The notes beneath the pieces are model-generated. The model had not been told where the DNA came from. It did not search any database and saw only the letters and a program-made list of their open reading frames with translations. Source: an uncultured virus (IMG/VR IMGVR_UViG_3300028591_000107) (Duplodnaviria; Heunggongvirae; Uroviricota; Caudoviricetes). Taken from it: DNA of 64,000 nucleotides. The stretch lies in the IMG/VR virus record IMGVR_UViG_3300028591_000107. One strand, 5' to 3'. Positions 1-64,000 of this stretch are shown here, one piece after another; positions within the stretch are counted from its first letter, which is position 1, and each line of letters opens with the position of its first letter. The position numbers and the translations under genes were made by a program.

Positions 1-115
1 GTATCGGTTAATACTTATTTCAATCTACTCCTACGGTATTTTCTCGGCCGAAATTATGAATGTTATTCCAACTTATTAAGTAGTCTTCCAACTTACATCG
101 AAGGCATTCATATTG

Positions 116-187
116 AGGTCCCAATGAGATTCGAACTCATACTACCGGATTACTAAACCGGAGTTCTACCATTATAACTATAAGACC
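116..187 (-). tRNA. tRNA-Thr(AGT), atypical A34
   Basis: Cloverleaf GGTCTTA...TGGGACC; anticodon arm CCGGT-TTAGTAA-TCCGG; T-loop TTCGAAT. Confidence 0.7.
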
Positions 188-340
188 AATTTTGATAAGG
201 AAATTCTGTTATAAAGGCAATTTTTAATCTCCCACCATCAGAGAACCTTTATATATATTTACTGAACTATTTCTATTGAATATGTTGCCATTCAAATCGA
301 AAGGGGTTTTTCACCACTCCTCTTCCATTATCAGTTTTTT

Positions 341-418
341 ATTTTGTTGTATCAATCCCGAAGGTTTGAAACAACGAAAGATTTTCAATATTTTGTTGTA
401 TCAATATGTCAAAGAACT
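341..418 (-). repeat. Operon leader element: boxA-like GTTCTTTGACATATTG plus UUCG hairpin, copy 1
   Basis: Near-identical to 13934-14008. Confidence 0.8.
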
Positions 419-503
419 CGATTCTGAGTTTATTTGAAACTATCATATTCACCAAAGTGAATTGATTATGTCAAAGAACTCAAATGTAATTCGAATTTAT
501 TTC

Positions 504-545
504 GTTTTACATATATAATATAGAAATAAATTTTAAAAATTCAAA
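504..545 (-). promoter_or_regulatory. Recurrent phage promoter-like motif TTTGAA-N-TTTCTATATTATATATGTAAAAC
   Basis: Same motif upstream of many minus-strand units (1307, 14221, 25011, 26722, 36043, 36929, 58339). Confidence 0.7.
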
Positions 546-581
546 TATAATTTAAATTTTTTCTAATTTTTTCTAAATTTG

Positions 582-648
582 TTTCTTTATTTGGATTCGA
601 ACCAAAGACCTCCACTCTTGTGGTGCTCTACCTTTGAGCTATAAAGAA
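582..648 (-). ncRNA. tRNA-like RNA with truncated anticodon arm (CCAC-AAGA-GTGG)
   Basis: Perfect acceptor, D and T arms; 4-bp stem with 4-nt loop replaces the anticodon arm. Confidence 0.7.
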
Positions 649-743
649 AATCCTCATTCATAAAAACTACCATATTCCATAATGAGCATATGTACACTAT
701 CTCAAAACTTCATTACTCTCATTAGTAATCCTGATTCAAAATG

Positions 744-817
744 TGGACCGTAAGGGACTCGAACCCTTCCTATTAGCTTGCAAAGCTAACGTGCTAGCCA
801 ACTATCACTAACAGCCC
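744..817 (-). tRNA. tRNA-Ala(TGC)
   Basis: Cloverleaf, loop TTTGCAA, G3.U70 pair. Confidence 0.95.
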
Positions 818-1306
818 AATTTAATCTTCTGTCCAACTCTGATCTTAATCACCAATTGTTCTCATCTTTCAAGGACTCCAGCAAATTCTGTAAGTTACCC
901 TCAATATGTTAGCTACATCGGTGAGACCAATTCTTTTCAGAAGATAAAAAATCCGGCGATATTCTCTTACATTGTCCTTTATAGTCTGGATTCTTGCTCT
1001 ACATGTAGTTGGTGACTTTACCAAGTATCAAATTCCCATGGAAATTATCAACTCCTCAATGTAATACCTTTTCACTTTTACAAATTGTTTTACTCATTCC
1101 GTAAGAGACTACCGACTGATTACGTATAGGCTGGGATTCGAACCCAAAACTAACAATTTGTGGATTTATATTATAAACTTAACTGGAAATTCGAATTCCA
1201 ATGATTATGTTAGCCTTAACAGATTTCTCCAGGTACTCATTCAATCAGACAAACCTTCTTAAGTTTTATTTTCTTGAGTTCAAAATTTCAAAGAACGTTT
1301 TTATTT

Positions 1307-1349
1307 GTTTTACATATATTATATAGAAATTACTTTTAAAAAATTCAAA
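1307..1349 (-). promoter_or_regulatory. Promoter-like motif of the left tRNA operon, followed by boxA-like GTTCTTTGAAA (1286-1296)
   Basis: Match to the recurrent motif. Confidence 0.7.
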
Positions 1350-1357
1350 CTTTTTAT

Positions 1358-1394
1358 AAAAAAATAAGTGGTTAGATTTTTTCTAACCACTTGT
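1358..1394 (-). terminator. Intrinsic terminator of attenuator 1
   Basis: ACAAGTGGTTAGA-AAAAA-TCTAACCACTTA then U-tract; 5' arm complementary to 1441-1449. Confidence 0.85.
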
Positions 1395-1437
1395 CTTTTA
1401 TTATTATCGTTCTATTTTATTATTTATCCTATATCTA

Positions 1438-1542
1438 TTAACAAGTGGTCATACACATATATATCGCATAATCTTTATTCCAATCATTATTTAATAATGT
1501 TTGGTTAACTGCATATTTATATGTCTTATTTATCACTTGCAT
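1438..1542 (-). CDS. Putative attenuator leader peptide, 34 aa MQVINKTYKYAVNQTLLNNDWNKDYAIYMCMTTC
   Basis: ATG..TAA read manually; its 3' end is complementary to the downstream terminator arm. Confidence 0.75.
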   Translation of the reverse strand: MQVINKTYKYAVNQTLLNNDWNKDYAIYMCMTTC

Positions 1543-1601
1543 TTGTAATTTTAATATTTATAATTTATAATAGTACTTTTTTCTAAAAAAGTTTAATAAT
1601 T

Positions 1602-2570
1602 TTAAGATTTTTTTGCAAATTTTCCTCTTTTTATATTATATTGTTTAAATAAAAATTCATCATGTGCATCTGTTTCAGTATTTTTACCAAAAAATCTACC
1701 TAAATCATATGGATATTTTTTATTATTTTTTAATTTTAAAGTGTCTCCTCTATTTATTTTATACTTAATATATTCATCAATTGTTTTGGAATAAAAATGT
1801 TTTATATAACAAGTATTATATATTTTATTTAATATATAATTATATAAAACACTATTTTGTGAAAAAATTTCATCTGCATACATAAGTTTATAATCAGTAT
1901 TATAAATTAGTCTATTAAATAATACATCATATTTATACAACTGTTTTTTATGAGTTATATTATAATTATTAGTATCATAATTTAAAAAAAGTGTATGTTG
2001 ATGTTTTATTATTGGTTTAAAATTTTCGTAATTATCTATAAAATATTGTTTATTACGAATCATTGATTTAGTCTTATTAGATTTACCATTCTTTATAATA
2101 TAATTATTTTTTTCTATATTCACGGGTTCAGTAAATCTTTCTAAACAACCTCTACCGTCATCAACAATTAATCCATTATCTCCATAATGTCTCCAATTAA
2201 AAGACATATTATCGACATGTTTTGGAAATGTTTCAATAAATTTTTTTAAGTTATCATTAGTTTTAGGAATAACTAAAAATTCATCAATATCTATAATTAA
2301 ATACCAATCATATAAATCTCCATATTTTTGATAAATATCATTATAACAATATGGTTGTATTGGGTGTACATCATTATAATCAAATATTTCTGCTATCCCA
2401 TTTTCTACATAATCTTTAATAATATCATATAATTTAATAGGATAATCACTATCATTATTGTCACATAAATAAAAATGATCCACACCAATTTTTATATGCC
2501 AATCTAACCATTCTTTTATATATCGTTCTTCACATTTGAGACATGCAATTATAGCTACGGTATTATTCAT
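1602..2570 (-). CDS. Glycosyltransferase, GT2/GT92-like
   Basis: KCEERYIKEWLDWH..GVDHFYLCDN and DIDEF (DxD) motifs. Confidence 0.85.
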   Translation of the reverse strand: MNNTVAIIACLKCEERYIKEWLDWHIKIGVDHFYLCDNNDSDYPIKLYDIIKDYVENGIAEIFDYNDVHPIQPYCYNDIYQKYGDLYDWYLIIDIDEFLVIPKTNDNLKKFIETFPKHVDNMSFNWRHYGDNGLIVDDGRGCLERFTEPVNIEKNNYIIKNGKSNKTKSMIRNKQYFIDNYENFKPIIKHQHTLFLNYDTNNYNITHKKQLYKYDVLFNRLIYNTDYKLMYADEIFSQNSVLYNYILNKIYNTCYIKHFYSKTIDEYIKYKINRGDTLKLKNNKKYPYDLGRFFGKNTETDAHDEFLFKQYNIKRGKFAKKS

Positions 2571-3780
2571 TATTATTTAACTTAATATAATCACTAATAT
2601 AATGTTGTATAGAAATGTGTTGTTTTAAATTAAAAATTTTATCAATATTATTTGATATAATAAAATTATATTCATTTTTATATTTATTTTCTATTTCACT
2701 TATAGAACATTTTTTATTAATTATTTCAATAATACCCATATCAACATAAGTGTTTAAATAAGATAATTTTCTATTTTTGTCATTGATGACGATAATTTTA
2801 TTGAAACAATTAAATACATACATTTCTATAGAATTTATAATATCAATATCTAAAATTTTAATATCTGATAAATTAACAATAGCTAAACATTTTATATTTG
2901 GAAAATTCTTTTCATTATATTTTCTAAATATATTTAACTTTGGTATTGTATGTGTATTATATTTACAAAAATTAAAATAATTAAAGTTATATGATTTATA
3001 TCCTAATAATGTAAGTTTTTGAATTTTATTTATACAATATTCTTCTATAGTTTTAAATCTAAAATGTTTTAAATATGCTAAATTAAAATTTATTGTTCTT
3101 ATTTTTGATTCTCTACGTTGTTCAAAAAAATTCAATAATTTACCTTCATTATTTACAACAACTAATTTATGATTATAAAATCCAAAATTTTTATTATTCT
3201 TAAATAACTCATTAGGAATAAATCTATTTGGACAATGGGCCCCACCATGTAAATAATCTATCATTTCTACATGTTTTGCTTTACAATTAATAAAACATTT
3301 TATGTGATGATTTTCAAAAAATGTTAATGGATTTGAATTACATGGATGAGTAAATCTTATGTTTTGTGGAATATCTTTATAAAATAATTCTTCATTGTCA
3401 TCATAATTCATCCAATTAATTTTAATAATATTTACATCATTAAATATAGATCTTGACAAATATTTTTTAACATTATTATCTTTTACTAATGTCAAATACT
3501 CATCTATATCACAAAACAATATCCAATCATATTCATTTCTATTATTATCAAGACAATCTTGAAATGCTTCCATAACCGCAGGACCAACTTTATGTGATTT
3601 CCAAGAAATAAGCTTAACAAAACCAGATTGAATAAAATCCCCTATAACATCATAAGGATCTTCTATTGTATTATGATCATAAATAAAAACTGTATCAAAC
3701 CCTATATTTTTTTGATATTCTACAAATTCTCGTAAATAATTATTTTCTAAACATATAATTGAACAACTGGCTACCTTCAT
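2563..3780 (-). CDS. Glycosyltransferase, GT2/GT92-like, paralog of the previous gene
   Basis: ENNYLREFVEY..IGFD...YDHN, DIDEY, HFRFKTIEEY. Confidence 0.85.
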   Translation of the reverse strand: MKVASCSIICLENNYLREFVEYQKNIGFDTVFIYDHNTIEDPYDVIGDFIQSGFVKLISWKSHKVGPAVMEAFQDCLDNNRNEYDWILFCDIDEYLTLVKDNNVKKYLSRSIFNDVNIIKINWMNYDDNEELFYKDIPQNIRFTHPCNSNPLTFFENHHIKCFINCKAKHVEMIDYLHGGAHCPNRFIPNELFKNNKNFGFYNHKLVVVNNEGKLLNFFEQRRESKIRTINFNLAYLKHFRFKTIEEYCINKIQKLTLLGYKSYNFNYFNFCKYNTHTIPKLNIFRKYNEKNFPNIKCLAIVNLSDIKILDIDIINSIEMYVFNCFNKIIVINDKNRKLSYLNTYVDMGIIEIINKKCSISEIENKYKNEYNFIISNNIDKIFNLKQHISIQHYISDYIKLNNNE

Positions 3781-3849
3781 TATTTAACTATTATTAATAT
3801 ATATTAAAATAGTATTTAATATTTCTATTTTTAAATTAATTAATTAATT

Positions 3850-4662
3850 ATGAATAATATGAATAAAAATGTTTGTTATACATGTATAGTTGGAAATTAT
3901 GATACACTAAAAGAGCCTTTAGTAATATCTGATGATTTTGATTATATATGTTTTACAGATAATAAAAATTTAAAATCAGATAATTGGAATATAAAACCAA
4001 TACCTGAAAATTTATTATCTTTTAATAATGGAAAAATTAATCGTTATATAAAATGGACTCCACACATATTATTTCCAGAATATGAATTTTCTATTTATGT
4101 AGATGGATCATTAACAATACAAAATGATTTATTGGAATTAAAAAATAATTTTTGTAATGATTTAAATATACCAATGTATTTTATTTCTCATAATAAAAGA
4201 AAATGTGTGTATGAAGAATTCTTGGCAAATGCAAGAGGAAAAAAAGAAGATATTACAAAATTATATAATCAAATGCATAAATATTTTGAAGAAGGATTAC
4301 CATTTAATTATTTATTAACACATAATTGTATATTATTTAGATATCATAATAATCCAATTTATATTAATTTTTCAAATGCATTAATGGAAGAAATGAACAA
4401 TACAACATTTCGTGATCAATTATCTTCTCCATATATAATTTGGAAACAAAATATAAAAGAAAATATAAAATTAATTGATACAAAAATTATAAAACAATAT
4501 TTTGATTATGATAATAGTTGGAAACATGATTTGAAATATGTTAAAGAACAAAGTATATTACAAAATGTATTACATAAAATTATCGTAAATAATATATTAG
4601 ATAAATTAGAATTAGAATTATATTTAAATTTATTAAATAAAATGTTTAGGTCTTATATGTAA
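3850..4662 (+). CDS. DUF616/TOD1-MUCI70-like glycosyltransferase
   Basis: YTCIVGNYDTL, DYICFTD, PH.LFPEYE.SIYVDG, RDQLS motifs. Confidence 0.8.
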   Translation: MNNMNKNVCYTCIVGNYDTLKEPLVISDDFDYICFTDNKNLKSDNWNIKPIPENLLSFNNGKINRYIKWTPHILFPEYEFSIYVDGSLTIQNDLLELKNNFCNDLNIPMYFISHNKRKCVYEEFLANARGKKEDITKLYNQMHKYFEEGLPFNYLLTHNCILFRYHNNPIYINFSNALMEEMNNTTFRDQLSSPYIIWKQNIKENIKLIDTKIIKQYFDYDNSWKHDLKYVKEQSILQNVLHKIIVNNILDKLELELYLNLLNKMFRSYM

Positions 4663-4690
4663 AATGGGTATTCATTCGAATACCCATTTA
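4662..4690. terminator. Bidirectional terminator between convergent genes
   Basis: AAATGGGTATTC-ATTC-GAATACCCATTT hairpin. Confidence 0.75.
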
Positions 4691-4695
4691 TATAT

Positions 4696-5901
4696 TTAAT
4701 GTTTTGCAAGTTCTTCTTCAATTTTACTCATCATTTTCTTTACTTTATTAACATATTCTTGAGCATCATTAATCGCTTCCTGTGCTCTTTCATCATTATA
4801 TTTTCTATAAATCTTTGGATTATCAGCCTTATGATCTTTAGCCGTTTTTTCATCTTTATCTGCTTGATATTTTGATTTTACAGATTGATAAAATGATTTA
4901 TATGAACTTGATACATAACTCATGAGTTCACCCATATCAAAATATATATCAAGATATTCAGGTTTAGACATTATCTTTTCATATAACTTAATGACTTCTT
5001 CATTTGTTTTTTTAATCTCTTCAAAAAAATCTTTACTATTATCTTGTAATTTTTTGGCACGCATTGCATCTGCTAATACTTTATATCTAGAACGTTGTAA
5101 CTTAAGTAAATTATCTAAAGATTTCTTATCATAATTAATTACACCCTTTTGTGATTCGGTGCGGGTATCAATTAAATCTTTATAGTCTTTAATCATATCA
5201 TTAGTAATTTCTAATGCATAAACCTTTATTCCTGGAACTTCGGCAAGTTCATTAAGCATATCGATAACTTCTCCTGCCTTAAGTGGACGTGTTTTATATG
5301 AATAATAATCCTTAAGATATTCTTTAAGTTCACTATTAATTTTATATTTAGTGCCATCACCATATTTTGCCATACGTTCTGATTTAAAGTAATACATTCC
5401 ATCAGATTTTGCATCTTCTCCATATGCTTTAATAAAATTAATTATATTACCATCTGGATCCGTAATAATATAATTTGCATTAGCATCAGCCTTTCCATAT
5501 GTTTTTTTAATAAGTTTTATTAATGCCTTATCATTTGGTACATATTCTTTAAAATCATTATCAGTAATTTCAGACCATTTTAAACCTTGTATACCTTTTT
5601 TATCAGGACCATAACGTAGAGATTTTACTTTAGGACCAAATATAGAAGCAAAATTAGTTAAGTTAGGATCATGCTTAGATCCATCAGAATATGGATATCT
5701 TTCATCTTGATCCTTAGCTCTTTCTATTTTTTTAATGTTGTTATCCTTTTCAATATCATAAATTTTCTGTGCTAATTTTTGAACTAATGTAGATTTAAAT
5801 GATTCATTAACTATTTCATCACTAACAATTATATTAATCATTTCATTAATGACTAATACATCATAATTATAATCATTTAAATATTCTAATAATTGTTTCA
5901 T
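4696..5901 (-). CDS. Hypothetical protein, probably virion-internal
   Basis: 401-aa ORF; N-terminal MKQLLEYL..INE..VNES resembles prohead-protease processed leaders. Confidence 0.6.
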   Translation of the reverse strand: MKQLLEYLNDYNYDVLVINEMINIIVSDEIVNESFKSTLVQKLAQKIYDIEKDNNIKKIERAKDQDERYPYSDGSKHDPNLTNFASIFGPKVKSLRYGPDKKGIQGLKWSEITDNDFKEYVPNDKALIKLIKKTYGKADANANYIITDPDGNIINFIKAYGEDAKSDGMYYFKSERMAKYGDGTKYKINSELKEYLKDYYSYKTRPLKAGEVIDMLNELAEVPGIKVYALEITNDMIKDYKDLIDTRTESQKGVINYDKKSLDNLLKLQRSRYKVLADAMRAKKLQDNSKDFFEEIKKTNEEVIKLYEKIMSKPEYLDIYFDMGELMSYVSSSYKSFYQSVKSKYQADKDEKTAKDHKADNPKIYRKYNDERAQEAINDAQEYVNKVKKMMSKIEEELAKH

Positions 5902-5937
5902 TTATGTATTATTATATTTATTTAAAAATAATAAATA

Positions 5938-5971
5938 AAAAAGAAGATTAGCAAATTAACTAATCTTCTTT
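5938..5971 (-). terminator. Terminator at the end of the large tRNA operon
   Basis: AAAGAAGATTAG...CTAATCTTCTTT hairpin with T-tract. Confidence 0.8.
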
Positions 5972-5976
5972 ATAAG

Positions 5977-6056
5977 TACCTCCCCTGGGATTCGAACCCA
6001 GACCCAATTAAGGACCGCTTTTGAGACGGCTGCGTAGACCATTCCGCCAGAGAGGC
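5977..6056 (-). tRNA. tRNA-Leu(CAA)
   Basis: Cloverleaf with variable arm, loop CTCAAAA. Confidence 0.9.
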
Positions 6057-6080
6057 ATATCATATTGATACAACAAATAT

Positions 6081-6329
6081 TTAATTTATCTTATACAATT
6101 CTTCCTTTTCTATTGCCCTTCTAATCCATCTCATCAGAATTATACATTTATCATAATGAGTTAAAAATATAGCAGTTTCACCAACATCATGTTTATCGGA
6201 CAAATCTATATCAAGTGAATAAATTGTACTATCTTCTACTGTTATATGATAAACAGCTATTCCTCCGGATTTTATACAATCAAGTTCGGCAGAACCTTTT
6301 ACAATAGTTTTTAAATCATGAGTAATCAT
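6081..6329 (-). CDS. Small hypothetical protein inside the tRNA array
   Basis: 82-aa ORF with AT-rich initiation region. Confidence 0.7.
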   Translation of the reverse strand: MITHDLKTIVKGSAELDCIKSGGIAVYHITVEDSTIYSLDIDLSDKHDVGETAIFLTHYDKCIILMRWIRRAIEKEELYKIN

Positions 6330-6357
6330 ATTTTATTTATTGAATTTTATTTATATG

Positions 6358-6451
6358 ATGTGTAGTAGGCTATCGAAACCTACCCGTAAGGATGTATAGT
6401 ACCCTACTTTCCACGAATGTTTATAAACTATACTTATAAACACATACACAT
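6358..6451 (-). ncRNA. tRNA-like element (acceptor stem and T-like arm, non-canonical middle)
   Basis: ATGTGTA/TACACAT stem, GTAGG-TTTCGATAG-CCTAC arm. Confidence 0.45.
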
Positions 6452-6496
6452 TCTCATTTAGTTTTTCGTTTCGGCAAAAACTAACAAAAACCTCAG

Positions 6497-6577
6497 TGCG
6501 TCTGGTGGGACTCGAACCCACACCTCCGAAGAGCTAGATCCTTAGTCTAGTGCGTATCCCAATTCCGCCACAGACGC
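6497..6577 (-). tRNA. tRNA-Leu(AAG), A34
   Basis: Anticodon arm CTAGA-CTAAGGA-TCTAG, type II variable arm. Confidence 0.9.
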
Positions 6578-6714
6578 ATTATATATTTCCTATACAAGAG
6601 ACCCTTGGATTAATGAGTAACGATAACCACTCATCTTGTAGTCATTGGAAATATTTTTCTAACAGTTTTATTTTAACCGGATAAACTTGTTATTAAAACG
6701 CGGTATCGTATTTG

Positions 6715-6788
6715 TTGGGCTGGTCAGAGTCAAACTGACGATCCCTTGCGTGTAAAACAAGTGCTTTAAATCACTAAGCTACAGCCCA
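6715..6788 (-). tRNA. tRNA-Val(TAC)
   Basis: CTTGT-TTTACAC-GCAAG. Confidence 0.85.
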
Positions 6789-6867
6789 ATAAATGACGGT
6801 TCCATTATGTAAACGGCGATGCGCATCGCTGTGCCTATGCTGAAAGTCACCGACAACCAAAAGTACG

Positions 6868-6939
6868 TCGGGATAACGGGACTCGAACCCATAACTTCTG
6901 CTTCAGAGGCATTTGTGTTCACCATTACACCATATCCCA
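6868..6939 (-). tRNA. tRNA-Gln(CTG)
   Basis: TGGGATA acceptor, loop CTCTGAA. Confidence 0.8.
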
Positions 6940-7149
6940 ATAAAACCAGTATTTTGAGACTGGTAACTCACAATCCTTGCTTTTTCTGGGGAATTGCTCG
7001 TGTTTTTGGACCGCTAACTTTTTAATTCAAAGGACATCCGTTCCTCCACGATACAAGGCCTCATCATCCTTTATTGACACATGTAGAATGCCATTCTACT
7101 TCTCTTCGTATTGTGCCCGATACTAGTCGGTGCGTTATTCCAACAGGTG

Positions 7150-7236
7150 TCGGGATAGAGAGATTCGAACTCTCACGTATCATTTTCAACGCCAGATTCT
7201 AAGTCTGGTGCGTCTGTCCATTTTCGCCATATCCCG
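7150..7236 (-). tRNA. tRNA-Leu(TAG)
   Basis: CCAGA-CTTAGAA-TCTGG, long variable arm. Confidence 0.9.
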
Positions 7237-7268
7237 ATTTGCCAAAATGATGGAAAGGTAGACATCGA

Positions 7269-7327
7269 TGGTAACGTTGGAATCGAACCAAATAGCTAGC
7301 ATACATGTACCATTTACTGCGTTACCA
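7269..7327 (-). ncRNA. Mini tRNA-like RNA lacking an anticodon arm
   Basis: GGTAACG/CGTTACC acceptor, GTA-AATGG-TAC D-like arm, TTGG-TTCGATT-CCAA T arm. Confidence 0.6.
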
Positions 7328-7334
7328 ATGTAAA

Positions 7335-7403
7335 AACCTCCCATAGGAATTTAACCTACATCTCTTGGTAAAATCCAAGGCTCTAACGTTGAGCTAAAGA
7401 GGT
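7335..7403 (-). ncRNA. tRNA-like RNA with 6-nt anticodon loop and degenerate T loop
   Basis: GCTC/GAGC D stem; CTTGG-ATTTTA-CCAAG. Confidence 0.55.
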
Positions 7404-7405
7404 AG

Positions 7406-7493
7406 CGGAGAGCACCGGAGTCGAACCGGAGCCGAAATTACCGACCGAAGCGGGTTAGCAATCCGTCCTTATCACCGTCAAAGTTTACTCTCC
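7406..7493 (-). tRNA. tRNA-Ser(GCT)
   Basis: GGAGAG acceptor, G73, long variable arm, loop TTGCTAA. Confidence 0.85.
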
Positions 7494-7580
7494 AATAAAT
7501 TCTTTAATTTGTTTAATAACTTCTTTTGTATTATTACAACAATATTCCCAATCTATTCTTAATTTTGTCCAATTTTGTTT
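7485..7580 (-). pseudogene. C-terminal remnant of a DUF559/Vsr-like endonuclease
   Basis: Frame KQNWTKLRIDWEYCCNNTKEVIKQIKEFIGE* resembles the C-terminus of 10615..11547; no start codon. Confidence 0.5.
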
Positions 7581-7622
7581 AAAATAAAAAATAAGGCTAT
7601 TAACCTTATTTTTAATGTTAAT

Positions 7623-8099
7623 TTAAAATTTTATTTTGTTAGTATACTTAAATAAATATTCTAATGAATCAGTATATAAATCTTCATACTTTTCATCATA
7701 AGAAGATTTTTTAATTGATAATGTTATGAATTCATCTTGATTAATTAATTCTATTTGACAAACTGGTTTATTATCATTTTCAAAATTAATATCTATTCCA
7801 TTATATCTTTTCCTACCAATATTTGTTGTTAATGAATTCAATTTTATTATTAACTTATTACCTAATATATTTTTATTGATTTCTTGTTCACAATCTTTAA
7901 AATATTTTAGTATTGATATTGATTTTTGAATTTCTGGATATTTTTTAAATTGATTAAATTTGTAATAATACTTACCAAAATCAATTTTATCATATTCAAA
8001 ATCATATTTACTTAAAAAGGAATATATTGGATAATTATTAATTTTTGTTTTACTATTAATTTTTAATTTTTCATTTATAAAATCAATTATTTTTTGCAT
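7623..8099 (-). CDS. Hypothetical protein with MxxIxDFINEKLKI N-terminus
   Basis: 158-aa ORF; terminator-like hairpin near 7590-7612. Confidence 0.65.
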   Translation of the reverse strand: MQKIIDFINEKLKINSKTKINNYPIYSFLSKYDFEYDKIDFGKYYYKFNQFKKYPEIQKSISILKYFKDCEQEINKNILGNKLIIKLNSLTTNIGRKRYNGIDINFENDNKPVCQIELINQDEFITLSIKKSSYDEKYEDLYTDSLEYLFKYTNKIKF

Positions 8100-8342
8100 A
8101 TTAAATTATTTTATTTTTTTGTCTGTTATAATTAAAAATAAATATTTATTACAAACCAAATATAAAAATATCTTTACATTCCACTATCCTGTACAACTGT
8201 CAATCAAGCGTTGCCTACAGTAACTTCTCCAAATCATGTTTATATGAACACTATTGTTATGTCCTTTAAGATATTTAAATACATTGTTTAACTGGTACAA
8301 TGTATAAAACCTCGATAGAATCTTACTATAAGTAAGATTTCG

Positions 8343-8414
8343 GGGGTTATGCCGGAGTCGAACCAGCCTAGTGAGAACCACAACCTCATGTCCTACCGAT
8401 GAACGAATAGCCCC
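8343..8414 (-). tRNA. tRNA-His(GTG)
   Basis: G-1/C73, loop TTGTGGT. Confidence 0.85.
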
Positions 8415-8609
8415 ATATAAGTCAATTCTCTAAAAGAGGTGTTGCCAAAACTTAAATTGACAAATAGATTTCTCACCCGAGACCTCCGGAGTTTTCCTTG
8501 ATATCATTGCTGACCGTACTTCCACCTATCTCTTTGGGATAACCCACTACTCCAATTGGTGTTCCTTAAAATCTATCAATATTAGTTTTAATATTAGTTT
8601 TGCTCTTAG

Positions 8610-8694
8610 GGTGTTAGATGGGATTCGAACCCACATTGAGATAAACTCGATGATTCACAGTCACCTGCCTGTAACCAATTCGGCTACTAACACC
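8610..8694 (-). tRNA. tRNA-His(GTG) with long variable arm
   Basis: G-1/C73; GGTGA-CTGTGAA-TCATC; variable arm GAG-TTTAT-CTC. Confidence 0.8.
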
Positions 8695-8886
8695 ATATAA
8701 AAACAGGTCAACCATTTTCCCTGTTATGTCCCGATATGAACACATGTAAACATTGTATTAACAGTGTTACTAAGTTTTTCACCATAATCAAGGCTTATAG
8801 CTGCACAAGCAACGAGGACGGGATTTCAACTTTAACCTCTAAAATGGCCTACACGGATTTTAAGAGGCTGTAGGGAATCCTCATTG

Positions 8887-9031
8887 AGTGGACAGTTGGA
8901 TTTGAACCAACATTTCCGGCTTGGAATGCAATAATTTGAAGTACCTCTCAACTACAACAATCTTCCGATGTAAAAGCGTTAAAAGTTAATAAAAAATTTT
9001 TAACGGCGTACTACCCTTATACGATATCCAC
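8887..9031 (-). ncRNA. tRNA-Gly-like body with a Y-RNA-like stem inserted in the anticodon arm
   Basis: GTGGATA/TGTCCAC acceptor, intact D and T arms; insert carries TGTTGTAGTTGAGAGGTACTTC. Confidence 0.7.
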
Positions 9032-9145
9032 ATAAATGATAGAAACCACTTAAACTATCATATATAATTACTTACAGTTAATTATACATTTTTTATATCG
9101 ACCTGCTGTAAGAACCTTTATCGATACTGGACTATTTTTATTGTG

Positions 9146-9217
9146 AGCGGCGTACCAGATTCGAACTGGCTCCTTAAGAATGGCGATCTCATATGCAACC
9201 ATTAACACCTACACCGC
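9146..9217 (-). tRNA. tRNA-Gly(GCC), C33
   Basis: GCG acceptor, U73, loop TCGCCAT. Confidence 0.85.
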
Positions 9218-9249
9218 ATATTCGGTTTTACTTAGATCCGAAAACTTAG

Positions 9250-9380
9250 TAGCGCGGGTTGGACTCGAACCAACATAAGATTGTTTGACATACAATTGTG
9301 TAAACCGAAGTAACTCTTATCTACAGCATTCATTAAGAAGCAACAACGAAAAAAGTATTAAAATATTTCACCACCGCGCT
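9250..9380 (-). ncRNA. tRNA-like/Y-RNA-like hybrid
   Basis: AGCGCGG/CCGCGCT acceptor, T arm, motif TGCTGTAGATAAGAGTTACTTC. Confidence 0.65.
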
Positions 9381-9457
9381 GGTAGGGATAACGGGATTCG
9401 AACCCGTATCTTTGCCTTGAGGGGGCAACCACCTGAACCTATTAGTATGATATCCCC
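9380..9457 (-). tRNA. tRNA-Glu(CTC), C33, encoded CCA
   Basis: TTGCC-CCCTCAA-GGCAA. Confidence 0.85.
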
Positions 9458-9470
9458 ATATAAATTTATG

Positions 9471-9542
9471 AGCGGGATAACGGAATCGAACCGTCATATC
9501 CAGCTTGGAAGGCTGGCATAATAACCATTATACTAATCCCGC
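9471..9542 (-). tRNA. tRNA-Gly(TCC)
   Basis: CCAGC-CTTCCAA-GCTGG. Confidence 0.95.
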
Positions 9543-9654
9543 GGATGGAGGTACCTTTATCACTATCAGAATCCCTATTGTTTTACTTCATGACTATTAG
9601 TTTATCACAAGCTTTATTGATACTTAATAACCATTGCAAGTGAACCTCCATATG

Positions 9655-9731
9655 TACCGCCGGTCAGAATCGAACTGACATGAAACCAATTAACCTTTCA
9701 ACGCCTTATGAGAGCGAGGGTATACGGCGGC
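9655..9731 (-). ncRNA. D-armless tRNA-like RNA, CAT anticodon, long variable arm
   Basis: GCCGCCG acceptor, TATACCCT linker, CGCT-CTCATAA-GGCG, variable arm with AATTGG loop, T arm. Confidence 0.65.
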
Positions 9732-9739
9732 ATAATAAG

Positions 9740-9813
9740 TTGGGATGATAGGACTTGAACCTACGACCTCCATCTTATCAGGATGGCATTCTAACCAACT
9801 GAAATACATCCCA
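9740..9813 (-). tRNA. tRNA-Ile(GAT)
   Basis: CCATC-CTGATAA-GATGG. Confidence 0.95.
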
Positions 9814-9819
9814 ATATAT

Positions 9820-9943
9820 AAAATATGTTAACCAATTACACCAATGCCAGATTTTACACTTTCAGATTAATATTCTAGAACTATTAACCATCAATCATAT
9901 AGATTTCGATACTGGCATACAGGGCTCGAACCTATATCATTTT
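9820..9943 (-). ncRNA. Circularly permuted tRNA-like element with a large insert at the acceptor end
   Basis: Order T arm, ATGCCAG, insert, CTGGCAT, D arm. Confidence 0.6.
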
Positions 9944-9946
9944 AAG

Positions 9947-10021
9947 TTGGGGAACCGAGACTCGAACTCGGAACTTCAGCTTCAAAGGCTGACGTGTTAA
10001 CCAATTACACAGCATTCCCCA
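9947..10021 (-). tRNA. tRNA-Gln(TTG)
   Basis: TCAGC-CTTTGAA-GCTGA. Confidence 0.85.
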
Positions 10022-10067
10022 ATAAAATGGTGATTCATCACATTACGGTTACAACCACCAAAAAACC

Positions 10068-10160
10068 GAAATCATGTAACTATCGGTAAAAGTATTTTGT
10101 CTTATGGATCTGAGTGAAAATCGGATTTGAAGTAACTCTTACCTTTCAACAAGAGGATTC
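10068..10160 (-). ncRNA. Y-RNA-like stem RNA
   Basis: TGTTGAAAGGTAAGAGTTACTTC paired with ACTTTTACCGATAGTTACA. Confidence 0.6.
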
Positions 10161-10161
10161 G

Positions 10162-10235
10162 TAGGGAGGCCCAGATTCGAACTGGGATTGGAAACGTATC
10201 AGATTTCTAGCCTCAACCATTTAGCTGATCTCCCC
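10162..10235 (-). tRNA. tRNA with GAT anticodon (Ile), atypical body
   Basis: GAAAT-CTGATAC-GTTTC. Confidence 0.7.
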
Positions 10236-10453
10236 ATATTGGTGTTTAAGGATAACACCAAAACCCATTTTAGTGTTTTAATCAACTAAAGTTCTGTTCC
10301 ATCTCGCTCAATGTATTTAAGCTAAAGCCTGTGGAAGGTCTTTCTTAATGCGCACTCGATTATGTCACCTTCAGCAAGTGTTATGTGATTTATTTCCGGA
10401 TTGACCCATAACGCTAATGCCAACTTTACCCATCTATCTGGGATGCGAACTTG

Positions 10454-10529
10454 TAGGGATAATGGGAATCGAACCCGTATTTCCACCTTGAAAGGGTGAC
10501 TACCTGAACCAGTTAGTAATGATATCCCC
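10454..10529 (-). tRNA. tRNA-Glu(TTC)
   Basis: TCACC-CTTTCAA-GGTGG; body similar to 9380-9457. Confidence 0.9.
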
Positions 10530-10537
10530 ATAAAATT

Positions 10538-10614
10538 ATTCCTGTAACAATCGAATAAAGTATATTAAATAAAACCAAAAATTATTGAAGTAACTCTATT
10601 CTACAACAAGGAAT
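10538..10614 (-). ncRNA. Y-RNA-like stem RNA
   Basis: TGTTGTAGAATAGAGTTACTTC paired with ACTTTATTCGATTGTTACA. Confidence 0.6.
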
Positions 10615-11547
10615 TTATTTTTTATAATATTCAAGAAATTTATTTATTTTTTCTTGCATTAATTTCTTTCCATTTTCTGAATTAATTTCATTCCATGGTA
10701 TTCTATAAACTTCTATTCCTTTAGATTTTATATATTTATCTCTAATTTTGTCTGATTCTTTTCGATCTTCATATAAATGTTGTTTACCATCTATTTCTAG
10801 ATCAATTTTTCTATTATTTATTTCAATATAAAAATCCAAAAAATATCTTTCACCATTATGTAAATCCCCATATTCTAATAAATATTCTCTAATATAAGGA
10901 ATTGAATTATTATCTAAAACTTGTTTCCAAAATTTTTCAGCATAACTTATAATATTTCTAGATTTCCATCCTTGAAATGTTCCATTTTGGATTTCCTTTT
11001 GTCTTAATAATGACATTTGTTTAGATATTGATTTTTGTCTACATTCATCAGAACAATATTTTTGAAATTTATTACTTTCAAATTCTTTATTACAATATTT
11101 ACATATACATTTTCGAACACCATAAATATATTTTCCATATTGATTAGCTAATTTATATTTATGTTGTTTAATACCTTCAACAAATGTATTAGATATTTTT
11201 TGTTTTGTTTCTTCGGATCTTAAACCTTTTTTCTTATTTCCTAATGCTGAACCACAAGATTGATTACAACATTTTGCAAATCTTTTTTCAAATGGTAATT
11301 TCTTTCCACAATATTCACAATATTTAGGATTTAAATCATAATCTCTTTTTTGAATTTCTAACCAATGATTAGATAAATTCTTTTTAGAAATTTGTTCTTT
11401 AGAATCAATTCCTATTTGTGAAAAATATAAAAGAATATCTTTATCTATAAATCCTCCATTTTGATTAGTACGAATATTTAACTTTTTACAAATTTCTGAT
11501 TTTGACTTAGAATAATCATAAATATTTTGAATTTCCTCTTTAGTCAT
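10615..11547 (-). CDS. Putative free-standing homing endonuclease (DUF559/Vsr-like C-terminus, Zn fingers, NUMOD3-like repeat)
   Basis: CxxC motifs, RSEETKQKIS, YFLDF...LEIDGKQH...D..RD...VYRIPW. Confidence 0.8.
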   Translation of the reverse strand: MTKEEIQNIYDYSKSKSEICKKLNIRTNQNGGFIDKDILLYFSQIGIDSKEQISKKNLSNHWLEIQKRDYDLNPKYCEYCGKKLPFEKRFAKCCNQSCGSALGNKKKGLRSEETKQKISNTFVEGIKQHKYKLANQYGKYIYGVRKCICKYCNKEFESNKFQKYCSDECRQKSISKQMSLLRQKEIQNGTFQGWKSRNIISYAEKFWKQVLDNNSIPYIREYLLEYGDLHNGERYFLDFYIEINNRKIDLEIDGKQHLYEDRKESDKIRDKYIKSKGIEVYRIPWNEINSENGKKLMQEKINKFLEYYKK

Positions 11548-11622
11548 TTTAATTATTATATATTTAATTAAAAATAGTAAAAATTTGTCAAAAAATTCAA
11601 ATTCGAACTAACAATTTTATAG

Positions 11623-11695
11623 TCGGGAATGTTGGATTTGAACCACTCCTCATCACCCCAAATGACGTATGCTACCTGTTTACACTACATTCCCG
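11623..11695 (-). tRNA. tRNA-Pro(TGG) with 8-bp acceptor and 4-bp T stem
   Basis: CGGGAATG/CATTCCCG; loop TTTGGGG. Confidence 0.75.
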
Positions 11696-11702
11696 ATTAT
11701 TG

Positions 11703-11775
11703 TATGGGTAGCCGGACTCGAACCGACAACAGCGTGCTTCCAATGCACGTCGTCTACCTATTGACGTATGCCCAT
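11703..11775 (-). tRNA. Atypical tRNA with TGG anticodon (Pro?)
   Basis: CGTGC-ATTGGAA-GCACG; A1-U72, A32, A37. Confidence 0.6.
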
Positions 11776-11786
11776 ATATTATATTG

Positions 11787-11859
11787 TGGAGCGGGTGTGA
11801 ATCGAACACACATTGCCGGATTTTCAGTCCGGTGCATTGACCAACTCTGCCACCGCTCC
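11787..11859 (-). tRNA. tRNA-Phe(GAA)
   Basis: CCGGA-CTGAAAA-TCCGG. Confidence 0.9.
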
Positions 11860-12013
11860 AAATATACCTTGAACATCCCATGTATCTGAACTCTGGTATC
11901 ACCTATTCTCTCACCGTGGCCTTAGGGTCTTGATTTCGGAGTTTTGAAAGGTTCTCAAGTTTTTGTTACTCATAAGAGCAGTCCGGACACCTTCCCAAAC
12001 GAGGACATGCATG

Positions 12014-12086
12014 TGGACCGGAGTGGATTCGAACCACTGACACCCAGATCTTCAATCTGGTGCTCTACCAACTGAGCTACCGGTCA
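12014..12086 (-). tRNA. tRNA-Phe(GAA)
   Basis: CCAGA-TTGAAGA-TCTGG. Confidence 0.9.
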
Positions 12087-12157
12087 ATTTGTGAGTCTTA
12101 CCTCACAGTAGTTAAATCTTTTTATCATTATATGAAGACCTAACAGAAACACTTGCG

Positions 12158-12229
12158 AGGGCCCATGCGGAGTCGAACCGCACTACCAGGTTTTGCAGAC
12201 CCGTACATAAACCGCCCTGACCTAGACCC
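12158..12229 (-). tRNA. tRNA-Cys(GCA)
   Basis: CGGGT-CTGCAAA-ACCTG, U73. Confidence 0.9.
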
Positions 12230-12362
12230 ATTATTATAGATATATGATAATGATATTGTTACCATACGCTGGCAGGATTCGAACCAAACCAGCTCGCGGA
12301 CTCGATCCACTCTTCACATTACCAAGGAAACCATTCCTTATGGGATATATCTATTATAAGTT

Positions 12363-12510
12363 AATTTACGGAATAATCGAATAAAGCTTAATATTAGCCG
12401 TGTTTACCAATTTCACCACCATGGTACATAATGACCATGGGCCGGATTCGAACCGACAAGGATAACATCCAGCCATTTCTTGAAGTATCTCTATTCTTCA
12501 CCAGCAAATT
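12363..12510 (-). ncRNA. YrlA-like Y RNA (terminal stem plus permuted tRNA module)
   Basis: 5' stem strand, T arm GTCGG-TTCGAAT-CCGGC, acceptor-like hairpin CCATGGT/ACCATGG, D arm, 3' stem strand. Confidence 0.75.
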
Positions 12511-12512
12511 TG

Positions 12513-12603
12513 CGGAGATGGCCGGATTCGAACCGACACACCGTTTTACCGATTACTACCTGTTTTCAAGACAGGGCCCTTGCGCAATTAGGGTTACATC
12601 TCC
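12513..12603 (-). tRNA. tRNA-Ser(TGA)
   Basis: CCTGT-CTTGAAA-ACAGG, long variable arm, G73. Confidence 0.9.
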
Positions 12604-12613
12604 AATTATGTAT

Positions 12614-13351
12614 TTAAATATTATCATATAAAATTTCCCAAAATTTGTCTCCATATTTAGATGTAACATAATCAAGATAATATTTTACATCTTTATAATA
12701 TAAAACTTTTATATCTGGATTTTGTAATTCTTTTTGTTTCCACTGTTTACTTGAATATCCTTTAATTTCAATTATACCATCATCTGTTATAAAATCAGGT
12801 ATGGATATATGTTCTTCATTATTAAAAATATATTTTCTATGTTCTTTACATCGTGATATATTTAAACCATGTTCTTTATAATAACATACAAATGCTAATT
12901 CCCAAGAACTATCACAAAATATATTTTTATACCAACCTTGTTTACCTATACCAGAACCTTTACGATATCCTCCGACTAATGGATTTTTTTTCATTGTTTC
13001 GGATATTTTTTTTCTACGTTCATCTTCCTTTTCAGAAGTGGATGCAATACCTTTTGCTTTACCTTTTAATGAATTTGATATTTTTTCTTTATATTCATTA
13101 TCTAAACCAAGTTTCCATCCATCTTTAATATAATTATCTAAATCATCTCTTAAAATAAATTTTCGTTTACCATCTTTATGAATAAAAGTTCGATTTAAAG
13201 ACCATGTATTAGGATGACCTTTATAATTTATTTTAATCTTTTGTGGATTTTCTTTACATCTACATTCATGTTGTTTTAAAGAATTTAATGACATATATTC
13301 TTTTCCACAATATTTACAATAACACTGCTGTTTTTTATTAAAATTATTCAT
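12614..13351 (-). CDS. Putative PD-(D/E)xK homing endonuclease with Zn finger and NUMOD3-like repeats
   Basis: CKYCGK, RRKKISETMK, DSSWEL, PDF...IIEIKG. Confidence 0.8.
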   Translation of the reverse strand: MNNFNKKQQCYCKYCGKEYMSLNSLKQHECRCKENPQKIKINYKGHPNTWSLNRTFIHKDGKRKFILRDDLDNYIKDGWKLGLDNEYKEKISNSLKGKAKGIASTSEKEDERRKKISETMKKNPLVGGYRKGSGIGKQGWYKNIFCDSSWELAFVCYYKEHGLNISRCKEHRKYIFNNEEHISIPDFITDDGIIEIKGYSSKQWKQKELQNPDIKVLYYKDVKYYLDYVTSKYGDKFWEILYDNI

Positions 13352-13425
13352 ATATTATAATATAGTACTTTATAATTAATAATAATAATTTTTAATAAAA
13401 TCAAGACAAGCACTATTACCATTTG

Positions 13426-13512
13426 CGGAGAGATAGGGACTCGAACCCTAAAACCGTTATTAGCGATCTGCCAATTTTCAAGATTGGTTCCTCATCCAGC
13501 CGGATCCTCTCC
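13426..13512 (-). tRNA. tRNA-Ser(TGA)
   Basis: CCAAT-CTTGAAA-ATTGG, long variable arm. Confidence 0.85.
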
Positions 13513-13516
13513 GAAT

Positions 13517-13630
13517 AGATTCCGTAGGATTACAATCGTCCACTCTGCCACCGCTCAAAGAACGAAGGGGATTCGAACCCCTGGCCTTCCTAAAGATTTC
13601 TCTTTCAAGAAATAGGCATCCATAGAATCT
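13517..13630 (-). ncRNA. Circularly permuted tRNA-elbow RNA
   Basis: Closing stem AGATTC/GAATCT; T arm AGGGG-TTCGAAT-CCCCT, hairpin TCGTTC-TTT-GAGCGG, D arm. Confidence 0.7.
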
Positions 13631-13933
13631 TTATTTAAAAAATGTAGGCGGGCTTCTCACCACTTAGTTGCGTCTCATCCATTACTGGAGCGTCCTTCTT
13701 GTTTCTATATTTCACAATATAGATTTTCTAGACGACTACAAATTATGTCTCATTCTACAGTGATTGTGTTCTGTCTTTACACCCACGTTCATACTTGATA
13801 AATCGACAAATTTTATCTTTCTTACTTGCGACCGGAGTTTGGTTACTCCGCGGTAATCTTACTCACAACTTAATGTCGAGCAGTGATCCTTAATTCCCGC
13901 TTTGGAAAACTTCCTCAATTTGTAGAGAAATAT

Positions 13934-14008
13934 ATTTGTTGTATCAATCCCGAAGGTTTGAAATAACAAAATTTTTTAATATTTGTTGTATCAATATGTC
14001 AAAGAACT
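13934..14008 (-). repeat. Operon leader element: boxA-like plus UUCG hairpin, copy 2
   Basis: Near-identical to 341-418. Confidence 0.8.
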
Positions 14009-14033
14009 ATCAATTTTAGAAATTGAGAAAAAT

Positions 14034-14109
14034 ACTCTAATGTTCTACCATTAAACTATCATGCAGTTATTCACCACACTTGAAGGGGTTGAACCTTCAT
14101 TTTTAGAGC
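14034..14109 (-). ncRNA. Minimal circularly permuted tRNA-like RNA
   Basis: GCTCTAA/TTAGAGT terminal stem enclosing T arm, acceptor-like hairpin and D arm. Confidence 0.65.
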
Positions 14110-14113
14110 TTCG

Positions 14114-14187
14114 TACTCGGTACGGGACTCGAACCCGTGATCTCCAGAATGAAAATCTGACGTCCTAACCAACTAGACGAACCGAGC
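14114..14187 (-). tRNA. tRNA-Glu(TTC), first gene of the large operon
   Basis: TCAGA-TTTTCAT-TCTGG. Confidence 0.95.
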
Positions 14188-14195
14188 ATTTAATA

Positions 14196-14262
14196 TTTTA
14201 AAGAACACTTTTATTTTATGTTTTACATATATTATATAGAAATCAATTTATAAAAATTCAAA
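14196..14262 (-). promoter_or_regulatory. Promoter-like motif plus boxA-like GTTCTTTAAAA
   Basis: Same layout as 1286-1349. Confidence 0.7.
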
Positions 14263-14282
14263 CTTTTTTTAAATTTTTTCAT

Positions 14283-14320
14283 AAAAAAATCTCCAAAACT
14301 TTTGTAAGCTCTGGAGATTT
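14283..14320 (-). terminator. Intrinsic terminator of attenuator 2
   Basis: AAATCTCCAGAGCTT-ACAA-AAGTTTTGGAGATTT then U-tract; 5' arm complementary to 14356-14364. Confidence 0.85.
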
Positions 14321-14343
14321 ACATATATGATTATACTATATAA

Positions 14344-14466
14344 TTACACTTCCATATCTCCAGAATATTCGCACATAGGTTCTTGAAAAAGACCGAACAA
14401 GCCACAAGGTTCTCCTGAAAAAGAAGAACTACCAAGAATAATAATATGTGAGCTAAATTGTGTCAT
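14344..14466 (-). CDS. Putative attenuator leader peptide, 40 aa MTQFSSHIIILGSSSFSGEPCGLFGLFQEPMCEYSGDMEV
   Basis: ATG..TAA read manually; composition mirrors the downstream tRNA set. Confidence 0.8.
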   Translation of the reverse strand: MTQFSSHIIILGSSSFSGEPCGLFGLFQEPMCEYSGDMEV

Positions 14467-14645
14467 TTTTTCTGAAGTTTTATTGTTTATTTAATTTATA
14501 ATAGTATTTTTTTCTAAAAAAGTTTAATTTTTTATTAATTTTTTTATAAAATATTTTAATGATATATCTTATATATAGATAATAAGATGTTATTTTTAAA
14601 TAATATAATTATTATATAGTAACTAAATATATAAATTTCAAATAA

Positions 14646-17600
14646 ATGTTTAGATCATTATTAAGAACTTTACCTTCGCTTAGTGGTAATTTTAAATTAG
14701 CATGTAAAATAGATCATATAGATAAAACATATAAGTTAAATAATATTGATGTATATGAAGTATCAATAAAAAAATGTTCTTTACAACCATTACAAAATAA
14801 AATGTATAATAGAGACATTAATATTAATTTAACTAATAATTCTTATGAATATGATATTTGTAAATTTTATAATAAATATCGAGATAAATTTTATGATGTA
14901 AATTATATATTTAATGAAACTGATTATAAATATTGGAACCCAGTAATTAATGATGATTCATCTGTACGTAATAAAGATTATGAGTATGGATGTAAACGTT
15001 TATCATATTATAATACTGGATATCAATTTGAATTTTATGCACCTATTTATATTGATGAATCTAATGATTTACCAAAATATTTTGATATTTATGTTTATTT
15101 TAATGATTATAATATGAAAATTCTTCGCATTAATATAGATAATGATAATGAATCAAATTATTTATATCAATACATAAATAAGTATCTTTCAAAAATAAAT
15201 AGTAATATAATATATTTTGATGATAATAGTCAACAAGCTACATATTTTGGATTAGATGTTTTAAATGGAGGATTAACTTCTATAAAAGATAGTATGGTAA
15301 GTATATTATATAAAGAACAATTACCAATAAATCAATTTAATAAAATAATTAATAATGGATTTGAACGTAATAAACTTATTATGCGTCAAATTATTCCTTT
15401 AGCATTCCAATTTAATATTGAATCTTTATTATCTAATGGTGATGTTGAAAATTTTTATTATAAAGACATAAATATTAAAGGAAGTTATGTTAATAAAAAT
15501 AATTATAAATTGTCTTTATATGATATTGAACATTCTGGTGATGAATTATTTATAAATCGAAATTATAATAATGAAAATATTATGTTTCATAATTCATTAT
15601 ATTCTCTTTATGAAAAACAATTAAACATATATAAATATGATAATAAAATAAATATCAATTGGAATCACTGGAAATTACAATTATCTAATGAAGATAATCC
15701 ATATTATACAAATATTAATATTAATTATAGTGGTGTTAATGGCAAATATGGGAATTTTCCAAATATTGGAGCAACAAGACAAATATTATTAAATGTAATT
15801 AATACAAATGATATTTATGATATTGAATATTTTGAAAACACAGATGATTACATTTATAATTTAAATCAAAATATTTCATCATGGTATAAACTATTAAATT
15901 ATGATGATTATAATAGTTTAATTAAATATAATAAAGATTTTTTCAATAATGAAAATAATTGGTTTAATATAAAAAATAATTATGCATATGTAAATGGAAT
16001 TTTATATAATTTAAAAGATATCTGTACAATAAAAAATATAGATAAATTAGATTATTTTAATGTGTTTGTTTATCCTAATTTTAATATTATTGATAATTTT
16101 GGAAATTCAATTTCTTCAAACTATACAATTGAATATTCAAAAATAAATAGTCTTAAACGCAGATATGATTTTAATAAACATTTATTTTATATTAAAAATG
16201 AATCTAATGAAACTAATGCAAATTTTGTTCCATTTAATATTTCAACCAATAATATATTTATTAAATCAACATATAATTTAAACAATAAACAATATATCTT
16301 TAATAAAAATGAAAATAATGTAATATATTATGATATTGATGAATTACTTAATGAATTAGAATTAGATGAAAAAATTAAAGAATCTTTTAAAGAATCTTTA
16401 TCTGAATATTTAATAAATGCATATTGTCAAATTTCTAATATATATATTATTAAAAATATAGATGAATTAATAAAAAATAAAAATATATATTCTTTATCTA
16501 ATATATATTATAAATATTCTTTAGATGAAAAGTATAATTCATTTACAAATATTTCATTAAACACAGATTTAAATAGTTTAAATACAAAAGAAATTAGTCT
16601 TTATAGTAAAAAAACGTTTATATCAAGAACAGATTTATTAAATAATAAAGAATTATTATCAAAAAATAATATAAATATTAATATAAATGATCTTAATAAA
16701 TATGAAATGGTATTAACAGATAAAGATATATATTTTAAAGAATATGTTCCTTTAGCCACTGATATTTATTATATTGATAAAGATTCAAACATTGAAGGAT
16801 ATTGTAGAATAGAAAATTATGAACAATTTGAATTTGTAAAACAATATAAGTTTGAAATAGTTATAGTAAAAAATAATATATTAATAACCGAAAATAATAT
16901 AAAAATACAAAATCAAAAATCAATCACTATAAATGATACTAATAATATTGAATATTTAAATAATGGATTTTTTGTATATAAAGGTGAAACAGTAAAATTA
17001 TATTATAAAGCTAAATTAACGAAAGTTACTGATGATATTATTAATACTATCGTCGGTAATAATACATATTTTTTATATATTAAAGAATTAAATGAAGATA
17101 AATTAAAAAATATTACAAAATATGAAATATCTGAAAATATTGATAATGAAATAAAAGTATTTACTCCTATATTTAATTCTGTATTTAAACATGAAGATTT
17201 ATATTATCAAAAGAATTTAATAGAAAATGAAAATATTTGTTATAAAATTGATAATAGTGATGAAACAATTTATAAATCATTTAATGATAAACCTAATAAT
17301 ACAGATAAAAAAATTGTATATTTAAGTAATTCACAAATAAAATATAAATATATTGAAGAAATATCATTAGAAGATATTATTAAAAAACTTGCAAATATTA
17401 TTTATAATAAAATTAATAATGAGCAAAATAATTTATATAATAAATTTAAAATTATATTAAAGTTATTAATAGACAAAAATGATTATAATATTATTGACAA
17501 GTTAAGTATTGAAAATTTAAATAATTATGATAATATTTATAAATTTATAACTGGTTTATTAAATGTATTAAATAAATATAAAGATATATTTATAGGAAAG

Positions 17601-18545
17601 GAAATAAAAAATAATGTATATTCTAATATTACTTATGATGATGTTTATAGTAAAGATATTGTTAATAATATTATAAATAGTGAAAATATTAACGATAAAA
17701 TAAATAAAATTATAATTAGTATAATCATAAATATTTTATATGGAAAAGAATCTAATGGAATAATTAAAAAACGAGATTTTAGTAATAGTAAAATAAATGA
17801 CGATTATTTTAAAGTAAAATTTTATAATTATGAAAATATATTAAAATATTCATACGCAGTATCATATAGAACATTATTATTTAATATTTTATTAAAGGAT
17901 TTTAAAGAAGATGATAAAGATATTTATAATATTAAGAATAATAATCAATCTTTAGATGAATTTATAGAAATTGATAATATAAATAGTGAAAATAATGATG
18001 AATTTAAAATAAACAATATAATATTATTGTTAAAACATATATATGATACTAATTATGATCATTTTATTGAATTATTAAAAGAAGATTATAAATTAGAATT
18101 ATATGAATTAAGAAATAATAATTATTTTGATATATTAGATAAGGATGATAATTATGTTAATATATTTACTGATGATAAAGGTAAAAAATATGGATATATT
18201 ATATATCGTCCATATATAGATAATACTGTTAATACATATAATATTGAAAATGCGATATTATTTAATAGTATTTATTCACATAAATTTAGTGATAATACTA
18301 AAAATAATGAAAAAATATTTATTAAATATTTTAATGATTTAGTTCCATATTTAAAATTTAATTTCTTTACATATTATATATTTAGTATTAATAGTAAATA
18401 TAATAGTATGATAATTAATCCTTATAGATATTTATTAGAAGATAAATATTATATTAATAAAACTAAAATAAAACCTGATTATAAATATGTAGATTCATTT
18501 AGTTATTTAAGTGATTTAAAAATTATGATTTACAAAATTATATAG
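14646..18545 (+). CDS. Large Asn/Ile-rich hypothetical protein, probably structural; likely continues into 18635..19162 via a -1 shift
   Basis: 1299-aa ORF. Confidence 0.75.
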   Translation: MFRSLLRTLPSLSGNFKLACKIDHIDKTYKLNNIDVYEVSIKKCSLQPLQNKMYNRDININLTNNSYEYDICKFYNKYRDKFYDVNYIFNETDYKYWNPVINDDSSVRNKDYEYGCKRLSYYNTGYQFEFYAPIYIDESNDLPKYFDIYVYFNDYNMKILRINIDNDNESNYLYQYINKYLSKINSNIIYFDDNSQQATYFGLDVLNGGLTSIKDSMVSILYKEQLPINQFNKIINNGFERNKLIMRQIIPLAFQFNIESLLSNGDVENFYYKDINIKGSYVNKNNYKLSLYDIEHSGDELFINRNYNNENIMFHNSLYSLYEKQLNIYKYDNKININWNHWKLQLSNEDNPYYTNININYSGVNGKYGNFPNIGATRQILLNVINTNDIYDIEYFENTDDYIYNLNQNISSWYKLLNYDDYNSLIKYNKDFFNNENNWFNIKNNYAYVNGILYNLKDICTIKNIDKLDYFNVFVYPNFNIIDNFGNSISSNYTIEYSKINSLKRRYDFNKHLFYIKNESNETNANFVPFNISTNNIFIKSTYNLNNKQYIFNKNENNVIYYDIDELLNELELDEKIKESFKESLSEYLINAYCQISNIYIIKNIDELIKNKNIYSLSNIYYKYSLDEKYNSFTNISLNTDLNSLNTKEISLYSKKTFISRTDLLNNKELLSKNNINININDLNKYEMVLTDKDIYFKEYVPLATDIYYIDKDSNIEGYCRIENYEQFEFVKQYKFEIVIVKNNILITENNIKIQNQKSITINDTNNIEYLNNGFFVYKGETVKLYYKAKLTKVTDDIINTIVGNNTYFLYIKELNEDKLKNITKYEISENIDNEIKVFTPIFNSVFKHEDLYYQKNLIENENICYKIDNSDETIYKSFNDKPNNTDKKIVYLSNSQIKYKYIEEISLEDIIKKLANIIYNKINNEQNNLYNKFKIILKLLIDKNDYNIIDKLSIENLNNYDNIYKFITGLLNVLNKYKDIFIGKEIKNNVYSNITYDDVYSKDIVNNIINSENINDKINKIIISIIINILYGKESNGIIKKRDFSNSKINDDYFKVKFYNYENILKYSYAVSYRTLLFNILLKDFKEDDKDIYNIKNNNQSLDEFIEIDNINSENNDEFKINNIILLLKHIYDTNYDHFIELLKEDYKLELYELRNNNYFDILDKDDNYVNIFTDDKGKKYGYIIYRPYIDNTVNTYNIENAILFNSIYSHKFSDNTKNNEKIFIKYFNDLVPYLKFNFFTYYIFSINSKYNSMIINPYRYLLEDKYYINKTKIKPDYKYVDSFSYLSDLKIMIYKII

Positions 18546-18634
18546 ATAATAGTAATAATATAAATATATGGAGATTATCTACATATGATTTATTAAAACA
18601 TAAAAATCCTCAAAAAATTACAATTTATCGTTAT

Positions 18635-19162
18635 ATGAATTTTATATCGCCAGTATTTAAAAAGGTGAACAATATAAAAACATATCAATTAAAATATAAA
18701 AAATTTAATTATAATTTTGATGATGACAATATTTATTTAACCAATATAAATATACATACATATTCTCCAGTATATATATTCAGTAATAAAACAGATAAAT
18801 TTTATGATTATCTTATTAGTAAAAATTTACCTAATTCAATTACTACTGAATATGAATATGAATACAAATCATTTAATGATAATTTATATTATTTATTAAA
18901 ACCTTCATTTGAGGTAAGTGTTGAAAACCTTTTAACATATGAACAATTATTAGAATATGAAAATGCTATTAATACATATAATACATTTAAAAAATATATT
19001 AGTCAATTTATAAAAACTAATAATTATAATTCAGATGAAGAAAATAAAATATTATTTTTATTTAATAAATATGTAGTATCATATCATTCTATAAGTGTTA
19101 AACTTAATACATATCAAAATAAAAAATTATACAAACTAAAATATATTTTTAATATTATATAA
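18635..19162 (+). CDS. Probable C-terminal part of the preceding protein (frame open from 18515)
   Basis: -1 frame opens at TTTAAAA. Confidence 0.6.
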   Translation: MNFISPVFKKVNNIKTYQLKYKKFNYNFDDDNIYLTNINIHTYSPVYIFSNKTDKFYDYLISKNLPNSITTEYEYEYKSFNDNLYYLLKPSFEVSVENLLTYEQLLEYENAINTYNTFKKYISQFIKTNNYNSDEENKILFLFNKYVVSYHSISVKLNTYQNKKLYKLKYIFNII

Positions 19163-22128
19163 TGTCAAATAAAAACATTCATTTATTAGATAATTTAATA
19201 GAAGAAAATAAAAATTATAATAATACTATTCATGCATTGGCTAATATGGGTCAACGTATGGGTATTAAAGGTGATTCTATTATATATAATTCATTTGAAC
19301 TTATTGATGTATTTAATGTCAATTTAAAAAATGAAAACATTATTTCATTTGAAGGTGTAAAAGAAAATATAGATGATTATATTGGTTATTTATATTATGT
19401 TAATAATGATGATACATCAATAACATGTAATTTTGGTGCCATTAAAAAAACACAATTATTAGAATCAAAACGAGGTTATATAAATAACTCCGATACATTA
19501 TTAAATTCAATAAATTGTAATTTTACAAATAATGATTCAAATATTTTTGGAGAATTTAAAATAAATAATGAAGAAAGTTTAAAAATTGAAGGTATAAATA
19601 TACTTAATAATATAAATTCTTACAATAAAAATTCAGTAATTAAAATAAAAAATAATCATTTATATTCTTTATTATTTGGAAAAATTGTAAATAGTGATAA
19701 TATTGAAATTATTTACAATGATTTTGATTTGAAAAATAATGAATTAAAATATGCTTTAAGAGCAATTAAAGGAAATGTTGATAATACCTATGTGTTGTAT
19801 GAATTTGATATTAATGATATTAAAAATCCATTTTTAAAAGTTTATAATTTAAATCTCAATGAGAATAATAATTTGAATAATAATTTAAGTAATATATTTA
19901 ATACTTATTTTGTTGAAGAAACAAATATTGATAATTTAGATATATCCGATATTAATGATATAAAATCATCTAAATTTATATTTGAATATTTCTTAAATTA
20001 TTCATCTTCTAATATATATAATTTAGCATATAATAATGAAAATAATACTAAATTATCATTAAGAACACCAAATAGTATTAAGGATGAAAATGAGTTAACA
20101 AATTATTTAAATATAATTAATTATATAAATAACGATATTAATGTTTTAATACCTGCACTTATAAAATATTATCATAATAATTTTTTCGGTATAAATATTA
20201 ATACAATAATATTACGTGTGTTACAAAATGTTTATGAAACTATGTGTTATAAACATTATATTTCATATTCAAAAGATAATATTAATAATAAAAATATTAA
20301 TTTTAATGACAATCGATTTGTATTATATTTCCCATTAAATTATAAAATAACATACGAATGTAATAAAAACAATATATTTGATATATATAATATTAATGAT
20401 TTATATATTCATAGATTAAATTTGGAAAATTATGATTCAGATTTAATTTCATATAATGAATTATTAAATAATATTTTGTTTTCAAGTAATGTAATAAAAC
20501 AAAGTATGTTTGATGTTTATAATTTAACATTTGATTATAATAGTTATTATGATAATAATTATATTGCAAATATTAATATTATATATTTACATACTTTACC
20601 ATATATAGATAAATCTAATTATAATTGGTATATTAATGGACAAAATAGTGGATTACGTTCTTATATAAATAATTCATTATTTCAATATTTTGTAATTATA
20701 AATACTATAAAAATTGAAGACAACGATATACAAGGAGAATATTTAACAAATATTCCAAATGATTTATCTAGTTATTTTAATGATAATGAATTTATTGTTA
20801 AAAATTTTGAAATATCATATGAACGTGTTAATAATTCAATTACAACAAATATTGATAGTATTACATTTAAAACATTATTACCTAAAATATCAACATATGA
20901 TTTAACCGATGTATATCAAAATACATTAGTTATATCATTATCAACAATTAATACCGCAAATTTAAATAATGTTTTAATGTGTACATTATGGAAATATAAT
21001 GATAATGATTGGGAAATATTAAAAAATTCAAACACAAATGACATTTTAGATTTAAGAGATTTCTTAAATTTAGGTTTATTAAAATATCGCTCATTAAATA
21101 CTAAAGATTATATATTTAATTATTTTGGTATGTTAATGAATAATATAAAAGATTATCATAATCCATATGGAAATGAGATTATAAAATTAGCATTATTAAA
21201 AAAGGATAAAAATAATGATTTAGGATTAAATTTAAGTGTAGTATCAAGTAATGATATTTCTATAACTGATAATAAATTAAATACGGATGATATTAATGAT
21301 ATTACACAAAATGAAAGATATATTGATGGAAATACTGATAATATTAAAGAAATTACACGAAATAATATTACTGTATCTAATAATAATTCTAATATAATAT
21401 TAATAAATAGTGATGACAAAACAACTTCTAGTACATCATTAAGTTACGATCAAACTTCAGAAATTAATTTAGAAAATTATAAAGATTATACATTTAAAAA
21501 TGCCCCATTATTAGATCTTTCAGAAATAATATTGGAACATCCTCAAATAATAAATCGTTTAAATTTGCTTTCTTTAGATAGTAATAAATATATATATAAT
21601 ACTATAATTGGTGTTGATTTAGATAAAAATAAAAAGAATGTATTTACTATTAAACCATCATCATTAAATGTTGATATAGGTACGAAAACTTTAATAGATG
21701 AAAAATCAATAAAACGTTTTAAAACTCTTGATACAATTTCAATAGATTTTAATAATATTGAATTAAATGGTAAAGTTAAATCCGGTTTAATTAGACAAGA
21801 ATTAACAGATAATTCATATATTTTATATAAAGATATAGTATTAATTGGAAATGATGTAATTAAAAAAAATAATGGAAAATATTATATTAATATATTAGAA
21901 TTATTAGAAAAAAATAATATTAAGGATGATTTTTCAGATGCTGGTGGAAAATTTAATTTAGTTCAAAATAATAACGATATTGAAAAAGGTACAAATGATA
22001 TAATATATATAAATTCTAATATTAGTAGTATAGATAATATTAATATATGTACAAAAACTTTACGTGTTATAAAATATATAAATACTACAAGTAGTAATAA
22101 TACCAAAAATATTATTATGTTAGTTTAA
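19162..22128 (+). CDS. Large Asn-rich hypothetical protein
   Basis: 988-aa ORF, TAATG coupling. Confidence 0.75.
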   Translation: MSNKNIHLLDNLIEENKNYNNTIHALANMGQRMGIKGDSIIYNSFELIDVFNVNLKNENIISFEGVKENIDDYIGYLYYVNNDDTSITCNFGAIKKTQLLESKRGYINNSDTLLNSINCNFTNNDSNIFGEFKINNEESLKIEGINILNNINSYNKNSVIKIKNNHLYSLLFGKIVNSDNIEIIYNDFDLKNNELKYALRAIKGNVDNTYVLYEFDINDIKNPFLKVYNLNLNENNNLNNNLSNIFNTYFVEETNIDNLDISDINDIKSSKFIFEYFLNYSSSNIYNLAYNNENNTKLSLRTPNSIKDENELTNYLNIINYINNDINVLIPALIKYYHNNFFGININTIILRVLQNVYETMCYKHYISYSKDNINNKNINFNDNRFVLYFPLNYKITYECNKNNIFDIYNINDLYIHRLNLENYDSDLISYNELLNNILFSSNVIKQSMFDVYNLTFDYNSYYDNNYIANINIIYLHTLPYIDKSNYNWYINGQNSGLRSYINNSLFQYFVIINTIKIEDNDIQGEYLTNIPNDLSSYFNDNEFIVKNFEISYERVNNSITTNIDSITFKTLLPKISTYDLTDVYQNTLVISLSTINTANLNNVLMCTLWKYNDNDWEILKNSNTNDILDLRDFLNLGLLKYRSLNTKDYIFNYFGMLMNNIKDYHNPYGNEIIKLALLKKDKNNDLGLNLSVVSSNDISITDNKLNTDDINDITQNERYIDGNTDNIKEITRNNITVSNNNSNIILINSDDKTTSSTSLSYDQTSEINLENYKDYTFKNAPLLDLSEIILEHPQIINRLNLLSLDSNKYIYNTIIGVDLDKNKKNVFTIKPSSLNVDIGTKTLIDEKSIKRFKTLDTISIDFNNIELNGKVKSGLIRQELTDNSYILYKDIVLIGNDVIKKNNGKYYINILELLEKNNIKDDFSDAGGKFNLVQNNNDIEKGTNDIIYINSNISSIDNINICTKTLRVIKYINTTSSNNTKNIIMLV

Positions 22129-22655
22129 TGAATACGAAAGTTATTATTACAGGTACACATAACGTAAATAAAAATCAATTAGCATTAAGATTAACTGAAT
22201 TAAATGATAATTTATCTATAATGCCAACATTTACTACCGATGTTGATTATGAAGGAATTAATGAAATATTTAATTATAAAATTGATTTAAATACTATATA
22301 TTTATCATATAAAAACAATGCATTATTATATGTTAATACTATAAATAATATATCTACTGGTGTTACATTAGATGATTATTATAACAATGATATATGTATA
22401 ATTGATGTTAGTGATTTTAATATGATATCAGACAAACAGTTATCTGAAAATGACATTTTAATAGTGTGGATAGATTCTAAATATAATAAAAAAACAGATA
22501 TACAAGAAATTAAATATCTTCAACAGAGATTAACTAAATATAATTATTTATATTTTTTAGAATCTGAAAATATTAACGATATTGCAGATGTTATTTTAGA
22601 ATATTTAAATAGCCCAGAAGAAGTTAAAATAGAAATTTTAGAAAATAATTCATAA
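22128..22655 (+). CDS. Guanylate-kinase-like P-loop protein, degenerate
   Basis: VIITGTHNVNK Walker-A-like motif, FTT motif. Confidence 0.5.
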   Translation: MNTKVIITGTHNVNKNQLALRLTELNDNLSIMPTFTTDVDYEGINEIFNYKIDLNTIYLSYKNNALLYVNTINNISTGVTLDDYYNNDICIIDVSDFNMISDKQLSENDILIVWIDSKYNKKTDIQEIKYLQQRLTKYNYLYFLESENINDIADVILEYLNSPEEVKIEILENNS

Positions 22656-22724
22656 AAATGTTAAAATTTATTAAAATTGTTTTAAATAAAATTTCTATAT
22701 TGTAAAAAAATAATAATATATAAT

Positions 22725-23309
22725 ATGTTTGCAAACGAAATGGGTGGAATGTCCATAGAAGGAAAATGGTTAAATAAAATGACTGGTGAAATTATATATG
22801 TAACTAATTATGTTGATGATGGTGATACAAGCATAATTATTTCCGATCATGGACAAATTTCAATGAATGATTTTATGAATAATTATATTCAGGCATCAGA
22901 CGATAATCTTTATGATAATAATGGAAATATAATTGGAAAATCAGAAAACGAAATAAATAATACAAAAACAAACAATAATATAAAAACTGACGATGATTTT
23001 TATATTGATGATATTCCTGTAGAATTATTTAATAACACAACAACTAACACAAAGAAAAATAATGAAGATAAATTAGAATTAAAAAACGAAAAAATTATTA
23101 AAAAGTTATTTGACAAAATTGAAAGTAAACCACAAATTCATTTGACAATTGATTGGGCAGATTTCCCAAAGAATGAAATATCAACATTAGTTAATTTTTT
23201 GGATGTTGATATTGATGATATTTCAAAGTATATAGAGCGAGAATTTATTACAACTGATGAAATATCAGGAGAAATTACCAAAATTATTCAAAGTAAATTA
23301 AATGACTAG
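22725..23309 (+). CDS. Hypothetical protein
   Basis: 194-aa ORF. Confidence 0.75.
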   Translation: MFANEMGGMSIEGKWLNKMTGEIIYVTNYVDDGDTSIIISDHGQISMNDFMNNYIQASDDNLYDNNGNIIGKSENEINNTKTNNNIKTDDDFYIDDIPVELFNNTTTNTKKNNEDKLELKNEKIIKKLFDKIESKPQIHLTIDWADFPKNEISTLVNFLDVDIDDISKYIEREFITTDEISGEITKIIQSKLND

Positions 23310-23541
23310 TAATGAAAAGGATTTTGTCAAATCAATAGTTGAACATTCAGACAATATTAAAAAGGCACAAGAATATATAGAGGAAAATTTTGGAATAAAA
23401 ACAAAATATAATGAAGAGACAAATACAATAAATTTGTGGACAACAAATATTAATGAAGCTCTTCAAATTATTGCAGCAAAAGATTATTTGATAACAACTA
23501 TTGGTGAAGATATGATTAATGTTAAATATGGATTAAAATAA
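23302..23541 (+). CDS. Hypothetical protein
   Basis: 79-aa ORF overlapping the previous stop. Confidence 0.7.
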   Translation: MTSNEKDFVKSIVEHSDNIKKAQEYIEENFGIKTKYNEETNTINLWTTNINEALQIIAAKDYLITTIGEDMINVKYGLK

Positions 23542-23658
23542 TTATTAATCATATTATCAAAAAAGTCACTCTGATAAACAATTTTTTATAGTTAATATAG
23601 TTTATTAAATTTATAAAAAAAGTTAATCAGAGTGACTTTGGTGTTTTCTGGCAGCAGT

Positions 23659-24726
23659 TTAAATTATATCCAATATACCTTTTAATTTATTAGCAGATGC
23701 TTGTATTTGTGATTGTGCTTCGCTTATATCTTTAGATATGTTATATTCTACATTTTCATCTAATATCTTTTTGATATAATCAGGAAAATATTTATCATCT
23801 AATACTATTAATGTACGATTATATTTAAAATGTTCAAAAATATCTTCTTCTGATTTATCTATACGTCCAACATAATTTTTTTGATTAATTAAATTATGAA
23901 TATAATTATGAACTATATCATCATTATTAAAGTCTAAATTGTAATTAATATCTTTAGTTGATACTTTAAATACCTTTGTAGAATTTGATTTTGATTTTCT
24001 TACAATTACAGGAAGAATATTATCTGAACCATCTCCTTTTATTATTTTATCAATTACTATTTGTTTTGGTGATATTTTTGTAAGTTTAATTGATTTCTTA
24101 ACTATATCATTAAATAACACATCATTTTCATTAAACTCATAATTAAACAAAAAGTTTAAATCTTCTTCATTATAATTATCTATGAAAACACCTGCATCTT
24201 TATTCCACCACATAGTAAAACACATATTATTATCTGTATGAACCAATTGTTTTAAATCATTATCTTTAGTCCAAATAATACAATTGGTTCCTTGTTTATT
24301 TAGTTCTTTTGACCAATGATATATCCAATCGTCACCTTCAATATCTTTTTCTCTAGATACATTTATACCTGTTTGTGACAATACAGATAAGAAATTGTCA
24401 TATGCCTCAAAAACTAATTCCCAATTAATATCTGAAGATCTTGTTCGAGTACCTTTATATTCAACTATTAAACCTTCAGTTTCCTTTTTATTTATAAGAT
24501 AATTTGGTAATTCAATTTTGTTTCTCCATGAACCGGCATCAGCACAAAAAATTAAATTATCAATCATTGGAAATTGTCTTAATACAACATTAATAGATTT
24601 GATTAGCATTAATTTTAAATCTTGACACAATTCAAAATCATCAAGATAATTATTACACATTACACTCAATCTACTCATTAAAAGCCAGTTTCCATCGATT
24701 AATAACGTAAGCTTACTTTTCGACAT
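23659..24726 (-). CDS. 5'-3' exonuclease/flap endonuclease (T4 RNase H-like)
   Basis: LLIDGN, SWR...YKGTR, EGDD, TKDNDLKQL, GDGSDNI motifs. Confidence 0.9.
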   Translation of the reverse strand: MSKSKLTLLIDGNWLLMSRLSVMCNNYLDDFELCQDLKLMLIKSINVVLRQFPMIDNLIFCADAGSWRNKIELPNYLINKKETEGLIVEYKGTRTRSSDINWELVFEAYDNFLSVLSQTGINVSREKDIEGDDWIYHWSKELNKQGTNCIIWTKDNDLKQLVHTDNNMCFTMWWNKDAGVFIDNYNEEDLNFLFNYEFNENDVLFNDIVKKSIKLTKISPKQIVIDKIIKGDGSDNILPVIVRKSKSNSTKVFKVSTKDINYNLDFNNDDIVHNYIHNLINQKNYVGRIDKSEEDIFEHFKYNRTLIVLDDKYFPDYIKKILDENVEYNISKDISEAQSQIQASANKLKGILDII

Positions 24727-25133
24727 AAATCTACTTTCAATATATTTATATAAAAATAGAAAAACCCAATTATATAATTCATATAATTGGGTTATTTGTT
24801 AAAAAGAATTAAAAAATTTCTTAAGATATTACAATTCCAACCAATGATGCAAATACCACATTGTTCAAAACATTGTTAGATACTCGATTTATTGACTTCT
24901 TAACATTAAACTTACGAGTGGTTTTGTTCTTAGTATTCATATTATTTAATTTTAATTGTTTTACATATATAATGAAATTTCTTTGTTGAAACAAATCATT
25001 TCAATTATTTGTTTTACAAATATAATATAGAAACAATTACAAAAAATTCAAATATTATATAAAAAATAATTTAAATAAAAAATGTCAGGTTGTACCTGAT
25101 ACAATCCAACCCAATAAGATTCATATAATTAGA

Positions 25134-28100
25134 CTATTTATGATGATTATGGTTTAATTGTTGTTCTTTAGTATAAATTGGAACAAAAAATTCTTTATAA
25201 GGACATCTCATTTTTTCTCCAACAAAATACATATCTTCTGATTTATCATAATGAAGTACTCCAGGTCGTTTTTTATTTATTTCTTCTCCTTTTGAACATG
25301 GGTAATTTTGATAATCGTGTGGACCCCAAGCTTTACCTCTATTTTCACAATTATTACAATATGGTTTTCTACTTATTAACATATTAATTAATTTTAATTG
25401 TTTTATCTGGGTGAAATTTATTTATTTCCTCTTAAATAAACTAATTACAAAACTACTTGTTACTACGGTCATGCATAAACACATTGTTACAATAACTACA
25501 CCTGCACAATAAATACAAATTGTTTCTGCCGTACTTAAATACATAATTATTTTATTTTTTAAAATCCAATTCTAACTGTCTTAAATTCTTCTATAGTTGT
25601 TAATTCTTTATAAGTTCCATCACCATATTCAATTGGTCCAAAATTTTTATATAAATTATCTTTTACATCATCATTATACCAATCATACATATCTTTAAGT
25701 GGTGGTAATGTTAATAAATGCTTAAGAGTATGTTTTTGAATTGACCAACCATCATGAATCAATCCAGTAAAAATTGGAAGTTCCCATCTATCTAAATAAC
25801 TACACCATGAATTTTTAGGCCAATTTCCATTTACATACTGGTCATACATTTTATCTATTCCTTTAAGATAGATCCAAAATCTACAGAATAACCAATGACA
25901 TAATTCTTCTCTAACTTTTGTTGACCAATAATCTTTATCTTCAGGTCCTACACCTATAACGAATGATGGTTCAGATTGTGTATATGTTGAAAATCTATAA
26001 TCTTTGTAAACACCACATGCATATTTTTGTTTTTCAAAATATATCCATATAGATCTATTTCCACCCATTTTATTTCCATCAATACGAAGTTTCTTTACCT
26101 TCATATTTGCTTCTTTCATAAAAGAAAGATTATTTATTTGATCTATTACTTGTTTTTTTGTCATATATTAATACTTAATAAATTCAATTGAATTAATGTC
26201 TATACGATGTAATGTCAAATATTCATTTTCAACTATATTATGACCATTTCCCCAACCATGACGTTCGATAATCAAATCAACTGTATCTCCATGAAATGTG
26301 GCATGTAAGATTTTATCTTCACCATAAACACCAGAAAGAATATAATTGTAATATGTTTTATTACCATTTGTAATAAAGTGATTCAAATAAATATTCTTTG
26401 TCTCACCAATTCGATTTTGCCAATTGTTCCAAAATTTCTTTGTCATGTTTGTTAAAATTTATAATAATTTTATCAAATACAACTTGGAATTTTTCCAAGA
26501 GGCCGCCACCTGATTTATAGTTTCAGAAAACTTTTATTTAATAAAGTTTATCAATCCACTTCTGACGTTTGTTCTTCTTTTCAATTTCCTCAGAAATCAT
26601 CTTTGAGAAAGTATAACCATTCTTTTTAAGAAGATTCCAATTGAGAATATCCTTAATTATATTATTAACCAATTTGATGTAGTTGAGGATTGTTTCGATT
26701 GTCTTCATTTTATTTATATTTGTTTTACATATATAATATAGAAACAATTACAAAAAATTCAAACAATATATAAAAAATATTATTATAGATAAAAAAATGA
26801 CAGATATATACTTGGTATATTCTGTCAATTATTCTATTATACAATATAGTCTTAATTACTCGGCTACTACAATAGAATCAGCAACTGTGTCTGTAACTGT
26901 AATTGTATCAACAGTATCAGCTACAACGCTATCTGCAGAGGTACATGTAGCAGTACCATTACCACAGCTTCCGATAGCCATACCAAACATAATTGCAAAA
27001 ATAAATGCAAAAATTGTCTTTCTCATGTTTTTAATAATTTTAAATTTGTTAATAAATTATATATTGAATTATAATACATGATTAATATAGAATTAATCTA
27101 TTAATAATTCAAATTAAAAATAACTATTTTAATTACCTTCTTCTCATAGTTCTATTATTTTTATTACCAAAACCATTAATTTTTTGATCTCGATTAATTA
27201 TTCCTCTATTTCGATTATAGTAATTCGGATTAGATTGTATAGATCTCCTTGGTTGAGTATGATAATATCTATATTGTTGTCTTTCAAATCCTCTGTGATA
27301 ACCTGGTGAAAAACGATAATCATAACGATGAGGTCTAAAATAAGGCCGATAACTAAAATGTGTAAAAGGTCTACGATAAGCTCTTACATACCAATAGTTA
27401 TTATAATAATATGGATAATAGTAAATATTGTCATAAAAATAATATAATATTACACCATTTCTATAATACGGTGTACCATATCTAATTACTGTATCAAATC
27501 CAACATTAGATTGCACAATATCAACTTGTGTTTCTACATATACATCATCCTGTGTTGTTGTATATACCATTGTATCACATGAACTTAATGAAAAGATCAT
27601 GATTAAACTAATGATTATGTTTTTTATTTTGTTTATCATATTAATTATTTGTAAATTTTACATCACTAAATTCTAATTGTTGTGCCAATGCTTTTGCTCT
27701 ATTTACTGCATTTCTAACACAATCTTGTACAGAAAACGCTCCATAACTATCAAAATTCATATTAGAATATAATCTTATTGCACATTCTTGTATAAATCTT
27801 TCTTTAGTATATGGTAATAATGAAACTTTACCATCAAATGATGAGACTCCTCCACTTGTTCCTCCCGAAATATCTGGCATAATTTAAATAAGTATATTTA
27901 TTTTTGAATATTTATTAATACGAGTATCTTTACATGTTAACATGTGTTTATAATCAGTTACTGTTGGACAATCATCTAATGTTAATCCATTTTTTTGCTG
28001 TAAAGCATCATGTTTTTTTGAAAAGAATTCATATTTGTCAGATTCAAATAATACATTAAAAAATTCATTTAATGCTTTTGTCAAATCATTATAATCTCCA

Positions 28101-29693
28101 TTTATAAGATATCTATGTGTACATTTATTAGTAGATTCATTATATGCTAAATATCCATAATACGGAACCTTTCCCATTTCTGAATAATATACAAAAAGAT
28201 AATCATATAATTCATCATTTTTTGCATTATAAGGAAGTTTGTAAATTAAACAATTGGTTTTATTACGATTAAATGACTCCATTAAATTGACTTTAGGAAA
28301 TGCATGTTTTACATCATCTTCTTCAAAATACATTTCACCAGGTCCTATTAATTGCATATAATTAAATAATCTACTTTGCCTGATTGTACTAGATACTATG
28401 TTATAATGTTTTTGTTTAAATAATGTTATTGGAATATAATACAACATAAATTCCAAATTTTCAAATGTTTCAATGTTATTATTTTTCATAATTATTATTT
28501 ATTATTTAATGTTAATTCCCATTTATTATATATATTTGTATTATTTATTTTCCACCATATAAATTTATATAATGGAATATTAATATACCATTTGATAAAT
28601 TCACTTATTTTATTTTGATTTATCTCTAATATATTTTGTTGTTTTTTAAAATTAGTATTATCTTTTAATACTTGTTTAAAATAAACTTCTATTAAATCAA
28701 TTCTTTCATTAGTATTTTTATTTGATGTTTCAATATTTGTTTGAAAATCATAATATGTATGACCAGTTGAATTATTCATTATATATTCTTTTCCAATATA
28801 TTTTCTAATTGAATTATAATCCAATTTATATTATCTGTTAATAAATTAGTTTTTTGTAATTCTGATCTAACATAATTTATTAAAGTTATTTTTGATATTT
28901 TATCTTTATATTTATCCTTTAATTGTGTATAAATATCAATTATTATATTATCAATATCAAATGTTATATTATTGTCATCAAATTGTTTTTTGAATGATAA
29001 ACTATAAAGATGTTCAAATATATTTTTTATATATACTTTATAAAAATTAATTTCTATATTATTCATTTTTGAAAATGGAATTAACTCTTGTAAACTAATT
29101 TTACCAGAATAATATTCTTCGTTTTCAATTACAAAATAAAAATACGAAATATATGTATGTTCATATATTTCTGGCAAAAAACAATTTTTATTTATAAAAT
29201 CTCTAAAATTTTTATCATCTAATAATTGTTCATATAAAACATTTATATCATTACAATAAAATAATAATGGTATTCCGTCTTTATTTAATAAATTGTTTGT
29301 GTTATTTATATTGTTATAAACATTTAAAGATACATAAGATTCTGTCATTTATTTATTATCACATATTTTTTCTTTTTCAATATATTCAATAAATTTTTGT
29401 TGTGCAAATTCTTCTAATTTTTTATAATCAGGATATCTTGCATTTAATAATTGAATTTCTGTTTTATCTGATGGTAAAACCAATATTATTAAGGAATCAT
29501 CATTTATTTCCTTTTCATTATAAAATTTATTCTCAATATAATTTTTAAGATGATTAAATTTTATTGCACCTTTTTCTTTAGACATATTAGATATGTCTAT
29601 ATAAGCAACCAAAATGGCTTTTTCACAATTTTGCATTAATAATATATCACTATATTTTATATTTATATAGTAATTTAAGTATTGAAAATTCAA
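25134..29693 (-). other. Cluster of small minus-strand hypothetical genes, including a lipoprotein-like gene at 27133..27639
   Basis: Closely packed ORFs in the track; LSSC lipobox in 27133..27639. Confidence 0.7.
26856..27026 (-). CDS. 56-aa lipoprotein with repeated D(S/T)(V/I) motifs (not in ORF track)
   Basis: MRKTIFAFIFAIMFGMAIGSCGNGTATCTSADSVVADTVDTITVTDTVADSIVVAE. Confidence 0.8.
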   Translation of the reverse strand: MRKTIFAFIFAIMFGMAIGSCGNGTATCTSADSVVADTVDTITVTDTVADSIVVAE

Positions 29694-29806
29694 TATAATA
29701 TTTAATCCAATTAATGTTTATAAAATTATTTTTAAATAATAGAATAGAATTAAAAGACATTAATGAATTTTGTCTAATAAAAATATAAAAATATAAATAA
29801 TAAAAA

Positions 29807-30565
29807 ATGAAATATATAAAATTATTCGAAACTGCATCAGCATTTGAATCAGCAAGAGCAACATTAGATTTACCTAATGTTAGTTTAATAGAAGCAACTA
29901 ATGGACTTAACTATTTACCTTATGTTGCACCAGCGCCAGATCCTTATAACGGTCATGAATATGTTGAAATCGGAGGGCTTAAGTGGGCAACAATGAACAT
30001 TGGTGCAAATAGTATTACTGATTATGGTCTTTACTTCCAATGGGGTGATACCCAAGGTTATACTGCTTCACAAGTAGGTAGTGGAAGTGGTCAGAAGTAC
30101 TTTGGTTGGGCAGATTACAAGTATGGTAATGGTACAAGTAGTCCAGGTGCCACTGGAATGACCAAGTATAATTCTACGGATGGTAAGACAGTATTAGAAG
30201 CGGTTGATGATGCTGCTCAAGCCAATTGGGGCGGTGCATGGAGAATGCCAACTGTTGATGATATTAATACATTCTATATGCATGTAAATACAACAAGAAC
30301 AACAAACTATCAAGACACCGGCGTTGAGGGCCTTGTATGTACAGATAAAACAGATAGTTCTAAGGTAATATTCTTACCAGCAGCGGGTTATTTCGAAAAA
30401 GGTATTACCCAAGAAATAGGTACTTATGGATATTATTTGAAAAATAACCTTTGTTCTTTTGACAAAACCAAAGTGGGTCAATTCTATTTTTATTATGGAG
30501 GTACTTATTGGGACAATAATTTCGACCGTTTAAGGGGTGTTCCTATTCGTCCTGTAGCTAATTAA
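29807..30565 (+). CDS. Bacteroidota-type DUF1566/Fib_succ_major-like domain protein
   Basis: GHEYVEIGGLKWATMNIGA, YFQWGDT, DDAA...WGGAWRMPT, FLPAAG, RGVPIRPV. Confidence 0.75.
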   Translation: MKYIKLFETASAFESARATLDLPNVSLIEATNGLNYLPYVAPAPDPYNGHEYVEIGGLKWATMNIGANSITDYGLYFQWGDTQGYTASQVGSGSGQKYFGWADYKYGNGTSSPGATGMTKYNSTDGKTVLEAVDDAAQANWGGAWRMPTVDDINTFYMHVNTTRTTNYQDTGVEGLVCTDKTDSSKVIFLPAAGYFEKGITQEIGTYGYYLKNNLCSFDKTKVGQFYFYYGGTYWDNNFDRLRGVPIRPVAN

Positions 30566-30584
30566 AAATCATATAAATAAAAAA

Positions 30585-30614
30585 TGAAAAAGAGACACTC
30601 GAGTGTCTCTTTTT
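30585..30614. terminator. Bidirectional terminator
   Basis: AAAAAGAGACACTCGAGTGTCTCTTTTT palindrome between convergent genes. Confidence 0.8.
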
Positions 30615-32535
30615 CTTTGTATATACTCTTATATATACTAAGATTCGAATATAACTATTTCAGGTGGATTCTTAACTCCTTTATAATATTTTGCATCTAT
30701 CTCATCATTAAAATATGATGAAATATAATTTTCATCAACTGGTAAATAACCATCCGTCATATCATGGAAATAAAAATCGGCATTAAGCCAATTATTATCA
30801 AGTATCATATCAATTATTTCTCGACCTGTCATATTCTTCTTTTGTTATTTAATCTTTATTCATATTATTTAAATATAATTGTTTGATAATCTTCTATTTG
30901 CCATTCATTAATATGAGATTGCCACTTCTTACCAATTTGCGATGGTAAAATCATAAGATTTTTAATTGGCCAATAGTTACCACGTTTAGCACATTTTCTA
31001 ATATATACTGTCACTGTTGGAAAATTTGAATAAACTCCATAATTGACATCTTTAATTTTTGCAGGAAGATAAACATAAGGTTCATCGGATTTCATTTCCA
31101 TCCATTTTGTGCTCATCTTCACTTCACACTTCTGACCAACTTTTACAAGCTCAGGATTAGTTATACATGTCTTAATCTTTTTCATATTAATATAAACTTT
31201 CTTGTATATTTTCCGCTAACTTCTCTAACAAAGTACACTCACGTTCAGTCATATTCTCTATTTCTTCTCTAGTGAATGTTTGACTCATCGCATAGAAAAA
31301 ATCATACCAATTCTCTGAACAACCCATACTATTTCTAGCAGTTGTTATTTTCATATTATCAATAGCTTCTAAAATTCTTTTTGCTGTCATAATAGTAAAT
31401 TTTATATTATATGATGTTATATATAATTTTCTAAGATTTTATAGAAGACCAATCATATTCATTTAAGAAAAAATTTATAAGTCTTTTATGTGAACGATTT
31501 AAACACCAATCTTCTTCTTTCCAATTAATTTCAAATCTATCTTCATCAAATATATATGTTCCCGTTAATTTACATATATTCTTTCCATGAGAATTCTGAC
31601 GAAATATATAACAAATTAAATTATTATTCTCATCATATTCAATAGGTTGAAATTTATATTTTCCAACTTTTACTGAATTTGTCTTACTTTTTGTCATATT
31701 CGAGAACAATAGATTTACCGGTCATATATTTATTAAGTTCAAGCCCGATACACCAATTACAATCTTTATAACCAATATAAAATATTGTGTTGGTTGGTAT
31801 ATAAAGAACTTTCATGGCAACCTTATTATCCATAAGTTTCTTACCAAGGAAATTTTCGGTATCTTTCAATAATTCCTCAAAAAGATCTTTAATATCTTTA
31901 ACATTATTAGGAGAATCTGTATGAAATCCATTATCATATTCTACAATTCTACGTACAACTGAGGTAGGATAATAATAAAACTCAAGTACTTTAAAATCTT
32001 CTGGTTTGTTTAATATTGTCATATTTTTATTTTTTAATTATAATATAAAAATAGAAATAATCACCAAAAAATTCAAATTATATTTAAATTTTATATTTAC
32101 CCAATTTTTCAATCCAATCAAGTAGTTTTTCTTCATTTATTTCTTTTCCTTGATACTTTATTCCATATTTACCACAAGCACCTTTTATTATATGTATTAA
32201 TGTTTTTCTTATCTTCTCATCCTCTTCACTCCAAACATGGATCTGTTTTTTAAATTTTACTTTCACATATTTGTCAAAGAAATAAAGAAGATTATCTTTA
32301 CATTTTTTTAATTCTTCATTATAATCTATTTCTTTCTGCTCATCTGACCTTTCGAGCCAATCAATAATATCATCAACAGTAAATCCATTTAATATATACT
32401 CTTTTCTACCTGGTTCATTAAAAAAATCAATAATTGCTTTTCTTATCTTCTCATTATAGGTTTTTATTTTTTCTTCTGTAGTAAGTTCTTTCATAATTAT
32501 TTCTATTTAACATATAATTTTACTTTTTTCCATTA

Positions 32536-32913
32536 TCACAATAAATTTCGCTCATGTAGCCCTATAATCATTTCATAACAAGCATCAACAGCAGATTCCA
32601 TTTTTATATTTGGTAAAGTATTATTAACACTATATCCAAATTCATAATACCATATATTAAAATAATTTTCATCAATATACGTTCGCAACCCATTATTATT
32701 AATACGTTTAGGAATAATATTAAGTAATGCAGCAAGCGACCAACAAGGAATATCATTACGATTACCATTAATAAAACTTGCTCTTTCATAATTTTCAGAA
32801 GATGTTAAGGGCTTATTCCACATATAATAATGCATATCCGCACTTTTAGATGAAAGAAATTCTGCTAATTTTAGACTCTGCCAAAAGTCTGTATATGATT
32901 TAATTGTTGTCAT
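32536..32913 (-). CDS. Hypothetical protein, paralog of 33032..33373
   Basis: Shared MT.IKSYTD..QSLKL.EFLS..SADM.Y...WSL.ALL.I.P...DACYEMII. Confidence 0.8.
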   Translation of the reverse strand: MTTIKSYTDFWQSLKLAEFLSSKSADMHYYMWNKPLTSSENYERASFINGNRNDIPCWSLAALLNIIPKRINNNGLRTYIDENYFNIWYYEFGYSVNNTLPNIKMESAVDACYEMIIGLHERNLL

Positions 32914-33031
32914 AGTTATTTATTTTTATGTTTTGAACTATATTTTGTTTTGCCTTTAATAATTCTATAATCCTTATAATCAGAAGATGAAATATATTCT
33001 TTACTTCTAAAATAATCTATTGATACCATAA

Positions 33032-33373
33032 TTACAACATTTTAAGTTCGTTCAACCGTATAATCATTTCATAACAAGCATCAATGGCATTGTCATACCA
33101 TTCAGTATATCTTTCCATGCAGTGAATCCTATAATAATGATTATTAGAACTATCTAATGTTGCTGACGGTAAAATAGTAAGCAACGCAGTAAGACTCCAA
33201 GCAGCAATTTCTTGTGATAATAAAGGATTTCCACGTTTATATTCAATAGGTAAAGCACCTTGATATTTTTTATCAATTCTATTAGAATAATACATATCAG
33301 CACTTTCAGGCGAAAGAAACTCTACTAATTTTAAACTTTGATCTAAGTCTGTATATGATTTAATTATTGTCAT
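33032..33373 (-). CDS. Hypothetical protein, paralog of 32536..32913
   Basis: Same shared motifs. Confidence 0.8.
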   Translation of the reverse strand: MTIIKSYTDLDQSLKLVEFLSPESADMYYSNRIDKKYQGALPIEYKRGNPLLSQEIAAWSLTALLTILPSATLDSSNNHYYRIHCMERYTEWYDNAIDACYEMIIRLNELKML

Positions 33374-36300
33374 AGTTATTTTCTTTTATATACTTATACG
33401 CTTGATATAATTTACCCAAAGAAGTCCATTGCACATTAGTTCCATTTCGGAAAAGTTCTTCTTTACATCTCTGATATGTATCGGATGTTTTTGTACCATA
33501 TTCACCAGTTCTACTTATTCTTAATGTGTCTAAACCTTTTTCCTTAATATAGTTTGATATAAAATTTATAATGATTTGTTTTGCAAAATTCATTATCATT
33601 GATGATTTTCTATTATCAAAACCCATATCGTCAATTAATTGGATTAAGGTGTCTATCTCTTCATTTTCTACGGCATTTCTTAAATTGTTAATTTTAGATA
33701 GTAAATCATTTTTAATTATTATCATAGTTATTTCTCCTTATCTTTAAATATTATTAAAAATATGAAAATTCATCTTTGATTCCTAATGCTATATCAATAA
33801 AGTATTTTGCGTCACCCAACTGCATCCAATCATATGAATTTCCTTCACACTCATAAATACCATTAAGTGCCTTTTCTATTAATTCTTCATTATCAGATAC
33901 AGATTTTATAGCTTTCTCTACATTTGTAATATGAACGTATAAACCAAATTGAGTATTAGATGATGCTTCTTCTAAAAAATTATATGCTTCTTCTCTTGTC
34001 ATATTTATTTCTCTTTTAAGTTAATTACTATTTTTTCCAATTTCTTTAACATATACTGGATTATGAATCACTTGTATTCTATTACCATGTTCATCTTCAA
34101 AAATACATTCTGGTTCTGTATTAGTTCCAAAATAACCATGATACATATAATATAACTTTGCTTCTACATAAATTGTATCTTTGGTTGAAAGTAATACTTC
34201 GTACTTATTTGGAGTTTTATTAACTTTATTATTTGTTTTAATATTAGTTGATGTTGAATTTCTACACCCCACAATCATCAAGGCAGTAAGTGCTAATAGA
34301 GTAATCTTTTTCATATTCATTTACAAAATTCATTATGTTTATTTACAAATATATTACCAATATCTTTAATTTTTTGAATAAGTTCATCATCTATTGAAAA
34401 CTCTGAATATTTTTTATTACCATATTCTATAACTTTTAGAATTTTATCAAAATAATAAATACATTTGCCATATGCATCTTGGGCTAACGGACCACTATAA
34501 AACTTATCTTTATATTTATCAAATAACTCATCAAGATATTTCATATATATATCGGATTCTTTTTTAGTAGGTTTACGATTTGAAGTACCTACTTTTAATC
34601 CTTCAAATTGAAACATTTCATCAAGATACCATGAGTCAGTTACTTTTGTGAAATATTCTTTTGTAAATATTTTTTCGGCTCTATCCTCAGCAAGATGTTT
34701 AATAAAATTTTCATTCATAATATTTATGTAGACTATAATGTTTTAAAATATCAGCATTATCAAAAAATATAAATTCTGGATTTCTAATAAATTTTTTACC
34801 ATTATAATATAGATAATAACAATTTATAAGTTCATCCCATGCATTTGTGCGTACAATTTTTAATAAAATTCCTTCCCAGTCAGTTTTATATTGTTCATAT
34901 AGTTCTTTGGCTTTATTACGAATATCTGACATTGGAAATTTACCCATGTAAGTATATATGTAACCACTATTTTCATGGTTAATTATATTGTTTTTTATTT
35001 TCCAATAATTAACTGTATCTCCCATAAATTTAAATAGTGTATCAATTATTTATTTTTAAAACAATTACACATTTTCATATTATAAAGAACATTAACTGCC
35101 TGTAATAGACGACACCTATCTTCTGATGAAAAGGTTTTATTTCTAGCATCTTCCAAAAATGCAATTACTTCATCTACATTCATAATTAATCAAGATTTGA
35201 AATTACCTTAATATCTATTCCTTTAATTTTTACAAAATCTTTAACGATATACCAATAAGTCTGTTGCAAATTCATCACCATACTAAGAATCAGTACATGT
35301 TTCAAAGAACTCTCTTATAAAAAGTTCTTTAACATGTATTTCTGCTAACGTTTGTAAAAAATCATCACTATATTTTCTCATAATATCAATTTATAAATAA
35401 ATCACATATAATAAATATAACAGCTCCTATGTCAACCCCTATTAATATACTAGTTGCAAATATAAGTAAGATGTTCATATTAATCTAATCTTGATTCAAT
35501 TCCAATTTTGATTCCTTTACTTTCCGCAAACTTAATTACAAAAGAATAATATGTACATTGGAGATTTTGCATCTGATACCAAATAGCTTCAAATGGACAT
35601 CCAATCTTCTTCAAATAATTATAGTCTTTCTTAGGAAGTTTCTTAACCAATATTTTTAAAATTTCTTCATTACGAAACTTATGGGCCGCTTCATCAATTT
35701 CTTTTGCCTTCTTATTGTTTTTGTTATAGGTTAGCCAAGTAATTCCGGAACCACACCCAATAAAAGCATATGGTCGTTTATTAACTTCTACAATTGACTT
35801 ATAACCAATCTCATTAAGACATGCATCATAAAGTTCATCAATATGTTCTTTCAAATAATCAAGAAGCTCATTATCCAAAGTTTTTGGCTTTTTCTTTTTA
35901 TAATTAGGATCACCAAGTTCTTTAATAAGTTTTGTTGCTTCTTCCTTAGAAAGAACCTCATTACGATAATCCTTTTTAGTAATGCAATAAAGTGCCCATC
36001 TCTGTCTTGGAGTAGCTGTATTTTCCATATCTGTTTTTACTTATTTACATATATAATATAGAAATAATATTAAAAAATTCAAATATAATATCAAAAATGT
36101 CCCAAAAGTTCATAACAAACTAATGGAACATACAAGTATGGTGTAACACAGATTCTGCTTAATCAAATTTCCAAAATTTAAAATAATAAGATGTTGGACT
36201 TTCTGTAATAAGATAAAAACTATTATCTCCTTCTTGATCTCTTTTTATTAGTTCTTCAAGAATTTCTTGTGTGGTAAAATTTTTTAATTTGCCTATCATT

Positions 36301-37075
36301 TTTATTAATTTTTATATTACTAAATTTTTCCAAAATTTCTTTCTCATATCAATTTTAATACTATTCCAACCAATATAAGGATCTCCATATCCACATGCAA
36401 TAGACATTACTTTATCTGTTGATTTAAAATCTTTATCCATATACACGTTTATGATACACTTAAGTTTCTCATTTGGTTTTGAAAAGAAATATGTTGTAAA
36501 ACCAAGAACATAATATTCATTTGCTCCTTTTTCAATAGAATATCCCAATGACTCAAGATAACTTTTACATTTATTATATGATATAAACTTCATAATTAAA
36601 TATTAGTTGTTGAATCTGCATCCATAGAGATAATTTTACCAGTCAACCAATTAGTCTTAACTTTATGTGTGAATCTCTCCTCATGCAGTGTAAATAATGA
36701 TAAAATAGTTTTTGATTCTTTTGAAGGTTCTTTACCACCAATTGTAAACCATGGCTCATCAACATTAAATTTCACCCATCGAAAATTAAAATTACCATAA
36801 GTACCGGAGTGTTCATAATTGTCTTTAACTATCGTTTCAATTAAGGTTCTCATTTTTGCTTTAGATGAGAAAACTCCAAGAAAACTACCAGCTTTATACA
36901 TTAATGCATACATAAATTAAATGTTTTTGTTTACATATACAATATAGAAATAAATTCAAAAAAATTCAAATATAGTATAAAAATCGTCTAACTAATAATT
37001 AGTTAGACGATCAAATCAATTATTAATAAAAATTAAAAACAATAATGTCATTCATTGAGTGACATCTTAATTTTT

Positions 37076-37678
37076 TCATTTAGAATATGCAGGATTATTT
37101 GTATTTACATCTCCAGTAATTGCATCTACATAAACTTGTGCTTCCGAATTGCCAAAAATGTATTGTGGATTTGCATCAACCAAACCAATTTCTTTACGTA
37201 AAACTACATGTTTTGAATGTGGTTTTGGACAATTAGTACTCATAAGTTTTTCATAAGCTTCTTTAAATGTTACTTTAATAACTTCATCATTTAATACATG
37301 ATCTTCTATCCAAAATGAATGTTTAACATCATATGAAGTATCATCAGGTGTATGAGTTGCAAAAATAACATGTACATTAGCACCATTTCCTATTAACTCA
37401 ACAACTTGGAAAATATTTGATACACTTGTTATTGTACCATCATTTTCTTCATCAAGAAAATCTTTAAGTGTAATACATGTTTCAAACCAACGATAATCTT
37501 TTGCATAATTTGTATACATGTATTGACGGTCCATACTAATTAGATGCTCAACATTTAATTCACTATTATATTTGGCAATATTATTAGTAAAATAAATTTT
37601 TTTAGAATTCTTACATTCATTATTGCATCCAAATAACCATTTAATGAAATTCCAGATTTTAGTAAAAAAATTTTTCAT
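37076..37678 (-). CDS. Hypothetical protein whose start lies in a 26-bp hairpin
   Basis: ATG at 37678; ORF track. Confidence 0.75.
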   Translation of the reverse strand: MKNFFTKIWNFIKWLFGCNNECKNSKKIYFTNNIAKYNSELNVEHLISMDRQYMYTNYAKDYRWFETCITLKDFLDEENDGTITSVSNIFQVVELIGNGANVHVIFATHTPDDTSYDVKHSFWIEDHVLNDEVIKVTFKEAYEKLMSTNCPKPHSKHVVLRKEIGLVDANPQYIFGNSEAQVYVDAITGDVNTNNPAYSK

Positions 37679-37748
37679 CAATGTTTCATATATATATTTA
37701 TTAAAAATAAAAATTAATAATTAAATATATGAAACATTGATGAAAAAT

Positions 37749-38213
37749 TTAAAGTAAAAATAAAATAAATGTCAATATTGCTGGATGTAAAAAATTAGAT
37801 GTTCTCAATATAATATTAGAAGACATCATATTATCACCTAAATAAACAATTTTATGTCTATATGTATACATTACATCAGACATCATTGTAGAATTTCCTT
37901 TATAAATATATCCATTAATATTAGTTGCCAAAATATTTGTTGACATTGTCCCTTTACCTTTATATAATTTACTGTTATCCCATGTAGCAATAATATCTGA
38001 TTGCATTGTAGAATAACCTGCATAAATATAATGACCATCAAATGTTATGAGTATATCAGAAGTATAAGAGGAATTACCATTATATAAATGTCCATCACTA
38101 TAAGTTACAACAACATCTGAATTCATTATAGAATTACCACGGTAAACTTTTTGTGCATCAATATTTATAGAAACACAAAATAACAAACATAATAAAATAA
38201 TTATTTTTTTCAT
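37749..38213 (-). CDS. Secreted repeat protein
   Basis: Signal peptide; repeated Y.GNS...SD(I/V)..T unit. Confidence 0.7.
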   Translation of the reverse strand: MKKIIILLCLLFCVSINIDAQKVYRGNSIMNSDVVVTYSDGHLYNGNSSYTSDILITFDGHYIYAGYSTMQSDIIATWDNSKLYKGKGTMSTNILATNINGYIYKGNSTMMSDVMYTYRHKIVYLGDNMMSSNIILRTSNFLHPAILTFILFLL

Positions 38214-39552
38214 AAGAATAATATTTTTAAAATTTAATATATTTAAAATATATAAGTATTCCGCAAAGAAATGTTAGTGCAAGTGGATATACAATTAAAG
38301 GCATAAAATCTTCATCACAATTTAACATTATGAAACAAGCAAAAATACCAAATATAACACCGCATATTAATAAGAATAATTCCATTATTTTTTTATTAAA
38401 TTTTTAAGTTCATTATAATCATCTATATGCATATATGCTCCACAATCATAATCTTCTTCTCGTGGATCATCATCATTTATATCATCAAAATAATAACAAT
38501 TTTTAGTTGGGTCAAAATCAACACAATCAGGAAATATATTTTGTCCACCATGTGCACAAACTTGACACCTTCTTAAAAGTTTCTTTGATAACTCTTCTCT
38601 TTTATATTTCATAAATTATTCTATATTTTTGTTAACACATGTTCACTTATCTTCACAAATAATTTTATTTAATATTCTTGATTGAATATCTGCCATTTTT
38701 TCAATAGTTTCATTTACCTTATTTTGTATATCTTCAACAGATTCTTTAACCTTTATAGTTTCGTCTGTCCATAGTTGAATTTCAGTATAAGGTTTCCTTT
38801 TAGTTTCATAATAATATCCTCCTGGACCATAATGATCATAATCAGGAATTTTATTTTCTTCAAATTTACCATTCATTATTTTAATATCAGATGGTCTTAT
38901 TGAAATTGTTTCTTCTGGCCATGCATTAAATACATTTAGAATAATAAATGGTTCTAGTTGACGTGCTTCTCTATTTATTTCAGAAATTTTTTCTTTTTCT
39001 GATTTTAAGAGTTCCTGATTATGTTTCTTAAGTTCTTCTATTTGATTATTAATTGCCCTTATACGTTGTTTATTACGCTCATTATCGGCTTTATTATATT
39101 TTTGTGCTAATATAATTGCCTCAGTAGTTGTTAATCCAAAAAGTCCCATTATATATAAATTTAGTAAGTTATTTTAATAATTACTCAGAACGTTTTTTAA
39201 AGAAACTACCTATCCATGAAAGTAAGATACATACTCCCCATGCTTCCCAAAATGATAAAATAGGAGCAGATTTCCAAAATAAAGGTGCTAACCAATTCCA
39301 AAGATACATGAAAATACAACCACCAAGTGCACCAAGTAAAATACCCAATACAATTGCAAACAAACAACCAATAAAAATTTCAGATTTTGAATAGTACATA
39401 TTTTTTAATTTTTATATTTTTTAATAATATAGATATTTTTTAAATACTATTCAAAAAATATAAATGTTAAAATAATTAAAAATTGTCATTTTTTATTACT
39501 ATTTTTAACATATATATATCTCATTAAGTAACAAAAATATATATTGTGAATA

Positions 39553-40575
39553 GTGAGAACATTAGTTATAGGAGATTTACATTTTGGTGTGAAGTCTAAT
39601 TCGCTTATGTGGTTAGAATCACAATTGAAATTATTTAAAGAACAAATATTTGTCGAAATTGAAAAACAAAATATTGATAGAGTTATTTTTTTAGGAGATG
39701 TTAGTGACATTCGTTATTCTATCAATCAACAAATTGGAATAGAACTTAAGAAATTATTTAGGGAAATGCTCGATAAATTTAAGGAAAAGGAATTTATCAT
39801 AGTTGCAGGTAATCATGATTATTATTCACCTTTAGAAGAGTTTTCAGAATATACTGCATATGAACTTTTATTTGGAGAAGAATTTTATCATATGCACCCT
39901 AATTTAAAAATTATAAGTAAAGATCCATGGTTAGATAAGTATGGTAATTTGTTTTTACCTTGGTATTGGACAGAGAATTCATATCATTTTGATGAAATAT
40001 TATATAATTATGATTTTTCACATGATATAAAAGCTATATATTGTCATGCAGATCTGACAACATGGCCAGGTGCCAGAATTGGATCATTAAAAGGTTGTCC
40101 GGTTTATTCAGGTCATATACATAATATAAACATTGATGAATTATCGAATTTATATAATTTGGGTGCTGCAGTAGCTTTAACATTTAATGATGTAAATGAA
40201 GACAGATACATTTATATTTTAGAAGATTATAAAATAGTTGATAAAATAAAGAATATAACAACACCAAGATTTATACGTATATATGATGACGAAATATTTA
40301 ATGCAAATGATGAAACATTTTCAAATTCATACGTGCAATTATGTATATCTAAGAATAATATAAATAAAGCAAAATATGTTGAACAAATTAAATATTTAAA
40401 AACAACATATGTTGATGCAAATATAAGAGTACATGTTATTGATGATGATACTGATATTAATACTTTAAATGTTGAAGGTCTTAATACTAATATAAAATCT
40501 TATATTGAACAAAATATTCCTGAACATTTAAATAATAAATATGAAATCATTACAAATAAATTAAAAGAAGCTTAA
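39553..40575 (+). CDS. Mre11/SbcD-like nuclease (T4 gp47-like)
   Basis: GDLHFG, GD, GNHD, SGHIH metallophosphoesterase motifs; GTG start. Confidence 0.92.
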   Translation: MRTLVIGDLHFGVKSNSLMWLESQLKLFKEQIFVEIEKQNIDRVIFLGDVSDIRYSINQQIGIELKKLFREMLDKFKEKEFIIVAGNHDYYSPLEEFSEYTAYELLFGEEFYHMHPNLKIISKDPWLDKYGNLFLPWYWTENSYHFDEILYNYDFSHDIKAIYCHADLTTWPGARIGSLKGCPVYSGHIHNINIDELSNLYNLGAAVALTFNDVNEDRYIYILEDYKIVDKIKNITTPRFIRIYDDEIFNANDETFSNSYVQLCISKNNINKAKYVEQIKYLKTTYVDANIRVHVIDDDTDINTLNVEGLNTNIKSYIEQNIPEHLNNKYEIITNKLKEA

Positions 40576-41060
40576 TGCCAGATATTGAACAAATAACAGA
40601 AGAAATAAATGAGAAAATTATTGAAAATTTAAAAAATGAATATTCTTATTTTGATTTTGAAAAAAATAAGATATATCAGGATAAATTTAAAATTATAAGT
40701 AATGGTGATAAAACAATTCCTTTTGAAGTATATGTTAAAATAAATCATTTAATAAATGAAGATATTAATAAAGGTTTTATTAAATGTAAACATAAAACAA
40801 AAGAAGGAAAATATATTTATTATGACATTATTAAATTAGATAAATTACATTCAATATCTTATATTTGGGATTATTTATTTCCAGATAAAATTATTAGAAC
40901 ACATCAAACTGAAGAAGAATATGAAAACACTTTAAAACCTATGTTTTTGAATTTTAATTTAAATTTAACAAATATACCTACTATTGGAACATTTGAAAAT
41001 ATTAAAACAGATAAAACAATAGTTAATAATAAATATTACATAACCAATTTAAAAATATGA
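40575..41060 (+). CDS. Hypothetical protein between gp47- and gp46-like genes
   Basis: 161-aa ORF with coupled stop/start. Confidence 0.7.
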   Translation: MPDIEQITEEINEKIIENLKNEYSYFDFEKNKIYQDKFKIISNGDKTIPFEVYVKINHLINEDINKGFIKCKHKTKEGKYIYYDIIKLDKLHSISYIWDYLFPDKIIRTHQTEEEYENTLKPMFLNFNLNLTNIPTIGTFENIKTDKTIVNNKYYITNLKI

Positions 41061-42760
41061 TTTTGCATAATATAACGATTACAAATTTTAAAAGTATTTA
41101 TGGTACACAATCTTTTAATTTTGACAATTTAAAAGGACTCATAAAATTATCTGGTCCTATTGGTGCCGGTAAAACAACATTAGCAGAAGCAATTTTGTGG
41201 GGATTATATGGTACAGTTAAAGGACAAAATAATACACAATTAATTGCATGGAATACTAAATTTTGTGAGATAGAACTTAATATAACATCAAAAGGTAAAG
41301 AAATACATATTGTTAGAAATATCAAAGAGCCTTTAATTGTTGAAGTTAATGGTAAAACATTATCTGCATCAAATAAACGAAACACACAAGAAATTTTAGA
41401 GTATGAATTATATGATGTTCCAAAATTAGCCATTGTTAAAATGTGTGTAATATCATTTAATGCATTTAATAGTTTGGCATCAATGAATCCTGGGGAAACA
41501 AAACAATTTTTGGATGATGTTTTTGGATTTAAAATATTTACTGATTATAATAATGAAGTTATTGTTGAAAGAAAAAATCAACAAAATGAATCTATTAAAT
41601 TACAATCAGTATATGAAGAAAATCTTAATCAAATAGAAAATCTAAAACGTAAGCAGGTTTTACAAACAACTCATTTACAAGAATCTGTTGATATTACTGG
41701 TTTGAAAACAACACGTCAAAATTTAATAAATGAAGGTTTAGCTCTTAAAGAAGGTAAAACGAATAAAATAACTGAACGCAATAATAAGTGTGCAGAACAT
41801 GATAAAATTATAAATGAATATCATGGTAAAATGAGTGAAGCAATGACTTTAGGTAAACAGGCCAAAGAACATTATAATAAATTTAAAAGTGGTATATGTC
41901 CAACATGTGGTCAAAAAATAGATCAGGCACATATTGATCAATACAAAAATAAATATGATGAGTATATAAATATTTATAAAGAATGGGAAGTAAAAAAGAA
42001 AAATGAAGAAATATCTAAACAAAATACATATGATTCATATGCAGAATCACTTAAGAATTTCGATATGCAAATGGATGAATTACGTAAAAAAATATCAGTT
42101 ATAGATTCAGAAATTAAATCTTATAATGATTCTGTTCAACTTATTAATGATAATTATGATGAATTGATTACTGAATATGAATTAAAATCTAAAAAATTAA
42201 AAGAACAATTAGATAGATGTGATTTAGAAATAGCTGAATGGAATGAAATGAATGAATTGTTCACAAAAACTCTTAGATATAATCTTTTAGAAACACTTAT
42301 TCCTCATATTAACCGTTCAATACAATTTTTCATAAATAAATTAGATCAATCATATAAAGTAGAATTTGACCAAGAATTTAAATCACATATATTTGTTGAT
42401 TCATATGATAAAGAAATAGCATATAATAATTTATCAACAGGTCAACGTAAATCATTGGATTTGGCAATTATATTTGGTATACTTCAAAATGTTATTGCAT
42501 CAGTAAACTTTAACATATTCTTATTAGACGAATTATTCTCAAATATGGATGCAGATACTCGTAATATTATGTTAAGTTTATTAAATGAAACAATGGATCC
42601 AGAAAATTCAGTATTTGTTATCAATCATGCCGAAATGCAAGATGATTATTTTAAACATAAAATTAGAGTAAAATTGGAAAACAAAAAAATCGTAAGTGCA
42701 TCAAAGAAAGCAGGAGAAGATATAATAGTTAAAGCATCTAAATATAATTTGGAATTTTAA
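41057..42760 (+). CDS. Rad50/SbcC-like ATPase (T4 gp46-like)
   Basis: GPIGAGKT, CPTCGQ zinc hook, LSTGQ, LLDE. Confidence 0.95.
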   Translation: MILHNITITNFKSIYGTQSFNFDNLKGLIKLSGPIGAGKTTLAEAILWGLYGTVKGQNNTQLIAWNTKFCEIELNITSKGKEIHIVRNIKEPLIVEVNGKTLSASNKRNTQEILEYELYDVPKLAIVKMCVISFNAFNSLASMNPGETKQFLDDVFGFKIFTDYNNEVIVERKNQQNESIKLQSVYEENLNQIENLKRKQVLQTTHLQESVDITGLKTTRQNLINEGLALKEGKTNKITERNNKCAEHDKIINEYHGKMSEAMTLGKQAKEHYNKFKSGICPTCGQKIDQAHIDQYKNKYDEYINIYKEWEVKKKNEEISKQNTYDSYAESLKNFDMQMDELRKKISVIDSEIKSYNDSVQLINDNYDELITEYELKSKKLKEQLDRCDLEIAEWNEMNELFTKTLRYNLLETLIPHINRSIQFFINKLDQSYKVEFDQEFKSHIFVDSYDKEIAYNNLSTGQRKSLDLAIIFGILQNVIASVNFNIFLLDELFSNMDADTRNIMLSLLNETMDPENSVFVINHAEMQDDYFKHKIRVKLENKKIVSASKKAGEDIIVKASKYNLEF

Positions 42761-42763
42761 AAA

Positions 42764-42793
42764 TAAAGGAGTTACTTAAGTAACTCCTTTTTT
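42764..42793. terminator. Terminator
   Basis: AAAGGAGTTACTTAAGTAACTCCTTTTTT. Confidence 0.8.
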
Positions 42794-42990
42794 ATAATAG
42801 AGAAATTAATTTGAAAATTTCAAATATTATATGAAAATAATTTATCAACTTGCACTATACTTAAATTCATAATCAGCACACATACTATCAATTGTATTTA
42901 ATATATCACTTGGTATTTTTACATCTTTATTTGATGTTACTTTATTTAGAAAATTTCTAAGATTTTTCACTTCAGATCTTGTAACCATAA

Positions 42991-43374
42991 TTAAAAATTA
43001 TATCTTTTTATATTATACCATGTTCCATTAAATTTTTGTCCAACATATATTTTGCGATACAATGCATATGACACTTCATCATCTTCTTCACCACCATTAC
43101 CAATACATTTATATTCTTCACTTGCATTTGGCGTAAGTGGAGTAACTTTATAAATTACATGATATTCTTGCTCTGAAGCTCTACCACCAACTAAATGCCA
43201 GGTACTACCAATACAATCATATTTGTCAACGACCTCAATTTGGTATTTAACACTATTTTCATATTCTTTGTGATTTTTTTCGGTATAAGAATTAAGAAAA
43301 TATGTAAATATTATAGCAATTGGAAGTGCTATACAAATAAACTTTAAAAAATCTTTAGTATCTTTATCAATCAT
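42991..43374 (-). CDS. Membrane-anchored hypothetical protein
   Basis: N-terminal transmembrane helix. Confidence 0.7.
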   Translation of the reverse strand: MIDKDTKDFLKFICIALPIAIIFTYFLNSYTEKNHKEYENSVKYQIEVVDKYDCIGSTWHLVGGRASEQEYHVIYKVTPLTPNASEEYKCIGNGGEEDDEVSYALYRKIYVGQKFNGTWYNIKRYNF

Positions 43375-43588
43375 AATAAATAAATTAAAATGTTTAAAAA
43401 ATTATTTATATAAATATAGTATTTTTTTATATATTATTTAATAAATATTTTAATTATAATTGAAATTAATATTTTTTAACTTTCTATATTAATTATATTA
43501 ACATTTTTTAAAAAACTTAAATGTTTTTTATTTTAAAAAAATTATTTTAATAAAATAATTATTACAAATATATTTAATTAATATAAAT

Positions 43589-44743
43589 ATGCCTAATATT
43601 AGTGACGAAGAATTGTTAAATTCAGGTGTATTAGATCAAATAGAATCAAATACACAATATAACACAGAGGATCCTAAAAATGATGATTTATATCTTCCAA
43701 AAAAAGATGTTATTGAAGAAGATAAAGCAGATCAAAAACCTATAGAAAAGGTTAATGGGGCTTCACAATATCTTGGTAAAGATTTAATGCATAAACCAGG
43801 AAGTGATCCATTTGCATCAGAACGTGATGATCAAAAAATGATATCGGAACATAAGCTTTCTCGTATTGGTGAAAGTATTGGTCAAAATGCTGAATATAGA
43901 GAAGGTTGGTTAGATGTTCCAAAGGAATTACTTGGTGAACGTGCAATATTTTATCCAGAAGATTGGAATTTTAAAATACGTGCAGCAACAGTAGAAGCTA
44001 TTCGTAACTGGTCTACACTTGATGATGAAAATGCAAATTCTATTGATGATGTGTTTAATGAAATTCTTAAGAGTTGTTTAAGTATTGTAACTCCTGCAGG
44101 TCCACTTCCTTGGAGTAATATATGTTCATGGGATAGATTCTTTTTCTTACTTCTTATTCGCGAATATTCATACAAACAAGGAGAGAATAAACTTAAGTAT
44201 GATGAAGATTGTATCAATTGTGATAACCCTGTAACATTTGAATTAACATCTCAATCTCTTATGTATGATATGCCTGATAAAGAGGTAATGGGTTATTATG
44301 ATCAAGCAACCCGTACATGGACAATTGATCCAGCAGAATTTGATGTTGAAGGAGAAGATGTTATTAAATTATTTGTGCCTACATTGGAAAAGGATGCTAA
44401 CATAAAGGCATGGATTATATCAAGATTACAAGAAAACCGTAACAGAAAGATTGATCAAACATTCATTAGATTCCTTATTTGGATGGCTCCTAAAATTTCG
44501 AAAGATATAACAATTGCTCAAAAACAAATTAAAAACTATGAATTAACATTTAAAAGTTGGAATACTGAAATGTTTGGTTTTATGGATGATGTTTTAAGAA
44601 ATATTATTGTGAGTCCTTCTCAGAAACTTGTTACAAAATGTCCTGTTTGTGGTGAAGAAATGACCGCAGACATTCGGTTTCCCAATAGCATCCGCGATCT
44701 ATTCAATATACAGGGTAAGTTTAAGAAATTTGGTAAAAAATAA
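43589..44743 (+). CDS. Baseplate hub assembly / tail chaperone-like protein (T4 gp26-like)
   Basis: DRFF.LL.IR..S, two CxxC motifs; acidic N-terminus. Confidence 0.6.
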   Translation: MPNISDEELLNSGVLDQIESNTQYNTEDPKNDDLYLPKKDVIEEDKADQKPIEKVNGASQYLGKDLMHKPGSDPFASERDDQKMISEHKLSRIGESIGQNAEYREGWLDVPKELLGERAIFYPEDWNFKIRAATVEAIRNWSTLDDENANSIDDVFNEILKSCLSIVTPAGPLPWSNICSWDRFFFLLLIREYSYKQGENKLKYDEDCINCDNPVTFELTSQSLMYDMPDKEVMGYYDQATRTWTIDPAEFDVEGEDVIKLFVPTLEKDANIKAWIISRLQENRNRKIDQTFIRFLIWMAPKISKDITIAQKQIKNYELTFKSWNTEMFGFMDDVLRNIIVSPSQKLVTKCPVCGEEMTADIRFPNSIRDLFNIQGKFKKFGKK

Positions 44744-44996
44744 ACTTTACATTTGTAGAGAATATCATATTCAACCATCTGAAATTGATAGATTACCATA
44801 TTATGAATATGAATGGATGTTAGAAGAAATTAATTTAATACAAAAGGAACAAGAGAAACAACAAGAAGAGCAAAATAAAGAATATGCTTCAATGAGAAAT
44901 TCTATGAATCCTAATAGTATGATGAAAAATGCTTCTAGTTCAATACCAAATATGAATAATATGAAGATGCCTCAAATGAAAATACCTAAATTTTAA
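44730..44996 (+). CDS. gp51-like / chaperone-extension ORF (frame open from 44664)
   Basis: YHIQPSEIDRLPYYEYEW motif; no ATG start for that region. Confidence 0.6.
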   Translation: MVKNKLYICREYHIQPSEIDRLPYYEYEWMLEEINLIQKEQEKQQEEQNKEYASMRNSMNPNSMMKNASSSIPNMNNMKMPQMKIPKF

Positions 44997-45049
44997 AATA
45001 AAAAATGCTAGTTCTTAAGAACTAGCATTTTCTTTAGTATGTATTAAAT

Positions 45050-45829
45050 TTATTCCTCAGTTGGTGTTTCTTCAACATCTTTAACCTTAGGTGCTTTCTT
45101 AGGTGTTGGCTTTGATGTTGACTTCTTAACCACTGGTGTTGGTGCTTCATTTACTGGTTTTCCAAAGAAGTTAAAGTCACCATTTTGAATCAAATTCATA
45201 AGAATTATCTTCTCCATCATATCTGACTTATTACCATCCTTATTTCCCATAAAAAGCATAAGCATCCATGGATTATTCATCATATTACCCATATTTCCAC
45301 CATTCTGCATCATAGACATCATGAAGAATGTGTCCATATCAAACTTCTCACCATCATTAAACGTCATAAGCATCATTGGGTTAAATCCATTCTGAGTATT
45401 GGCAAATGCTTCACCAAACATATTGAGAACGGTGCAAACAGTCTCGCCATTAGTAAGCATATCACGAGTCTTATTCAATACTACATTAAGACCATCAAAA
45501 CAAAGAACTTCAAGTTTTGTTGGAGTAACCTTAGTTACCTTACCATACATTGCTTCTCTACCTTCCTTAACAAGAACGATATCGGCAACCTTTATATGCT
45601 TATAAGGACGATTGATAAGATAAACTGGAAAATCCATTACAAACTCTGGATCATAAGAAACTATCTCATCTCCTACAATACCAACATAATTCTCATCATC
45701 ACCTACAACTTGTTTTAATACTACTGTTCCATCAAAGGTCATTTTCAACTGGCCAGACTTGGTAGGCATGTACTGACTCTTCATCTTTTCAAGCATACGC
45801 TTGAACATTCCATTTTTACGTACTTCCAT
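45050..45829 (-). CDS. Hypothetical protein with Met/Asn-rich C-terminal region
   Basis: 259-aa ORF; terminator at 45000-45032. Confidence 0.75.
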   Translation of the reverse strand: MEVRKNGMFKRMLEKMKSQYMPTKSGQLKMTFDGTVVLKQVVGDDENYVGIVGDEIVSYDPEFVMDFPVYLINRPYKHIKVADIVLVKEGREAMYGKVTKVTPTKLEVLCFDGLNVVLNKTRDMLTNGETVCTVLNMFGEAFANTQNGFNPMMLMTFNDGEKFDMDTFFMMSMMQNGGNMGNMMNNPWMLMLFMGNKDGNKSDMMEKIILMNLIQNGDFNFFGKPVNEAPTPVVKKSTSKPTPKKAPKVKDVEETPTEE

Positions 45830-45909
45830 AATTTTAAATTTAAACTTATTTATTATACAATATATTACAATTTAATATAGTTTTTTTGATTAATAAAATT
45901 CAAACAATA

Positions 45910-46563
45910 TTACATAAAATATTCATTTAACAATGGTTCCAAATATTTTCTAATTTCTTTTTCATAAGGTTTCCACTTTTCTTCAGATAGTTTATTTTCC
46001 ATCTCTTCTCTTGCATTTAGTGGACATTGTTTTTTAGACATATAAGAACACTGCCAATCTATCATAAGAGCTTCCCAATCAATCTTATCAAATCCATGTT
46101 TAAGACCATATTCAAGATGATGATTGTTATTTATACGATGCCATTTCTGTACTTTCTTATAAGGCATAAATAATTTCATCCAAGGCTTTTCAAAATCATG
46201 AAACAGATATTTGAACTTCCAAATTTTAAGATTAAGTGCAGTTAATTGGAAAGCACACCAATGAGCAAACCAATATGGAAATGAAGATTTATCTTCTTCT
46301 CCAAACATCGAAAAATTACAATATTCTACAATTACATCCTCAAAATTCATATAAAGCCAATAATCTGCGTGATAAGGATCAATTACCAACCAATATGTTT
46401 TAAAGGTTTTAGCCTGTTCACAAATATATTCATAACGATCTTGTCCAAATACGTTAATAATATATTCTGCTGCATGATGAGCGGCTGGATCATCCAATAA
46501 ATTTATAACTGTTACTGGACAACGCCTATCTATCGGTTCAAATCTTTTTTGTAATTCGATCAT
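45910..46563 (-). CDS. HD-like (DUF5662-like) protein
   Basis: HDFEK, HR..N.HHLEY, IDW motifs. Confidence 0.55.
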   Translation of the reverse strand: MIELQKRFEPIDRRCPVTVINLLDDPAAHHAAEYIINVFGQDRYEYICEQAKTFKTYWLVIDPYHADYWLYMNFEDVIVEYCNFSMFGEEDKSSFPYWFAHWCAFQLTALNLKIWKFKYLFHDFEKPWMKLFMPYKKVQKWHRINNNHHLEYGLKHGFDKIDWEALMIDWQCSYMSKKQCPLNAREEMENKLSEEKWKPYEKEIRKYLEPLLNEYFM

Positions 46564-46991
46564 TTATTATTTGTTTTATTTTTTCTTGATAAACTTATGT
46601 CTTTTGATAATTGTTTATATTCTTCATCACCATGAGGTAAATTCCAAATACCTAATTTTCTACCAGCTATACATATCCACCATAATTGTGAAGCATATAT
46701 TGGATTAGATTTCCAAAGATAATAATGTAATAAACAATGTTCAGTAAATGGAACGAATAAAAGATTATCCTTATCTTTAACCAATGATTCATCAATACTT
46801 TTTGGTATGATATGATGAATAGTTACTGCCTTTGAATTCTTCCAACAATTAGCATCTTTATCATTCCTTTTTGGTTGTGTCTTCTTATATTCTTTCCAAT
46901 ATAATTCTTGTTGTTTTATTTTAGCAACCAATTTATTATATTTATTAATCCATTTGTTATTTTCAGGATTTGGGAATTGCTTACAATCCAT
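46560..46991 (-). CDS. HNH-like endonuclease
   Basis: HHIIPKS...DNL....EH..LH. Confidence 0.7.
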   Translation of the reverse strand: MDCKQFPNPENNKWINKYNKLVAKIKQQELYWKEYKKTQPKRNDKDANCWKNSKAVTIHHIIPKSIDESLVKDKDNLLFVPFTEHCLLHYYLWKSNPIYASQLWWICIAGRKLGIWNLPHGDEEYKQLSKDISLSRKNKTNNK

Positions 46992-47911
46992 GTTCCTCTA
47001 AATATTTCTTTTGACGTTCTTTACGTTCTTTTGCTGACTGACGTTTCTTTTTCAATAATTCTTTATATGCATCAGATTTAAGATATGCCTCATGAGCCTT
47101 TGCTATCTTTTTATTCTCTTTTAATATTTCTTTCTGCTCATTAAGATACTTGGCATAATCACGAATTCTATATTCATGCTTAAGTTTAGTTGATTTATCA
47201 ATACCTGCAACAAATGATTTTGCATTCTTAATTAAATCATTTGCCTCAGTTTCGGTCATCTCATTAGCACTGTATATATACCAATTACTAAATACTTTAC
47301 CTGTATTGGTCCAATGTTCATATCGACATTCTACAATAAATTTTTTATCCATATATTATTTTATTAAATACATATATAATATAGAAAAAAATTAATATTA
47401 TTCAAATATTATTAAAATATTTTGGTTTTGTATATTTTTTATAATATCCAGATGCATCTAAAACATGATTTTCAAGTTGTCTACAAAGTTTATCCCATTC
47501 TTTGAATTTTTTATATTCTTTTATATATGGGTTATCACTTTCAGGATATGTTTCATGATGGGTATAATCATAATCTTCACATGTATCTGGTGTTTTCATA
47601 GTATTATCTATATCTTTATTAAACCATGGGCCATTTTCATATCCATATTGATGAATTTTAAAATTGGGGAAACAACAATAATCCCCATCCCACCAACAAA
47701 ACCCGGCACATGTAAGACAACATTTTGTATTTGTAAAATCTTTCATTACATTTCTTTAATATAATTTTTTAATTCAACAAGTGTATCTAATGATCCATTA
47801 AAATAATTTTTATCGCAGCTTTCAATACTAGACTTCAATTGTCTTCTTGTTGTATCAATTAATCCATTAATATAATCTAATATTTGATTTTTGAATAATT
47901 CTTTATGTTCT

Positions 47912-48652
47912 TTAATTAAATCTACCATTTTTAAATTCGATTGAATGTTTTTCTCTATAATTATAAGTGGCTGTTGATATTGCCATTTCTTGTTCTTCTA
48001 ATCTTAACATTCCTGTCTTTTTTGTAAATGAAGGTAATCCGATACATACATTAAAATTACCATTTGACTTACATAAAAACTTAAAACTATTTAAATCATC
48101 CCAATAAAATTTTCGTAAATTAATACAATAAATCATTGGCATAATTAGTGTATCTAATATTTCACCTGATGATGTATAATAAACAAATATTATAAATGAT
48201 GTATAAAAAGCATCATCATTATTTTTCCATTGATTTAAAATATGATTAGATATTTCTTTAATTTGACCACAACCATTATTATATGAAAATTTAACTGAAT
48301 TATCTAAATTTTCAACCAATACACATTTTGTATCAATATGAACATTTTTATAATCCAAAATATCTATAATATGATCTGGCCAATCATAATCACCATTTGG
48401 TACATGTTTTCCACCAATAAAATCAGCATTAAAATTTTCAATTGTTCCAGGTATATCTATTTTAATACGAGGATCTGAATTTTTAATAGCTTCTGGTATA
48501 TCATGATTTAAATAATCCTTTAATTTTTCCGATTTATCATATAAATAATCATAAACTCTATGATCATAATATTTATTACAAAAATCCTCTAAAACATAAT
48601 ATGCTCTATGTTTTCTATATCCAAATATTGGTGAATAATTTATTATTTCCAT
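47912..48652 (-). CDS. Possible PD-(D/E)xK restriction-endonuclease-like protein
   Basis: WPD...IDTK spacing. Confidence 0.4.
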   Translation of the reverse strand: MEIINYSPIFGYRKHRAYYVLEDFCNKYYDHRVYDYLYDKSEKLKDYLNHDIPEAIKNSDPRIKIDIPGTIENFNADFIGGKHVPNGDYDWPDHIIDILDYKNVHIDTKCVLVENLDNSVKFSYNNGCGQIKEISNHILNQWKNNDDAFYTSFIIFVYYTSSGEILDTLIMPMIYCINLRKFYWDDLNSFKFLCKSNGNFNVCIGLPSFTKKTGMLRLEEQEMAISTATYNYREKHSIEFKNGRFN

Positions 48653-49994
48653 GAATTTTTACACATTAAATATAAATTATAAAGATATTCATCACTATAT
48701 GATACATCTTCAATAAAATAATTCCATTTCCAATCATCGACAAAACCACCACAATAAGAACCAAGATCTTTAGGTATTTTATCCATTACATTATAATTTG
48801 GGCAAGTTCCTTTTAATAATGCAATTATATCTTTTCTATCTAATTCTACTTTCATATTATTTTAATTTATCTTCTACCCATTCATTTGCGGTAAATATAA
48901 ATCCTGTAAAAAGGAACGACATAATAAATATTATACCAAACCATGAAAATATACCTAACCAAAAACCTCTCCATATATGAAGTTTTTTGTTAGTATGAAT
49001 ATCTTTATCAATATATACTTTATAAATATAATAACCGGTTGAAAAAATAAACCAACCCAATAAATACGTCAATAATATAAAAACTCCTTCATCCATAATA
49101 CTTTATTTTTTAAAACATTTACAACCTGGCCAATGATCTATTGCTAATCCACCGGCACGGCCAATATAATTATTTGCAACTACATAATCATGAGTTTCGT
49201 CATTTTTCTTTAATGTGATAATACGAATATCTACTGGACTATAATTGATATTATCCCATGTAATATTATATTGTATATTACTACTATCTGTAGAATTAAT
49301 TACAGAACTTCTTGTAAATTCATTTACCGTTTCTTTTTGTTCATTTGATCCACACCCAAATAAAATCAAACAACTAAAAACTAATACAAAAAACTTTTTC
49401 ATTATTTAATATTAATTGTTCTTATATAAAATTCTAATGTTTTGGAATAACAAGAAATAGGGTTACCATGATAAGGTAATGGTTTACTATTTAGTTCTTT
49501 AAGTTTTTCATTTGCTTCATCCTCATTAAGATATATATCAGTATAAGGATAGTATTTTTCTACTCGAGTTTCATTTGGATCAAACTCATCAACTAATTCG
49601 CTACATCTCTGCCAAATTTGATATCCTACCATAACTTACTTTCTTGGAAATAATATTTCATTAACTGTTAAACCAGCTCCAGCAACAATCATCATCAAAT
49701 ACTGCCACCATTTAATTGTATAACCAGCAAGTGTATAAGAGGAAAACATCAAATAATAACACAATGTTCCCCATAAAATCCTTTTTGTACTATTACTCAT
49801 AATTAATCTTCTATTGTTTCTATTTTGTGATTAATAATATCTGGTTTTATATAACCATCCCAAAATGGACAACACATATCATCTACACATTCAACATAAT
49901 CTTTTATTTTAAAGACATCTTCAAGATTTTTAATATCTTCACCAGTCTCTGCATCTACAACTTCATATTCAAATATTTCTCTAATTTTCATAAT

Positions 49995-51878
49995 TTAATA
50001 TAGTTCAATTTTTATTCCCTTTTCTCTTGCTTTCTTCATCTTTCCAGTATTTGAGTCAAGAGAATTAGTAAACACTATTTGTACTTCCTTCCAAGAACCA
50101 GTATTTCTATATTCTGGATGACACTTAAGGAATTCGCCCTTTGTTTTATAGTCATTTGGTTCACCTGTCATAATAATAGGAATTTGATTAGATACTTCTT
50201 TTTGTGTTTCTATATGTTTATATTTAAAATCATCAATAGTTTTACCAAGATGATTTAAAATGTTGATAATTTCCTGATACTGTTCTGAATTCTTGTCATA
50301 TACCCAATTATAACCTTCAGAAGCAAGATGTGAAAAGTCAGCTTCACCATTAAGAAGATAGTTAACTACTTGTTCCGTAACCTTATCTCCACAAAATTTA
50401 AAGTTACATGATTTGATAACATCATTAAGTGTAAGATTTTCCAATAATTCTTTAAATGACTTTTCCGCATTTTTACCCAATTTTCCTCCATTAAGTGCAA
50501 AGAAAACTTCTTCTGGTTTAACTGTTAAGATATTATATGGAATCTCTTTTTCTTCTTCTCCAAAAAATTCAGCTGTCATAGTATCAACTGATGTAAGATA
50601 CTTAAAAATCTCCTTTGCCGATTGTCCACCAATAGTAGGAATATTTAGAGCAGATACAGAATTGATAAACTTATAATAACACTTATCATTTTCGGAAAGA
50701 ACCGCCATCAAATGAATACCATCTTCAAAATATTCATGATCTGTAGGCATTGGAATTTCACCATCTTTATTTTCCTGTGTTACCTTATACATAAAAGGAA
50801 TAATGTCACCGGCAAGACTCATTATAATCTTTGCACCTATAGTAATACCCTTCTCTCTAAGATAACCAAGATTATGGCCAGAACACTTCTGAACTATACG
50901 GCCATCCATTATAACAGGATTTACCCAAATAATAGGAGTATATTCACCAGTCTTACCAAGATTCCATGTAATATTCAATACTTCAGTTTCCTCAAGCATT
51001 GGAATGAACTTAATAGCTACACAATCAGAAGGACGACGTTCTGTTGTATTATTAATTCTTTCTTTAGCGATTGGTTTAATTACAATGCCATCAAGGGCAA
51101 ACTCACAATTATGTCTATATTCTGAAAATTTTTTATAAACTTCACTAAACTTTGCTGATGTTTCAATTTTATAATTCTTGCTATAAAATGCAGGGAATGG
51201 TTCACCACAAAATCCTATTTCCGTAAAATCATAATCTATCCATTCACCATTTTCAAATCTCCGATAATCATAAATTATAATAGATAGATCATTAAGCATT
51301 TCTATAAATTCTTTATCCTCTCTATTATAATCTCTATTTAATACACCAGAAACAAATGAACGTGGATTTGTAAACTGCTCACAATATTTCTTCTCAAAGA
51401 TATCCTTCTTAACCAATACTTCTCCACGTAAAGTATAATGTCCACCAAATTCTGTTAATTCTTGAGGAATAAATCCAATCAAATGATCATATAAATCTCT
51501 TCCCCAAGATCCATCACCACGAGAAGAAATTGATTGAATTATATCTTCATCAATATCAACTTCAAACGAACACCCATCATACTTTGGAGTAATAATTAAA
51601 TGATTATCCCCGAAATATTTCTTGGCTTCATTAAAATATTTATCCCAATTAATGTTACCTTCTTTATCCTTATGAATCTGTACTTTAGAAATAGAACCCA
51701 TTACAAAAGGATGTTTAATTGTATAAGAAGGATTATGCTTAGTACCAACTTCTGATTTGTTCTCAAGACCAAGCTCCTTTTCAAGATTATCAAACTCAAA
51801 GTCGGTCATAATCTCCTGGCCATTATAATAAGCTTCCTTAGCTTTATAATAAAGTTCTAATTTTTCTTTCTTTGTCAT
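49995..51878 (-). CDS. ligA: NAD-dependent DNA ligase
   Basis: YY.G...MTD.EFD, KYDG, SRGDG, RGEV, DGIVIK, C-terminal BRCT. Confidence 0.95.
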   Translation of the reverse strand: MTKKEKLELYYKAKEAYYNGQEIMTDFEFDNLEKELGLENKSEVGTKHNPSYTIKHPFVMGSISKVQIHKDKEGNINWDKYFNEAKKYFGDNHLIITPKYDGCSFEVDIDEDIIQSISSRGDGSWGRDLYDHLIGFIPQELTEFGGHYTLRGEVLVKKDIFEKKYCEQFTNPRSFVSGVLNRDYNREDKEFIEMLNDLSIIIYDYRRFENGEWIDYDFTEIGFCGEPFPAFYSKNYKIETSAKFSEVYKKFSEYRHNCEFALDGIVIKPIAKERINNTTERRPSDCVAIKFIPMLEETEVLNITWNLGKTGEYTPIIWVNPVIMDGRIVQKCSGHNLGYLREKGITIGAKIIMSLAGDIIPFMYKVTQENKDGEIPMPTDHEYFEDGIHLMAVLSENDKCYYKFINSVSALNIPTIGGQSAKEIFKYLTSVDTMTAEFFGEEEKEIPYNILTVKPEEVFFALNGGKLGKNAEKSFKELLENLTLNDVIKSCNFKFCGDKVTEQVVNYLLNGEADFSHLASEGYNWVYDKNSEQYQEIINILNHLGKTIDDFKYKHIETQKEVSNQIPIIMTGEPNDYKTKGEFLKCHPEYRNTGSWKEVQIVFTNSLDSNTGKMKKAREKGIKIELY

Positions 51879-52106
51879 ATATAATAATTTAATATTTATT
51901 CAGTATAATATGTATCAATAATTTGTTGATCCATTACTATTTCAACAGTATCATCATCAATTTCTGGTATATTTCTATATTTGTTATCAATATAACCAAA
52001 AAATAATATAATTAAAACTATTAAAATAATTTTCCAAATCAAATTTTTCATATTATATTTATAATTACAATAATAATATAGTAATTTTTTATATAATATT
52101 CAAAAA

Positions 52107-52406
52107 TTAACGATAAATATTTGTTTTGATAAATTCTTCTTTTTCTTCTTTTTTCTCTTCAATTACATGAAATCGCTCTCTAAATCGTTCTGGTTTAAAT
52201 TCACACCATTTACCAGTTAAATCTTTAACTAGAACACACCAACCACTAAATTTATCAAATCCACCAACAAATTCATATGTAGAATTTTCTGGATAATCTG
52301 TTTCTTTTAAGAAACGATATCCTAAAAGAACATTATCGAATTTTGAATTATCTTGACATGTACATATTCCTTTAATTGTTAAAGGATCAAATTCATAATG
52401 ATTCAT
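52107..52406 (-). CDS. Hypothetical protein ending IKTNIYR
   Basis: ORF track. Confidence 0.75.
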   Translation of the reverse strand: MNHYEFDPLTIKGICTCQDNSKFDNVLLGYRFLKETDYPENSTYEFVGGFDKFSGWCVLVKDLTGKWCEFKPERFRERFHVIEEKKEEKEEFIKTNIYR

Positions 52407-52618
52407 CTATAAATATTAGTTTTAATATTTTCTTTATTCTTCAATTTTTTATTTTTTGATTTTAAAAGTTTATCAACGGTAGATTTAACTGCATATTCAT
52501 AAACTTCTCTAAAAAGAATTTTACCATTTTTATCTTTAATTAAAAATCTTGCAAAATTGTCAGAATCACCCCCATAATCTGGTTCTATAATATATCCTTT
52601 ATATTCCTTTTCCATCAT
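52403..52618 (-). CDS. Hypothetical protein ending IKTNIYR
   Basis: ORF track. Confidence 0.75.
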   Translation of the reverse strand: MMEKEYKGYIIEPDYGGDSDNFARFLIKDKNGKILFREVYEYAVKSTVDKLLKSKNKKLKNKENIKTNIYR

Positions 52619-53340
52619 CTATAAATATTAGTTTTAATTTCAAATATATCATCTAATCCACCAGTTTCAATATCATATCCTTTAGATTCTTGTGCAGGAA
52701 TATCTTCAACAGAATTTATAAAATCAATTTTTTTAAGTTTAACATCTGGTGGAATTATATCTACTGTTACTCTCTCATTAAAATCTTTTTTAAATTTAAC
52801 CTTTGCATCTATTATAGTATTAATTTCTGTATTATATAAACCATAACCTAAGAAGCCATTTATGATATATATAAAATCATTTGTGGTATCTAATATAAAA
52901 TCTTTATACTTACGTTTAAGATTTTCTAATATGATATCTTCTATTTTTTCTTTATTAAATTCATGGAAATCAAAAAGTGATTTAATTTCATCAAATTTTA
53001 CATAATTAAGTTGTATACCATCTTTAAATATGGTATATAAATACTTTTTTGATATTTCACAAGAATTAAATAATGTATCGTATTTAATAAATTTCTTATC
53101 ATCAAGAATATTTTTGAATTCTTTTAATATACAATTTGATAATTCTTTATATACGGCACCAACGGTTTTGAGTATTCTTCCATGCTTTTCGTGGTCAACC
53201 CAAAATGTTTCAAAATAAACTAAACCTAAATCTGGGTCATACTTATCCCAACTCATATAACGTTCAGGATTAGAATTATGACAAAATGCAGTTTTCTTAA
53301 TTAAGTTAATTCCTTCTTTAGTTACAAGTATTCTATCCAT
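52615..53340 (-). CDS. Hypothetical protein ending IKTNIYR
   Basis: ORF track. Confidence 0.75.
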   Translation of the reverse strand: MDRILVTKEGINLIKKTAFCHNSNPERYMSWDKYDPDLGLVYFETFWVDHEKHGRILKTVGAVYKELSNCILKEFKNILDDKKFIKYDTLFNSCEISKKYLYTIFKDGIQLNYVKFDEIKSLFDFHEFNKEKIEDIILENLKRKYKDFILDTTNDFIYIINGFLGYGLYNTEINTIIDAKVKFKKDFNERVTVDIIPPDVKLKKIDFINSVEDIPAQESKGYDIETGGLDDIFEIKTNIYR

Positions 53341-54011
53341 TTTTGCAAATTAAATAAATAATCATAAAAATAAATATAAATAACATAAACCAAAAATCAT
53401 AATTTGGTCGATTATTATAAGGTATCATCGAATTTGATCTTAAGTCTCTAACATATAAGCTTTCCATAACTCTTTATTATATTCTATTTCTTCTGGGTTT
53501 AAACAACGCCATTTATTTATAATATAATATTCTTTACACCAATCACTATAAGAAATTTCTTTTACATAATCTTCACCATCACATATTTCTACAAGATTTT
53601 CTGGTATAAAACGATAATTATATCTTAATTTAGTTTCAATATTACAACAAATCATAAACAATTATTTAAAATTAATATATATAATATAGAAAAAAAGAGA
53701 ACTTATTCAATAAGTTCTCTTATATTATTTTTTCATTCCAACATGTATTTTTCCACATACTTTACAAACATAAGGAATATATCTATACATTTTATGTTTT
53801 TTTATCCAAAGTAATGCTTCTTCATCATTTTCAAATTTTTTCTTAGGCTTCCAATCACCATTCTTTTTAAAATAATGTTCTCTTTTAATAATATGTTTAT
53901 TACAATCTGATCTTGGTCTATTAATCATACATTTTATCTGTGAATTATTTCATATATGTAATCATTATCAAATTTAAAAAATCTTTAAAAAGGTTGATTA
54001 ATATTCATAGT

Positions 54012-56009
54012 TTAATGAATAATATTCTTTTCATCTAATGTAATTTTTCCATTATTTTTTTCATCGATGGTTAATATTACAGATTTAAATTTGGAATTTG
54101 ATTCTGTATGATATGAATAAATATATGTTTTCTTTTCTTCCTTTTCTTTTATTTTAGAGGTATCATAAAAAATAACTTCTTCGGGAGAATCCATTTTCGT
54201 ACTTTGTCTTTCTATATATAATATACCTCGTTCATCGGATGGAATAATATTACCAAAATATTGTTCAATATTTGGATCATGTGATGGTTTATTACCTTCA
54301 ACTAAATAAATCCATGTTTGATTTGGTTTATATGTTTTTAATAAATAAGATATTAATGCAGATTGTTTATCAGAAAATTTATATTTATCAAAATTTTCAG
54401 GAGTTATTTCTACATTAATATTTTTATTACTTTCTGTAACTAAATAATTTTTTAAATCTTTCATAATAATTATATTTATTTTTTACAATCAAAGAAATAA
54501 TGAGTATCAGTTTCAGATAAATAAATAAACATTATTTTTTGGTGATCATCTAATGCACAAACTATTTTAGAAGTATCATCTAATTTATTTTTAGATTTAA
54601 GATTATTAATGATTTTTAAAGCTTTTTTAGGAATTTTTCTATCCCCATCTTGGATTTTATCTAAAATATTTGTTACTTCAGTTACTTTACATTTATTGTT
54701 TATCCAGTTTGTCATTTGTGTTGCATCCCACATATGATCTTTATCAACTGTATTTTTACAATCTCCAAAGTATTTATAACTTTTATAAGGTGGTACCCCA
54801 TCATACATTTCTGGGTTTTCTAATGACGAATCTGCCGGAATATTTTTTAAATCAAGTTTTTCAATCAAAAATGATTCAAATATATAATTGATTAAATTTT
54901 TCATATTTAATCTTCATATTTTTCTAATTTTTTCTGAAGAAGATTATCTATTTTTTCCTGAATTTTGGCTTTCTCAGATTCGTACTTTGCCATTATTTTT
55001 TCCATTTCTTTTTCAAGTTCTTTAACGTCTTTGTCAATAATTTCTTCTTGAAAATCATTTAATAATTCTCTATCTGTAGCTACATAATGGAATACTGTAT
55101 CATCACCAAAACCACATATATTTATATAAAGTTTCTTTTCAATATCTTTTCTATAAATAAAGCATGATCCATTTTTGTTTTTGTTTTTACGTGTAAATTT
55201 GATTTCCCACATTTCTTCTGTAGTATAACTTCCTAATGACATAGGTTCATGATAATACATTGCATCTACAGTACATACTTCTATTTTATGATTTCTATCA
55301 CTATTATAGACATCCAAATAATAAATTGTATCTCCCTTTCTAATTTGTTTGAAAGTCTTATCTTTGGATTCATTAGCTTCAAAAATTTTATCTTTTAAGT
55401 TTTTCATTATTAAATTTCTTTATATCTTTGTTCTACATCACCATTAGCTCTAATACGAATACGTTCTTGAACTACTGTATGTTTTAATTCTCCTCTAAAT
55501 ATTGTTTTAATTATTATATCTATTTTAGGGCCATTTTCTTGTAATATCCATACTGCCCATAAATTCATTCTTCTTGGTCTAGCACCACCATATATAACTT
55601 TATTATTTTCTTTATCGATATTTAACCAACATTGACATTCTATAGTCCATGCATTAACTATTCTTTGTTGATATTCAAATGGTTTAAATTTTCCATCATA
55701 GTTCATTTCTATAATGTCATCCCAAGCCCATCTAAACATATTGATTATTTCTGCATTACTTATAGGTTTACCTCCATCTCCACCCTTTTCCGCTGGTCTA
55801 TTTTTACGTGAATTAGCATGATCACCAATCTTTAATTCATCACCATCATTAGAAGACCAAATAGTTCTATTACTTTCTAATATTTGTCTAAATTCATCAT
55901 CTAATAATTCTAATGAATCTTCATCTAATTGGAATATAATGTTACCAAGTTTATTTTCAAATTTATCTTTATTCAAATACTCTATTATTGATTTCATATA
56001 TAGATCCAT
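54012..56009 (-). other. Four tandem genes with capsid-targeting-like N-termini (probable internal head proteins)
   Basis: MKDLKNYLVTES, MKNLINYIFES, MKNLKDKIFEA, MKSIIEYL...ILES. Confidence 0.55.
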
Positions 56010-56395
56010 TTAGTTTCTGAGATTGTGGTAAGTCTCATATTATCAAATCCTTGCTTTAGATAATCATTAACTATATCATAAAGACCTATTGAATCATTAG
56101 CAAAAACTGGAAGTTCATATTTAATAGTTTTTGTCTTACCATCAACTGTTATATCTTCAGCAATTTTAACCATATAAAGCTTATTAGTATCAGCAAATTT
56201 CTCATTAATAGCTGGTTTAAAGTTTTTCATTAACTTTATTTCTTCAACTTCTGGTCTATCAATATAATTATTCTGATATTTATCTATAGTATTCTCAACA
56301 GCTTTAGCAACATCTAATACACTATCAGATTCAGTTAAATATGTCACTATACCTTTTTTACCAGGCATATTTGATATTTTAATTTTATAATACAT
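55994..56395 (-). CDS. DUF4494-like protein
   Basis: Duplicated-domain pattern ending TISETK resembles the Bacteroidota family. Confidence 0.45.
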   Translation of the reverse strand: MYYKIKISNMPGKKGIVTYLTESDSVLDVAKAVENTIDKYQNNYIDRPEVEEIKLMKNFKPAINEKFADTNKLYMVKIAEDITVDGKTKTIKYELPVFANDSIGLYDIVNDYLKQGFDNMRLTTISETKWIYI

Positions 56396-56397
56396 AA

Positions 56398-57438
56398 TTA
56401 ATTAAATAATTCACTTAATTTATTTTCTTCTTTATAATTCATTTGCTCTATTACACGAGCTTCTATTTCCTCCATTAATTCAGGATTATCTTTCAACAAA
56501 TCAATAAGGGCATTTTTACCTTGACCTAATTTAGTTTCTTGATATGAGAACCATGAACCTGATTTGTGTATAATATCAAATTCTATAGCTTTATCAATAA
56601 CCTCATTAAATTTATTGATACCTTTACCATATTCTATTTCAAATTCAGCTTTTCTAAATGGAGGTGCACATTTATTCTTCACAATCTTTACTTTGGTGAG
56701 ATTTCCACTAGCTTCATCACCATCTTTAATTTGTGATGATTTTCTTACTTCTAATCTCATTGATGCATAAAATTTAAGAGCATTTCCACCTGTAGTTGTT
56801 TCTGGATTTCCAAATAACACACCAATTTTATCTCTTAATTGGTTAATAAATATACAAAGACAATTTGATTTCTTTATTATACCTACCATTTTACGTAATG
56901 CTTGACTCATCAAACGTGCTTGTAATCCAACTCTTGCATCACCTATGGCTCCTTCTAATTCTGCTTTAGGAATAAGTGCCGCAACAGAATCAATAACACA
57001 TACACCTATTTGACCAGATGATATAAGTTTGGTTGCGATCTCTAAACAATCTTCACCACAATCTGGTTGTGCAAAATATAGCTTATCCACTTCTACTCCT
57101 AAATTAGCTGCATATTCCCTATCAAATGCATTTTCAGCATCTATATAAGCGCATTTCAAACCTATCTTTTGTGCTTCAGCAACAGCGTGTATAGCTAATG
57201 TAGTCTTACCAGAAGATTCAGGGCCATATATTTCAACCACCCTTCCTAAAGGATATCCACCAATACCCGTAGCAAAATCAAGACCTAAAGAACCAGTGGA
57301 AACAACATCTATATCCATTGATGGTGCTTCCCCTAATAACATAACAGATCCTTCTCCATATTGTTTAGAAATATCCTTCAATATAGATTCCAACCCATCA
57401 TTCTTGAATTCTTTGTCTATAATATCTTTTTTAGCCAT
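56398..57438 (-). CDS. recA: RecA recombinase (bacterial type)
   Basis: [36 protein letters not shown]. Confidence 0.98.
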
Positions 57439-57503
57439 TTATTAATAATAATATATAAAAAATGCAACTAATTTAAATTAGTTGCATTTTATTATTGATT
57501 TTA

Positions 57504-57920
57504 TTAATCATTCTTTTTCCAATATGAATATACCGAACCTTTAGGTTGATTTTTTACATCATAATAAACTCCATTTTTTATACAAACATAATAATTTGCA
57601 AAATAAATTATAAATGTTCCAGTTGGGTTTTCTTTCAAAAATTCATCTATACTTGGTCGTTTAGAACCGGTTGTTGGTTTTCCATAAGTAATATATTCAA
57701 AACCATTTACAATACAATAATCATCAATTACATTTTTACTAGTAATTACGTCATGATTTTTCCGTGCAATTTTACTTAAATCATCAAAAACAGTTTCCCA
57801 ATCATTATCTGTTGCACAACAAATAGCCCTAATGGCAGAATCATCCTTAGTCCAACCTTTTGGCTTACCAGATTTAAAGGTTGATGCAGTAGGATTTGGA
57901 TTAAAATACTTGTATTCCAT
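57504..57920 (-). CDS. Conserved phage hypothetical protein
   Basis: YKYFNPNP...DSAIRAI motif. Confidence 0.7.
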   Translation of the reverse strand: MEYKYFNPNPTASTFKSGKPKGWTKDDSAIRAICCATDNDWETVFDDLSKIARKNHDVITSKNVIDDYCIVNGFEYITYGKPTTGSKRPSIDEFLKENPTGTFIIYFANYYVCIKNGVYYDVKNQPKGSVYSYWKKND

Positions 57921-58472
57921 ATTCTTTTAAAATTTAAAAAAATTAATTATAATTTCATATATCTAATATTTATTAAATAGTATTAAACTTATATTTTATT
58001 CAAATTTATTTTTAAAAAATTTATTATATTACATAACAATGTACACAGTATTATTACCGTGTACATTTATTATTAATATTTTCTAAATTTTATTATTCGT
58101 CTTCATCATCTTCACTATCGGCTCTAGATATATTTATCCAGCCACCATTCCAATCGTTATCACGGTCATCCCAATTTACATCCATATTATATTCACCTGG
58201 CATAAAACTCTCATTATATGAATATTCATCATCATATAATCCAACTTTTAACTCAAAATCACCATGATTATTAACTTCATTCTGTAACTTTTTAATTAAT
58301 TCTGTAGCTGTCATAATATTTATTTATTTATTTATTTATTTTACATATATAATATAGATTAAAATTAAATAATATTCAAATATTTTTATAAAAAATGTTT
58401 AATTTAATATTAAATAATTGATTGTTAATTTTCTATTTTATATAATAAATATATGATAAGTGATTTAAAATA

Positions 58473-59429
58473 ATGGAATTAGAATTTGTTCGTCCTGATT
58501 TTTCAAATATAAATATTAATAGATCTTTACCAACTCTGAGCATTTCAACTATTTTGGGAATGTTAGAAAAACCATTTGACAGAGAAGGTGTAGCCCTTAA
58601 AACATACAATAAGCATCATAATAATCCTGAATCGGAATATTATGGAATGAGTATACCTGAAATTATTGAAAAATGGGATAATAAGGGTGCAGAATCTTGT
58701 AGATATGGATCAATGTTAGATGATTATATTGGGGCAAAGCTTACAGGTAGTGAAGCTGAACTAAGATTATTTAAGTTAGATAATAACTATGAATATGATG
58801 AACGTTTACATGGACTTTGTGATTCATTCGATAATTTTTATAAAGTTTTATCAAAATCTGGAGATACTGTTTTTGTAGATAGAGAACGTTCAGTATATTA
58901 TAAAGTTAGTATACCACATCCTACTAAAGAAGGCGAAATGTTGGAATATTATATTAAGGGACGTTTTGATGCATTATTCTATAATAAACGTACAAATAAA
59001 TGGATAATTATAGATTGGAAATCATCAGGTTCTATTGATAAGACTCCAAACAAATGGACAGAAAAATTATTAGGACCAATGAATAAATATTGGGCTCTTA
59101 ATTATTATACTTATACTACTCAATTATATTTCTATAAAAAGACATTAGTTGATGAAGGATATTTACCAGAAGGTACTTCTTATGATGACGTAGTAGTTAT
59201 GATAGTAAATTTACCTGGTAAGATTATTCAAGAATCTGGTACAAATTTTGGTACTCATCAAGCTGCTTATCCTTTTGATTCGGATTTATTAGATAAATTA
59301 TTTAAGTTTGGTATAGAAAAAGATTATATTAATAAAAAGATTGAATCAGAAAAAGTAAAAGATCAAAAAGAGGAAGAAGCTATTGTTATAGAAAAACAAG
59401 AAGAAAATAATTTAGAGAATATTTTTTAA
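58473..59429 (+). CDS. PD-(D/E)xK exonuclease (RecB/Cas4-like fold)
   Basis: GRFDALF...IIDWKS, Y..QL..Y. Confidence 0.85.
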   Translation: MELEFVRPDFSNININRSLPTLSISTILGMLEKPFDREGVALKTYNKHHNNPESEYYGMSIPEIIEKWDNKGAESCRYGSMLDDYIGAKLTGSEAELRLFKLDNNYEYDERLHGLCDSFDNFYKVLSKSGDTVFVDRERSVYYKVSIPHPTKEGEMLEYYIKGRFDALFYNKRTNKWIIIDWKSSGSIDKTPNKWTEKLLGPMNKYWALNYYTYTTQLYFYKKTLVDEGYLPEGTSYDDVVVMIVNLPGKIIQESGTNFGTHQAAYPFDSDLLDKLFKFGIEKDYINKKIESEKVKDQKEEEAIVIEKQEENNLENIF

Positions 59430-60225
59430 AATGAAAACTTGGAGAGAATTAAAACCTGGTGATAAAATTTATTATTGGGATAAAGGAAAATTACATGAAC
59501 AAATAGTACATGTTGCAGAATTAAAAGTCGAAACCCAAACTTATAAAGATTGGAATGGTAAAGTAACTGAAAATAAACGAGAAATAATGCATATTGAGGC
59601 TGGTAAAAATAGCCGTACTAAAGTAGATCTTAAGTGGTATTTGGATTGTTCAAATGCAATATTTTGTTATATGCCACGTTTTGCTTGTTTAGAAGCAGCA
59701 AATCATTGGGTAAAAATGCAAAGAGATCATTATCAAAGAAAAGTTAATAAATTAGAAAAAAATATTGAACGTTACAAGAAAATATTAAATCGTTATGACA
59801 TTTCCGCAAATTAAACATGTTTACCTATATAAGAATAAAAAGGTAATCGTTGAATCACAAATATTATTTTATAAAGTATATTGTATGACTTATGTTACCG
59901 AAAGTGGTAATATAGGTGCAGAAATTTTAGTTTATAATTGGTGGGATTTTATGTTACATGCCAAATATATAATGGAATTACCAAAATTATCAAAGGCATA
60001 CTAATATGAAAAAACTTGATATAAAAACCATAACAACAGTTACATTAGATGGATTAGATATTCAAAGTGTATTGAATGAAGCCGCAAATTTAGCTCATGA
60101 AGTATTAGAAGAACTTTCAATATATAGACAAAGAAATAATTTAGATCCATTTGAATTTAATTGTGAAGGTAGTTGTTGTAAGTTTTTAAATTTAATTGGT
60201 GATTAAAAATATAACAAATAAGTAA

Positions 60226-61362
60226 ATGGATATAATACAAGCAAAATATAATATAATAGAACAAAAATATAATGCTGAAAATCTTCTTGAAAATATGTTT
60301 AAACACATAGAAATATGTGGAAGAACATGTTATAAATCAGAAAATAGAATAACAGATGATTCTTATATAAAATTTATAAATAGATTAGAAAAAGATGAAC
60401 ATGGTGCTATGTTAGAACATGGTACTGTTTATTTGACTATTCCTGTTGGCACACCAATTGATGATCCTCAATATATGTGGAAATTGGATATTGTTAATTT
60501 TTTCGATAAAAATAAGTTTTCTAAAGTTAATAGTGAAGTTGTTAATGAAAATGTTGATGTTGAGGTTAAAGGATATGGTATGAAAACTCAAGCATCAGCA
60601 ACATTTTATTATATAACAACAAATTGGAGGGTAATATTTGAAGCTAAAAATAAAAAAATTATAAAATATTTTTTGAATAATTATCATATTGAAAAGGAAT
60701 CATTAGAATCTTCAATATTACAATGGATGACACCTCCTACTGATAAACATGAAAAACGTTATACTGTTAAATTTACATATCATTTGGCAGTTGCTCGAGA
60801 TGTAAATAGACATCGTGCACAATCTGTAGGTGAAGAATCAACACGTTATTGTAATTATTCAAAGGAAAAATTTGGAGCTGAATTAAATATCATTGAGCCT
60901 ATTTGGTTTACAGATGATGAAAAGAATATCATACATAATGAAAATGAACATATGTCTTTTAAAGAAATGTGTGCATTAATTTCAAAAGGTACAGATTTTC
61001 CTGCTATGGAACAAGTAGACTATTGGTTATTTGCTAATATGGCTTGTGAATATGCGTATATGATGAATACTACGCAATTTGGTGAAAAAAACTGGACCGC
61101 ACAAAAAGGTAGTTTGATATTACCTCTTGATACTAAAACCGAATCTGTTCATACTGCATTTGTTTCTGATTGGTGTCATTTCTTTAACCTTAGAGCGTTA
61201 GGTACAACGGGTGCACCAAGACCATCAGCAAAAGAAGTTGCATGGGCATTAATGGAAGAATTTTTAAGTAAAGGATGGATTAATCTTGACATGATAAATT
61301 CACAAAAATATATGGAGATTAAAAACAAATATCCAAATATAGAAGATTATATAAAGTTATGA
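60226..61362 (+). CDS. thyX: Flavin-dependent thymidylate synthase
   Basis: GRTCYKS, H.AMLEH, RHR..S...ESTRYCNY. Confidence 0.92.
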   Translation: MDIIQAKYNIIEQKYNAENLLENMFKHIEICGRTCYKSENRITDDSYIKFINRLEKDEHGAMLEHGTVYLTIPVGTPIDDPQYMWKLDIVNFFDKNKFSKVNSEVVNENVDVEVKGYGMKTQASATFYYITTNWRVIFEAKNKKIIKYFLNNYHIEKESLESSILQWMTPPTDKHEKRYTVKFTYHLAVARDVNRHRAQSVGEESTRYCNYSKEKFGAELNIIEPIWFTDDEKNIIHNENEHMSFKEMCALISKGTDFPAMEQVDYWLFANMACEYAYMMNTTQFGEKNWTAQKGSLILPLDTKTESVHTAFVSDWCHFFNLRALGTTGAPRPSAKEVAWALMEEFLSKGWINLDMINSQKYMEIKNKYPNIEDYIKL

Positions 61363-61637
61363 AAAGCTTAAATGTATTTATAAATGAATCTAATAACCCT
61401 ATTCAGGAAAAATACCCAAATGTATTAAATTTAGGTAATGGGGAATACAATGGTATTTTATGGGGTCATTGTTTTCTTTATGAAAATAATAAGTATTATT
61501 CAGAAATGGGTTGGAGAAATTGCTTTCCAAGTTATTGTAGAATGATGGTTGAAAATGGTAAAACAACACCATACCAAGTAGATAAATATCAAAGACCAGA
61601 TCTTCAAAAATTATTTAATGAATAAATATTAATAAAT

Positions 61638-62432
61638 ATGATAGGAATAATTGGTGCAATAGTAGGTGATTTAATAGGTCAATCCTATGAATTCCACTCT
61701 ACAAAAGATTATAATTTTAAATTGCTTATAGATAAATCTCATGTAACTGATGACAGTACATGTACAATAGCTGTAGCAGATTGGTTATTACATACAAATA
61801 GAACACATAATGAATTAATAGATAAATTCAAATATTGGTGTAATAAATATAATTATGGGTTTGGACCAAGATTCAAAAGTTGGGTAAATTCTGATAAGAG
61901 AGAACCTTATGGGAGTTTTGGTAATGGTTCAGCTATGAGAGTATCACCAGTTGCTTGGGTTGCTAATTCATTGGAAGAATGCATACAATTAGCTAAAGTA
62001 TCCGCTGAAGTTACACATAATCATCCAGAAGGTATTAAAGGGGCTATTACAATTGCTGTTGCAATATATTTAAATAGGCAAGGAAGATCTAAAGATGACA
62101 TTATTAACTATATTTTAAATGAAACTGATTATAAATTACAATCATATAATGAATTATATAGAACACATAAATTCATGTGTATTTGTCAATGTTCTGTACC
62201 AGCATGCCTGACTTGTTGGTATGAAAGCAATTCATATGAAGATTGTATTCGTAAAGCAGTATCATTAGGTGGTGATGCCGATACAGAAGCATGCATAGCT
62301 GGAAGTATATGTAATGCCAATAAAGAAACTTGTATAGATGATGATTTTCTTAATAAATTATGTTTAAATGGTTATATACCAAATGAATTTATTGACATTA
62401 TAAATGAGTTTCATGAAAAATATGAAATATAA
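61638..62432 (+). CDS. ADP-ribosylglycohydrolase (DraG/ARH family)
   Basis: GAIVGD..G..YEF, TDDS, SFGNGSAMRVSP, THNHPEG, GGDADT. Confidence 0.95.
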   Translation: MIGIIGAIVGDLIGQSYEFHSTKDYNFKLLIDKSHVTDDSTCTIAVADWLLHTNRTHNELIDKFKYWCNKYNYGFGPRFKSWVNSDKREPYGSFGNGSAMRVSPVAWVANSLEECIQLAKVSAEVTHNHPEGIKGAITIAVAIYLNRQGRSKDDIINYILNETDYKLQSYNELYRTHKFMCICQCSVPACLTCWYESNSYEDCIRKAVSLGGDADTEACIAGSICNANKETCIDDDFLNKLCLNGYIPNEFIDIINEFHEKYEI

Positions 62433-63146
62433 ATTATGATAGATTTAATAGATGCACAATATTTTTTCCAAACTGATGAAAATGCCATACCAGTATTTTA
62501 TATTAATAAAGAAACTTGGAATGATGAATATAAAAGAATTATAAGTTTATGTGCTTATAATAGAAAATGTTACTTAATTATAGAGACAGATCCACAAGTT
62601 TGTAATAGATATTGTGAAATAACTTGTATGTGTTTAAGAGACTTTGAAAAAAACTATGAATTAATAAATCATTTATTAGGATTAGATAAAAAATAATATT
62701 TAATGGAGAAGAAAATGATAGGATATAAAATACATTATGGAGAATATGGGTATGATTGTTGGGGAAGATCAGAATGGTGTGGTTGGTATGAATATAATAA
62801 TAAAGTTTATACCGATAAAGAAAAATTAAAAATAGCTATTAAAGAAGCAGAAAAAGAATATAAAGATCGTGAATTTGATTTTTACGAAGTTGAAATAATA
62901 TGAGTAGTTCAGTATATCAAAAAATTAAATTTTCAGATTGTGGTTGGAAAGATGATTTTTACGGTAGTAAATGGCATTATTTGTATATGCATTATGAACC
63001 AACATCTGATATAACCCATATTAAAGATGAAGATGGGGAAACAATTATTTGTGGAGAAGATTCCGGAGCTGTAGAAGCATTACGGAAAATACTAAATTTT
63101 GAAGGTGAAGAAATAAATAGAGAAGAATACGATAAAATATAATATT

Positions 63147-63446
63147 ATGAAGACAGGAGCAGAATTAATTACTGAAGAAAGAAATCGTCAAATAAAAATT
63201 GAAGGATATGATAAAGAACATGATAAAAATCATGATGTTGATACATTTGTAAAAGCAGCAATATCTTATTCCGTATTTGATTTGAAGGATTTACAAACAA
63301 ATCATTTATATCATTCATATAAGTGGTGGCCTTGGGAAGAAATTTATTGGAAACCAAAAGATAGATTAAGAAATTTGGTAAGAGCCGGTGCATTAATTGC
63401 AGCTGCTATAGATAAATTGCAAAATGATGAATTAGAAATACAATAA
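63147..63446 (+). CDS. Conserved phage hypothetical protein
   Basis: ER.RQI..EG...EHD, WPW....WKP...RNLVRAGALIAA. Confidence 0.75.
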   Translation: MKTGAELITEERNRQIKIEGYDKEHDKNHDVDTFVKAAISYSVFDLKDLQTNHLYHSYKWWPWEEIYWKPKDRLRNLVRAGALIAAAIDKLQNDELEIQ

Positions 63447-64000
63447 TATTAAATTTCGAAGAAGGATATGACAAATTATAAAACATTTAATGAAATACAA
63501 AAAGGAGATATTTTGTATGAGGTTGAAATATCTGATATTGATGTTAAATTTAAACAAATAAAAGTAAAAAATATAGATGATTACTTCTCAACTGATGATG
63601 TTATTCAGACATATATAGATGAATCACCATTAATATTTAGTTTTAGTAGAAATAAGTCATCATGGATGGGTACAATATTTACAACTAAAGAAGAAGCTAT
63701 TGAAAGTGCAAAAAATCAAATTGTCAATAAAATATTAGAATTTACAACTAAAGTAGATGATTTGGCAATAATATTAGGAGGTATAGATGATATTGAATTT
63801 AGATAAAATAAAATGGAGAAATTTTTGGTTATGGTTTTCTGACCAAGTTAAACGAAGAAGAGTATTTATAAACTTCTTTGTTACAAGAAATGCATGGGGA
63901 GCATTCTCATTAAATAGTCATATTAATCAACATACAGGAAAACCTAAAGTTATGTATAATACCATTAAGTCAGCGCAGAAATCTGCGGAGGCTATGAGTA

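Follow-up and report, generated by a model that had tools for sequence, protein, structure and literature searches.

A probable leader-peptide attenuator ahead of the tRNA operons of a very large, AT-rich phage

Enterobacterial leader-peptide attenuators include those of trp, his, leu and pheA as well as the multivalent attenuators of ilvGMEDA/ilvBN and thr. The phage locus described here is like them in having a short ORF rich in regulatory codons, in its predicted alternative 1:2, 2:3 and 3:4 pairings, of which 3:4 is an intrinsic terminator, and in the predicted masking of the antiterminator strand by a ribosome at the end of the ORF, with more than one amino acid presumably sensed. It is unlike them in that the enterobacterial leaders carry runs of one to three amino acids ahead of genes for biosynthetic enzymes, whereas the phage leaders stand before tRNA genes and sample, as codons, about ten amino acids; the phage locus also has a long 2:3 loop and a promoter-like motif between the terminator and its target. 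A cmscan search of positions 1-16000 at E<=1 gave no match at the leaders to the Rfam Trp, His, Thr, Leu and Phe leader families.

Two other systems are close in what they control. In E. coli, the leader peptide of pheST controls an aminoacyl-tRNA synthetase operon, and the phage locus would share with it the leader-peptide attenuation of a component of the translation apparatus and feedback on decoding capacity; the product of pheST is a protein enzyme and one amino acid is sensed, whereas in the phage both the sensed molecule and the product would be tRNAs. T-box riboswitches (RF00230) bind one uncharged tRNA directly, without translation. Like them, the phage locus would respond to the state of tRNAs by switching between an antiterminator and a terminator ahead of genes that serve translation, but it would do so for many tRNA species per leader. 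In our literature search we found no published description of a codon-matched leader attenuator ahead of phage tRNA genes.

The window, that is, the whole stretch of 64,000 nucleotides of uncultured-virus DNA analyzed here (IMG/VR record IMGVR_UViG_3300028591_000107), comes from a very large, AT-rich phage with 25% G+C. Its RecA has its best phage match in a Chryseobacterium phage (62%), and a neighboring protein of 1299 aa gave a single weak tblastn match, to a Tenacibaculum phage; both are weak hints that the host may belong to the Bacteroidota. An earlier note had described the same architecture ahead of a left and a right tRNA operon, and each of the elements it named is present at both, all on the (-) strand. 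The left locus reads, in the direction of transcription:

1561-1596, (-) strand: upstream motif P1 (TTAAAC, 18 nt dyad-symmetric, TATTATAAATTA), putative promoter of the leader transcript
1438-1542, (-) strand: leader ORF, 34 codons plus TAA, MQVINKTYKYAVNQTLLNNDWNKDYAIYMCMTTC, with homologues in the related phages L151 and L150
1534-1540, (-) strand: segment 1, GCAAGTG, overlapping the start codon and able to pair with segment 2
1441-1449, (-) strand: segment 2, the antiterminator strand ACCACTTGT, in the last three sense codons
1386-1394, (-) strand: segment 3, ACAAGTGGT, spanning the 5' arm of the terminator
1366-1392, (-) strand: terminator hairpin of 11 bp from the terminator scan, with a T run at about 1357-1365
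1307-1348, (-) strand: promoter-like motif P2 (TTGAAT, 17 nt, TATAAT, then ATATGTAAAAC), one of three long copies
1288-1296, (-) strand: boxA-like word GTTCTTTGA, heading the tRNA operon
1-1287, (-) strand: visible left tRNA operon, cut by the window end and including a conserved structured stretch
743-817, (-) strand: tRNA-Ala(tgc) of the left operon
582-648, (-) strand: tRNA-like gene, reported by Rfam only
504-545, (-) strand: internal P2 of the left operon, a long motif copy
115-187, (-) strand: tRNA-Thr(agt) of the left operon

The sister locus of the right operon has the same layout:

14198-14527, (-) strand: whole sister locus
14492-14527, (-) strand: sister P1
14344-14466, (-) strand: sister leader ORF MTQFSSHIIILGSSSFSGEPCGLFGLFQEPMCEYSGDMEV, 39 codons scored
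14356-14364, (-) strand: sister segment 2 TCTGGAGAT, antiterminator strand
14310-14318, (-) strand: sister segment 3 ATCTCCAGA, terminator 5' arm
14287-14320, (-) strand: sister terminator from the terminator scan
14220-14261, (-) strand: sister P2, a long motif copy
14198-14206, (-) strand: sister boxA-like word

The same order of small ORF, antiterminator segment at the ORF end, terminator, promoter-like motif and tRNAs occurs at 8 leader loci in 5 related phages (the window's two, one in L151, two each in L150 and L146, and one in G001), with a ninth in L153 that is close to L150's. The earlier observation that the leader sequences are unrelated yet the layout is conserved extends to the relatives, where the 8 leaders form three sequence-unrelated families: left operon, right operon and Arg-only cluster. 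Because leaders within a family are homologous, we count them as three independent samples rather than eight. Other searches for relatives returned little. Megablast of window positions 1-6000 against the phage collection gave zero matches, as did exact-word scans of viral and metagenome contigs for the continuation of the window left of position 1, and a genome-contig scan for the P2-plus-boxA pattern had no match. The P1 pattern scan returned 29 loci, 1 of them a relative; a scan with a 15-nt tail motif was discarded, since only 1 of its 95 loci (G001) was a relative and the rest were chance matches. Six RNA runs contain 0.05 to 0.17 of the sampled words, as word presence only.

Segment 2 is the exact reverse complement of segment 3, as the earlier note had stated for the antiterminator and the terminator arm, and the duplex between the ORF tail and that arm has a predicted energy of -17.1 kcal/mol (z -6.9), equaled by 0 of 500 dinucleotide shuffles. 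Upstream pairing of the terminator 5' arm is found in 8/8 leader terminators at p<=0.04 (z -2.0 to -6.9), five of them at p<=0.004. As controls we used 44 other perfect-stem terminators from the same sequences, including five terminator-plus-P2 junctions before protein genes; 3/44 reached p<=0.045 and 0/44 reached p<=0.02, with a median z of +0.29. The antiterminator complementarity is specific to the leader terminators.

In the left leader the predicted energy is -13.6 kcal/mol for the hairpin versus -13.4 kcal/mol for the antiterminator before segment 4 is transcribed, and across the 8 leaders the antiterminators range from -13.4 to -25.1 kcal/mol versus -13.6 to -18.8 for the terminators. 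In the minimum-free-energy fold before segment 4, the terminator arm is paired with the ORF tail in 8/8 leaders. Segments 2 and 3 are separated by a long loop of some 35 to 50 nt, which speaks against the attenuator reading. Segment 1 is also paired with the ORF tail in the minimum-free-energy fold (z -5.8), and the start region pairs with segment 2 in such folds of both window leaders and of relatives; segment 1 may serve as a protector strand or as one strand of a pause hairpin. The stretches at 1168-1264 and 820-1170, by comparison with shuffles, fold no better.

In 6/8 leaders, 0-18 nt separate the 3' end of segment 2 from the last base of the stop codon downstream of it. In a seventh leader segment 2 begins with the stop codon, and in the eighth its end is 36 nt upstream; the pairing in the leader L146_L1 is weak (6 bp, ending 36 nt before the stop). 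Judged by position, a ribosome at the ORF end would mask segment 2. The motif CCACTTG is invariant in the window, L151 and L150 leaders, where it is read in three different frames (T-T-C, P-L-A and D-H-L-H), and on these sequences the pairing motif is conserved at the RNA level. Among three homologous leaders the closing pair of the antiterminator changes from T-A to C-G. In the alignment of these three sequences, 27/27 antiterminator cells are paired with one compensatory pair, a result equaled by 161 of 500 shuffles, and 33/33 terminator cells are paired with two compensatory pairs; the support from covariation is thin.

The codons of the leaders mirror the tRNAs downstream. The right leader has 32/39 codons read by its own operon, in which 21 tRNAs lie between 14187 and 5976 (p=1e-7). 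Restricting the tRNAs to default ARAGORN calls gives 29/39 (p=9e-6), and under strict wobble rules 27/39, or 22/39 if these are combined with the default tRNA calls only. The left leader is the 34-codon ORF that the earlier note had reported, and a recount agrees with the composition given there: it lacks F, S, G, E, P and H and has two TTA codons for Leu and two ATA codons for Ile. Only 4 of its 33 sense codons match tRNAs of the right operon in the window (Fisher p=3e-9 against the right leader). Scored on the left operons of three relatives, rather than on the window's own DNA beyond position 1, the match is 24 to 30 of 33 (p=2e-4 to 5e-3), and of the 29 codons that precede segment 2, 28 have a matching tRNA in the relatives' left operons.

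These relatives stand in for the operon that the window end cuts off. The left end of the window is colinear with L146 9185-10426 (78-87% identity), and also with L150 and L151. The two tRNAs visible in the left operon are Ala and Thr, in agreement with the earlier note, in addition to the tRNA-like gene. In the three colinear relatives the left operons contain Asn, Lys, Asp, Thr, Met, Leu(taa), Ala, Val, Gln, Trp, Tyr and Ile(tat) tRNAs, with Trp in two and Tyr in one, and 0 of 74 tRNAs are for Phe, Ser, Gly, Glu, Pro or His. The set that had been predicted from the codons of the left leader is thus borne out in these relatives for Asn, Lys, Asp, Thr, Met and Leu(taa) and in part for Trp and Tyr. 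The prediction of Ile2(CAT) differs in detail: one relative reads ATA with Ile(tat), and a CAT-type Ile2 could not be demonstrated, although the several CAT tRNAs could include one. Cys codons are conserved in both window leaders, yet no Cys tRNA was found in the right operon of the window, and a search of the window for a homologue of the Cys tRNA of L150 was negative; this speaks against the codon match.

The match is confined to one zone of the ORF. Pooling six left and right leaders, 142/163 codons are matched upstream of segment 2 versus 21/48 from segment 2 onward (Fisher p=4e-9). The overall match is weak for L146_L1 (18/34, p=0.4), and for L150_L1 it is 24/36 (p=0.06). Two Arg-only tRNA clusters, with 5 and 4 Arg tRNAs, lie downstream of leaders that contain AGA CGA AGA (RRR), and Arg codons make up 4/22 and 3/13 of those leaders versus about 3-4% expected (p=0.005 and 0.01). 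The leaders' codons mirror their own downstream tRNA set and not that of the other operon, which supports the earlier proposal that the phage divides its tRNA set between two separately sensed operons.

Translation of the leaders is plausible, since homologous leaders differ by synonymous changes. The homologous ORFs of L151 and L150 share identical and synonymous codons with the left leader, and the right-operon leaders of the window and L150 have 15 identical codons, 6 synonymous and 12 non-synonymous differences. Phage genes here generally lack Shine-Dalgarno sequences, so leaders without them are normal.

The motifs flanking the leaders differ in how widely they occur. The 36-nt P1 motif recurs at 14492-14527 (-) with 35/36 bases identical, giving 2 matches in the window versus 0 expected from 100 shuffles, so the upstream motif that the earlier note saw at both leaders is not shared by chance. 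In L151 the P1 hexamers and their spacing are retained with a different dyad as the spacer. On its own the P1 12-mer shows no enrichment (17 copies in the window versus 20 expected), which speaks against a promoter class; from its placement, P1 may be the promoter of the leader transcript. The P2 motif has long copies at 1307-1348, 504-545 and 14220-14261, and the window has 8 copies of its 23-nt core, every one on the (-) strand, versus 0.04 expected. The word GTTCTTTRA, which we take to resemble boxA, the NusB/NusE site heading stable-RNA operons, occurs 14 times versus 2.1 expected. Six of the 14 sit inside tRNA blocks on the (-) strand, and the 28 nt from the boxA-like word of the left locus onward are identical in L151. 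What the earlier note called a promoter motif after the terminator, followed by a boxA, thus stands as far as the motif, its position and the enrichment of the word are concerned, while both names are labels by resemblance.

What we observe is the set of sequence elements, how they are conserved, how they can pair in alternative ways and how the codons fit the tRNAs, and together these support, at the level of sequence, the attenuator interpretation of the earlier note. We consider it probable that the locus is a ribosome-mediated (leader-peptide) transcription attenuator ahead of a phage tRNA operon, providing feedback control of tRNA supply; we infer that the ORF is translated and that the motifs act as promoters, and likewise when and in which direction control acts. 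Transcription would start upstream, probably at 1561-1596, and the transcript would carry the 34-codon ORF, written almost wholly in codons of the downstream tRNAs. If decoding is fast, the ribosome at the stop codon would cover segment 2, the hairpin at 1366-1392 would form, and transcription would stop before the tRNA genes. If charged tRNAs are scarce, the ribosome would stall earlier in the ORF, leaving segment 2 to pair with 1386-1394, so that the terminator would be blocked and polymerase could enter the tRNA operon. In the absence of translation, segment 1 would hold segment 2, with termination by default. A leader in the codons of the downstream tRNAs, joined to a switchable terminator, would therefore probably yield more tRNAs only when ribosomes are short of them, and the net outcome would be negative feedback on tRNA supply. 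The tRNA genes would form a left and a right block, with an additional Arg block in relatives, and every block would have a leader to itself. As P2 is placed after the terminator and ahead of the tRNAs, these could be transcribed without read-through, which is therefore at most one of two inputs; this speaks against the attenuator reading. P2 would probably give attenuator-independent transcription, perhaps early in infection.

P2 is also the starting point for an unlikely alternative, in which the small ORFs are ordinary phage protein genes ending a transcription unit, P2 alone drives the tRNAs and the codon match is non-regulatory. A terminator followed by P2 is a common boundary of transcription units in these phages (G001 has 18 P2-like motifs, some ahead of protein genes), and such junctions do precede protein genes. 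The leader peptides are also conserved in their amino acids, for instance GSSFSGEPCGL and MQQV..TYK, and the 40-aa peptide of the sister leader, which matched only itself in the protein search, is recorded identically on 4 contigs. An ordinary protein gene leaves unexplained why the complementarity is present at 8/8 leader terminators versus 0/44 others at p<=0.02, why the pairing motif is kept in three frames while the residues change, and why three peptide families mirror their own tRNA sets only upstream of the pairing segment.

A second alternative, to which we give an equally low probability, accepts that the leader senses decoding speed but places the output elsewhere, either in the leader RNA or peptide acting in trans or in read-through that interferes with P2. 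This would fit the location of P2 downstream of the terminator, and it has a precedent in the trpL of Sinorhizobium, for which trans roles of attenuator-derived RNAs and leader peptides are reported (PMC6614838, PMC7298713). Against it, a conditional terminator would most simply act on the adjacent downstream gene block, and the Arg leader of L146 has a tRNA immediately on one side and the Arg cluster immediately on the other, without an upstream motif of its own.

We regard as very improbable a ribosome-independent switch, in which a tRNA or protein binds the leader RNA in the manner of a T-box or TRAP and the ORF plays no part. At the RNA level, the pairings 1:2, 2:3 and 3:4 are indeed available as alternatives. 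The cmscan of positions 1-16000 at E<=1, however, found no T-box or other cis-regulatory family at the leaders, and besides tRNA-clan matches it gave only weak, below-threshold ones away from them. One specifier cannot account for leaders that match about ten amino acids, and the synonymous changes together with the zone-limited codon match indicate decoding. That ORF and complementarity arose by chance in AT-rich intergenic DNA is hardly credible: short ORFs are common at 25% G+C (119 of at least 30 aa in the first 20 kb), but the shuffle and control-terminator tests, the conservation in five phages and the codon statistics all oppose it.

Returning to the attenuator, one tentative and rather doubtful reading of its purpose is that tRNA supply is an on-demand counter-measure, either to host defenses that cut or deplete tRNAs or to a mismatch between the tRNAs of the host and a phage of 25% G+C. 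Only the matching block would be boosted, and the blocks (Lys/Asn/Thr/Asp and others; Phe/Ser/Gly/Glu/Pro/His and others; Arg alone) would be tRNAs that fail together.

The attenuator would bear on the question of what tRNA genes by the dozen are for in large phages and how they are put to use. Fusions of leader, terminator and reporter offer a directly testable handle on the attenuator, and a small ORF before tRNAs, with a tail complementary to the next terminator arm, may serve as a signature for regulated tRNA blocks in uncultured megaphages. If the attenuator reading is true, the known range of leader-peptide attenuation, amino-acid biosynthesis plus a single synthetase operon, would grow to include tRNA genes, and the phage would measure decoding capacity and correct it by feedback, block by block.

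Each element that the earlier note had listed for the left leader locus was found on the minus strand where it had been placed, including a leader ORF of the claimed 34 residues whose last nine sense bases exactly complement the 5' arm of a terminator. The leader, its sister before the right tRNA operon, and the tRNA blocks are laid out as follows.

Leader and tRNA features of the window
1561-1596 and again 14492-14527, minus: P1, a 36-nt upstream motif and putative promoter, 35/36 positions identical between copies (0 expected by chance)
1438-1542, minus: left leader ORF
1441-1449, minus: final nine sense bases of the ORF (antiterminator strand, segment 2), exact complement of 1386-1394
1366-1392, minus: intrinsic terminator, its 5' side (segment 3) formed by 1386-1394
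1307-1348, minus: P2, a strongly conserved promoter-like motif
1288-1296, minus: boxA-like word GTTCTTTGA, downstream of the terminator
about 1260 to window end, minus: left tRNA block
14187 down to 5976, minus: right tRNA block
10615-11547 and 12614-13351, minus: HNH and intron-type endonuclease genes embedded in the right tRNA block
7335-7403, minus: tRNA with a 2-nt anticodon (ARAGORN)
582-648, minus: tRNA-like gene with a shortened anticodon arm (Rfam full-length tRNA, 54.8 bits)

The window has 8 copies of the P2 core, every one on the minus strand (0.04 expected), and 14 of the word GTTCTTTRA (2.1 expected). Folding of 1350-1560 gives a structure far stabler than its shuffles (z -5.8), in which the region around the start codon is paired to the ORF tail beside the terminator hairpin. 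Dyad symmetry marks the 18-nt spacer of P1, which reads TTTTTTAGAAAAAA in the window (1573-1590, 14504-14521) and CACTTTCAAAAAAGTG upstream of the homologous leader L151; the symmetry is retained despite the change in sequence, and the spacer could act as an operator or form a small hairpin.

The 64 kb are 25% G+C, with small, tightly packed genes, and a PHROGs scan of 32 proteins found a RecA/UvsX-like recombinase, SbcCD-like nuclease subunits and an NAD-dependent ligase, with homing endonucleases inside the tRNA region. All 21 tRNA genes called by ARAGORN are on the minus strand, and Rfam added several weaker tRNA-like genes. Shine-Dalgarno sequences are generally absent before this phage's genes, so their absence from the leaders is uninformative. 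No close relative was found in the phage collection, and pattern scans recovered five related phages on contigs of 158 to 474 kb. These are G001, a 158-kb viral contig with homologues of ten window ORFs at 27 to 95% identity; a 254.6-kb contig carrying loci L115, L116 and L151; a 167-kb contig carrying L150, with L148 and L149 similar to it; a 474-kb contig carrying L146; and a 435-kb contig carrying L153, closely similar to L150. A further locus, L147, is almost identical to the window's sister locus. The low G+C, the huge size, the odd tRNAs and the CTA suppressor tRNA of some relatives recall the traits of Lak megaphages, for which PMC6784885 gives 25.9% G+C, about 541 kb, 31 to 33 tRNAs, tRNA introns and a CTA suppressor.

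Eight leader loci occur in the window and its relatives, all in the order small ORF, terminator, promoter-like motif, tRNAs: three left-leader homologues (window, L151, L150) with a fourth, more diverged leader at the corresponding place in L146, two sister-leader members (window, L150), and two leaders heading Arg-only tRNA clusters (G001, L146). Leaders within one family are not independent, which leaves three families as the independent evidence. The five Arg tRNAs of G001 are separated from the promoter-like motif by a gene of about 90 aa with no assigned function (27850-28130, plus), which would therefore share their control.

Antiterminator pairing was assessed as the best duplex of the terminator 5' arm (with loop) and the 110 to 175 nt upstream, with dinucleotide-shuffled upstream sequence as the reference. 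All eight leaders pair (-10.1 to -24.9 kcal/mol; z -2.0 to -6.9, p<=0.04), five at p<=0.004, whereas 44 other perfect-stem terminators from the same sequences, five of them terminator-plus-promoter junctions before protein genes, gave a median z of +0.29, with 0/44 at p<=0.02 and 3/44 at p<=0.045. In six leaders the 3' end of the pairing segment precedes the end of the stop codon by 0 to 18 nt, and in one the segment begins at the stop codon; in the weakest case, the left leader of L146, it ends 36 nt upstream. When the RNA is folded without the terminator 3' arm, the 5' arm pairs with the ORF tail in 8/8 leaders, at energies comparable to those of the terminators (-13.4 vs -13.6 kcal/mol in the left leader). 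Within the left-leader family, CCACTTG is invariant in a three-way alignment across three reading frames (ACC ACT TGT, CCA CTT GCA, GAC CAC TTG CAT) and the adjacent pair switches from T-A to C-G, which argues that selection at this motif acts on the RNA rather than the peptide. Formal covariation support from these three sequences is thin: the antiterminator has 27/27 cells paired and one compensatory pair, equalled by 161/500 shuffles, and the terminator two compensatory pairs, equalled by 49/500.

Codon matches were scored from ARAGORN anticodons under wobble rules, with per-contig codon usage in long ORFs as background. The window's right operon reads 32/39 sense codons of the sister leader (p=1e-7; 27/39 under strict wobble), or 29/39 with default ARAGORN calls only (p=9e-6; strict 22/39), while left operons read only 8 to 10/39. 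Conversely, the right operon reads only 4/33 codons of the left leader, where 41% were expected (probability of so few 3e-4; Fisher 3e-9 between the two leaders), and the left operons of three relatives read 24 to 30/33 (p=2e-4 to 5e-3). Matches of relatives' leaders to their own operons are 31/36 for L151 (p=6e-4), 27/33 for the right leader of L150 (p=8e-6), 24/36 for its left leader (p=0.06), whose operon is cut by the locus end, and 18/34 for the left leader of L146 (p=0.4). The Arg leaders hold 4/22 and 3/13 Arg codons against 3 to 4% expected (p=0.005, 0.01), and precede clusters made up solely of Arg tRNAs (5 and 4). Across the six left and right leaders the match reaches 142/163 upstream of the pairing segment (28/29 in the left leader) vs 21/48 from that segment onward (Fisher p=4e-9), a positional restriction of the kind that an attenuator predicts. 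Changes between homologous leaders include synonymous ones; one example has 6 synonymous, 12 non-synonymous and 15 identical codons.

The left operon is cut by the window end, and its content was read from relatives. From the terminator onward, the last 1350 nt of the window align colinearly with L146 9185-10426 (78 to 87% identity) and also with L150 and L151.

Default ARAGORN calls beyond the colinear part, in the order L151 (25), L150 (28, cut by locus end), L146 (21)
Leu(taa): 2, 2, 2
Thr: 2, 4, 3
Ala: 2, 2, 2
Asn: 3, 4, 1
Asp: 3, 3, 2
Lys: 5, 6, 5
Met (CAT): 2, 3, 3
Val: 1, 1, 1
Gln(ttg): 1, 1, 2
Trp: 2, 1, 0
Tyr: 1, 0, 0
Ile(tat): 1, 0, 0
Leu(aag): 0, 1, 0

The earlier note had predicted Asn, Lys, Tyr, Asp, Trp, Met, Thr, Leu and Ile tRNAs here, with few for Phe, Ser, Gly, Glu, Pro or His. 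In the relatives the prediction holds: the latter six account for 0/74 default calls, and Tyr and an ATA-reading Ile were each called in one relative only. With the threshold relaxed, Ile(tat) turns up in another relative, and Gly(acc), Glu(ctc) and Leu(tag) receive one weak call each.

The leader anatomy, judged from its sequence, fits classical ribosome-mediated attenuation. Under fast decoding, a ribosome that has reached the stop codon would cover segment 2, the terminator would form and transcription would stop; slow decoding of the sampled codons would leave segment 2 free to hold the terminator 5' arm, letting polymerase enter the tRNA block; and without translation, segment 1 (1534-1540) would be able to hold segment 2. 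The Arg codons of the Arg leaders precede the pairing segment by about 12 nt or more, and a ribosome stalling on them would leave that segment only just exposed. Rfam leader and T-box families gave no match. The main caveat is the putative promoter P2, a motif that precedes protein genes too: because it lies between terminator and tRNAs, read-through can supply no more than one of two inputs to the tRNA block. As a conjecture, the two might act at different times of infection.

Several features accompany the tRNA blocks. The anticodon arm is shortened in the genes at 582-648, where 12 nt stand in place of the usual 17, and 7335-7403, and the oddity recurs in L150 near 6366 and in L153 near 17229 (oriented coordinates); such genes may encode decoys or tRNA-like RNAs that do not decode. 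About 330 nt between operon head and tRNA-Ala (820-1170, minus) are conserved in L146, L150 and L151 and contain a T-arm-like GGGTTCGAATCCC; they match no Rfam family apart from a very weak tmRNA 3'-end match and fold no better than shuffles, and might represent a stable RNA that is permuted or carries an intron. An element GAGTTCTTTGACATATTGATACAACAA followed by TTCAAACCTTCGGGATTGATACAACAA recurs within both tRNA blocks (409-480 and 13938-14007, minus) and in relatives, and may signal processing or antitermination. The left tRNA block ends with an amber suppressor tRNA (anticodon CTA) at L116 (4233-4306, minus) and likewise in L149, L151 and L146, which suggests that phages of this group recode TAG; the window ORFs, in the part examined, read well with the standard code. 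Only two leaders end in TAG (oriented coordinates L150 9007-9041, L146 5037-5082), and their next in-frame stop, TAA, ends 4 and 0 nt before the terminator 5' arm. A TAG-suppressing ribosome would occupy the terminator arm, and in these two cases amber suppression could be linked to read-through.

A full-text literature search, with subscription journals largely uncovered, found no description of leader-peptide attenuation of tRNA genes, phage or cellular; word look-ups in PMC6784885, on Lak megaphages, found no mention of attenuation, leader or terminator, and those in PMC2965389 none of tRNA genes, tRNA operons or phage. Such absence is not proof, and the type of switch is already known; what seems new is its tRNA-gene target, the matching of many codons, the block-wise arrangement and the phage setting.

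Follow-up and report, generated by a model that had tools for sequence, protein, structure and literature searches.

Transfer RNA genes are usually described as being controlled at their promoters (growth-rate and stringent control), and phage tRNAs are usually discussed as helpers in codon usage or as replacements for tRNAs cut by host defences. The locus that we describe here raises the question of whether a phage may also tie the synthesis of its tRNAs to the speed at which they are used in decoding: a small open reading frame (ORF) and a terminator-like hairpin stand just before an array of phage tRNA genes, an arrangement that an earlier note on this DNA had read as ribosome-mediated attenuation. 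That reading is supported by a conserved leader frame, a terminator, a covarying RNA pairing and a match between leader codons and tRNA content, and we consider that the locus probably controls a phage tRNA operon by ribosome-mediated (leader-peptide) attenuation of transcription.

The window (the whole stretch of 64,000 nucleotides that was analysed, from IMG/VR record IMGVR_UViG_3300028591_000107) is very AT-rich and codes for a UvsX-like recombinase, SbcCD-like nucleases and an NAD-dependent ligase. Because its nearest relatives, reached through UvsX (76–83% identity), are contigs of uncultured viruses that reach 435 kb in length, the window is, as judged by this kinship, part of a jumbo phage. 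The public sequencing runs with matching DNA are labelled as sheep or bovine gut metagenomes. All features of the window described below are on the minus strand.

A leader ORF, a terminator and an alternative pairing before the tRNA genes

The tRNA block that we take to be regulated extends over 8 kb (14187–5976) and comprises 22 tRNA genes with interspersed homing-endonuclease-like ORFs; genes for amino-acid biosynthesis or aminoacyl-tRNA synthetases are not what lies downstream. Its tRNAs represent exactly 11 amino acids (C, E, F, G, H, I, L, P, Q, S and V). The count of 22 takes in four weak calls: Cys(GCA) at 12229–12158, detected by Rfam only (31.9 bits) and with its anticodon taken from stem-loop geometry, and Ser(GCT), Gly(GCC) and a second Ser(TGA), which appear only at a lower ARAGORN threshold, each coinciding with an Rfam match. 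A terminator of 13 pairs followed by a T-run (5971–5940) closes the block directly 3′ of tRNA-Leu(CAA).

Upstream of this block, the ORF list and a scan for terminators confirm the 40-codon upstream ORF and the intrinsic terminator that had been proposed to precede the tRNA operon. The ORF (14466–14344, 40 codons and a TAA stop; peptide MTQFSSHIIILGSSSFSGEPCGLFGLFQEPMCEYSGDMEV) has orthologous ORFs in relatives and ends in SGDMEV; its codons 3–30 constitute the proposed sensing zone. Both other frames are closed across it. It has no Shine-Dalgarno sequence, as is also true of all 38 long ORFs of this phage. The terminator (14320–14280) has a 5′ arm at approximately 14320–14306, a 4-nt loop and a 3′ arm at 14301–14287, which together form a 15-bp stem, and then a run of seven U residues (TTTTTTT in the DNA, 14286–14280). 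In the stretch 5000–16000 it ranks first of eight terminator-like sites, where 4.5 would be expected.

The end of the ORF had also been said to be complementary to the 5′ arm of the terminator, and the complementarity is exact: the core TCTGGAGAT (14364–14356) pairs without mismatch with ATCTCCAGA (14318–14310). The entire candidate antiterminator strand, hereafter strand 2, is at 14366–14355, inside the ORF, and its end is 11 nt before the ORF's end. Its duplex with 14319–14308 is the best that the last 60 nt of the ORF can form with the 5′ arm (−15.0 kcal/mol, RNAduplex) and is stronger than those of 1000 dinucleotide shuffles (−9.4 ± 2.3 kcal/mol; P=0.02); none of 10 non-cognate arms pairs with this strand as well. 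When the fold is predicted for a transcript that stops short of the 3′ arm, 12 of 14 nt in the 5′ arm are paired with the ORF.

The region also contains several promoter-like and repeated elements. P1, a promoter-like sequence of the form TTGAAA-N-CTATATAAT, is at 14641–14611, approximately 145 nt 5′ of the leader start codon. P2 (TTGAAT-N-CTATATAAT, 14261–14231) is an exact match to the same pattern and is internal, between the terminator and the first tRNA; the second promoter-like motif that had been placed after the terminator is thus present in the window, and in close relatives as well, where inspection reveals a site resembling P2 at the equivalent position. Across the window the pattern of this promoter class is matched 13 times, where 1.4 matches would be expected, and every match is on the minus strand. 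Because P2 lies between terminator and tRNAs, the tRNAs of the window and its close relatives are not dependent on read-through. Closer to the leader ORF is a 36-nt box (14527–14492) that is common to a second leader in the window (1596–1561); these two copies, which differ only at the single free (N) position of the pattern, are the only ones in the window, none occurred in 100 shuffles, and both sit directly 5′ of a leader ORF. The box is possibly a leader-specific promoter or control site. Finally, a GTTCTTTAAAAT box (14206–14195) stands directly 5′ of tRNA-Glu; the window has seven copies, against 0.12 expected, five of which are within the two tRNA regions, and in relatives the box is again directly 5′ of the first tRNA. 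This element may act as a signal in the 5′ leader of RNA units or in their processing.

We also looked for public RNA and DNA data that cover the locus. Part of the stretch 12000–15500 is found in 24 runs, six of which are RNA libraries, in all cases as contigs. For 13300–15300, the contigs of three RNA runs cover 13509–14278 and none covers 14305–14438, a distribution to be read with the proviso that contigs cannot show transcript ends or absence; one DNA run covers this stretch completely.

Leader codons match the tRNAs of the window's block

Another key observation concerns the composition of the leader peptide. The claim that codons 3–30, together with the last codon (V), are limited to the amino acids of the array's tRNAs is borne out: 28 of the 28 codons in this zone fall within the block's 11 amino acids. 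Among all the codons after the start, 34 of 39 belong to this set, the exceptions being T2, M31, Y34, D37 and M38. Also as claimed, the leader has no K, N, R, A or W, despite a window proteome that is 10.5% N and 10.0% K. The match extends to individual codons: the leader's Leu codons are CTT, TTG and CTT, and ATT serves for all three of its Ile codons. The tRNAs of the block include Leu(AAG), Leu(CAA), Leu(TAG) and Ile(GAT), and no Leu(TAA); TTA, for its part, makes up 67% of the Leu codons of the window proteome. The earlier note had pointed to the same correspondence with the anticodons AAG, CAA and GAT, and we agree with it.

Relative to the window proteome, this match is improbable both for amino acids (34/39, expected fraction 0.52; P=10^-5.3) and for codons (29/39 versus 0.37; P=10^-5.6). 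Since the leader is richer in G+C than its flanks (0.31–0.36 in the ORF versus 0.08–0.2), we also compared it with 1000 shuffles of its own bases that preserve base composition and have no in-frame stops. With base composition kept in this way, the expected number of matching residues rises from 20.3 to 26.2 of 39. The observed 34 still exceeds that mean of 26.2 (P=0.003), and at the codon level 29 are observed against a mean of 19.8 (P=0.002), so that the match is significant against shuffled controls; base composition accounts for part of it, not for all.

Related modules in other phages

Conservation of the leader ORF in related phages had been put forward as a check on the attenuation reading. 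The relatives were reached through the UvsX-like recombinase, and the records of seven of the 10 closest loci were searched (those other than L002, L003 and L007). BLAST with the leader found the orthologous place in five of these seven records (G001 to G005), each with a small ORF that ends in SGDMEV, SGDAEI, SGDMEG or MGDMEV, followed by a terminator, a P2-type promoter, a GTTCTTTGAAAT box and tRNAs. At this locus G004 and G001 are identical, and only G001 entered the curated set. Similarity searches added second modules in the window and in G001, and a degenerate one in G005 (G005_1).

Further members came from scans for the leader's tail (GGN GAY ATG GAR GTN TAA), a pattern that imposes the tail itself and not a small ORF, a terminator or tRNAs. 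In viral contigs, four of 37 matches were family members, two of them new (L067, here G008, and L082, here G009); four other matches were an unrelated 37-aa ORF (MSYRQ...), and others were at the ends of longer proteins, and neither kind was counted. The metagenome scan gave at least 118 matches, which a filter (G+C<0.36, ORF of 15–70 aa) reduced to six. Four were accepted, the metagenome members among the matches listed being L179, L145, L180 and L195; L112 was rejected as the same unrelated MSYRQ... ORF, as was L123, which is without a tRNA and apparently uses another genetic code. Two more scans for type-1 orthologues returned only the four already known, among the matches listed. When 13900–14700 was compared by BLAST with 50,697 phage records, only the tRNA-Glu gene was matched (16 records, with the leader covered in none); the first 400 residues of the neighbouring 1299-aa protein had no relative in viral contigs, and an exact 21-mer from the window leader had no match.

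The resulting set comprises 14 curated modules, two of which are in the window; the others come from three metagenome contigs and seven related viral records. All 14 have a leader frame that is open from ATG to stop (14–43 codons), with one to nine stops in each of the other two frames, and this is so even in the AT-rich type-2 leaders; the upstream ORF is, in this sense, conserved. An intrinsic terminator follows the leader frame at a distance of 24–54 nt in 14/14 modules. In L145, L180 and L195 the first tRNA begins approximately 10 nt after the U-run of the terminator, which leaves no room for a promoter; because of this spacing, polymerase appears to reach the tRNA genes of these three modules by read-through alone.

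The second module of the window (1596–1356) has the same organization. The 36-nt box (1596–1561) is followed by a leader ORF at 1542–1438 (MQVINKTYKYAVNQTLLNNDWNKDYAIYMCMTTC), a putative antiterminator strand at 1452–1439 that pairs with 1396–1383, and a terminator at 1392–1366 with a U-run. The duplex between leader and 5′ arm is predicted at −17.4 kcal/mol (P=0.001 versus shuffles). This module precedes an Ala/Thr tRNA block that runs off the start of the window, and it has orthologues in G001_2, G008 and L179.

Leader codons follow the tRNA content of each block

If the leaders sample the tRNAs encoded behind them, leaders before different blocks should be spelled differently. G001 offers this comparison within one genome, since its block 1 holds tRNAs for C, E, F, G, H, I, L, M, P, Q, S and V and its block 2 for A, D, K, L, M, N, Q, T, V, W and Y. 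Leader 1 has 24 residues specific to block 1 and four specific to block 2, versus six and 21, respectively, in leader 2 (Fisher P=2.4e-6). A matrix of 11 leaders against 11 blocks gives the same picture: leaders of types 1 and 2 are each enriched only for blocks of their own type. The anticodons used here and below were assigned by ARAGORN on the loci, and the G002 array was assumed to continue from the end of its contig to the start.

Leaders of the same type vary in step with their blocks as well. Among the four type-1 leaders, TTA codons are found only in that of G001, and ATA occurs twice in G001 and once in G002; Leu(TAA) and Ile(TAT) are found, among the type-1 blocks, only in that of G001. 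R is present only in the type-1 leaders of G002 and G003, whose blocks have tRNA-Arg, and W only in that of G002, whose block has tRNA-Trp. Overall, leader content follows the variable presence of tRNAs among these four blocks (Fisher P=0.03, variable cells). The G009 leader (MKNYNNISRRRNRNITIMGDMEV) precedes a 91-aa ORF and five tRNA-Arg genes, and four of its 22 codons are for Arg, a proportion that is unusual in comparison with the proteome (P=10^-2.6) and only 0.11–0.12 in comparison with shuffles. The L180 leader (MNKIMRHISFCSWCFNSINAGDMEV) contains R, H, I, F, C and W, and its block reads Arg-His-Cys-Trp-Ile-Phe. The suggestion that leader codons track tRNA gene content therefore holds both within G001 and between genomes.

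The codon-level match is significant against composition-preserving shuffles in nine of 11 modules; G009 and G005_1 are significant at neither level, and L180 and L145 are not so at the amino-acid level. The match is also concentrated in the part of the leader that would act as sensor: residues of the own block account for 176 of 212 codons situated at least 15 nt upstream of the antiterminator strand, versus 58 of 131 in the tail. There are misfits: the L145 leader keeps a CGA (Arg) codon though its block lacks tRNA-Arg, and the G002 leader has Ile codons, with no Ile tRNA detected in the G002 block.

The alternative pairing recurs in four of the seven stem families

We also examined whether the pairing seen in the window recurs in the other modules, which are related, so that the P values for individual modules are not independent. 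The terminator stems of the 14 modules belong to seven different sequence families. The duplex between the last 60 nt of the ORF and its cognate 5′ arm reaches P<=0.05 against 1000 dinucleotide shuffles in 10/14 modules, and P<=0.01 in 8/14; it is weak in L145 (P=0.056), G005_2 (0.09), G005_1 (0.31) and G009 (0.43). In 11/14 modules the cognate duplex is stronger than that with any 5′ arm of the other stem families. By these predictions, the antiterminator pairing is present in four of the seven stem families, that of the window included; a specific antiterminator was not seen in the three families of G005_2, G009 and the degenerate G005_1.

The four type-2 modules permit a closer look (alignment A1). 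Their predicted antiterminator helix has 12 pairs, of which 93.8% are paired across the four sequences, and three of these pairs are compensatory; the type-2 terminator is 100% paired. Two of the three compensatory pairs lie upstream of, and outside, the terminator stem and thus are not a by-product of keeping the terminator. A result as good is reached by 8/500 shuffles; with only four sequences, this helix is supportive and not decisive. Taken with the seven stems and the preference for cognate arms, it shows that the antiterminator and terminator pairing does covary, as had been suggested it should.

Predicted folds describe two states of the leader RNA. With the 3′ arm still missing, pairing of the 5′ arm with the upstream ORF is seen in 11/14 modules; in complete transcripts, the terminator forms in 14/14. 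The position of strand 2 is compatible with its being covered by a terminating ribosome in most cases: it ends 0–17 nt before the ORF end in 10 of 13 modules (G005_1, with a weak duplex of −2.1 kcal/mol, was left out). In G001_2, L195 and G005_2 it ends 21–36 nt before the ORF end, which is too far for a terminating ribosome to mask it. The best candidate partners for an anti-antiterminator, a 1:2 helix of the kind that would sequester strand 2 as in the trp leader, are close to the start codon and have P<0.05 versus shuffles in only two of 14 modules. In minimum-free-energy folds, all eight modules of types 1 and 2 have strand 2 paired with a stretch at the start codon or close to it.

A conserved peptide tail

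The C-terminal tail of the leader is GDMEV in nine of 14 modules, six of which were found by searching for that motif; two modules have the variants GDAEI and GDMEG, and the tail is absent in the second window module (win2), G001_2 and G005_1. Where it is present, it varies mostly at synonymous sites (Gly as GGA, GGT or GGC; Val as GTG, GTA or GTT). In both G001 leaders the end is replaced by AEI or TEI, and in the second leader of the window it is lost. Despite having no GDMEV ending, win2 and G001_2 retain both terminator and pairing; G005_1 is degenerate. The four type-1 peptides have further residues in common (S-x-H and E-x-C-G). The conserved tail has no role in a simple attenuation model. 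Our guess is that the GDMEV-stop tail may slow termination, such that a ribosome that has finished the leader would hold the antiterminator strand while the terminator forms.

A model for the leader, and its alternatives

We propose the following sequence of events. Transcription from an upstream promoter (P1 and/or the 36-nt box) would yield a leader RNA, the ORF of which would be translated while RNA polymerase moves on. The first approximately 30 codons are almost exclusively those that the downstream-encoded tRNAs would read, so that a scarcity of the charged tRNAs would slow decoding and leave the ribosome lagging in the sensing zone. UCUGGAGAU, near the end of the ORF, would then be free to pair with the 5′ arm of the terminator; the terminator would not form, and polymerase would read through into the tRNA genes. 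With fast decoding, the ribosome would reach the stop codon and cover UCUGGAGAU, which ends 11 nt before the ORF end; the 15-bp terminator would form, and transcription would stop. In this way the supply of tRNAs would feed back negatively on their synthesis, separately for each block. In the window itself, P2 would provide basal expression of the tRNAs, and the attenuator would add to it rather than gate it. Translation of the leader, the direction of the switch and its physiological trigger (starvation or a host anticodon nuclease) are what we infer from this architecture.

One different explanation is that the leader is simply a small gene for a protein, transcribed from its own promoter to its own terminator; its 23–43-residue, GDMEV-ended peptide would act in trans (on a protein of the host or the phage, for instance), and the tRNAs would be transcribed from P2 and be merely neighbours. 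A C-terminal motif that is conserved with synonymous third-position differences while the rest varies is what such a gene might look like, as are the residues shared by the four type-1 peptides, and there is indeed a consensus promoter between terminator and tRNAs in the window. We nevertheless regard this as unlikely. It leaves unexplained why the composition of the peptide body changes with the tRNA block that follows, why the 3′ part of the ORF is complementary to its own 5′ arm by way of compensatory changes, and why the tRNAs of L145, L180 and L195 begin approximately 10 nt after the terminator. Moreover, GDMEV is lost in 3/14 modules, two of which (win2 and G001_2) keep terminator and pairing, and protein families offer no counterpart: the window ORF has no Pfam match, and six leader peptides have no NCBIfam or PHROGs match at E<=0.1. 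Slightly less likely still is an arrangement in which the leader does sense decoding but its output is something other than read-through, such as transcript processing or stability, or in which the terminator merely shields the tRNA operon from transcription that began further upstream. In its favour, P2 and the GTTCTTTRAMAT boxes suggest that the downstream region has transcription and processing signals of its own, and the 1:2 helix of a classical attenuator is weak; against this, the covarying pairing between ORF and 5′ arm would have no purpose, and modules without P2 need read-through.

We consider it very improbable that the leader is a non-coding RNA or a chance ORF in a structured region of higher G+C, with its amino-acid set a by-product of base composition. 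The G+C difference between the ORF and its flanks is consistent with that idea, the entire window leader folds better than shuffles (z=−2.84), and base composition does explain part of the codon enrichment. However, the frame is open in 14/14 modules with the other frames closed, AT-rich type-2 leaders included, the codon-level match survives composition shuffles in 9/11 modules, and no Rfam family matches the leader stretch at E<=1.

Returning to attenuation, a broader version of the idea is that jumbo phages split their tRNA genes into blocks, each with a leader written in its own codons, and so measure decoding speed for each codon class and switch on only the tRNA set that is failing; such a device might serve as a detector of host tRNA shortage or anticodon-nuclease cleavage, with the GDMEV-stop tail slowing termination. 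The block types that we found (S, F, G, E, P, H, L, I, C, Q, V; K, N, Y, D, T, Q, A, W; Arg; and R/H/C/W/I/F) are the setting for this proposal, which we offer tentatively and think rather less likely than not to hold in full. If attenuation is correct, it would constitute direct feedback from decoding speed to tRNA synthesis, and phages would regulate tRNA sets by codon class. The leader would be a compact natural sensor of tRNA availability and would supply a rule to predict which tRNAs a phage expects to be short. It would also give a testable function to small ORFs beside tRNA arrays that gene callers and annotators ignore.

Comparison with known leaders

Searches for a described counterpart gave no T-box or leader family (Rfam) match in positions 1–20000 of the window at E<=1, and no paper on attenuation of tRNA genes was found in the part of the literature reached by full-text searches. 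We think that these modules would represent a new form of a known regulatory kind, namely leader attenuation applied to tRNA genes in a phage.

The modules resemble T-box riboswitches in that the state of tRNA would decide between terminator and antiterminator 5′ of translation-related genes. T-boxes bind uncharged tRNA directly and need no translation, whereas the conserved ORF here points to a ribosome-based sensor. With the TnaC, SecM and Erm leaders the modules share a conserved C-terminal motif beside the stop codon of an otherwise variable short leader; here, however, stalling is putative, the switch is kept in two (win2 and G001_2) of the three modules that lack GDMEV, and no link to a small molecule is known. 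The pheST attenuator with its pheM leader is a case of attenuation of an aminoacyl-tRNA synthetase operon and is similar in that a gene of the translation apparatus is controlled through leader codons that reflect the state of the cognate tRNA. It differs from the present module in that it is bacterial, is concerned with a single amino acid and has a protein-coding target.

Close parallels are also found in the attenuated amino-acid operons of enterobacteria, whose leaders include the multivalent ones of thr (Thr and Ile codons) and ilvGMEDA (Ile, Leu and Val), as well as trpL, hisL, leuL and pheL. As in those systems, a short leader ORF stands between promoter and operon, with codons that represent the supply to be sensed, and an intrinsic terminator has a 5′ arm that can alternatively pair with an upstream strand. 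The differences are that the targets here are tRNA genes and not biosynthetic enzymes; that up to 11 amino acids are sampled, by codons that are scattered and not in tandem runs; and that the antiterminator strand is inside the 3′ end of the ORF, with a 1:2 helix not evident. Also unlike the enterobacterial leaders, those described here have a conserved GDMEV tail and belong to a phage that carries several of them in one genome, each spelled differently.

A second leader module and recurrent upstream boxes

The Ala/Thr tRNA block in the window is preceded by a second leader/terminator module (1356-1596, minus strand), comprising a leader ORF at 1542-1438 and a terminator at 1392-1366. Its leader tail carries a premature stop at the position of the relatives' HGDMEV; despite this, an antiterminator pairing of 12 bp is retained. 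We also examined an Arg-type leader (MMNYDNILRRRTWT; L228 2648-2790) in the related virus G005, which is shortened by a TAG codon and in which the GDMEV tail, the conserved C-terminus of most leader peptides, has decayed. No antiterminator pairing remains in this module, and one Ile tRNA gene and five tRNA-Arg genes lie downstream; it looks like a module in decay.

Another feature of the window's two modules is a 36-nt box on the minus strand (14492-14527 and 1561-1596) that is found in the window only upstream of the two leader ORFs; the sole difference between the copies falls at the one free position of the pattern. It may serve the leaders specifically, as their promoter or operator. A distinct box, GTTCTTTRAMAT, occurs seven times in the window (14195-14206, 13996-14007, 1285-1296, 468-479, 406-417 and 4538-4549, minus strand; 35324-35335, plus strand) against 0.12 expected, and the two tRNA regions hold five of these. 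It sits ahead of the first tRNA in relatives too, and may act as a processing or 5'-leader signal. Furthermore, a promoter-like class, TTGAAW..N..CTATATWAT, was matched 13 times (1.4 expected), always on the minus strand (e.g., 14611-14641, 14231-14261, 1318-1348, 52073-52103 and 58349-58379). On metagenome contig L145, the leader is preceded by four tandem repeats (about 930-1120) of a promoter-like sequence, TTTGAATTTTTTGAATTAAAACATTTTTAAAAAATC, each about 47 nt long.

Possible further RNA genes and homing-endonuclease-like ORFs in the tRNA regions

After the promoter of the second module lies a conserved stretch of about 450 nt (GAACTCAAGAAA...; window 830-1290, minus strand), of higher G+C and containing a T-arm-like element. 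In relatives G005 and G009 (L228 11170-11550; L230 8691-9079), ARAGORN calls tmRNA-like genes; the stretch may encode a phage tmRNA-like or intron-bearing RNA. An abundant RNA may also arise from 13679-13932 (minus strand), in the gap that separates tRNA-Glu from the tRNA-like gene following it: contigs of three RNA-library runs cover it, to a depth of up to 1229, the region's maximum. This stretch has no Rfam match at gathering score, and folding predicts a structure no better than those of shuffled sequences (z=-1.1).

Within the window's tRNA block, two homing-endonuclease-like ORFs (12614-13351 and 10615-11547, minus strand), with PHROG endonuclease and HNH matches, lie between tRNA genes that are duplicated and fragments resembling tRNAs (12230-12511). 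At low threshold, ARAGORN also reports a tRNA-like gene with anticodon TCA (10453-10543, minus strand), and tRNAs with anticodon CTA end the second tRNA block in relatives G001 and G008 (L232 129-200; L229 10629-10702). All of these may function as suppressor tRNAs, a hint that stop codons are recoded within this group of phages.
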